Shown here: positions 1 to 20,000 of the stretch, one piece after another
Layout: each line of letters begins with the position of its first letter
Position numbering within the stretch: position 1 is the stretch's first letter
Origin: an uncultured virus (IMG/VR IMGVR_UViG_3300010938_000019)
Lineage: Duplodnaviria; Heunggongvirae; Uroviricota; Caudoviricetes
DNA length: 20,000 bases
Reading direction: 5' to 3' (one strand)
Virus record (IMG/VR): IMGVR_UViG_3300010938_000019
The notes under the pieces: generated by a model
Database searches by the model: none
What the model was told of the DNA's origin: nothing
The model's input: only the letters and a program-made list of their open reading frames with translations
Program-made: the position numbers and the translations under genes

Positions 1-978
1 TCCGTAGAATTTCAATGACTTAGAACCTTGCTCCAATTGAGCAGAAGAGTATGAAGCATCATAGTCACGCTTAGCAGCTTGTTCAGTCAAAAGGTTCTTC
101 CAAGAACGATTTGATACTAGAACAGTTACTTCTTCTTCAGCAAGACCTTTGTCCATCATAGCGGCAACAGCTTCTTCGATTTTATCGAAAGAAAGAACTG
201 CAGCACCAGTATTAGCGTCAGATCCAACGTTAACAATGTTACCTTGGAAAAGAGGCTCAGAAGAGTTATTGATACCGAAAAGAGTTGCTTTAATTTCAGC
301 AATTCTATGCATACCAAGTTGCTCTTTGAATTCAGGAGTTACACCAGCAACTACTGCACCAGCAAAGAAAACTCTATCTGTAGCAACTACACCAGCAACT
401 GACAAGTTACCATCAGTAGTGATTCTCTTGTTTTCAAGATCAACAGCAGTGATCTTGAAAGAACCGCGTAAAGTAGCTAAAGTAGCATCGAAAATGTCGA
501 TTTCATGTCCAGTCATTCCTAACCAGATTCCAGCAGCCCATTCATAAGCTTCTACGTTAAAAGCAGCAGTACCTTGCAAAGAGTCAACTTCAGCAAGACC
601 TTTCTGTCCGTAAAGCATAGCACACTCTAATCGGTGATGCATAGACTTAAGCATGTTTCCAACGAGAAGTTTAGTACCTCTTTCGAAAGAGTTTTTACTA
701 GAAACAGCGCGAGAAGCAGCTCCAACAGAAATAGCAGAACGTAATACAATCTCGTATCCTTTGATTGTAGCGTTTTTCATTGGGAAAGAAACGATGTCAT
801 TAAGAGCAAAAGCTTCGCCTTCGCTACCGCCGTAAGTTACGCCACCTTCCAAACCGATGATTACTGGCTCGTTAAAGCTCAAACCAAGTTGCTTATCTCC
901 CTTAGAGAATTTAACAAGGTTAATGAACTTTGCCGAAGCTGGAACGAGGTCTTTAATTTGAGAAGAGTATACTTCTTT
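1..978 (-). CDS. Major capsid protein, exon 2 (runs off the left window edge)
   Basis: Frame from 978 reads KEVYSSQIKDLVPASAKFINLVKFSKGDKQLG... and is still open at position 1 (...LEQGSKSLKFYG). It lies downstream of terL-portal-scaffold and joins exon 1 in frame as LNGLF|KEVY. The product call rests on synteny and general resemblance. Confidence 0.88.
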
Positions 979-1882
979 CAGTTACTTCATATACTTAGCT
1001 AGTCGTATATGACCTGACTATATCATCCTTCTATTGAAGGGGTTGCGCTGTAAGACTTTTTTTGATACATGAGTTCTAGATATCTAAATTTATGTTGCAT
1101 AGATTTAAATTCTAATACAAAAGATCGGATTTTTTCCCATATCTTTAGTGAATCTGAATTGTTTATTTTCAAATAAGGATATTGTTTATTTCCTTTTTTT
1201 GAATAACAGATTCTTAAATTTACGTCAAAGTTGGTTTTAAACCAGTCTATTATTTTAGCCTGAGTTTCTAACGTTTGATCACAAGTGAATAATCTAAGTC
1301 TTGCTCCATAGCATTCTGTTTTATCAGCTTTTACAACACTAGCCTCTACATACCCATCATCCATTAACCATACGGCTAATGCCATTTCTGGATGTCTTAT
1401 AAAGGGAAGTATTCTTGCTAAGTCTTTCTTATTATTAGGATAAGTAAACTTTTTCCAGGATCGCATTCTCACATCAGAAACTGATAATTGAACTGCTTTT
1501 CCTTTGTGGCTATTTCTACATCTTACTTCTCTTCCGAATATCTCGGTTAGAAGTTTAGCTTTCCATGCTTGATAGTCAGCTTGTACAATTCCATGCCCTA
1601 TTGTTATAGCAGCACTGGCTTTGTTAGAAGTTAAGTGTAGACAGCCATCACCTAATAAAAGAAGTAAGCAAAGACTTCTTTTGTCTTTATTCATTAAACT
1701 CATATATACTCCAACACCAAACGGTTCAGGATAAAAAATGTCTTTAGTCGATGAACGTTCCGTATCTCTACGGCTTCGCTGCTGATTGCCCTTTTCATTA
1801 TAGCAGGGGTTCCAGCAATTCACAACCTTTTCCGACTTTAAGTCGTGAGGGGTTACACCTCAGTTGTTCTCAGATTACTCTA
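979..1882 (-). mobile_element. Group I intron (IA-like), 904 nt, in the major capsid gene
   Basis: P1: exon GTTGTTT pairs with GAACAAC, with a U.G wobble at the 5' splice site and a GTAA tetraloop. P element AATTGCTGGAA, Q AATCAGCAG, R GTTCATCGACTA, S GATGATATAGTC. P7 GACTA/TAGTC, P3 GGTTGTG/CGCAACC, P8 CCTTC/GAAGG, P9 TCATATAC/GTATATGA. Terminal G at 979. Confidence 0.95.
1023..1703 (-). CDS. Intron-encoded double-motif LAGLIDADG homing endonuclease (226 aa)
   Basis: Motifs LLLLLGDG and LAVWLMDDG; GGAG RBS before ATG at 1703. The track's upstream extension to 1823 is ribozyme core sequence. Confidence 0.9.
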   Translation of the reverse strand: MSLMNKDKRSLCLLLLLGDGCLHLTSNKASAAITIGHGIVQADYQAWKAKLLTEIFGREVRCRNSHKGKAVQLSVSDVRMRSWKKFTYPNNKKDLARILPFIRHPEMALAVWLMDDGYVEASVVKADKTECYGARLRLFTCDQTLETQAKIIDWFKTNFDVNLRICYSKKGNKQYPYLKINNSDSLKIWEKIRSFVLEFKSMQHKFRYLELMYQKKSYSATPSIEG

Positions 1883-1939
1883 AAACAACCCATTTAGTGA
1901 AGCCTGGGTGTTGGCTTTTGAAGGATCTAAATTCGCCAT
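1883..1939 (-). CDS. Major capsid protein, exon 1 (MANLDPSKANTQASLNGLF)
   Basis: ATG at 1939 preceded by AAGGGGA; 19 codons, then an in-frame TAG that is the first triplet of the intron. Confidence 0.88.
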
Positions 1940-2103
1940 ATAATGGTCCCTTTTAAAAATTAGTTTTTAAGCCTAAATAGTTAATAATACTAAGTTTTCT
2001 TACAGGGTATTTATGAATCCGTCAGGGTATCATAAAGCCGTAAAAGTAATACTACACCGTGTATTATCTAGTAGAGAGAAAGGCTTATTATTCTCTCTAC
2101 TAT

Positions 2104-2115
2104 GTAGTTGTTAAA
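2104..2115 (-). promoter_or_regulatory. Putative late promoter motif TTTAACAACTAC upstream of the capsid gene
   Basis: Identical 12-mer at 2104, 6581 and 11165, and an 11-mer at 14999; all intergenic and on the same strand. Confidence 0.7.
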
Positions 2116-2128
2116 ATTCAATAACTTA

Positions 2129-3097
2129 CTAATAAAGTCTCATGAAGTCTTCAAGTTTACGTTTTTCCTTAGGAGTTTCGTCCTTAGGAGTGTCAGTAAC
2201 TTTAGGTACTACGTTAGACACTGTATTAACAGTTTTAGCCTTCTTGGCTGCGTCTATTCTCTTCTTACGTAAACGGTCAATATTCTTTTGACCAATAAAC
2301 TCTTCAAGAAAGTCTTCTGGTAGGTTGCTTAGTAAGTCATTGATTTCTTGTCTAAGCTCTTTACGTACTTGAGGTATAACGTCTTCAGGAGTTACATCAT
2401 CAAACCCGTTTTCCATTGACCAAAGCATAGTATCAGCGATACGAGCTATAATCTTTGGAGAAGCTGAGATATCTTTATGGGCATCTAAAGCCTTGATAAT
2501 GTTATTTTCTAGGTCTTGAGCAACTTCTGTCTCAAACTTTTCACGTTTAAGCTGTTCTTCTTGCTCTTCTTTTTGTTTAAGCTTTTGTCTAGCTTCTTCT
2601 AGTTCTTTTTGTAAAGACATTCTTTCTTGTTCTTTCTTTTCAGCTTCCTTTTGTTCAGGAGTCTTACTAAGTTCTTCAATCTTCTGTTGAATTCGCATTT
2701 CTGCTAATTGGTCTGGATCTAGTCCTAGCTCAGCCAGAACATCCCAAGGATTTTCCTTCATTCGTCCAATTTCTTGAGCAAACAATCGCTTAAGTTCGGC
2801 AGCTTCATTCATTGCTTCTCTTCCTGCAGCAGCAAGTTGAAGTTCTCTGATTAGTTCTTTTTCATTATTTAAATCAATCTTCTTAGTAATGGTTTTTCCA
2901 TTAACTTTCAAGGAATACTCGCGTAGCATGTCCTTGATTTGTTGATCAGAAGCACCGTTCTTAGCAGCAGTTTCAATTGCTTCTTTAACTTCTAATACTC
3001 CATCTGATGCAGTATCTACGTCTTGCGTATCCACTATTTCTTGGGTTTCTTGAGCAGCTTCTACTGGTTGCTCTGCAGTTTGTTGTGTTTCACTCAT
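2129..3097 (-). CDS. Probable capsid scaffolding protein (322 aa)
   Basis: Acidic low-complexity N-terminus, long E/K/Q coiled coil, between portal and capsid gene; AAGGAG RBS. Confidence 0.75.
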   Translation of the reverse strand: MSETQQTAEQPVEAAQETQEIVDTQDVDTASDGVLEVKEAIETAAKNGASDQQIKDMLREYSLKVNGKTITKKIDLNNEKELIRELQLAAAGREAMNEAAELKRLFAQEIGRMKENPWDVLAELGLDPDQLAEMRIQQKIEELSKTPEQKEAEKKEQERMSLQKELEEARQKLKQKEEQEEQLKREKFETEVAQDLENNIIKALDAHKDISASPKIIARIADTMLWSMENGFDDVTPEDVIPQVRKELRQEINDLLSNLPEDFLEEFIGQKNIDRLRKKRIDAAKKAKTVNTVSNVVPKVTDTPKDETPKEKRKLEDFMRLY

Positions 3098-3129
3098 ACA
3101 TTCTCCTTGAAAATTTGTATATTTCTAAG

Positions 3130-3474
3130 TTATTCCGTCCGGTTATCGGATGGGAATTTATTGTTTACGTGTTTCTTTTGATTGTAGCCTTTTTCACAAA
3201 GACCAAATGTCCTATTACGACTCTCGTCGTTAAATCGCACACCAAGGCTTTCTAAATCTCTCTTTGCTGCACGTTTAAGTACATTCAGATTGTTTATACC
3301 TTTCTCTTTTTTTATAATGTTTAGTTTATTATGTTCGTTTCTAATTCTATAAGAAAAATTAACTACATTTATAAACACTTTATACCTAGCTCCAGTACTA
3401 GAGGATACGAATATCTTTATCGACTCATATTCCCCTTCTCTGTCTGTAGGTGCGTATCTAATTCTTGCTGACAT
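3130..3474 (-). CDS. Hypothetical basic protein (114 aa)
   Basis: Starts 2 nt after the portal stop, co-oriented; no recognised motif. Confidence 0.7.
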   Translation of the reverse strand: MSARIRYAPTDREGEYESIKIFVSSSTGARYKVFINVVNFSYRIRNEHNKLNIIKKEKGINNLNVLKRAAKRDLESLGVRFNDESRNRTFGLCEKGYNQKKHVNNKFPSDNRTE

Positions 3475-3475
3475 C

Positions 3476-6400
3476 TTAGCCGCCTAATTGTCTAGCCATT
3501 GCCTCTTGAGCTGTTTGAGGAACATCTTCAAATGGAGCCGGAGGAGTAGAAGGTTCAGGAACTGGAGGCAACTGATCCTGTATAGCTACTGACTGAGCTT
3601 GAGGATTATTCATAATATCTTGTGTATTTTGAGGAGCCTGCGCTTGAGTTGGAGGAAGTGGTTGCTGTTGTATCACTCCAAGTAGTCCTGGGTCTACAGT
3701 CTTAAGCATATCAATATGTTCTTGAATGTGCTTTAAAGTTCTTTGTAACAACTCAGGGTCTTTACGTAGAATTGGATCAGCAATTACACCTTTATGTTGA
3801 CGAATATGACTAGCATGATCGTCAGTAATAACGGCAATTACTTCATCGCCTTTAAGGAGTGCTTCATTCTCAGCTTTTATTGTATCTAGCTCATTTACTT
3901 CATCTTCCATGAAATAATCTAAGCTACCAGTATTAAGTACCATTAAGTACTTTTCTGGAGATTTAATTAATCCCATCTGCATTAGGTTTTCTGCAATCTG
4001 TGCTCTACCTGCAGTCGTATTATGGGTTACTGTAAAATCTTTTAATAAGAAATGAGGATCTTCTTTTAAACAAAATCCATAGTAGATTTCTTTATTAACT
4101 TTAGTTAGTTTAATTCCATAATTTAACCAATTTTTTTGTTTTTTACACTCTTTAGATTGTTTTCTTGGAAGTTTTGTAGGAATTCTCCATGTATCTCCTC
4201 CAATTGAAACAATGTTATATTCGTTTTCTTGTTTACTTTTTTCGGTCTGTCTTTTTAATTTTTTCCTAGATACTCTAAATCCTAAACTTCCTGCAATAAA
4301 GCATATATCGTCAGTAACTTTATTACATTTTTGAGTAAAAACAAACGTTTGGTCAACCAAGGTTCCGTCTATATCTAAAAACCCTGCTAGTATTTGAAGC
4401 CTTGTTAATTCATCGTTATACTTATAGTCAGCAGGAATGTGCTTATTTTTAATCAAATTGTACTGATTAAAATAATTCAGTACTTTGTTTCGAAGAACAC
4501 ATCCATGACTTTTTTGACTTGTTATTGTAAAAGTACTTGCTCTTCCTGAAGTATTAGATTTTCTTCTTATAAGAGCTAACCCATTATGATTAGCGTATTC
4601 TCTCCAATAATTTTCTATTTCTTTATCCATGGTGGTAATGCTAGGTTCACATCTATTACCATCTCCTAACCATGATCCTAATATGTAGGGGTCTAGAGTT
4701 ACGAACTTGTGATCAAAATTTATAGGTACTTTAAAACCCATTAAAATTCTTTGATGTCTTTCAGGAAGTTTTAAGTAATCTTTTACAGAAATGTCTATAA
4801 TTTGACCTTTTTTAACTCCATATCGAGAATCGGAAGAACAATATTTTAAAGTCATTATATGATTTTCGTTACATTTGTAAATAAAGTTTCCATTTCTATC
4901 ATGCACTTCATACATTTGTTGAAATCCTGTTCCAGCAACAGTAACGGTCTTGGGTTTAGAATCCCATCCCATTACTAAATTACCTTCGTATATATCTTCG
5001 ACTTTTTTAAATGTTCCGTCGTACATCATTACTTCTGTACCTTCCGCAAGACACGACATCAAAGCGTTACCTACGTCTACAACAACTCTAGATATGGAAC
5101 TAATATCATCACTCTTAAACTTTTCCATCTTAGTAGTTTGGCTTACTCCAGCAATAGCGATAATCCTAGGTACCTTAGCAAAGTCTTGTAATAGCTTAAC
5201 TAATCCTGTTCCAACGTCTTCTAATAACTGAATATACGATTGTTGTAAACCAGAGATGAATTGTAGAGCTTGAGATTGTACTAGAGCTAAAGCGTTTCCT
5301 GATCTTAAGGAAGCTTCTGGATTACCTCTTGCTACAGAGTTTACACCAGAAATAGTTTCCATTGTAGATTCTACTTTTTGTAAGAAATTAAATATTTCTC
5401 CTGGAGTAGCAGTAAGGTTTAATGGAGTTGGAGCACCTACTTGATTGTTATATTCAATAAAGTTAAGTCCACCTTGTAACTGAGTTACCTTTACGTCATT
5501 TCCTCTAGGATTCAAAATACTTTGAACACCAAACGCATTTTGGTTTGTCATAATAGTCGAGTAAAGACTATTAACAGTATCTTGTAAAGGAAGAAGATCA
5601 AACATCATAGAATATCCATAAGGAGTACCTAGGATGTCTGAAGGAGCAATGCGATAAATGGGAAGTTGACCATACGGCATGATAGTATCAATCAATACGC
5701 AGTCATCATGCAAGAATAGGCAGTAGTTACCCTCAGGCATTGATTCAGTTCTTTTATGGAAAAACTCATAAACCGCAACGTCTACCGTTTCATCATAAGG
5801 AGTTAACGTAGTTTTATAGCTACCTTGTTCTTTGTCCTTTGTAGGGACAGAAAGGATCTTATCTGCGAACTCAGGATACTTCTTAGCAAGATCAAACTTA
5901 TTTAAGAATGTTCTACAAAGAACCCAGTCATGTAGTTCTGGGTTTTCTTTAGTACTGTCGAATACTACGTCTAAAGGTGATAGTACGTTGAATTCAACAT
6001 CTCCTTCATGGATAGGAAACGCTTCTAGCTTATTTCCAGCTTCATCCAAAGGATTGCCTTCTTCATCATATCCGACAATAGAAGATGGATCTGGTTCGAC
6101 ATAGTCGTGAATTTCACCTCGTGTGGAATTCCACTCCATCTTCACATAGCCGGAACCTAGAACGATAGCGTATTCAACCGCTTTTTTTAAATATTTTTCT
6201 AGGCGTTTTTCTCTCATGTAGTAATCGAGAAGGTTATTTGCTAATTTAGTTTGAATTAAAGACTTACGATCTGTATTTACTGCACGAGCTTGGAATGCTG
6301 GTCTTGTTGATGTAACCATAACAAGCATGTGCTGAGCAATGTTCCTGTAATGGTTTACCGCTAGGTTTACTAGCTCACCTTGTTCTCCACCATATCCTAA

Positions 6401-6562
6401 AGAATGATCACTATTGTAATAATTACCATGATAGGCATTATATGAACGAGTCAATTTTTCTAAATAATTACTGCTATTTACACTTTTAAACCAAGCACCT
6501 GACTTGGACATTAAGTGTGCTACTTTTCTTTGGGATTCATCGGCTGCAAAATATATATCCAT
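3476..6562 (-). CDS. Portal protein with intein (1028-aa precursor, about 683 aa spliced)
   Basis: Directly follows terL; size, METISGVNSVARG motif and Q/P-rich tail fit P22/N4-like portals; GAGG RBS. Confidence 0.88.
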   Translation of the reverse strand: MDIYFAADESQRKVAHLMSKSGAWFKSVNSSNYLEKLTRSYNAYHGNYYNSDHSLGYGGEQGELVNLAVNHYRNIAQHMLVMVTSTRPAFQARAVNTDRKSLIQTKLANNLLDYYMREKRLEKYLKKAVEYAIVLGSGYVKMEWNSTRGEIHDYVEPDPSSIVGYDEEGNPLDEAGNKLEAFPIHEGDVEFNVLSPLDVVFDSTKENPELHDWVLCRTFLNKFDLAKKYPEFADKILSVPTKDKEQGSYKTTLTPYDETVDVAVYEFFHKRTESMPEGNYCLFLHDDCVLIDTIMPYGQLPIYRIAPSDILGTPYGYSMMFDLLPLQDTVNSLYSTIMTNQNAFGVQSILNPRGNDVKVTQLQGGLNFIEYNNQVGAPTPLNLTATPGEIFNFLQKVESTMETISGVNSVARGNPEASLRSGNALALVQSQALQFISGLQQSYIQLLEDVGTGLVKLLQDFAKVPRIIAIAGVSQTTKMEKFKSDDISSISRVVVDVGNALMSCLAEGTEVMMYDGTFKKVEDIYEGNLVMGWDSKPKTVTVAGTGFQQMYEVHDRNGNFIYKCNENHIMTLKYCSSDSRYGVKKGQIIDISVKDYLKLPERHQRILMGFKVPINFDHKFVTLDPYILGSWLGDGNRCEPSITTMDKEIENYWREYANHNGLALIRRKSNTSGRASTFTITSQKSHGCVLRNKVLNYFNQYNLIKNKHIPADYKYNDELTRLQILAGFLDIDGTLVDQTFVFTQKCNKVTDDICFIAGSLGFRVSRKKLKRQTEKSKQENEYNIVSIGGDTWRIPTKLPRKQSKECKKQKNWLNYGIKLTKVNKEIYYGFCLKEDPHFLLKDFTVTHNTTAGRAQIAENLMQMGLIKSPEKYLMVLNTGSLDYFMEDEVNELDTIKAENEALLKGDEVIAVITDDHASHIRQHKGVIADPILRKDPELLQRTLKHIQEHIDMLKTVDPGLLGVIQQQPLPPTQAQAPQNTQDIMNNPQAQSVAIQDQLPPVPEPSTPPAPFEDVPQTAQEAMARQLGG
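4019..5053 (-). mobile_element. Intein with LAGLIDADG endonuclease in portal (345 aa)
   Basis: N-junction ALMS|CLAEGTEVMMYDG; block B CNENHIM; LAGLIDADG blocks YILGSWLGDG and LAGFLDIDG; C-junction HFLLKDFTVTHN|T. Confidence 0.95.
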
Positions 6563-6580
6563 GTATTACCTCGTGTATTA

Positions 6581-6592
6581 GTAGTTGTTAAA
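6581..6592 (-). promoter_or_regulatory. Putative late promoter motif TTTAACAACTAC upstream of portal
   Basis: Motif sits in the 40-nt gap between terL and portal, just ahead of the RBS. Confidence 0.7.
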
Positions 6593-6602
6593 TTAGAATG
6601 TA

Positions 6603-9143
6603 TTATTTTTTAATGTTTAAGACAGTCTTAACCCATTCCAAGGCACTATTTGAGTCCTCGTCTCTAGTAGGACTTCTAAATACATTCCGTCCTTTTAACT
6701 TTCCATATCCTTCTGGAAAAGGGTTTCTAGATTCCATTACATTTCGCACCAAATAAGAACAAGCTGGAAGCGCATCGCAGTGACCTCCACGAACTTCTCC
6801 ACTAGGTGAATCTTTTAAGTGCTTAAAATCGCTACGAGTTTTATTCCACTGGGCATTCTCTAAATGATATATAAGAGTCTTGCATCTTTCGTGTATTTCT
6901 ATCTTACCATTACTAATCCACATACGCAGATTGTTAATGGCAGCATCTCTATTATCTTTTTTTGTAGGAATAAACTGTATTTCATGTAATCGACTTAGAT
7001 CGTTAATAAGCTTTAGATCATTATCCATGATCCTTAAGTAAGGTTGGTTAACTTCTCCAGTTTGTTCATCAAGGAATCTTATAGACTCTATTTCTTTAAT
7101 ACGCTTTGCTAAATGTTGAGTGGTCATTTCAGGACCATTCATTACAAGCTCGTCAATAATCTTTAACTTAGCTTCTCTAAAGTCATAAACTGCAAACAAT
7201 GCCACAGTTAAGTCTTTAAACCCTACGTCCATTGAAACATAAGCATCATAGAATGAAGGCTTTTCTACCATAGGCTTTACAATATCAAACTTGTGTTCAT
7301 AAAATTCTGGAACTACAGTGGATTCAGAAGACTTTGGTATTTCTACAAGATACTCGCATTTGAATTTAGGATTTTCTACTCCACCAGGATAACGAGCAAT
7401 AACTTTCTGTATCTTTTCTGGAGTAAGCATTGGAGAATCATAGATAGTATACTTTACTATGTTACCATCTGCTTCAGCAGGTTGAACAAATGACTCATGG
7501 AACTCATGGTTAGGGTCTTTAAAGTTAGGAGTAGATGCTAATACTAGTTTACCGTTAGTAGTATCTGTAGTAGGAAGCATAATACTATTAACGACGTAGT
7601 CTAAATCATCGCAAAATCCTGCTTCATCTATGATACAAAGATTCGCGTACCCTCCGCGAAGATTTTCGGCATTACCAGAATCAGTTCCTGCTATTTGTAT
7701 CTCTGATCCATTCTTGAATCTAAAGACTTTTTCTTGAGCAAGCCACTCTGGACGTAATTCTTCTGGACAATCTGCAAGTATTTCTCTCATGATGGGACGA
7801 ATGATAGTACGAACCATTGTTTGCTGAGGACACGCATATTTTACAATGGCATTTGGTATCTTTACACAAGTTTCTGTAGCAAGAGTACAAAGAACGTACG
7901 AATTATGAGTGACTAATCCATTTCCTGTTAGAAATAAGTGATCAGGTGTATCTATTCCTATGTCGTAAGTTTTAGCTTTGTATTTTTTTCCTAATTTAAT
8001 TCCAACACTGTCAGGTCTAGTATTGTTTTCTAGACAATTTTCATATTCTTCTTTCCATTTTTTTCTAGGAACCACTAAATATTCATTTAATTCTTTTAAT
8101 GCTCTTTTTGCATAGATATTACAAGAAATTCTTACTGTATAACAAGGACCATTTACGTATTTTTCTCTATTATCTGCCGAATAGTTACACTCATATTGCC
8201 ATAAAAACTTGTAAAGATACTTTACTACTTTTATCATACTTAACGACTGACTATGAAACTCAATAAATAATCTATTTTTTTTAAATTGAATACTTCCGTC
8301 AGTATCTATTAGTCCTGCTAATAAATTTAATAACGATTCCCTATCCCAATTTTTTATAACATCTATATCAATTACTTTTTCGTGAGCGTATCTTCCTTTG
8401 ACCCAATCATTGTAATAATTACAGTGAACCTTATTTGGATATGTCTGTCCTTTTCTTACTTTATTTTCCGAATTAGAAATGACCCAAGTATAATTATTTT
8501 CGCTTTGTCTATAAACCATTTTAGCATTTAAAACTTTAGCCACTTTGTTAGGGATGATTTCATTTTCCGATGAAATATGAATATTATTTATTCCTTGTCT
8601 AGAGCAACCATCTCCAAGCAATGCACCTATGGCGTACGCATGCGATTCATTAACTAAACCTCCTGGAGCCTGTATAAATTCTCTAACTATTTTATCTCTT
8701 ATTGTTAATTCTTTTGTCGTTTTGTATCTATATACAAACTTTTCATTTTTATAACAAGTTTTTACTAACCATCTATGATCTTCAGTAGCTCTTTCTATTA
8801 CTATATTATTATGAGTTAATTCAACTACCTCTTTTTCACCTTGAACATGAACCTGCTCAACTTTAACTATAGTTGTAGAATTAGTTTCCGTAGAATAGGC
8901 ATAGACTTTGTCACCGACTTTTATGTCTTTAATTAAAACTAATCCAGATGGTGTAAGTATCTCTGTGTCTTCATGTAGACATTTTCCTATTCTTCGGGAA
9001 CATAGCACAGTAGAAATTGGTTTATCATTATCAATGACGTACTTATGAATATCCTTTTGGATACCTTTCAGTTTCCAAGAAAGCTCACCTAGTTCCCATA
9101 GCTTTTGTTTTGCTGAATTTACGTCAATAGGTTTCTTAGACAT
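6603..9143 (-). CDS. terL: Terminase large subunit with intein (846-aa precursor, about 486 aa spliced)
   Basis: Reconstituted Walker A SRRIGK|S, Walker B LCIIDEAG, coupling motif LASTP, RNase H-like nuclease YVSMDVG...HCDAL. Confidence 0.95.
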   Translation of the reverse strand: MSKKPIDVNSAKQKLWELGELSWKLKGIQKDIHKYVIDNDKPISTVLCSRRIGKCLHEDTEILTPSGLVLIKDIKVGDKVYAYSTETNSTTIVKVEQVHVQGEKEVVELTHNNIVIERATEDHRWLVKTCYKNEKFVYRYKTTKELTIRDKIVREFIQAPGGLVNESHAYAIGALLGDGCSRQGINNIHISSENEIIPNKVAKVLNAKMVYRQSENNYTWVISNSENKVRKGQTYPNKVHCNYYNDWVKGRYAHEKVIDIDVIKNWDRESLLNLLAGLIDTDGSIQFKKNRLFIEFHSQSLSMIKVVKYLYKFLWQYECNYSADNREKYVNGPCYTVRISCNIYAKRALKELNEYLVVPRKKWKEEYENCLENNTRPDSVGIKLGKKYKAKTYDIGIDTPDHLFLTGNGLVTHNSYVLCTLATETCVKIPNAIVKYACPQQTMVRTIIRPIMREILADCPEELRPEWLAQEKVFRFKNGSEIQIAGTDSGNAENLRGGYANLCIIDEAGFCDDLDYVVNSIMLPTTDTTNGKLVLASTPNFKDPNHEFHESFVQPAEADGNIVKYTIYDSPMLTPEKIQKVIARYPGGVENPKFKCEYLVEIPKSSESTVVPEFYEHKFDIVKPMVEKPSFYDAYVSMDVGFKDLTVALFAVYDFREAKLKIIDELVMNGPEMTTQHLAKRIKEIESIRFLDEQTGEVNQPYLRIMDNDLKLINDLSRLHEIQFIPTKKDNRDAAINNLRMWISNGKIEIHERCKTLIYHLENAQWNKTRSDFKHLKDSPSGEVRGGHCDALPACSYLVRNVMESRNPFPEGYGKLKGRNVFRSPTRDEDSNSALEWVKTVLNIKK
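7902..8981 (-). mobile_element. Intein with LAGLIDADG endonuclease in the terL P-loop (360 aa)
   Basis: GK|CLHEDTEILT; block B ATEDHRW; AIGALLGDG and LAGLIDTDG; YDIGID...HLFLTGNGLVTHN|S. Confidence 0.96.
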
Positions 9144-9145
9144 TA

Positions 9146-9535
9146 CTAACTTCCCTTAGATCCTTCTACGATCTTGAAAAGTTCCGCAACATCTGCCTTC
9201 TTATTTGACTTAGATGACTTATCTACTGGACTCTGTCCTCGTATTGCACGAAGATTCTTGTATAGTATGTCCAACACCTTGGCTTCATTCTCAGTAAACA
9301 GACCTTTCTCGGAGAGTTCCTTGAGTTTACGTATTTCATTAACACAAATAAACTCTTCATCGGTAACAGTTTGTGTTAAACCCTCAATCTCTTCTTCAAG
9401 ATCGTTGTCTTTTAGTATTTGTTTTAGTTTATGGTTCTCTTCTTCTAGCTGTTGGATACGCTTCTTAAGAGCAGTTATCTCAAAAGTAGCTTCCATACCA
9501 AGAAGAGTTTTATTAGAATCGGATTTGTTGTCCAC
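9146..9535 (-). CDS. Probable terminase small subunit (129 aa)
   Basis: Small helical/coiled-coil protein immediately upstream of terL; positional inference only. Confidence 0.55.
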   Translation of the reverse strand: MDNKSDSNKTLLGMEATFEITALKKRIQQLEEENHKLKQILKDNDLEEEIEGLTQTVTDEEFICVNEIRKLKELSEKGLFTENEAKVLDILYKNLRAIRGQSPVDKSSKSNKKADVAELFKIVEGSKGS

Positions 9536-9821
9536 CGAATCCTCCTCTCGTAACAGATAGGCTTACTTTAGAGAAATCTTCTTTCACTTTAGTAAGTTCT
9601 GATCTGTCTTGGTCAATTTGTCTACGTAAAGTTTCAATTTCTTTACGAAGAGTAATGGAGGGGTCTGGTGTTTCTATTCTATCTAGGTACGCTCTGTAAG
9701 CAGAGAGAGCACAAAGACCGAGAATAACAACCGAAGTTGCTATAGTCTGACCTTGCACACTAGAATATACTAGAAATAAAAATAATAGAACGGCAGGATA
9801 CTGCCTCACGTTTTGCTTCAC
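9513..9821 (-). CDS. Membrane protein with two hydrophobic helices and a coiled coil (102 aa)
   Basis: AVLLFLFLVYSSV and IATSVVILGLCALSAY segments; AGGAGG RBS before GTG. Confidence 0.7.
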   Translation of the reverse strand: MKQNVRQYPAVLLFLFLVYSSVQGQTIATSVVILGLCALSAYRAYLDRIETPDPSITLRKEIETLRRQIDQDRSELTKVKEDFSKVSLSVTRGGFGGQQIRF

Positions 9822-9845
9822 AACTACCTCCTATGTCTTAAGTGT

Positions 9846-10004
9846 CTATCGCCCTGACTTGGGTAGATATTGCTTAAGAGTATCTGGTGATTTAGCTAAT
9901 CTTTTTCTTAATTTACCAAAAATGGACTTCTTCTTTGCAGATCCTACAAGATTTGCTACCTTATCTGAGTAGACTTTCTTTAAATTTGCATCCATGTTTG
10001 ACAT
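9846..10004 (-). CDS. Small basic protein (52 aa, not in ORF track)
   Basis: MSNMDANLKKVYSDKVANLVGSAKKKSIFGKLRKRLAKSPDTLKQYLPKSGR; starts 3 nt after the upstream stop. Confidence 0.7.
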   Translation of the reverse strand: MSNMDANLKKVYSDKVANLVGSAKKKSIFGKLRKRLAKSPDTLKQYLPKSGR

Positions 10005-10007
10005 ATG

Positions 10008-10178
10008 TTATTTCTTTTTTGAAATTCTTTCTTTTAATTTACCAAAAGCGTACTTACCTTTGTTTCCCTTAGTCATTTCTTTAGCTACGTCCTTGCTAAC
10101 TCCTGCTTTCTTTGCAAATTCAGGATTATTCTCTATAGCTTTAAAAAACTTAAAAGCGGCTTTACTCTTTACTGGCAT
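10008..10178 (-). CDS. Small basic protein (56 aa, not in ORF track)
   Basis: MPVKSKAAFKFFKAIENNPEFAKKAGVSKDVAKEMTKGNKGKYAFGKLKERISKKK; overlaps the HNH stop; resembles the MPxKS..NPEFAKK small phage proteins (from memory). Confidence 0.75.
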   Translation of the reverse strand: MPVKSKAAFKFFKAIENNPEFAKKAGVSKDVAKEMTKGNKGKYAFGKLKERISKKK

Positions 10179-10758
10179 TTCTTTTATCCATTTCTAAGTT
10201 TATTTTAATTATCTCGTAGCCCAATGATCTATTATTGTCAAATAAATGATGGTGATTTGGACATAAGGGTGAAGTATTCTTGTAACTTAAGACTCCACCT
10301 TTAGAAGCTGGAATTATATGTGCAACTTCTACAATCCTATCAAATCCGCATATACAACAATTTTTATAGTCATCACGTTTTAATAATTTATTTTTTATAG
10401 AACTATAAGATTTTCCACCGTCTGCGTATCTGCGAAACTTTATTTGGTTTAAATAACCTCCAACAGTGCCGGAAGGAATTCCCATCAATTCGGCTATTTC
10501 TCTATTAGTTTTCCCCCCAGTAGCATATTTATAACATAACTGTCTTTTAGATCTTCTTTCAGGATCTATTTTAATAAATTTTCTAGAACATTCGACAGAG
10601 CAACACTTGGCTTTTAAAACTCTGTGAGGAAATACCTTAAATTCTTTATTACAATATTTACAATTAACAGATATACGAGGTTTTTTATTATGAGGAATCA
10701 TTCCTTTTTTAAAAGAAGTAGAGTTATGTTTTGGATGTTTTTTTTCTACTTCAAACAT
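10162..10758 (-). CDS. Free-standing HNH endonuclease with NUMOD-like, Zn-finger and HTH modules
   Basis: CCICG...AHIIPASKGG...N..PLCPNHH (HNH); FKKGMIPHNK; CKYC...CSVEC; NREIAELMGIPSGTV. Likely start is ATG 10758, just after the upstream stop. Confidence 0.88.
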   Translation of the reverse strand: MFEVEKKHPKHNSTSFKKGMIPHNKKPRISVNCKYCNKEFKVFPHRVLKAKCCSVECSRKFIKIDPERRSKRQLCYKYATGGKTNREIAELMGIPSGTVGGYLNQIKFRRYADGGKSYSSIKNKLLKRDDYKNCCICGFDRIVEVAHIIPASKGGVLSYKNTSPLCPNHHHLFDNNRSLGYEIIKINLEMDKRNASKE

Positions 10759-10762
10759 ACTA

Positions 10763-11053
10763 TCAGTCTTCTCCTCTAGGTCTTGTAATTTTAGGACTAT
10801 TCTTAGACCAAAGAGCTTTACATGCCCAGTAACGAGCACTCATTTTATCCTTAGCTTGAGCACAATTGTGTCTAGCTTTAAAGTTCTTGCGAGCTTTATC
10901 TGAATAATTAGACTTCATGTTTGCATCACCAAAATGAACAAGTTTTTCTTGTCCATCTTGACAAGCCTTTACCATCTTCTTCTTTTCAGGTTTAGAAGAG
11001 GGTACGGGCTTATTGCATTTTAGTCTTTTTTTAATTTCTGACCAATCTGCCAT
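10763..11053 (-). CDS. Conserved small basic viral protein (VHFG...RKNFKARHNC...YW family)
   Basis: GAGG RBS; first gene after the late motif at 11165; motif pattern recalled from uncharacterised virus proteins. Confidence 0.75.
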   Translation of the reverse strand: MADWSEIKKRLKCNKPVPSSKPEKKKMVKACQDGQEKLVHFGDANMKSNYSDKARKNFKARHNCAQAKDKMSARYWACKALWSKNSPKITRPRGED

Positions 11054-11164
11054 ATAACCTCTGAAAAAAACTAAGTGTAGATACAGCGTCTTCCTAAATC
11101 CATAACACCACGGTTGGTAGTGAAGGTGTAGTTTATCTTAGTGCGGAATCATCATTCCACGTAA

Positions 11165-11176
11165 GTAGTTGTTAAA
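11165..11176 (-). promoter_or_regulatory. Putative late promoter motif heading the packaging operon
   Basis: TTTAACAACTAC followed by a hairpin-rich 110-nt leader. Confidence 0.7.
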
Positions 11177-11314
11177 TATACTAATGTAGGGTGATATATG
11201 GGAAAATCTCTATACTATACTAACTTTGCTATATACTTATTATCTAGTTTTTGAGTATAAAATCCCTTAAGAAAGTGTTTGTTTCGATTTAAACTCCCTC
11301 AATCCTTAGAGTTT

Positions 11315-11342
11315 AAAAACAAGCCAATTAACCTAGATTGGC
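11315..11342 (-). terminator. Putative intrinsic terminator
   Basis: GCCAAT/ATTGGC stem followed by TTGTTTTT on the minus strand. Confidence 0.5.
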
Positions 11343-11634
11343 ACCGTCTGTAATGTAGTCAATAAATAACTTGCGTCAACATGATATTATTTGGGATAAG
11401 GCTTGTGTCTATTTGTGAGATAGACCTGTCAACCTACACAGGAGATCGCCATCTCCCGAAGCATGGTGTTGCTTCTTGCCCTGAGTGTGCTAAGGGTTTC
11501 ACCTTAGTCTCTGCTCATATGGGAACCAGTTTACCTTTACGAAATCGTAACCCTCTTCTGATTAACCCAATCTACATTACAAAAGATATAGTTCGTCGGC
11601 TCTCTTTTCATGCCTATATAACTTATACCTTCAA
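11315..11634 (-). ncRNA. Candidate structured ncRNA A (about 320 nt)
   Basis: Consensus sigma70 promoter upstream; 10-bp closing stem (11349-11358 with 11572-11581) enclosing at least five hairpins; GNRA-type loops on the minus strand; terminator-like hairpin at the 3' end; no credible ORF. Confidence 0.6.
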
Positions 11635-11640
11635 TATTTG

Positions 11641-11670
11641 ATTATAAGGTAAAAATACCTTTGTTGTCAA
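11641..11670 (-). promoter_or_regulatory. Sigma70-type promoter TTGACA-N18-TATAAT
   Basis: Perfect -35 and -10 hexamers with an 18-nt spacer. Confidence 0.8.
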
Positions 11671-11737
11671 ATATTGCTATATCCTTTACTTTAATTCAAA
11701 CTCATGATACTCTAAAAATAATCACTGGGAGGTCAGG

Positions 11738-11995
11738 ATGTATTATCTCGTAGCCTATTTGATAATTTTTGGAATCATCACAACAGTCAACTACAACGTC
11801 TATCAGGGAGCTGTCCCTTTTCTTTCATGCATGGTGGCTGCCTTGTTCTTCCCCCTTCAAGTGGTAAATTACATAGTGACGTACATTTTAGGATTTTTTG
11901 GGGTATTATGGACCCTTAGAGTAGGTTTCTTAGTAAGCCCAGAACAGTTCAAAAACGCCACTTCTGACGATGACAATAGCAAAGACCCTAAATAA
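11738..11995 (+). CDS. Small membrane protein (85 aa)
   Basis: GGAGG RBS; 2-3 hydrophobic segments and a charged tail. Confidence 0.75.
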   Translation: MYYLVAYLIIFGIITTVNYNVYQGAVPFLSCMVAALFFPLQVVNYIVTYILGFFGVLWTLRVGFLVSPEQFKNATSDDDNSKDPK

Positions 11996-12025
11996 CAGGT
12001 GACAACTATCCCTTAGAAGGACCTA

Positions 12026-12346
12026 ATGGTGACACATAACATACCTTTAACTGAATTTATAGTGCAACTACTTAAAATCATTGAAGACAACTCCAAAGGA
12101 ATGTCTTATAGTGATCGCTATGCCTTAAAATCCCTAGTCCTTTCTTGTTATCAAACATATGCAATAACTGTTACAAAGGAAATCCCAATAGCCAATCCTA
12201 AGCTCCTATCCACTGAACTGCAAGACGACCTTAAATACCAACTAGGATCTCTTCTTGGCGAAGCCTTGACTGAGCAATGTGCTTCCTTTAACCTATCTAA
12301 ACATAAACTAACAACTACTGTTATAGCCTTAAAAATCAAGGCTTAG
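12026..12346 (+). CDS. Hypothetical protein (106 aa)
   Basis: AAGGA RBS; co-directional gene string. Confidence 0.7.
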   Translation: MVTHNIPLTEFIVQLLKIIEDNSKGMSYSDRYALKSLVLSCYQTYAITVTKEIPIANPKLLSTELQDDLKYQLGSLLGEALTEQCASFNLSKHKLTTTVIALKIKA

Positions 12347-12364
12347 CAAGGATTTACCTTTAGA

Positions 12365-12718
12365 ATGAAACCCACTAAGTTTCGACATGGAGATATAGTC
12401 TATACCCCCTTTAATGAGAAGGTTAGGGTACTTAGATCTTATGGCGAACACGGCATTATAATGTACGAAGTTACCTTCCTAGATAAAGATCTAAAGACTT
12501 GTTATTCAGAGAAAAGCCTAAGCTTCCATCCATCAGATTATAATAAAAACAATGACTCAGATAACTTTGTTCCTGCCAGTCCTAAATGTCCAGTATGTCA
12601 TAGCCCCTGGAATTATAGCTCCTATGGTAGGATGAAGTGGTATGACTGCTCCACTTGTAAGGATACAGCAGAGAATATCTGCAAGAGGAAGAGTCACAGT
12701 AACGGATACTGGATTTGA
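12365..12718 (+). CDS. Hypothetical protein with C-terminal Zn ribbon (117 aa)
   Basis: KFRHGDIV N-terminus (SH3/KOW-like); CPVC...CSTC. Confidence 0.75.
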   Translation: MKPTKFRHGDIVYTPFNEKVRVLRSYGEHGIIMYEVTFLDKDLKTCYSEKSLSFHPSDYNKNNDSDNFVPASPKCPVCHSPWNYSSYGRMKWYDCSTCKDTAENICKRKSHSNGYWI

Positions 12719-12743
12719 CAAACTCAGTCACTTCCTTTATACT
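12715..12743 (+). promoter_or_regulatory. Sigma70-type promoter TTGACA-N17-TATACT
   Basis: Near-consensus hexamers with a 17-nt spacer. Confidence 0.75.
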
Positions 12744-12801
12744 TGAAGTTACAAGGACGTACTCTCCTCAAAACCTTAGTCCTTTGTAGGTTTCTCCTTT
12801 T

Positions 12802-12835
12802 GGACAGGAAGGTTTCCCAGACCTCCTGTCCTTTT
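12802..12835 (+). terminator. Intrinsic terminator
   Basis: GGACAGGA/TCCTGTCC stem followed by TTTT. Confidence 0.65.
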
Positions 12836-12904
12836 AAATAAACCCCCTTTTGCGAGCCGGATGCGAGCACTATGTGTCCGAAAGCTCGCGACCATGGAGA
12901 GTAA

Positions 12905-13210
12905 ATGAAACGTCGTAAAAGCCCCAAAAAAGCCCACTACATAGCCAAAGGCATTGGTCCTATAGACAATACCCCTAAAGGCTTCACCGAGCTTAGAGAA
13001 GCCATTCTAGTCAATCCTATGATGGTATATGAGCTTCTAGGATCTATCCCCCAACTGTCCATGCAATCAGGACTTCCCTTAAAGAAGTACTCCATCCATA
13101 CCAGCATTCACATGCCCATTACCAAAGCATACATCATCGACAGTAACCTTGTTAAACAAATCATAAACTTCTACGGATCTGCCGAAGAAATTGAACAAGA
13201 AGAAGATTAG
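12905..13210 (+). CDS. Hypothetical protein (101 aa)
   Basis: GGAG RBS; basic N-terminus, acidic C-terminus. Confidence 0.7.
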   Translation: MKRRKSPKKAHYIAKGIGPIDNTPKGFTELREAILVNPMMVYELLGSIPQLSMQSGLPLKKYSIHTSIHMPITKAYIIDSNLVKQIINFYGSAEEIEQEED

Positions 13211-13575
13211 TACCCTTTACACTTTCTTTACTTGAAACTGTATTATCAACCACTTACATTACGTTAACTGCCGAAAAGGTATAGATAAAAAGGCTATAGG
13301 TGTATTATCTTATACGTTGTATGGAATATTTTAGTAGTAAGTAATTTCCTGACAATTGAAGGTATCTCTCAAAGATAGTGCCAGAATCGACAAAACATGC
13401 CCTAGAATCGACGAGAAGGTATAGGGCTATGCAAGTACTAGGATAAGGGAAATGGAGTGCGAGAAATGGGATTATTAGAAGTTGAGTGTATTATATAAGT
13501 TGTAGAGATATCTGTGTTGTGAGGTATAAAAAATTTTTATCCCATCACGCGGGTCACGTGGGGGGGGGTCCCCCC

Positions 13576-13592
13576 TGCAAGAACCGTGCCAA
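13576..13592 (-). promoter_or_regulatory. Sigma54 (RpoN) -24/-12 element TTGGCACGGTTCTTGCA
   Basis: Matches the YTGGCACG-N4-TTGCW consensus exactly. Confidence 0.7.
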
Positions 13593-13682
13593 GTTTACTG
13601 CCCACTATAATTGGCACTCATCCATAAGTTCTACTAATGGGGGTGTCAGAATAACATACATATCGAAAATACTGACAGCAAC

Positions 13683-13725
13683 AATCAATTACTTACAAAA
13701 TCTTTCACGACTAATCAAGTACTTA
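13683..13725 (+). promoter_or_regulatory. Two IHF consensus sites (AATCAATTACTTA, AATCAAGTACTTA)
   Basis: Exact WATCAA-N4-TTR matches at 13683 and 13713; further exact matches at 13244 and 14025. Confidence 0.6.
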
Positions 13726-13730
13726 TGTTA

Positions 13731-13747
13731 CTGGCATTCACATTGCA
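13731..13747 (+). promoter_or_regulatory. Sigma54-like element CTGGCATTCACATTGCA
   Basis: GG and GC at canonical spacing; upstream of the ORF at 13808. Confidence 0.6.
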
Positions 13748-13807
13748 TATTAGTCTGGTAAGAGAATCATCGTAAATGACGCGGTGAATAAACAGGGAGA
13801 AAATCAT

Positions 13808-13939
13808 ATGAAGGACCTAGCAGTATTAGCAATCTTTATCTTAGGATCTCTAATCATGACTGGATCATTAGTTAAGTCATACGACAAAACAACTCAAGGT
13901 GTTCAGTCTTATGCAACTGAAATTGCTAAGAAATTTTAG
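13808..13939 (+). CDS. Small single-TM protein (43 aa, not in ORF track)
   Basis: GGGAGA RBS; MKDLAVLAIFILGSLIMTGSLVKSYDK... Confidence 0.7.
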   Translation: MKDLAVLAIFILGSLIMTGSLVKSYDKTTQGVQSYATEIAKKF

Positions 13940-13941
13940 TG

Positions 13942-13970
13942 TTGACAACAAAAAAGAATAGTGATAGAAT
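13942..13970 (+). promoter_or_regulatory. Sigma70-type promoter TTGACA-N17-TAGAAT with extended -10 TG
   Basis: Consensus match. Confidence 0.8.
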
Positions 13971-14018
13971 TAGATATCACAGCAAATGACGCAGTGAGTA
14001 ATAACATAAGGAACGTAT

Positions 14019-14231
14019 ATGGAAAATCAATTACTTAAAGAACAACATGAAATGTGCATCAGGTACGCCAACAGTATGATGAACATGATTAAGATATATG
14101 AAAAGCAAGGTGATAGACAGGAATCAATTAAGCAATGTGCATTAGAAGGACGTAATGCCCTTTTAAAAGCTAAAGAACTTGAAGCACTACTTGACCAAGC
14201 CAATGAAATTACGCTTATTCTAGCTGCATAG
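14019..14231 (+). CDS. Hypothetical helical protein (70 aa)
   Basis: AAGGA RBS; downstream of a strong promoter. Confidence 0.75.
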   Translation: MENQLLKEQHEMCIRYANSMMNMIKIYEKQGDRQESIKQCALEGRNALLKAKELEALLDQANEITLILAA

Positions 14232-14241
14232 GAGAAGGTAT

Positions 14242-14376
14242 ATGTACGTTTTAGTGTATAGTCCTAAGGAGAGAGTTATATTAAATGGAACTTTAAAAGA
14301 ATGTATACTTCATTTGTCATGGATAAAGAGCTTATGTCCAACCAAGTACTCTCAGTATACTATCATTAAGAAATAA
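14242..14376 (+). CDS. Hypothetical protein (44 aa, not in ORF track)
   Basis: AGGAG RBS; MYVLVYSPKERVILNGTLKECILHLSWIK... Confidence 0.6.
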   Translation: MYVLVYSPKERVILNGTLKECILHLSWIKSLCPTKYSQYTIIKK

Positions 14377-14400
14377 CAAGTACTTACATTCACATGATCG

Positions 14401-14425
14401 CCCACTTTTGAGTGGGATTTTTCTA
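14401..14425 (+). terminator. Intrinsic terminator
   Basis: CCCACT-TTTG-AGTGGG followed by ATTTTTTCT. Confidence 0.7.
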
Positions 14426-14639
14426 TTTATACTCACTGCCTCTTGTCTTGAGACACTGCTTATTCACGGATAGAAATGACGCAGTGTGTAATGGAGTAAT
14501 TATACTGGAAAAGGAAAGTTGTTTGGTATATGAGACAAGTGTTTGGTAAGGAAGACAGAGAGAGTGAGGAGAAGTGAGCTTTTGAGAGGAAGTTTCTTAT
14601 TTTCACATCTACATTTTACTATGTTTTATATGTTGGTTA

Positions 14640-14997
14640 GTTACCCGTAATACATCAAGAGAGTTACTGTATATTCACTTTCGGGTATAGTATAGCTATA
14701 TAGCAGATTTTAGCTATAGTTACTAGTACTATACCTTTCACCTAATGTGCCCGAACTTTCAGTGAAGGTCTATAGTCGAGATTCCTTAATCTCTGGACGA
14801 CTTCGGTACCTTAATCTTACCTAGTCATTAGTAGGGCGTTCCGCTTGAGTCTTATCCCTTATCCTCAAGTGCTCACGTGGGGGGTAGCATAGCCGATTCT
14901 AGCTTTTCAGTCTGATCACCCGGGAATGTTACTTCCCTTCAAGATGCTTACTAAGCGCAACTAAGGTTAATCGTTTTTTAACGGTCCCTACTTAGTA
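14640..14997 (-). ncRNA. Candidate structured ncRNA B (about 350 nt) behind the late motif
   Basis: GC-richer ORF-free stretch with nested stems and a possible pseudoknot, starting directly after TTTAACAACTA (14999-15009); 3' end uncertain. Confidence 0.55.
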
Positions 14998-14998
14998 T

Positions 14999-15009
14999 TA
15001 GTTGTTAAA
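14999..15009 (-). promoter_or_regulatory. Putative late promoter motif TTTAACAACTA
   Basis: Fourth copy of the motif; no protein gene lies downstream. Confidence 0.6.
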
Positions 15010-15077
15010 TATGATAACACATGAATACACTTTAGACAATAGTGAGTCTTTAAGTGTTTGAATTGTTATGACGCATT

Positions 15078-15094
15078 GTGGCATGACATATGCA
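15078..15094 (+). promoter_or_regulatory. Sigma54-like element GTGGCATGACATATGCA
   Basis: Canonical GG/GC spacing; shares downstream TGCATAT...TGGTAAGA with the 13731 element. Confidence 0.5.
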
Positions 15095-15130
15095 TATAGA
15101 TATGGTAAGAACTTAACTAGAGGAGTTAAC

Positions 15131-15316
15131 ATGAAACATCAAGAAGAACTATTGAACGCTTACGTTATGCTTTTTAAAGAGTTCGCCGAAAAGAACAATA
15201 CTTTCATGGCGACTAACATTCTCAACAAAATTAGCGAGCATTTAGTGCTTAATTGCTACACTCTAGATCAGGCTATGGAGTTCTATAAAACTAACTTAAA
15301 TGAGTACTTGAAATGA
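15131..15316 (+). CDS. Hypothetical protein (61 aa)
   Basis: GAGGAG RBS supports ATG 15131 rather than 15068. Confidence 0.7.
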   Translation: MKHQEELLNAYVMLFKEFAEKNNTFMATNILNKISEHLVLNCYTLDQAMEFYKTNLNEYLK

Positions 15317-15510
15317 TTACCAAACTATTGTTGTATATACTGAATTTTAGTATGATAGTCTTACTTATTGTTGGGCATATCAAACAGCCTGAATTGGTAA
15401 ACTCTGGATCTGTAACTTTTTTAATAATAGTTGTATTTTCTTATTGCTTTGCAATAATTTTAGGTGTAACATTGTCTTTAATAACTAACTACTTTCTGAG
15501 GAGGAAGTAA
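15313..15510 (+). CDS. Small two-TM membrane protein (65 aa)
   Basis: ATGA overlap with the upstream gene; two hydrophobic segments. Confidence 0.7.
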   Translation: MITKLLLYILNFSMIVLLIVGHIKQPELVNSGSVTFLIIVVFSYCFAIILGVTLSLITNYFLRRK

Positions 15511-15511
15511 T

Positions 15512-15778
15512 ATGATGAGTAGAAAAAAACAAAAGTACAATTCAATTTTAAGCGAACTTTTAGAGCGCAATACTATCTACAATGAAGAAGATTTACACGA
15601 TATTATTGCAGATAATAGCGAGTTAAACTTTTTAGTATACGACTATATTTTTGACGTAACTGACGGTAACATAGGAATGGAATTTTCAGGAAACCCAGCT
15701 TATGAAGATCTTCTTGGAGATTTATCTTTTGACATAGAGGAGAAAATAAATGAAAACAATAGTAAAGTACTCGAATAG
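15512..15778 (+). CDS. Hypothetical acidic protein (88 aa)
   Basis: GAGGAGG RBS. Confidence 0.75.
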   Translation: MMSRKKQKYNSILSELLERNTIYNEEDLHDIIADNSELNFLVYDYIFDVTDGNIGMEFSGNPAYEDLLGDLSFDIEEKINENNSKVLE

Positions 15779-15971
15779 AAAGCTTTATAACTTAAACGAG
15801 AGTAGATATACTACTCTCCATGAACTTATAGAGTTTGCCAAGAATGGGCAGCCCTTTGTTGTTATCAGACATGACGATAACGAGGACATAACAAACGATA
15901 CTTTGAAACAATGCTTACTTAATTTGAATATTAACCAAAACGTACTACTTAATTTAGTAGCAAATTCATAA
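15750..15971 (+). CDS. PhaR/AniA-type (PHB accumulation regulator) N-terminal DNA-binding domain protein (73 aa)
   Basis: IVKYSNRKLYN..ESRYTTL.EL....KNGQPFVVI....NEDIT..TL.Q follows the IKKYxNRRLYDT..SxYITL...G..F.V......EDLT...L.Q signature; GAGGAG RBS. Confidence 0.85.
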   Translation: MKTIVKYSNRKLYNLNESRYTTLHELIEFAKNGQPFVVIRHDDNEDITNDTLKQCLLNLNINQNVLLNLVANS

Positions 15972-15980
15972 GGAGAATCT

Positions 15981-16283
15981 ATGCATCATTTAAACGTTGT
16001 TCCCTATACTGAAGAATACAAAACACTTGACCACGCTTTAAATCGTATTATGTACCTTAAAAGCATGTCTTTGTTCTTAAGAGAAACATCTTCTTCTAAA
16101 GAAGTTAAGAGATATGAGGATGAAATCTACGACACTGAATGTCAATTGCTAGGACTTATTGCAGATCTAGACAATGGAGATTCTCAAGACGTAGATAAGC
16201 TTTTCTTTAAGACTGAAAACTTTGGTATTGTTACAAAAGAAATTGCTAGAAATTTAAGTAATAATTTATTAAAATTTAATTAA
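15981..16283 (+). CDS. Hypothetical protein (100 aa)
   Basis: AAGGAG RBS. Confidence 0.75.
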   Translation: MHHLNVVPYTEEYKTLDHALNRIMYLKSMSLFLRETSSSKEVKRYEDEIYDTECQLLGLIADLDNGDSQDVDKLFFKTENFGIVTKEIARNLSNNLLKFN

Positions 16284-16291
16284 AGGATGTT

Positions 16292-16483
16292 ATGAAAACT
16301 TATGAAACTTTTCCAGTGGGAACACATGTTAAATTTGGACTGTACAAAGGAATGGTAGTAGAATCCTCTCCAGAAGCTGTAATTGTTCAGTACTCTACAT
16401 GGTCCTACATTAGCACATGGACTGGAGAATACCCAAGAATATCTTATAAAATTCTAGATCTGTTAGAGGTGGACAGTGAATAA
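16292..16483 (+). CDS. Hypothetical protein (63 aa, SH3-like beta pattern)
   Basis: AAGGA RBS; FPVGTHV...GMVVE. Confidence 0.7.
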   Translation: MKTYETFPVGTHVKFGLYKGMVVESSPEAVIVQYSTWSYISTWTGEYPRISYKILDLLEVDSE

Positions 16484-16979
16484 GGTATATACTAAAAGAC
16501 TTGAAGAAGGTAAACACTTAGTAAAAAACTATAGAGCGTCTAAGTTCTACTTAGGGAAGTACGCTTTAGAGATGATTGATCAGTTCCCCGGACTAACACT
16601 AAAGAGACTTTCCCAAGACCTTAAGTTACCTTATGGAACAATGAAACCAATAGTTGCATACTATAGGAAATCTAGAGAAACTTTTAGCGAAGATAAGCAA
16701 GAGCGGGGGTTCTTTCTTATACAAAAATTAGTTTGTGCGCATAAACTTAAAATTTCTGAACTGAATAGTTCGAATTTAGTTATGCTAGAAAAGAAGCTAG
16801 AAGATAATAACATTCCTAAAGGGTTTGCAGCTTTTGGTAAGTTTAAAAGCTATAGTAATCAGCTCATTTCCTTTTTAAGTAAGAATCCTTTGATTGTAGA
16901 TTCCGAGAAAAAGGAGATCTACGAGATATTAAGGAAGATGGAAATGGCTTTAGAAGGAAAGTTAAAGAAGATTGCCTAA
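16476..16979 (+). CDS. Hypothetical basic protein, possible HTH (167 aa)
   Basis: GAGG RBS, GTG start; TLKRLSQDLKLPYGTM is HTH-like. Confidence 0.7.
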   Translation: MNKVYTKRLEEGKHLVKNYRASKFYLGKYALEMIDQFPGLTLKRLSQDLKLPYGTMKPIVAYYRKSRETFSEDKQERGFFLIQKLVCAHKLKISELNSSNLVMLEKKLEDNNIPKGFAAFGKFKSYSNQLISFLSKNPLIVDSEKKEIYEILRKMEMALEGKLKKIA

Positions 16980-17427
16980 CAAAAGGATTCATATGGGTAA
17001 ATCCCAACAAAGAACACTAAGGCATAAAGAAGATAAGGGCGGAGAAATCAAGAGACTAAAGAACGCTATAAGAAGATTAGAAAGTGACAAAAGGAAGTTA
17101 CTATCTGAAATAAAAACACTTGAGGAAGCTTTTGGGAAGAACATTCAGTTTCTAAAAGGTAAGACCGATGGACTAACACTGAATGAACTAATAAAGGCAG
17201 CAAAGAACGAGCAGAGTCTAGAGCAAGTTAAGAATGAAAAAGAGCAGAAGTTTTCGGACATGGAAAAGAAATGGAAGTGTTTTGACTGCGAGAACGGGCT
17301 ACTAAAGATTATCAAGTATAATAATAGAGATGGTGAACATTATTTTAGATTGTGTTCTAATCATCCGAAGTGTAAGAAACGTACTAAACCTAAAAAATGG
17401 CACGATAACGTGGAAGGAATAAGATGA
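16972..17427 (+). CDS. Coiled-coil protein with C-terminal topoisomerase-type C4 Zn ribbon
   Basis: CFDC...F.LCSNHPKC resembles CPxC...FxGCSxYPxC; the start could be ATG 16993. Confidence 0.75.
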   Translation: MPNKRIHMGKSQQRTLRHKEDKGGEIKRLKNAIRRLESDKRKLLSEIKTLEEAFGKNIQFLKGKTDGLTLNELIKAAKNEQSLEQVKNEKEQKFSDMEKKWKCFDCENGLLKIIKYNNRDGEHYFRLCSNHPKCKKRTKPKKWHDNVEGIR

Positions 17428-17618
17428 AAGACATTTACGACAGAAAAGATCTTGAACTAATGGAATCAGTACTTGAAAATAAATTTCAAATACTAGAACA
17501 CATCGAGCAGTATTTGCTAAACGATACTTGGGTAGACGAGTTTAGAGTAAAAAATAATAAAGGACTAGAACAAGTCATTGTGGTTGACTTTGACGGCGAA
17601 ATAATCGCATCATTTTAA
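17424..17618 (+). CDS. Hypothetical protein (64 aa)
   Basis: ATGA overlap; AAGGA RBS. Confidence 0.7.
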   Translation: MKDIYDRKDLELMESVLENKFQILEHIEQYLLNDTWVDEFRVKNNKGLEQVIVVDFDGEIIASF

Positions 17619-17625
17619 GGGTTAT

Positions 17626-17775
17626 ATGCAAAAAATAGTATTGATTGGATGGGCATTTTTAATGGTAGGTTATGTGTTACTGTATATAGCGCAAGAACCT
17701 GAAATAGCGATATTCTTTTTTATAGTAAGTTTTGGTACATTCATTATTAAATTATTGAATTTAGGTATAGAATAA
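17626..17775 (+). CDS. Small two-TM protein (49 aa, not in ORF track)
   Basis: MQKIVLIGWAFLMVGYVLLYIAQEPEIAIFFFIVSFGTFIIKLLNLGIE fills the intergenic gap. Confidence 0.6.
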   Translation: MQKIVLIGWAFLMVGYVLLYIAQEPEIAIFFFIVSFGTFIIKLLNLGIE

Positions 17776-17783
17776 AATAGTTG

Positions 17784-17812
17784 TTTACATTGTGTTTGAA
17801 AAGTAGTATTAT
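17784..17812 (+). promoter_or_regulatory. Sigma70-type promoter TTTACA-N17-TATTAT
   Basis: One mismatch per hexamer; immediately upstream of an AAGGAG RBS. Confidence 0.55.
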
Positions 17813-17828
17813 TGTGTAAGGAGTTTAC

Positions 17829-18086
17829 ATGACGACATATTACAAAGCAAAATATACTTTCGAATGTGAAGATCTTCTTAACGACAATGATGAACACGTT
17901 CCAGAATATACAGCGTATTTTAACGGTGTAGAATACTTTAAAGAAGATGGAATCGAAGTTGAATTAGTAGAAATAGTTGATGAGAATGGACAAGCAGTAT
18001 CTACAAATAAATTTTCTAAAGAAACCGTAAGATATTTGTATGATAAAGCTTATTATTTAGACTTTAACAAAGTAGAATTGGAGTAG
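17829..18086 (+). CDS. Hypothetical acidic protein (85 aa)
   Basis: AAGGAG RBS. Confidence 0.75.
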   Translation: MTTYYKAKYTFECEDLLNDNDEHVPEYTAYFNGVEYFKEDGIEVELVEIVDENGQAVSTNKFSKETVRYLYDKAYYLDFNKVELE

Positions 18087-18088
18087 AT

Positions 18089-18217
18089 ATGTTGAAAATA
18101 TTTATGGTGTTTTGTATGATTCTTGGGGCAACTGCAATTGCTACAAGCTTAGGGGTTTACACTTACATGTTCTTTACAGAAATTGAACCAGCAATGGGGA
18201 GTAGTTATGAGGAATAA
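18089..18217 (+). CDS. Small single-TM protein (42 aa, not in ORF track)
   Basis: GGAG RBS; MLKIFMVFCMILGATAIATSLGVYTYMFF... Confidence 0.6.
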   Translation: MLKIFMVFCMILGATAIATSLGVYTYMFFTEIEPAMGSSYEE

Positions 18218-18875
18218 TACTATAATTGGATTAGTAGGAACCAAGGGATCGGGAAAGACAACGGCAGCAAGACATATCGTAGAGAAACTACGGGAATATA
18301 ATCCTAGTATCGTTTCTTTTGCTGATAAACTAAAGAGAACCTGTTCAGAAATAACTGGACAACCTTTAGAGAACTTTGAAGAACAAGATAAGAAAGAACA
18401 GGTATTTGAAAAGTCCGAGTTTCTTTATACTTCACAAATACTAAAGATACTAAAAAACTTTAATATTAATTCTGCTTGTACAGACATTCCGGAAAAGTTT
18501 TCGGGCATTATATACAATACCAATAGGCAGCTAATGCAGATTGTTGGTACTGATATGCTAAGATCTTACGACGATCTAATCCATGTAAAGACTTTAGCAG
18601 ACCATAAAGGATTATTGATTGTTCCAGACGTTAGATTCGCAAATGAGGCGGAATATATAATAGAGAACAAAGGATATCTTATCTATATTTCCAATACCGA
18701 AGCCGAGTCAAAAGTCAATGAAAATTCTCACCAATCAGAGAAAGAGGTAGTAGAAAAAACTAGACATTTGGCTAACTTTACGGTTCATAACGATGGAAAG
18801 AATTTAACAAAGTTTATTGAAAATGTTGATGACATTTTGTTTGATATAGAGTATTATATTAAAAATCATTCATAA
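18207..18875 (+). CDS. Deoxynucleoside monophosphate kinase (T4 gp1-like)
   Basis: IIGLVGTKGSGKTT P-loop, SFADKLK, RQLMQIVGTD, DVRFANE, HQSE; GGGGAG RBS before ATG 18207. Confidence 0.92.
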   Translation: MRNNTIIGLVGTKGSGKTTAARHIVEKLREYNPSIVSFADKLKRTCSEITGQPLENFEEQDKKEQVFEKSEFLYTSQILKILKNFNINSACTDIPEKFSGIIYNTNRQLMQIVGTDMLRSYDDLIHVKTLADHKGLLIVPDVRFANEAEYIIENKGYLIYISNTEAESKVNENSHQSEKEVVEKTRHLANFTVHNDGKNLTKFIENVDDILFDIEYYIKNHS

Positions 18876-18886
18876 AGGGAGAAATT

Positions 18887-19591
18887 ATGAAAACAACTTT
18901 CGGAATCTTATTAATAGTACTGCTCTCGGGATGCAATAATAATTCGCATATTTCAGCATCACCGACAGCTACACCAACTTCAATAGCAACTGTAGTCCCT
19001 ACTGCAGTACCTACAGTGGCTCCAACGGCTGCACCAACCGCAATTCCTAATCCTAACCTTATATGCGACGGTTCTTTTGAGGGCATCTACTCTGGATCTT
19101 CTTGGGAAGTCTTCGACTACCTATCATTACCTGAGAATTGCTGGAAGATTAAAGATGTTAAAGCTGGACTTGAAGTTCAATTTAGCGGAGTAACTAAGCC
19201 AGCGGTACATGGTAACTATATTGCAGAATTAGATTCTCATAAAGTAAATGGATTGACTAAATCAAACGTAGAAATTTACCAGATACTAAAAACTGTACCA
19301 GGACAATCATACGATCTAACTTTTTACTATGCAGCAAGAACATCTAACTCAAGCTCTAATATGGATGTAACTATTGCAGAAGTAAATGGTATAACTCTAA
19401 CTACCACTACTCTAAAACATTACTCGTCTACTAACTCAAACTTTGCTAAGTACTCGATAAAGTTTGTAGCTACTTCTTGTGAAACCTATGTATCATTCAA
19501 AGGTACTGGGACGGAAGATAGTTTTGGGGCATTACTTGATGCCGTAGTATTAAAAAAGTACATACCTAATATTGATTGCGATTGTAACTAA
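18887..19591 (+). CDS. Lipoprotein with Pro/Thr/Ala linker and DUF642/galactose-binding-like domain (234 aa)
   Basis: Lipobox LLSG|C; PTA repeats; NLICDGSFE...AELDSH...IYQILKTVPGQSYDLTFYYAAR...GALLDAV. Confidence 0.8.
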   Translation: MKTTFGILLIVLLSGCNNNSHISASPTATPTSIATVVPTAVPTVAPTAAPTAIPNPNLICDGSFEGIYSGSSWEVFDYLSLPENCWKIKDVKAGLEVQFSGVTKPAVHGNYIAELDSHKVNGLTKSNVEIYQILKTVPGQSYDLTFYYAARTSNSSSNMDVTIAEVNGITLTTTTLKHYSSTNSNFAKYSIKFVATSCETYVSFKGTGTEDSFGALLDAVVLKKYIPNIDCDCN

Positions 19592-19592
19592 T

Positions 19593-19712
19593 ATGACAAT
19601 TACTGAAATATGTTTTATAATATTTGCAATAACCTCCACTGCACAGTTTATCTTCACTGTGTACGTGGAGTTCTTTAGGAGAAGAGATGAAAGTAACCAT
19701 AAAGTACGATAA
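19593..19712 (+). CDS. Small single-TM protein (39 aa, not in ORF track)
   Basis: Starts 1 nt after the upstream stop; hydrophobic N-terminal half. Confidence 0.5.
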   Translation: MTITEICFIIFAITSTAQFIFTVYVEFFRRRDESNHKVR

Positions 19713-20000
19713 GAAAACCAAGGAATACTATTTCGATATTGATGATTTTAAAGATCTCATAGATATATCTAAAGTAGTAACATATAAACTAGATAGGGAA
19801 GATGGAGGATTTACTATAAAATTCTACGATAAAAATAAGAAACTAATTAAGCCTAAGCAAGACAAGGCACCAAGTAAAGAACCTCGGGACTTTGTTAAAA
19901 AACTGGCAGAGTACTTAGTCAAAGAAGACCAGTATTTGGCATTAAACATAACACAAGCTACTATTTTAGCAGAAAATGTTAATAGATTCTTTTCTAAGAA
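19687..20000 (+). CDS. Hypothetical protein, truncated by window edge
   Basis: AGGAG RBS; MKVTIKYDKKTKEYYFDIDD... open to position 20000. Confidence 0.7.
   Translation, partial: MKVTIKYDKKTKEYYFDIDDFKDLIDISKVVTYKLDREDGGFTIKFYDKNKKLIKPKQDKAPSKEPRDFVKKLAEYLVKEDQYLALNITQATILAENVNRFFSK

Follow-up and report, generated by a model that had tools for sequence, protein, structure and literature searches.

The window, as we call the whole stretch of 20,000 nucleotides analysed here, spans bases 55109-75108 of an IMG/VR virus record that is 81,833 bp long and has direct terminal repeats, and the minus strand carries, in this order, the large terminase gene (terL, 6606-9143), the portal gene (3479-6562), a small ORF, a scaffold-like gene (2132-3097) encoding an acidic protein of 322 aa in the scaffold position, and the capsid gene. 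The terL and portal genes of this phage carry inteins. The capsid gene, read on the same strand, is split. Its exon 1 (1883..1939) has 57 nt, an ATG and 18 further codons, and encodes MANLDPSKANTQASLNGLF, which matches the N-termini of the intron-less homologues P0003, P0005 and P0010; right behind it, at 1882-1880, stands an in-frame TAG. Exon 2 (KEVYSSQIKDLVP…, 1..978) begins with KEVYSSQ at 978 and extends past the window edge, with a complete length of 407 codons (L001, 1258-2478), giving a spliced capsid protein of 426 aa. Between the two exons lies a group I intron of 904 nt (979..1882, minus strand), which starts with the UAG triplet just mentioned, ends with G979, matches the Rfam family RF00028 at a score under its cut-off, is absent from contigs of two public runs (X1 and X4), and has counterparts at the same site in the loci L003, L084, L054 and L060. 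The sequence thus bears out at these coordinates the exon 1, the in-frame stop and the terminal guanosine of the original prediction.

The interrupted gene had been taken for that of the major capsid protein, and this identification is upheld by a match to PHROG 14242, “major head protein” (E 9.5e-8 for exon 2 and 9.5e-10 for P0003), together with the HK97 fold predicted for the homologue P0003. The fold was modelled on P0003, which is intron-less and 86% identical, in place of the spliced protein of the window, and the resulting model (pLDDT 81.7, pTM 0.82) matches the capsids of SU10, Pa223, A-1(L) and HK97, the best E value being 2.6e-10 (SU10). The exon junction falls within the N-terminal helix (residues 6-23) of this model. 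On this structural prediction, the host gene of the window is an HK97-fold major capsid protein gene. Its place in the head module, after terL, portal and the scaffold-like gene, fits this identity. Megablast of positions 1-3200 of the window against GenBank phages gave no match, and tblastn of exon 2 against the same phages found a single one, 27% identical.

The capsid relatives settle where the reading frame should be joined. A database search with the exon-2 protein, in which 8000 candidates were scored, gave 853 relatives at E ≤ 0.001; the nearest full-length homologues, the intron-less P0003, P0005 and P0010 of 425-434 aa, are continuous across the junction with the sequence MAT(I/L)DPSKANTQ(S/A)SLNGL(F/Y)KE(S/V)Y…. 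The in-frame splice LNGLF/KEVYSSQ (the slash marking the junction), which was to be checked by aligning intron-less homologues, is therefore confirmed, since the same peptide is read straight through in them (…SLNGLFKE…). In an alignment of 40 capsid homologues, K20, the first residue after the junction, is invariant, and L15 and N16 before it are nearly invariant. At the DNA level, Logan contigs of four public runs (DNA contigs only) were aligned to positions 1-2200 of the window; the X1 and X4 contigs, from two runs of two studies, connect position 978 with 1884, a single base being substituted: their last exon-1 codon is TTC instead of the TTT of the window. They therefore lack exactly 979-1882. 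Their exon flanks are ~92-97% identical to the window, so intron-plus and intron-less alleles coexist among close relatives. None of the sequencing runs listed for positions 1-2200 is recorded as RNA. Both the terminal guanosine (G979) and boundaries that would allow exact, frame-restoring excision, as expected of a group I intron, are found here, the latter from the X1 and X4 alleles and the continuous homologues.

The intron has a direct consequence for public annotation. Upstream, a TAA codon at 984-982 closes the exon-2 frame; the earliest start that this frame allows is a TTG at 882. It had been predicted that automated annotation would truncate the N-terminus of the capsid protein, and the mis-annotation is real because the public gene call, P0002, begins at precisely this TTG and has 375 aa, or 92% of exon 2. 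The relatives P0006 and P0008 were likewise shortened by gene callers, and start at the first internal ATG.

We now turn to the ribozyme itself. The Infernal search proposed with the original prediction was run and returned an RF00028 match of 42.5 bits, with E 3.9e-9 on a 1351-base region and 5.6e-11 on the whole genome; this score lies under the gathering score of 50 bits, and the default Rfam search at that cut-off accordingly gave no RF00028 match in the window. The score is this low because a 681-base ORF inside the intron separates the P1-P7 half from the 3' half: in the alignment, the 5' half (P1 to P7) is good, while the 3' half is forced into the ORF, and for this reason P3', P8, P7' and P9 were placed by comparing introns and not by the curated model. 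The locus L003, whose capsid gene is 78% identical, has at the same codon an ORF-less intron of 333 nt that shares its core and 3' end with the window intron and scores 68.5 bits, above the cut-off. The minimum free energy (MFE) fold of the intron 5' half gives P1, P2, P2.1, P4, P5 and P6a, with z = -3.0 and none of 200 shuffles folding as well.

The helices were compared in five homologous introns, those of the window and L003 and the ORF-containing, same-site introns of L084, L054 and L060. All the elements listed in the original prediction, namely P1 with its U.G pair, P3, P7, P8, P9 and the P, Q, R and S motifs, are present in the stretch that it named. P1 draws its 5' strand, GUUGUUU (1889-1883), from the last 7 nt of exon 1, and its 3' strand is the internal guide sequence GAACAAC (1863..1869), in which G1869 pairs with the last exon U. 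Across the five introns, P1 has compensatory changes in 3 columns that follow each phage's own exon, and the U.G pair occupies the splice column in four; L054, the remaining one, has its junction displaced by 1 nt. A P2 hairpin (1862-1846) is found in both the MFE and the consensus fold, and a P2.1 hairpin (1845-1833) in the MFE fold. The 5' strand of P3, GGUUGUG (1821..1827), forms 7/7 pairs with the 3' strand CGCAACC (1041..1047), and the helix covaries in the five introns: four pair 7/7 (GGUUGUG/CGCAACC, UCUGGUG/CGCCAGA, UCUCGUG/CGCGAGA and CUCUGUG/CGCAGAG) and that of L003 pairs 6/7 (UCCUGUG/CUCAGGA). The P4-P5-P6/P6a domain (1755..1817), with the P and Q motifs AAUUGCUGG and AAUCAGCAGC, was recovered by RF00028, the consensus fold and the MFE fold, with P4, P5 and P6 all appearing in the consensus, and it is followed by the R motif GUUCAUCGACU (1746..1756), which contains the P7 5' strand GACU.

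On the 3' side of the ORF, P8 is a hairpin, CCUUC-AAUA-GAAGG (1027..1040), with an equivalent of different sequence in all five introns, and the S motif GAUAUAGUC (1016..1024) supplies J8/7 and the P7 3' strand. P9 (987..1012) is a hairpin of 8 bp with a U-A to A-U swap relative to L003, and recurs with differing sequences in 5/5 introns; the R and S motifs, too, are found in all five. No consensus structure of the 3' ends came out of MAFFT and RNAalifold, the hairpins having been misaligned by MAFFT, and the 3' segments of the five introns were folded singly; inspection by eye found no convincing P10 helix. P1 (with its U·G), P2, P3, P8 and P9 are thus supported by base changes across the five homologous introns. 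The interval from P7 to P3' measures 698 nt in the window, 698-727 nt in the ORF-carrying introns generally and 50 nt in L003, where two small hairpins can be read by eye. Phage-type group I introns of subgroup IA2 have extra P7.1/P7.2 elements between P7 and P3', and the window intron may share this arrangement, the label IA2 being tentative.

The ORF that fills this interval (1023..1703, minus strand; 681 nt, 226 aa plus TGA) is preceded by GGAG 5 nt upstream of its ATG and matches PF03161 (LAGLIDADG_2) over residues 15-185 with 60 bits, against a cut-off of 25, and E 3.7e-16. Its two LAGLIDADG motifs, LGDG (G18 D19 G20) and MDDG (D115 D116 G117), are invariant in 25 aligned homologues, and 187 relatives were found at E ≤ 0.001 among 250 candidates. 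The AlphaFold model (pLDDT 93.2) has the double-domain alpha-beta-beta-alpha-beta-beta-alpha fold, and its best structural matches in the PDB are I-SceI and I-WcaI (3oor, 1r7m and 6x1j; E 1.2e-11, TM 0.62, probability 1.00, ~215 aligned columns). I-SceI and I-WcaI come from yeast mitochondrial rRNA introns; both carry two motifs in a single chain of about 225 aa, as the window enzyme does, but are just 18-20% identical to it in sequence. The sequence search against the PDB gave chance-level matches only (E about 0.7), and tblastn against GenBank phages only matches of 24-27% identity in three records. As modelled, the product is a monomeric, two-motif LAGLIDADG enzyme with an I-SceI-like predicted fold, and the RF00028 match, the covarying helices, PF03161 and this model together sustain the original reading of the insert as a group I intron carrying a LAGLIDADG gene. 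The 3' end of the gene does double duty, for its last ~20 codons overlap P3', P8 and J8/7, and in longer homologues of the enzyme the S motif GAUGAUAUAGUC encodes DDIV; the conserved C-terminus is therefore partly an RNA constraint, and translation could interfere with the folding of the ribozyme.

How widely this arrangement occurs was surveyed from both of its genes. From the capsid side, 80 of 120 capsid-relative loci found in IMG/VR were kept, and eight of them are split: L012 (on the same contig as L003), L054, L060, L061, L062, L066, L084 and L087. Four (L012, L054, L060 and L084) have an intron at the site used in the window; in 74 the gene runs through this site without a break, and the other two are truncated at contig ends. 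The intron-less insertion site is conserved in DNA as …TTt/AAaGAa..TAtGc among the capsid loci mapped by tblastn (76 of 80 placed). Insertions also occur elsewhere in the capsid genes, near codons 47 and 60-62; in L003 a second intron contains a GIY-YIG gene, and L060 has three interruptions within about 62 codons. From the endonuclease side, all 19 IMG/VR loci of the family, three of which are the contigs of L054, L060 and L084, have capsid exon 2 (K-x-x-Y…) 28-53 nt past the S motif, and some of the capsids at these loci are only about 31-35% identical to the queries. This strict site fidelity is what is new here: in IMG/VR, the endonuclease-intron lineage is found only at one codon of one capsid family.

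We hold with high confidence that positions 979-1882 (minus strand) are a mobile group I intron in an HK97-fold major capsid gene. Its anatomy, the covariation, the protein folds, the exact absence from intron-less alleles and the strict site fidelity were read directly from the data described above, and from here we infer catalysis, the efficiency of splicing and cleavage by the endonuclease. Most likely, the late pre-mRNA would comprise the 57-nt exon 1, the intron and exon 2, and the ribozyme would fold with P1 pairing the last seven exon bases to the guide sequence and placing the U.G at the splice site. Free guanosine would attack the 5' splice site, the terminal G979 would then dock in P7, and ligation of the exons would yield …LNGLF-KEVY… in a capsid protein of full length. 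The in-frame UAG, as the first triplet of the intron, would block ribosomes from entering the ribozyme, whereas the 226-aa ORF, in the peripheral P7-P3' insertion, would be expressed from its own Shine-Dalgarno sequence and ATG. In a mixed infection, the enzyme probably cuts intron-less capsid alleles near TTY/AAAGA, and repair would copy the intron in.

The alternative that survives best accepts the intron as real and makes its efficient splicing dependent on a protein cofactor, for example a host chaperone or the LAGLIDADG protein of the intron in the role of a maturase. The bI3 maturase (2ab5) and I-AniI (1p8k) are among the structural neighbours of the endonuclease model, and the core can form only if the 698 nt inserted between P7 and P3' are bridged; however, the ORF-less homologue in L003 retains a complete core and encodes no protein of its own, and the invariance of both catalytic motifs in 25 homologues argues for selection on nuclease activity. 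We judge this dependence rather unlikely. Far less credible is a dead intron, with the phage living on a truncated capsid protein that starts at the TTG at 882, whether or not a peptide of 19 aa is made separately. The gene would then be split in the manner of nrdA in Aeromonas phage Aeh1, where a non-splicing insertion is known (cited in PMC7344957). The automatic gene call P0002 does start at that TTG, but the truncation would drop residues 1-51, including the invariant K20, Y23, L30, K36, F43, K48 and G51, and the ribozyme core and guide sequence are intact and covary with the exon, the junction is exactly in frame, and the architecture is kept in 19/19 loci. Finally, although the record is a metagenome-assembled virus, a chimeric contig that put an unrelated intron and endonuclease fragment into the capsid gene is hardly conceivable given 18 further independent IMG/VR contigs with the same architecture, a guide sequence that fits the window phage's own exon, and insert boundaries that are exact relative to intron-less alleles.

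The mobile, self-splicing intron therefore remains our preferred reading, and it can be extended, with considerable doubt on our part, to an old intron-LAGLIDADG lineage dedicated to one capsid codon, which would have followed or repeatedly re-invaded capsids ~31-35% identical, its guide being re-tuned to each host exon. As part of this extended and tentative reading, the region of the capsid N-arm would be a landing pad with multiple sites, where L060 has as many as three interruptions in a stretch of about 62 codons. The dual-coding 3' end, the N-arm landing pad and the inteins would suggest that the head genes are a battleground on which co-infecting relatives exclude each other's alleles; on this reading, splicing might also gate the timing or the amount of capsid synthesis.

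Capsid introns have, of course, been described before. In mycobacteriophage LittleE, RT-PCR together with sequencing of the protein N-terminus demonstrated the splicing of a capsid-gene intron (Pope et al. 2013, PMC3706429), and in the text of that paper available to us the type of the intron is called unclear but “most likely a group I”; the same text cites a capsid intron in lactococcal phage Tuc2009. Compared by that description, the LittleE and window introns share the major capsid gene, a length of ~0.8-0.9 kb, the U before the 5' splice site, the terminal G and a LAGLIDADG-type gene. In contrast, the endonuclease gene of LittleE, as far as the available text describes it, lies on the opposite strand, whereas in the window the ORF, situated between P7 and P3', has the same orientation as its intron, whose core is well defined; and LittleE is there a temperate siphovirus of 106-117 kb with a high-GC Gram-positive host, whereas the phage of the window is uncultured and 82 kb in size, and its relatives occur in aquatic metagenomes. 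In the literature on phage capsid-gene introns that we searched, we found no further cases beyond LittleE and the Tuc2009 citation.

The choice of enzyme deserves the same care. Phage introns mostly encode GIY-YIG, HNH, PD-(D/E)xK or EDxHD enzymes (review PMC3984707), so that LAGLIDADG is a less usual choice, yet not a new one. The rarity implied for this locus must be toned down: the enzyme family is less usual, but, as the accessible portion of PMC3706429 reports, the LittleE capsid intron with its LAGLIDADG-type gene splices, and eight of the 80 related capsid loci that we surveyed are split. A capsid-gene intron with a LAGLIDADG-type gene was thus already known, and the window is a further case that overturns no current view. 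The early in-frame stop that keeps ribosomes out of phage introns has also been noted (review PMC3984707). With the introns of the T4 td and Staphylococcus phage Twort type (subgroup IA2), the window intron shares the catalytic core, the early in-frame stop, an endonuclease ORF that is optional and sits in a peripheral loop, and probably the extra elements between P7 and P3'; introns of that type usually carry HNH or GIY-YIG genes (PMC3984707), against LAGLIDADG in the window. Metagenomic jumbo gut phages offer a further parallel: group I introns interrupt their structural and packaging genes, terL and other essential late genes among them, and metatranscriptome reads support splicing of 37 of their 76 predicted group I introns, according to the available part of PMC12880540. 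As given there, those introns average about 206 nt and their endonucleases mostly stand alone, and the available part of PMC12880540 describes no capsid-specific intron-endonuclease lineage like that of the window family.

The practical weight of the locus lies first in annotation, since a capsid protein called as 375 aa instead of 426 distorts phylogenies and structure predictions for an abundant group of ~80-kb aquatic phages. In biological terms, RNA splicing may be required by the most heavily expressed late phage gene, and a single capsid codon can retain the same endonuclease-intron lineage across very divergent phages. The naturally occurring ORF-plus and ORF-less introns, intron-less alleles and many guide variants could serve as a test system for homing, co-conversion and the interplay between translation and ribozyme folding. 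Additional interest comes from the site fidelity, from a guide sequence that co-evolves, from a 3' end that codes twice and from the way in which selfish elements crowd the head genes.

For the P3-P7 part of the ribozyme core, stretches of 75-83% identity occur in 111 phage records of GenBank (among others 33 Staphylococcus, 26 Salmonella and 21 Escherichia), and among the matches listed those in Salmonella and Escherichia phages of ~84-88 kb lie mostly under DNA polymerase genes; the best 25 of the matches in these 111 records include no capsid-annotated feature. An exact 20-nt piece of the core also recurs in five other contigs (L006, L007, L009, L010 and L011), where the genes interrupted by core-sharing introns belong to capsid families unrelated to that of the window, SU10_MCP in L006 and Phage_cap_E in L009 and L010, or encode a DNA polymerase, in L007, and the Rfam scores of L011 are identical to those of L006.

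In two related loci the capsid gene is interrupted more than once. In locus L003 (1637-3000), which lies on the same contig as L012 and whose capsid gene is 78% identical to that of the window, there are two introns, the one at codon 19 having no open reading frame, and the second, of about 1.36 kb and near codons 62-70, carrying a GIY-YIG gene (matched by PF01541 at E 2.2e-11) and scoring only 21 bits against the group I model RF00028. The capsid gene of L060 (1048-4000) has three interruptions, all of them inside the first ~62 codons: an intron at codon 14, which is the same insertion point as that of the window's intron, with a LAGLIDADG gene inside; a second after …QPGN, with an Rfam score of 98.8 bits; and an insert of ~0.9 kb ahead of FTYGG, for which no Rfam match was found at E<0.01.

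An exact 20-nt piece of the core of the window's intron also recurs in L006, L007, L009, L010 and L011. The gene carrying it is a capsid gene of the SU10_MCP family in L006, with three Rfam matches, and of the Phage_cap_E family in L009 and L010, both families being unrelated to the window's capsid; in L010, six Rfam matches lie inside about 3.1 kb. L011 shares the core and has Rfam scores identical to those of L006, and in L007 the core is inside a family A DNA polymerase gene.

Neighbouring head genes of the window also hold certain or probable inteins. The portal protein (P22_portal/SU10_portal, 3479-6562 (-), 1028 aa) carries an intein, with Hom_end_hint at residues 504-573 and Hom_end at 719-790, and the intein ends were placed by eye as C…HN|T. 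The large terminase (6606-9143 (-), 846 aa) is probably intein-bearing too, because LAGLIDADG_3 matches it above threshold, at 29 bits, and Hint weakly, close to its N-terminus. If the latter intein is real, terL, portal and capsid would be three consecutive genes with one self-splicing selfish element apiece. Upstream of the terminase region there is also a free-standing HNH endonuclease gene (HNH_2, PHROG 1271; 10165-10839 (-)).

Within the intron itself, the conserved C-terminus of the LAGLIDADG endonuclease family (…YQ…QR…, with DDIV also in the longer members) is, in the family alignment, the translation of the ribozyme P3' and S motifs, and so the DNA at 1023-1060 (-) does double duty as protein code and RNA structure.

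At the splice junction, L054 (3066-3074/3996-4003) is displaced one base upstream of the usual place, CACUU|…G|C AAA, the intron interrupting the Phe codon after base 2, with F-K still encoded. Position 1883 (-) is C in both intron-less alleles from public contigs, whereas it is U in the intron-bearing allele, this being the U of the U.G pair of P1; the difference could reflect co-conversion or be neutral, and in further relatives that lack the intron this place is taken by T, C, or the codons TAT/TAC.

Between capsid exon 1 and the scaffold-like gene, we also observed an inverted repeat with a perfect stem (2067-2104, …CUAGUAGAGAGAA…UUCUCUCUACUAG…); it came to light only through a chance mir-14 match, present on both strands, and it may serve as a terminator or as a hairpin for processing.

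Follow-up and report, generated by a model that had tools for sequence, protein, structure and literature searches.

At the exact divergent junction between the early and late genes of an uncultured freshwater phage lies a cassette that is real, cleanly bounded, conserved and non-coding. No catalogued RNA matches it, and we present it as a candidate orphan phage ncRNA. The reading we prefer, with a probability of roughly one half (0.5), is that the cassette is a self-contained accessory RNA "moron", driven by host polymerase, expressed early in infection and most likely acting in trans. Non-coding RNAs of phages are far less charted than phage proteins, and self-contained accessory cassettes that carry only an RNA have, to our knowledge, rarely been described in lytic-type phages. 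Clean bounds, absence from collinear kin phages and conservation above that of a neighbouring gene make this 435-bp unit a tractable case.

A candidate transcription unit between the early and late genes

The carrier phage is represented by a virus record of 81,833 bp with terminal repeats and 35.8% G+C. We analysed a 20,000-nucleotide stretch of it (bases 55109-75108, hereafter the window), and coordinates refer to the window unless genome coordinates are stated. Early genes occupy the plus strand from 66846 through the record ends to 25339 (genome coordinates) and include ribonucleotide reductase, primase-helicase, family B polymerase, ERF, ThyX and dUTPase. The late block occupies the minus strand from 66161 to 25328 (genome coordinates), 41 kb that hold the packaging and structural genes. 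The cassette sits precisely where the rightward early block and the leftward late block diverge. Reading along the minus strand, its 3' side is followed by a 96-aa ORF, an HNH endonuclease, two small ORFs, the large terminase and the portal. The annotated parts of the carrier contain no integrase, and the layout is the early/late arrangement of a lytic-style phage.

The cassette begins with a sigma-70 type promoter, TTGACA-N18-TATAAT, that agrees with the consensus at all 12 of 12 positions, as an earlier note on this DNA had read it. Eleven sites in the 81,833-bp genome score at least 11/12, and this is the sole perfect one; the ten others reach 11/12. Around it stands a perfect 10-nt inverted repeat, a putative operator that is possible from its placement, with an outermost pair that is lost in two relatives, X1 and X6 (11676 G>A). 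At the other end, the terminal stem and U-tract of the earlier note proved to be an intrinsic terminator with a hairpin of -8.8 kcal/mol. Table 1 gives the coordinates of these features and of the aligned relatives.

Table 1. Features of the cassette and its surroundings, with the extents of aligned relatives (window coordinates unless stated otherwise)
Feature	Position	Strand	Remarks
First late ORF, 96 aa	10763..11053	-	phrog_7595 / part of phrog_220; head of packaging module
13-nt direct repeat, left copy	11226..11238		family D4
Conserved cassette tail past terminator	11239..11311	-	X6 alike down to 11239, unlike beyond
Intrinsic terminator	11312..11348	-	stem 11342-11323 (extended to 11348-11318), U-tract TTGTTTTT
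Predicted RNA core, 233 nt	11349..11581	-	10-bp closing stem P1 around a multiloop
Predicted 5' end (~11634) and 5' hairpin	11582..11634	-	start placed from the -10 position
Sigma-70 type promoter	11641..11670	-	12/12; -35 at 11670-11665, -10 at 11646-11641
10-nt perfect inverted repeat around promoter	arms 11632-11641, 11667-11676		pair I11
13-nt direct repeat, right copy	11674..11686		12/13 identical to left copy
Divergent 85-aa gene	11738..11995	+	small membrane-like protein; conservation yardstick
Copies of TTTAACAACTAC	11165-11176, 6581-6592, 2104-2115, 14998-15009; genome 54814, 38597, 32965	-	probable late promoter
Relative X1	11207-12165		42 differences, 38 listed
Relative X2	11281-11535		3 differences
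Relative X3	11408-11569		0 differences
Relative X6	11239-11680 (442 nt)		26 differences, 7 listed; both flanks unlike the window

The predicted transcript is an ncRNA of about 310-320 nt that would comprise a 5' hairpin, a 233-nt stem-closed domain and the terminator. Its closing stem P1 (11581-11572 with 11358-11349, pair I9), which the earlier note had proposed, is 100% complementary and present in the minimum free energy (MFE) folds. Within it, the predicted multiloop holds hairpins at 11569-11520 and 11517-11482, a three-way-junction domain at 11481-11393 and a GCAA-capped hairpin at 11384-11359. The five hairpins that the earlier note had listed (11407-25, 11441-56, 11458-75, 11490-507 and 11537-50) reappear in both the MFE and the centroid fold, as does the GCAA hairpin. 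A second closure that had been proposed, TTGGG with CCCAA, did not hold up: the MFE fold instead uses UGGG 11569-66 with CCCA 11523-20 and GGG 11481-79 with CCC 11395-93, and a variant deduced at 11570 would break the U-A pair of that closure.

The folding energy of the predicted RNA is modestly unusual and not exceptional for this genome. The core has an MFE of -65.0 kcal/mol and a z-score of -2.77 (233 nt, dinucleotide shuffles), and the fold of a 341-nt segment has a z-score of -2.53 against shuffles of the same kind. The opposite strand scores -1.95, and its fold is less stable than that of the minus strand (-79.5 vs -87.4 kcal/mol). When MFE was regressed on composition over 1088 genome windows of 233 nt, with the candidate window cut exactly at its closing stem, the core fell below the regression (-1.8 SD) and 49 of the 1088 windows scored better. 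With z-scores this modest and that many better windows, folding energy alone does not establish the structure; the promoter is clearly beyond chance, the fold modestly so.

The neighbouring genes have features of their own. The first late gene is a mosaic: X1 and X6 share its first 46 codons only, with a break at 10916, and a further locus, L033, has only codons 53-95 in common with it. The HNH endonuclease ORF (10162-10839, minus strand) overlaps the 3' end of the 96-aa ORF and is absent from L033. Terminase (6603-9143, minus strand) and portal (3476-6562, minus strand) are each about 350 aa longer than their counterparts in kin phages, at 846 aa vs 485-502 aa and 1028 aa vs 657-698 aa. Since the terminase contains Hint and LAGLIDADG-like motifs and the extra part of the portal matches intein-bearing families, both appear to carry inteins. 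The gene for the family B DNA polymerase, which lies outside the window (L090:16620-20056, genome coordinates), seems to be split: after an ORF for the exonuclease half (16620-18320) comes a 254-aa ORF that is flanked by gaps of 521 and 450 nt without ORFs. The gaps may be introns; the only Rfam match there is a weak one to IS605-orfB-II (27 bits, E 0.059, 18550-18692).

On the early side of the junction, positions 12719-13485 form an ORF-poor region of raised G+C (0.41-0.45) that holds the minimum of the cumulative GC skew (13272); in four small plus-strand ORFs on its left the skew has the "wrong" sign. The region may be a replication origin or may hold further non-coding elements. As its minimum lies 1.6 kb from the cassette, it argues against an origin at the cassette itself, and a replication-origin transcript was dropped as an explanation.

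The cassette occupies a variable slot upstream of a separate, probable late promoter

The late genes appear to have promoters of their own. The 12-nt motif TTTAACAACTAC occurs in the genome as four exact and three one-mismatch copies, every one of them intergenic and on the minus strand, and no copy with at most one mismatch was found on the plus strand of the genome. Six of the copies precede late ORFs at distances of 30-292 nt (30 nt in the case of the portal gene), and the first copy stands between the terminator of the cassette and the 96-aa late ORF. This distribution is most simply explained if the motif is probably a phage-specific late promoter. Its ACTATAG tail resembles what we take to be promoters of single-subunit polymerases; a search of the genome for PF00940 single-subunit RNA polymerase gave no match, and control genomes gave none either.

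Kin phages use the same arrangement without the cassette. We collected 15 kin loci (L097-L111, of which L101 and L102 are near-duplicates) through the C-terminal extein of the terminase, at 49-73% identity. They carry the core of the motif, typically as TTAACAACTATAG, with 43 of 45 copies on the late-gene strand and mostly 25-45 nt before start codons. The distance from the first late promoter to the divergent gene is 561 nt here and 199, 1, 27 and 44 nt in L104, L102, L105 and L100, short gaps that could hardly, if at all, accommodate the cassette and that contain no such RNA. The junction shared by L097 and L033 holds 344 nt of unrelated, unstructured filler (z +0.45), which marks it as a variable slot. 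The earlier note had expected homologues of the RNA upstream of related packaging operons; these relatives lack it. Kin gaps of 1-199 nt without the RNA imply that the unit was inserted into a variable slot and that late expression is independent of it. Together with the probable late promoter downstream of the terminator, they point to an accessory cassette that would be transcribed independently, not to a leader of the late operon.

A leader is nevertheless the alternative with most weight, as a possible but improbable reading. Bacteriophage lambda provides the model: a strong host-type promoter, pR', points toward the late genes, and the short, abundant 6S RNA ends at the intrinsic terminator tR'. 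The cassette likewise heads a late operon of 41 kb in the same orientation with a promoter and a terminator. If it were a cis-acting leader of this type or a terminating riboswitch, host polymerase would start at the strong promoter, the folded domain would decide whether the terminator forms, and read-through would feed the packaging and structural genes. The geometry suits such a switch, in that a stem-closed domain is followed directly by a terminator, the 3' strand of P1 ending 1 nt before the terminator stem (11349 vs 11348). In addition, 11567-11579 can pair alternatively, over 11 of 13 positions (I2), with the 5' arm and loop of the terminator (11329-11341), and the terminator itself is of moderate strength. 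These two features, the abutting P1 and the alternative pairing I2, are why a cis-acting attenuator keeps some weight. Short terminated 5'-UTR RNAs are, moreover, common in virulent phages according to the available part of PMC10914365.

The remaining evidence points away from a leader. Unlike lambda, the carrier has a phage-type late promoter downstream of the terminator, ahead of the first late ORF, and the same operon runs without such a leader in the four kin phages with short gaps, so read-through is not needed for late expression. General Pfam and PHROG scans of the early ORFs named no Q-like antiterminator. The terminator lies 270 nt from the ORF. Forcing the 13-nt anti-terminator pairing costs 8.6 kcal/mol (-78.8 vs -87.4), and complementary segments of 12-13 nt are common locally, with 13 inverted pairs in 1.2 kb. 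Finally, whereas a riboswitch core would be conserved across lineages, this core is not, and no homologue was found in the 80 and 15 related loci.

The predicted transcript is conserved above its surroundings

Assemblies of public metagenome runs contain near-identical relatives, with 16 such runs listed from 11 studies. The relatives aligned here come from four runs in four studies, and all available ones are 94-100% identical to the window (Table 1); a sixth variant is known solely as a translated antisense ORF, P0001. X1 spans the promoter, the transcript and the divergent gene. Counting the 38 of its 42 differences that are listed, X1 has 5 changes in the 312 nt of the transcript (11323-11634, 1.6%), 14 changes and a 9-nt insertion in the 103-nt spacer (11635-11737, 13.6%) and 12 changes in the 258 nt of the 85-aa gene (4.7%). 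On those same 38 of 42 differences, the transcript differs from the spacer at Fisher P = 6e-6, from the 85-aa gene at P = 0.046 and from all the remaining X1 contig (37 changes in 647 nt) at P = 0.002. Most likely the four unlisted differences sit close to the ends of the contig, though some may lie in the RNA or the hexamers. The yardstick is itself a real gene, since its X1 changes are mostly synonymous (9 of 12) and on third codon positions (8 of 12, P = 0.019). Among the listed 38 of 42 differences, the promoter hexamers are free of change while 4 of the 18 spacer bases between them differ (11648, 11650, 11655 and 11664), and two changes fall between 11239 and 11322. These comparisons support stronger conservation of the predicted RNA than of its flanks in the relatives, a pattern that could also stem from recent transfer of the cassette rather than from selection.

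The known variants are compatible with the predicted fold. Six positions vary (11306, 11330, 11366, 11561, 11582 and 11608), of which 11330 falls in the terminator loop; the I64L change of P0001 points to a seventh, 11570. Predicted pairs contain two of the six, each a change of U-G to C-G; the other four are unpaired in the MFE fold, and no pair is broken. With a chance probability of about 0.14 for breaking no helix (a rough estimate), this agreement is no proof of the fold.

The cassette is also sharply delimited. X6 resembles the window from 11239 to 11680, and copies of a 13-nt direct repeat bracket this shared block; genome-wide, no other intergenic copy of the repeat occurs at up to one mismatch. 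Short repeats like these often arise by chance; that they fall at both block ends hints at modular exchange and no more.

An alternative is that what is conserved is DNA. We consider it doubtful that the entity is a DNA module (an insulator, an operator-bearing decoy promoter or a recombination cassette) or a neutral insert, recently transferred, in which the hairpins are incidental. The direct repeats at both ends of the X6-shared block, the perfect 10-nt inverted repeat around the promoter, the unrelated filler at the L033/L097 junction and a fold energy unexceptional for the genome would all suit it. But constraint is even over the 312 bases of the predicted transcript and, at 1.6% change in X1 (38 of 42 differences listed), tighter than in the coding gene next to it. 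Pairing survives both changes that fall in predicted pairs, the fold of the minus strand is more stable than that of the plus strand, the direct repeat lacks further intergenic copies, and the GC-skew minimum lies too far off, at 1.6 kb, to favour an origin here. An RNA cassette remains our preferred reading.

The unit has little coding capacity

The longest minus-strand frame in the RNA region measures 34 codons from stop to stop, in line with the earlier note, which saw no credible ORF downstream of the promoter, and the unit is supported as non-coding on the promoter strand by this reading of its frames. It is quite unlikely that a 24-codon frame (11611-11537, minus strand) is a tiny protein gene with the rest of the transcript as its 3' UTR. 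Its ATG lies 23 nt past the predicted transcript start, and three of its four variants fall on third codon positions, two of the four being synonymous and two conservative (K2Q, D14E). However, at least three of four third-position variants would arise with P of about 0.11, and four variants carry no statistical weight; both synonymous changes are also the two that convert U-G pairs of predicted helices to C-G. Purine-rich sequence is limited to AGG, 1 nt away from the start codon, against a spacing of 5-8 nt in late genes, and about 230 nt of equally conserved sequence follow the stop codon. It is hardly credible that the plus-strand 86-aa ORF (11381-11641) is the real gene and the minus-strand signals a coincidence: the ORF is the longest frame in the gap, and a gene caller recorded the same ORF on another contig (P0001), but it has no PHROG match, its sole relative among 5.8 billion proteins is 98% identical, its four known variants are all non-synonymous, its ATG has no Shine-Dalgarno sequence and no plus-strand promoter points into it.

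The RNA matches no catalogued family

Database searches agreed with the earlier note that the RNA is possibly undescribed and unlike tRNA, tmRNA, RNase P and SRP RNA. At gathering thresholds, Rfam 15, whose models also cover group II introns and riboswitches, gave no match in the window, the rest of the genome or the 15 kin loci. Relaxing the search to E <=10 over 10900-12000 returned six weak matches, all to eukaryotic or viral models, far below threshold and outside the predicted RNA (11312-11634). ARAGORN detected no tRNA or tmRNA. The earlier note's overall reading of a structured ncRNA held for its own promoter and terminator, for the lack of coding capacity and for conservation; the part that weakened is the structure, given an energy that is not exceptional for the genome.

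Sequence and model searches of other collections likewise gave no homologue. In a collection of phage GenBank sequences, blastn in its distant mode found no homologue of the RNA. Among 80 viral loci that encode a relative of the 96-aa protein, blastn with word size 7 and nhmmer gave nothing above chance, and the whole records of five of these loci gave only chance matches of 15-18 nt. Exact patterns from the RNA core had no match in viral contigs (three patterns) or genome contigs (two patterns). One core pattern had eight matches in metagenome contigs, all by chance: they are alike over 20-24 nt only, in an unrelated and partly eukaryote-like coding context. A single-sequence covariance model of the 233-nt core (R1) recovered only itself in 85 sources (508 kb) and no RNA homologue in the 15 kin loci (149 kb), and the genome holds no paralogue of the RNA.

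Several specific identities were considered and rejected. A group I intron has no Rfam match here, and with the 96-aa ORF intact and no interrupted ORF on either side of the RNA it was set aside. RNase P, 6S RNA, pRNA, T-box, HEARO/omega RNA, a CRISPR-repeat mimic and type III antitoxin repeats were dropped as well, as Rfam gave no signal and neither repeats nor, in the annotated parts, partner genes were found.

The candidate nevertheless resembles known phage RNAs in part. The phi29 pRNA is an early, structured phage RNA made by host polymerase, encoded beside packaging functions and closed by pairing of its 5' and 3' ends. The cassette RNA too lies next to packaging genes, has ends predicted to pair and would be transcribed early by host polymerase. 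Unlike the pRNA, it has no RF00044 match at E <=10, and its carrier has a classical large terminase and portal. By eye, its loops offer no mutually complementary pair; the longest match, of 4 nt, joins CACC to a GGUG that is not in a loop. ROOL and GOLLD (Rfam) are large multi-hairpin orphan RNAs of phages and prophages; the candidate is likewise phage-borne and, by prediction, multi-hairpin, but about half their size, confined to one narrow lineage and without an Rfam match.

Among terminated phage RNAs, the closest are those of virulent Pseudomonas phages. The available part of Putzeys et al. 2024 (PMC10914365) reports 29 candidate ncRNAs, short and terminated in 5' UTRs, in six phages. In that part of the source, such terminated structured RNAs are genus-restricted, common and mostly unexplained. 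As described there, they resemble the cassette RNA in being short structured RNAs that begin at a start site, end at a terminator and precede phage genes, head genes among them, but they are the 5' UTRs of the genes they precede, whereas a promoter separates the cassette RNA from its downstream gene. At about 310 nt, the cassette RNA is also longer than those examples for which that part of the source gives sizes.

The organisation of the unit is best compared to a moron. Morons are autonomous inserts of promoter, gene and terminator (Juhala et al. 2000, as described in the available part of PMC10914365). The cassette likewise has its own sigma-70 promoter and factor-independent terminator, is accessory, and sits between genes that are adjacent in related phages (561 nt here vs 1-199). 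It differs in its cargo, an ncRNA where a moron carries a protein gene, and in its carrier, which is lytic-style whereas morons are mostly described in temperate phages.

How the RNA might act

In the mechanism we propose, the strongest bacterial-type promoter of the genome would recruit the sigma-70 RNA polymerase of the host, transcription would begin at about 11634, and the resulting RNA would act in trans early in infection, as a regulator or as a sponge or decoy for a host factor. A second role of the terminator would be to stop host polymerase from entering the late genes, leaving these to be driven by their own phage-type promoters. That the RNA acts in trans on a host or phage factor is the most likely mode and, for now, a guess; we favour it because the unit is dispensable in kin operons and its sequence is strongly constrained throughout. 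One possible antisense contact was rejected: the internal loop 11550-11559 is complementary to the mRNA of the 96-aa protein over 10 nt (pair I4), and chance alone would yield roughly twelve matches of this kind in 41 kb.

A more pointed and rather improbable version sees the RNA as a weapon in the slot transcribed first. It might disarm a host defence or sequester a host factor, with a polymerase, a nuclease or an RNA chaperone as its target. The exchangeable, repeat-flanked module would then be an RNA counterpart of anti-defence proteins such as T7 Ocr. If the RNA does serve anti-defence or host takeover, it adds a class of RNA to the accessory slots that are hunted for such functions. Should the cassette be no more than a portable promoter/terminator module, it still records how the junction of early and late genes is reshuffled in this lineage.

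A second RNA candidate in the window

A second structured RNA candidate lies at about 14700-15009 (minus strand) and is better supported than the first. It follows a late-type promoter at the far end of a block of small early genes, antisense to that block, and comprises 280-400 ORF-free bases with conserved blocks. Its counterparts in kin phages are at L104:262-549, L102/L101:1457-1733, L105:1055-1335 and L097:1122-1428. Rfam has no match for it, and a covariance model of it (R2) found L097 weakly (20 bits) and matched neither the window nor the target cassette. Across three kin sequences, 14 of its 62 predicted pairs keep pairing through two-sided changes.

Another of the late-promoter copies, that at 2104-2115, stands 292 nt before the next ORF and leads directly into a long perfect hairpin, TAGTAGAGAGA ... 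TCTCTCTACTA (2075-2115).

What the first reader, a model, noticed from the sequence alone, without database searches (positions are those of the whole stretch)
14640..15009. Second large structured ncRNA candidate, behind the late promoter motif and antisense to the early region
Seen on the minus strand: AGTAGGG (14992-86) pairs with CCCTACT (14836-30), closing a domain with GGGAA/TTCCC, GCTTA/TAAGC and CTTGAG/CTCAAG hairpins. Then follow GAGATT/AATCTC, CCTTCAC/GTGAAAGG whose loop TTCGGG (14755-50) can pair with CCCGAA (14685-80) as a pseudoknot, and a GGTATAGTA/TACTATACC stem. No ORF. Inference: an RNA co-expressed with head genes, with a possible role in assembly or packaging (phi29 pRNA is the precedent, but no similarity is claimed).
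Basis: partly seen in the sequence, partly recalled or inferred. Interest (0 to 1): 0.75.

Follow-up and report, generated by a model that had tools for sequence, protein, structure and literature searches.

The report
New conserved structured RNA of phages
The gene-free stretch holds a real gene for a folded, non-coding RNA of about 340 bases that many uncultured water phages share, that matches no catalogued RNA family, and whose job is still unknown.

Summary

Single-sequence folding is not significant (z -1.4 to -2.2). Comparison decides the case. Relatives carry homologous RNAs behind the same promoter motif.

- **5' domain.** A covariance model built without the window finds window 14829-14994 (minus) at 53 bits, E 3e-10. 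With the window it finds 40 distinct sequences. In 27 of them 90.9% of cells pair, against 63% in shuffles, and 19 of 24 pairs change on both sides.
- **3' domain.** It covaries in 9 relatives. The window matches it only weakly, at 17 bits.
- **Known families.** Rfam 15 gives nothing.
- **Distribution.** Only phage and metagenome contigs hold it, often as two copies, one behind a sigma-70-like promoter.

This is a new, phage-specific RNA family: a four-way junction with an invariant core followed by hairpins. A trans-acting binding role is inferred. A packaging role like pRNA has no support. The proposed pseudoknot and two of the hairpins occur only in this phage.

The parts
14999..15010 (-). 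Late-promoter motif ATTTAACAACTA, directly upstream of the RNA
   Evidence: Exact 12-mer shared with the sites upstream of late genes at 11177 and 6593, and near-exact at four more late genes. The motif TTTAACAACTATA is conserved on the terminase strand in relatives.
14660..14997 (-). RNA gene, about 340 nt. The 5' end is inferred from the promoter. The 3' end is inferred from the point where close relatives' contigs diverge. No terminator is seen on this strand.
   Evidence: No ORF.
14829..14994 (-). 5' domain: four-way junction (P1, P1b, P2, P3, P4) with invariant junction strands GACCGUUAAAAAA and AGCGGAACG
   Evidence: Model R1, built without the window, matches at 53 bits, E 3.1e-10. Covariation in 27 distinct homologues.
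14986..14991 (-). P1 5' strand GUAGGG, pairing with CCCUAC at 14831-14836
   Evidence: Helix 1: 5 of 6 pairs change on both sides.
14831..14836 (-). P1 3' strand CCCUAC
14982..14984 (-). P1b 5' strand CCG, pairing with CGG at 14841-14843
   Evidence: One compensatory change in relatives: GACGG...GCCGAA in L076/L149.
14914..14972 (-). P2 arm, enlarged in this phage. Alternative closing pair: CGAUU 14973-14969 with AAUCG 14898-14894.
   Evidence: Read from the sequence. The insertion relative to all homologues is seen. It has no comparative support.
14871..14893 (-). P3 hairpin: GCUAUG / CGU(G)AGC, loop CUACCCCCCA
   Evidence: Position matches helix 4 of the family. The pairing in the window is read from the sequence.
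14844..14869 (-). P4 hairpin CUUGAG...CUCAAG. Its 3' strand runs straight into P1b.
   Evidence: Helix 5: 4 of 6 pairs change on both sides.
14799..14826 (-). P5 hairpin: GACU-GGUA...UACC-AGUC
   Evidence: Single-sequence fold. A hairpin stands at this place in L076, L080 and L087 but not in five other relatives.
14778..14793 (-). P6 hairpin GAGAUU-AAGG-AAUCUC
   Evidence: The counterpart UAGCU...AGCUA covaries in relatives (helix 1). Model R2 did not align the window's hairpin to it.
14734..14768 (-). P7: CC-UUCAC / GUGAA-(A)-GG, with a loop that starts GAAAGU
   Evidence: Aligned by R2. Helix 2: 6 of 6 pairs change on both sides. The bulged A and the GAAAGU/GAAACU loop recur across the family.
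14684..14735 (-). P8 long hairpin GGUAUAGUA...UACUAUACC, with inner helices
   Evidence: Aligned by R2. Helix 3: 7 of 10 pairs change on both sides.
14401..14426 (+). Intrinsic terminator of the early (plus) strand, upstream of the RNA gene on that strand. It probably shields the RNA gene from early read-through.
   Evidence: Relatives have an A-run plus hairpin at the matching side of the RNA gene.
15002..15129 (.). Intergenic control piece, nearly invariant in close relatives. It holds the upstream half of the late motif, a sigma-70-like minus-strand promoter (15039-15011) and the ribosome site of the plus-strand gene that starts at 15130.
   Evidence: 1 difference in 128 bases in run X1 while both flanks run on unlike. 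Promoter scan.

Best explanation
Window 14997-14660 (minus strand) is the gene of a stand-alone, structured, non-coding RNA of about 340 nt. It belongs to a phage-specific RNA family that is not in Rfam.

Shown:
- The gene lies directly behind the phage's late-gene promoter motif and has no ORF.
- Its 5' half is a four-way junction. P1 and P1b close it, P2 and P3 are variable arms, and the 3' strand of P4 runs without a gap into P1b. The junction strands are almost invariant: GACCGU(U/G)AAA..., (C)GAC..., AGCGGAA(N)G.
- Its 3' half is a series of hairpins (P5-P8). The P7 loop starts GAAAGU.
- Both halves covary in other phages.

Inferred:
- The RNA is made late in this phage and acts in trans.
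- The invariant junction core and the P4 and P7 loops form a compact fold that binds a specific partner, either a phage or host protein or a small ligand.
- Because relatives add a second copy behind a strong sigma-70-like promoter, the family seems to be needed in bulk, as a binder or sequestering RNA. An mRNA leader would not need that.
- I put about 0.9 on 'real conserved RNA gene of a new family' and about 0.35-0.4 on 'trans-acting binder of a protein or ligand'.
For: Promoter:
- Exact late motif at 15010-14999, shared with six late-gene sites in this genome and conserved in relatives on the terminase strand.

Homologues:
- RNAs starting ...GACCGTTAAAAA lie right behind that motif in L072, L075, L076/L083 and L087. 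L080 has the RNA without an exact motif.
- Model R1 (six relatives, window left out) hits window 14829-14994 on the minus strand at 53 bits, E 3.1e-10, in 901 kb searched.
- R1 confirmed 36 of 83 loci from two pattern scans and 7 of 56 from a third. That makes 40 distinct 5' domains, the window included.

Covariation:
- 5' domain: 90.9% of cells paired against 63.0% shuffled. 19 of 24 pairs change on both sides. Score 0.646 against 0.161 (0 of 500 shuffles reach it); slid controls reach 0.152 at most.
- 3' domain, 9 distinct relatives: 94.6% against 75.7%, 16 of 24 pairs, score 0.506 against 0.159.
- The window's P7 and P8 are aligned by R2 at 17.3 bits, E 0.0037, in a 401-base search with filters off.

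Strand:
- G-U cells outnumber A-C cells 38 to 11 and 11 to 2.
- Promoters in relatives lie on the same strand, and hairpins with a T-run follow the RNA in L158 and, weakly, L072.

Stand-alone gene:
- No downstream ORF on the same strand.
- The early-strand terminator at 14401-14426 lies before the gene on the other strand.

Not a known family: no Rfam hit at gathering or E-value thresholds, in the window or in 18 relatives' loci.

Phage-only: 6 hits of a strict pattern in 185,579 species genomes all lie inside ORFs, and R1 gives them at best 13.5 bits, E 0.057.

The RNA is better conserved than its neighbouring genes.
Against: - No transcript data. No RNA run holds the stretch, so the start, end and timing are inferred.
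- Single-sequence folds are not significant, and the plus strand folds better.
- The window's 3' domain was missed by R2 with default filters and reaches only 17 bits with filters off. Its P6 was not aligned.
- The alignments used for counting were fitted to the models. The pattern scans fix the GACCGT and AGCGGAA columns, so their invariance is partly by construction.
- No terminator is seen on the RNA strand in the window.
- In close relatives (runs X1-X3, flanks about 84-99% identical) 14660-15001 is replaced by unlike sequence. At the promoter end that sequence reads like a ribosome site plus ATG. So the RNA is dispensable, moves, or diverges fast.
- Nothing found here names a partner. The binding role is inference from the conservation pattern alone.
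Confidence: 0.78

Rival explanations
1. Counter-defence or host-takeover decoy. The RNA is an accessory gene whose folded core mimics a cellular RNA, for example a tRNA-like four-armed shape. It soaks up a host defence nuclease, sensor or RNA-binding regulator.
For: - It lies among small, non-conserved early-region ORFs.
- Close relatives differ in this cassette while the flanks are kept.
- Some related near-complete genomes lack it (G003). Others have two copies, one behind a consensus sigma-70 promoter, as expected for a product needed in bulk from the first minutes.
- It has a four-armed junction with no gap between P4 and P1b, as between the T arm and acceptor arm of tRNA (the tRNA comparison is from general knowledge).
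Against: - ARAGORN finds no tRNA-like gene.
- The junction strands are 7-9, 5-7, 1-2 and 0 nt long, unlike tRNA's 2, 1, 4-5 and 0 (the tRNA figures are recalled).
- The host and its defences are unknown.
- This phage's only copy is behind a late promoter, which is late for most counter-defence.
- No precedent matches by sequence.
Confidence: 0.15
2. New ribozyme or ligand-sensing RNA. The invariant junction core is a catalytic or ligand-binding pocket, as in self-cleaving ribozymes and riboswitch aptamers.
For: - Conservation is concentrated in junction strands and in one loop, while helices covary freely and arm lengths vary. This is the pattern of aptamers and small ribozymes.
- In several distant members an ORF on the same strand starts about 150-300 nt downstream: L181, L176, L173, L211.
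Against: - In the window no ORF on the same strand follows.
- In closer relatives a terminator, a new late promoter or a convergent gene follows.
- No Rfam ribozyme or riboswitch model matches.
- No cleavage site or ligand can be named.
Confidence: 0.1
3. Cis-antisense regulator. Late transcription across this spot makes RNA complementary to an early plus-strand transcript and shuts down the early genes downstream (15130 onwards).
For: - The gene is antisense to the early gene block.
- A sigma-70-like plus-strand site can be read at about 14447-14475 (my reading).
- The plus-strand complement also folds stably.
Against: - An early-strand terminator lies before the RNA gene (14401-14426). Relatives have an A-run plus hairpin at the matching side, so early transcripts probably stop short.
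- Stretch 14430-14475, which holds the putative plus-strand promoter, is missing in close relatives.
- Antisense action does not need a covarying four-way junction.
- Second copies in relatives lie between gene blocks, not antisense to genes.
Confidence: 0.07
4. Packaging or assembly RNA in the manner of phi29 pRNA.
For: The late-type promoter is shared with the head, portal and terminase genes.
Against: - No match to any Rfam model, pRNA included.
- It has a four-way junction and a 3' hairpin domain, unlike pRNA's three-way junction with two interlocking loops (recalled).
- The phage has a conventional large terminase with an intein, an HNH gene and direct terminal repeats.
- Relatives express a paralogue from sigma-70-like promoters.
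- Related near-complete genomes lack the RNA.
Confidence: 0.03
5. Not an RNA. The inverted repeats act at the DNA level, as an origin or as protein-binding sites.
For: It is the largest ORF-free gap of the genome, and there are promoters on both strands.
Against: - Pairs are kept through G-U far more often than through A-C. DNA cruciforms would not show that asymmetry.
- There are multi-helix nested covariation and conserved unpaired junction strands.
- A promoter stands directly upstream in the window and in 9 other members. It is the same late motif.
Confidence: 0.03

Closest known systems
phi29 pRNA (Rfam RF00044)
   Same: A phage-encoded, stand-alone, structured RNA without an ORF.
   Different: - No model match.
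- About 340 nt against 174 nt.
- A four-way junction plus a hairpin domain, against a three-way junction with interlocking loops (recalled).
- pRNA belongs to small protein-primed phages with a nuclease-less packaging ATPase. This phage has a conventional terminase and terminal repeats.
Orphan large phage-associated RNAs such as GOLLD and ROOL (in Rfam)
   Same: Elaborate, covarying RNAs of unknown function. They are often carried by phages and prophages and are expressed as independent genes.
   Different: - No Rfam match.
- This RNA is much smaller.
- Those families also occur in bacterial genomes. This one was seen only on viral and metagenome contigs.
Four-way-junction riboswitch aptamers (for example SAM-I and the Mn2+ yybP-ykoY class)
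   Same: A four-helix junction with covarying arms and near-invariant junction nucleotides. It also has a 1x4 internal loop between P1 and P1b that resembles a kink-turn. This is my reading and was not tested.
   Different: No sequence or model similarity. No regulated ORF lies downstream in the window. A stand-alone gene with its own promoter and, in relatives, a terminator.
Stable RNAs C and D of phage T4 (recalled; not examined here)
   Same: Small, stable, phage-encoded RNAs of unknown function, transcribed as independent products.
   Different: No comparison was made. They lie in T4's tRNA cluster, and this phage has no tRNA genes in the window.

Membership tests
phi29-type pRNA | Match to the Rfam pRNA covariance model | tested here: not met
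   cmscan of the whole window at gathering scores gave 0 hits. On 14200-15300 at E up to 10 it gave only an unrelated 17-bit hit.
phi29-type pRNA | Three-way junction with two loops that pair between molecules | tested here: not met
   The conserved build is a four-way junction plus P5-P8. I saw no conserved pair of complementary loops when reading the sequences, but I made no formal test.
phi29-type pRNA | Host phage packages protein-primed DNA with a small ATPase that lacks a nuclease domain | tested here: not met
   An 82-kb genome with direct terminal repeats. The large terminase family matches at 6603-9143.
Any Rfam 15 family | Score at or above the gathering threshold | tested here: not met
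   Window. Eight relatives' loci. E-value mode on the window region and on 10 further loci gave nothing relevant.
Riboswitch or cis-acting leader | Lies in the 5' untranslated region of a regulated gene on the same strand | tested here: not met
   In the window no minus-strand ORF of 40 aa or more starts within the RNA, and the next one (14606-14460, GTG start) has no ribosome site. In L158 a hairpin with a T-run ends the RNA, and L154 and L153 have a hairpin there without a T-run. Some distant members do have a downstream ORF.
Riboswitch or cis-acting leader | Conserved ligand pocket: invariant junction nucleotides with covarying helices | tested here: inconclusive
   The pattern is present. 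Part of the invariance is forced by the search patterns, and no ligand is known.
tRNA or tRNA-like element | Cloverleaf recognised by a tRNA finder, with junction strands of 2, 1, 4-5 and 0 nt | tested here: not met
   ARAGORN finds 0 genes. The junction strands here are about 7-9, 5-7, 1-2 and 0 nt.
Cis-antisense RNA (lambda OOP or P22 sar type) | Overlapped by a transcript from the opposite strand | tested here: inconclusive
   The gene is antisense to the early block, but an early-strand terminator lies before it. No RNA data.
The new family defined here (5' four-way junction, model R1) | Significant match to a model built without the window | tested here: met
   53 bits, E 3.1e-10, full-length match to 14829-14994 on the minus strand.
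The new family defined here (3' domain, model R2) | Significant match to a model built without the window | tested here: inconclusive
   Missed with default filters. With filters off on 401 bases: 17.3 bits, E 0.0037. P7 and P8 were aligned, P6 was not.

The most novel reading that the evidence does not exclude
The RNA is an RNA-only weapon in the phage-host arms race: a compact folded decoy, or possibly a catalyst. Phages of this group deploy it in an early version (sigma-70 promoter) and a late version (late promoter) to capture or disable a host RNA-directed defence or regulator. That would explain why it sits in a swap-prone accessory slot and comes and goes between near-identical phages.
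Probability: 0.15. Interest if true: 0.85.

Novelty: categorically new. Interest (0 to 1): 0.68.

Why it matters
Few phage-encoded structured RNAs are known beyond tRNAs, introns, pRNA and a handful of orphan families. This one has firm comparative support, with 40 distinct sequences and most helices covarying. It is confined to viral and metagenome contigs and is better conserved than the protein genes around it. In several genomes it comes as two copies under different promoter types. That makes it a well-defined target for experiments: an abundant RNA with a nearly invariant junction core. It points to a function in infection that protein-centred annotation misses, such as binding, sensing, catalysis or decoying. 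A ready covariance model would also allow annotation of an otherwise blank gap in many uncultured aquatic phage genomes.

Tried and rejected
- **Plus-strand RNA.** The plus strand folds better (z -3.58 against -1.43). I rejected it because the promoters, the G-U excess and the homologues all lie on the late strand.
- **DNA similarity searches.**
  - No match for the region in 50,697 phage records.
  - No match for two relatives' RNAs in the same collection.
  - BLASTN and nhmmer of the gap against 144 loci found nothing.
  - BLASTN against five IMG/VR relatives found nothing. The homologues were found only through the promoter motif and a 12-mer.
- **Terminase as a single query.** In viral contigs it found no close relative.
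- **Sequencing runs.** No RNA holder is listed. Three DNA runs hold small shares. Laying them showed the flanks but no cover of 14660-15001.
- **Cellular genomes.** A strict pattern gave 6 chance hits inside ORFs.
- **A second copy in this genome.** None was found with R1.
- **Downstream motif ATGTATTA as a promoter.** It is not enriched in this genome.
There is no fixed-register counterpart in relatives, and a nested alternative exists in the window.
- **RNA polymerase gene for the late motif.** None was recognised.
- **Metagenome records behind my loci.** They could not be searched whole.
- **Earlier notes of this scan.** None covers this place or sequence. A word search listed other orphan phage RNAs, which were not comparable here.
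- **Literature.** Two full-text searches and passages of two 2026 preprints gave no description of this RNA. A third search failed on a term format.

Full report
**Setting.** The window is bases 55109-75108 of an 81,833-bp viral record with direct terminal repeats.
- Minus-strand structural genes fill 1-11053: major head, portal-like, large terminase at 6603-9143, and an HNH gene.
- Small plus-strand genes without known families follow from 11381.
- The stretch around the finding is the largest ORF-free gap of the whole genome: 836 nt at a 60-aa cut-off.
- No cultured phage is close. The terminase has at most about 30% identity to any of 50,697 records, and the gap has no DNA match there.

The 'late promoter motif' is real.
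- The 12-mer ATTTAACAACTA lies on the minus strand, exact or with one mismatch, upstream of late genes at 11177, 6593, 2116, -293, -16510 and -22142.
- An exact copy lies at 15010-14999, inside the early block and pointing into the finding.
- In relatives' loci TTTAACAACTATA recurs in front of late genes, always on the terminase strand.

Thermodynamics alone does not carry the claim.
- The minus strand of 14640-15009 gives z -1.43.
- The plus strand gives z -3.58.
- The two domains alone give -1.2 and -2.2.

**Homologues.** DNA similarity searches found nothing. The terminase has hundreds of metagenomic relatives. With an alignment of them I fetched 59 viral and 80 metagenome loci. Scanning these for the late motif showed several copies followed by ...GACCGTTAAAAA, the same words that follow the motif in the window. 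Reading these sequences side by side showed the following.
- *P1* changes on both sides: GTAGGG/CCCTAC in the window, TGAAG/CTTCA, TTAAG/CTTAA, TTGAGG/CCTCAA, TTGAAG/CTTCAA.
- *P1b*: one compensatory change, GACGG...GCCGAA in place of GACCG...GCGGAA.
- *P4* covaries: CTTGAG, CTTGG, CTTAAG, CAAGGT, CTTGTC, each with its complement.
- *3' half*: P7 keeps a bulged A, and P8 is a long covarying stem.

**Models and counts, 5' domain.**
- Model R1 (128 positions, 24 pairs) was built from six relatives, without the window.
- In 901 kb it found the window's 14829-14994 on the minus strand, full length, at 53 bits, E 3.1e-10. It also found further members, among them a second, shorter copy in L072.
- No second copy exists in this genome.
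- Three pattern scans of IMG/VR gave 10, 73 and 56 loci. R1 confirmed 36 of the first 83 and 7 of the last 56 at E up to 0.01.
- In all there are 40 distinct 5' domains, the window and one borderline sequence (L070, E 0.024) included.
- On the 27 distinct sequences, 90.9% of 626 cells pair against 63.0% in shuffles. 19 of 24 pairs change on both sides. The covariation score is 0.646 against 0.161 (0 of 500 shuffles reach it), and partners slid by 1-3 columns reach at most 0.152.

**Models and counts, 3' domain.**
- Model R2 was built from eight relatives, without the window.
- It gave 9 distinct sequences with 94.6% paired against 75.7%, 16 of 24 pairs changed on both sides, and a score of 0.506 against 0.159.

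**Caveats on the counts.**
- These alignments are fitted to the models.
- The scans fix the GACCGT and AGCGGAA words, so their invariance is partly by construction.
- The window's 3' half is divergent. R2 missed it with default filters. With filters off on 401 bases it aligned P7 and P8 at 17.3 bits, E 0.0037, and did not align P6.

**Strand and gene limits.**
- G-U cells outnumber A-C cells 38 to 11 in the 5' domain and 11 to 2 in the 3' domain.
- Together with the promoters, this puts the RNA on the late strand, which is minus in the window.
- The 5' end should lie a few bases after the motif, near 14997.
- The 3' end is open, because no terminator is seen on this strand in the window.
- In relatives a hairpin follows the RNA. 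In L158 it has T-runs on both sides, and L072 has a weak T-run. In L075, L153 and L154 an A-run precedes it, so it would stop the opposite, early strand.
- In the window the early-strand terminator at 14401-14426 plays that part.

**Close relatives.**
- Contigs of three public DNA runs cover 14112-14659 and 15002 onwards at about 84-99% identity.
- They run on with unlike sequence exactly at 14659|14660 and 15001|15002.
- The 128 bases 15002-15129 differ at 1 position in X1, although both of its sides are replaced.
- So 14660-15001 behaves as a cassette of about 340 nt.
- In X1 and X2 the replacing sequence next to the promoter reads like a ribosome site and ATG. The far end in X1 loosely resembles the end of P8. 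I could not see the rest.

**Anatomy in the window.**
- P1: 14991-14986 with 14836-14831.
- A single A opposite AACG.
- P1b: 14984-14982 with 14843-14841.
- J1/2: UUAAAAAA.
- P2: an arm enlarged only in this phage. A CGAUU/AAUCG closing is an alternative.
- P3: 14893-14871.
- P4: 14869-14844, whose 3' strand continues into P1b.
- P5: 14826-14799.
- P6: 14793-14778.
- P7: 14768-14734.
- P8: 14735-14684.
- The GG at 14735-14734 can pair with the CC of either P7 or P8.
The minimum-energy fold instead nests UUCACU/AGUGAA with UUCGG/CCGAA.

**What it is not.**
- Rfam 15 gives no hit at gathering scores in the window or in eight relatives' loci.
- Nothing relevant appears at E-value thresholds.
- ARAGORN finds no tRNA or tmRNA.
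- A strict pattern in one genome each of 185,579 prokaryote species gave six hits. All lie inside ORFs of unrelated organisms, and R1 scores them at 13.5 bits at most.
- On this evidence the family is confined to viral and metagenome contigs.

**Distribution and expression signals.**
- Of 40 distinct members, 9 have the exact late motif AACAACTA within 50 nt upstream by script, the window among them, and L075 has it too. In L222 the motif sits in the spacer of a sigma-70-like promoter.
- 15 have a sigma-70-like promoter by a loose rule. Clear cases are TTGACA-17-TATAAT in L170, TTGACA-17-TATACT in L216 and TTGACA-17-TATATT in L071/L072b.
- Of ten IMG/VR records searched whole, eight had been picked because they held a hit. 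All eight matched, and five of them hold two copies. The two not picked for a hit (G004, G005) had none, nor did G003, a 97%-complete terminase relative.
- A small-terminase-like gene and one early gene keep their order relative to the RNA in other loci, but the RNA's immediate neighbours are not conserved.

**Mechanism.**
- *Shown:* a conserved, covarying RNA gene with its own promoter.
- *Inferred:* it acts as a free RNA. The nearly invariant junction strands, the conserved P4 and P7 loops, the freely varying arms and the strong promoters fit an RNA that folds compactly and binds something specific in quantity.
- *Open:* whether the partner is a phage protein, a host factor (decoy or sponge) or a small ligand, and whether the core is catalytic.
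- *Weakened:* the antisense reading, by the terminators that shield the gene and by copies that are not antisense to anything.
- *Unsupported:* the packaging reading.

**Novelty.**
- No Rfam family matches.
- Two literature searches and passages of two 2026 preprints on new non-coding elements did not describe it.
- Earlier notes of this scan hold nothing at this place or sequence. A word search listed other orphan phage RNAs that I could not compare.
- I rate it a new family of unknown function.

Noticed in passing
window 6603-9143 (-): The large terminase (846 aa) carries an intein-like insert. Homologues of about 485 aa match only about 51% of it at 72-75% identity, and the full-length ones carry LAGLIDADG and intein Pfam domains.
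   Followed up: partly
window 3476-6562 (-): The 1028-aa ORF matches portal families over residues 66-494 and terminase/helicase-type ATPase families over about 490-870. It may be a fusion or another inserted element.
   Followed up: no
window 13776, 13986, 14476, 15068 (+): The motif ATGACGCAGTG (0-1 mismatch) recurs four times on the plus strand within 1.3 kb of the early region and nowhere else that closely in the genome. It may be an operator or a leader element.
   Followed up: no
window 15002-15129: This 128-nt intergenic piece is almost invariant in close relatives (1 difference in X1), although the sequence on both of its sides is replaced. It holds a sigma-70-like minus-strand promoter (15039-15011) and the ribosome site of the plus-strand gene that seems to start at ATG 15130.
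   Followed up: partly
window 14430-14475: Close relatives in runs X1 and X3 lack these 46 bases and have 7 other letters instead. The stretch holds a sigma-70-like plus-strand site and one arm of an inverted repeat, CACTGC...GCAGTG.
   Followed up: no
window 14540-14600 (-): A long pyrimidine-rich (CU) tract lies on the RNA strand just downstream of the RNA gene and is purine-rich on the plus strand. It is kept at about 84% identity in close relatives. Its role is unknown, and it might be a 3' tail of the RNA.
   Followed up: no
L072:7967-8067, L071:1633-1735, L228, L198 and others: Relatives have a second, shorter copy of the 5' domain (GGACCGTGAAATAG...). It lies between the early and late gene blocks, behind near-consensus sigma-70 promoters and just upstream of the first late promoter.
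   Followed up: partly
G000 contig 11525-12358, 15615-16361, 9497-10012 (loci L145): Several homing-endonuclease and HNH genes lie among the replication genes. The family-B DNA polymerase hit (16620-18320) covers only part of the profile, so the polymerase may be split by mobile elements.
   Followed up: no
whole genome and relatives' loci: The late motif TTTAACAACTATA(G) is highly conserved across the phage group and ends like T7-type promoters, but no RNA polymerase or sigma gene was recognised in this genome.
   Followed up: partly
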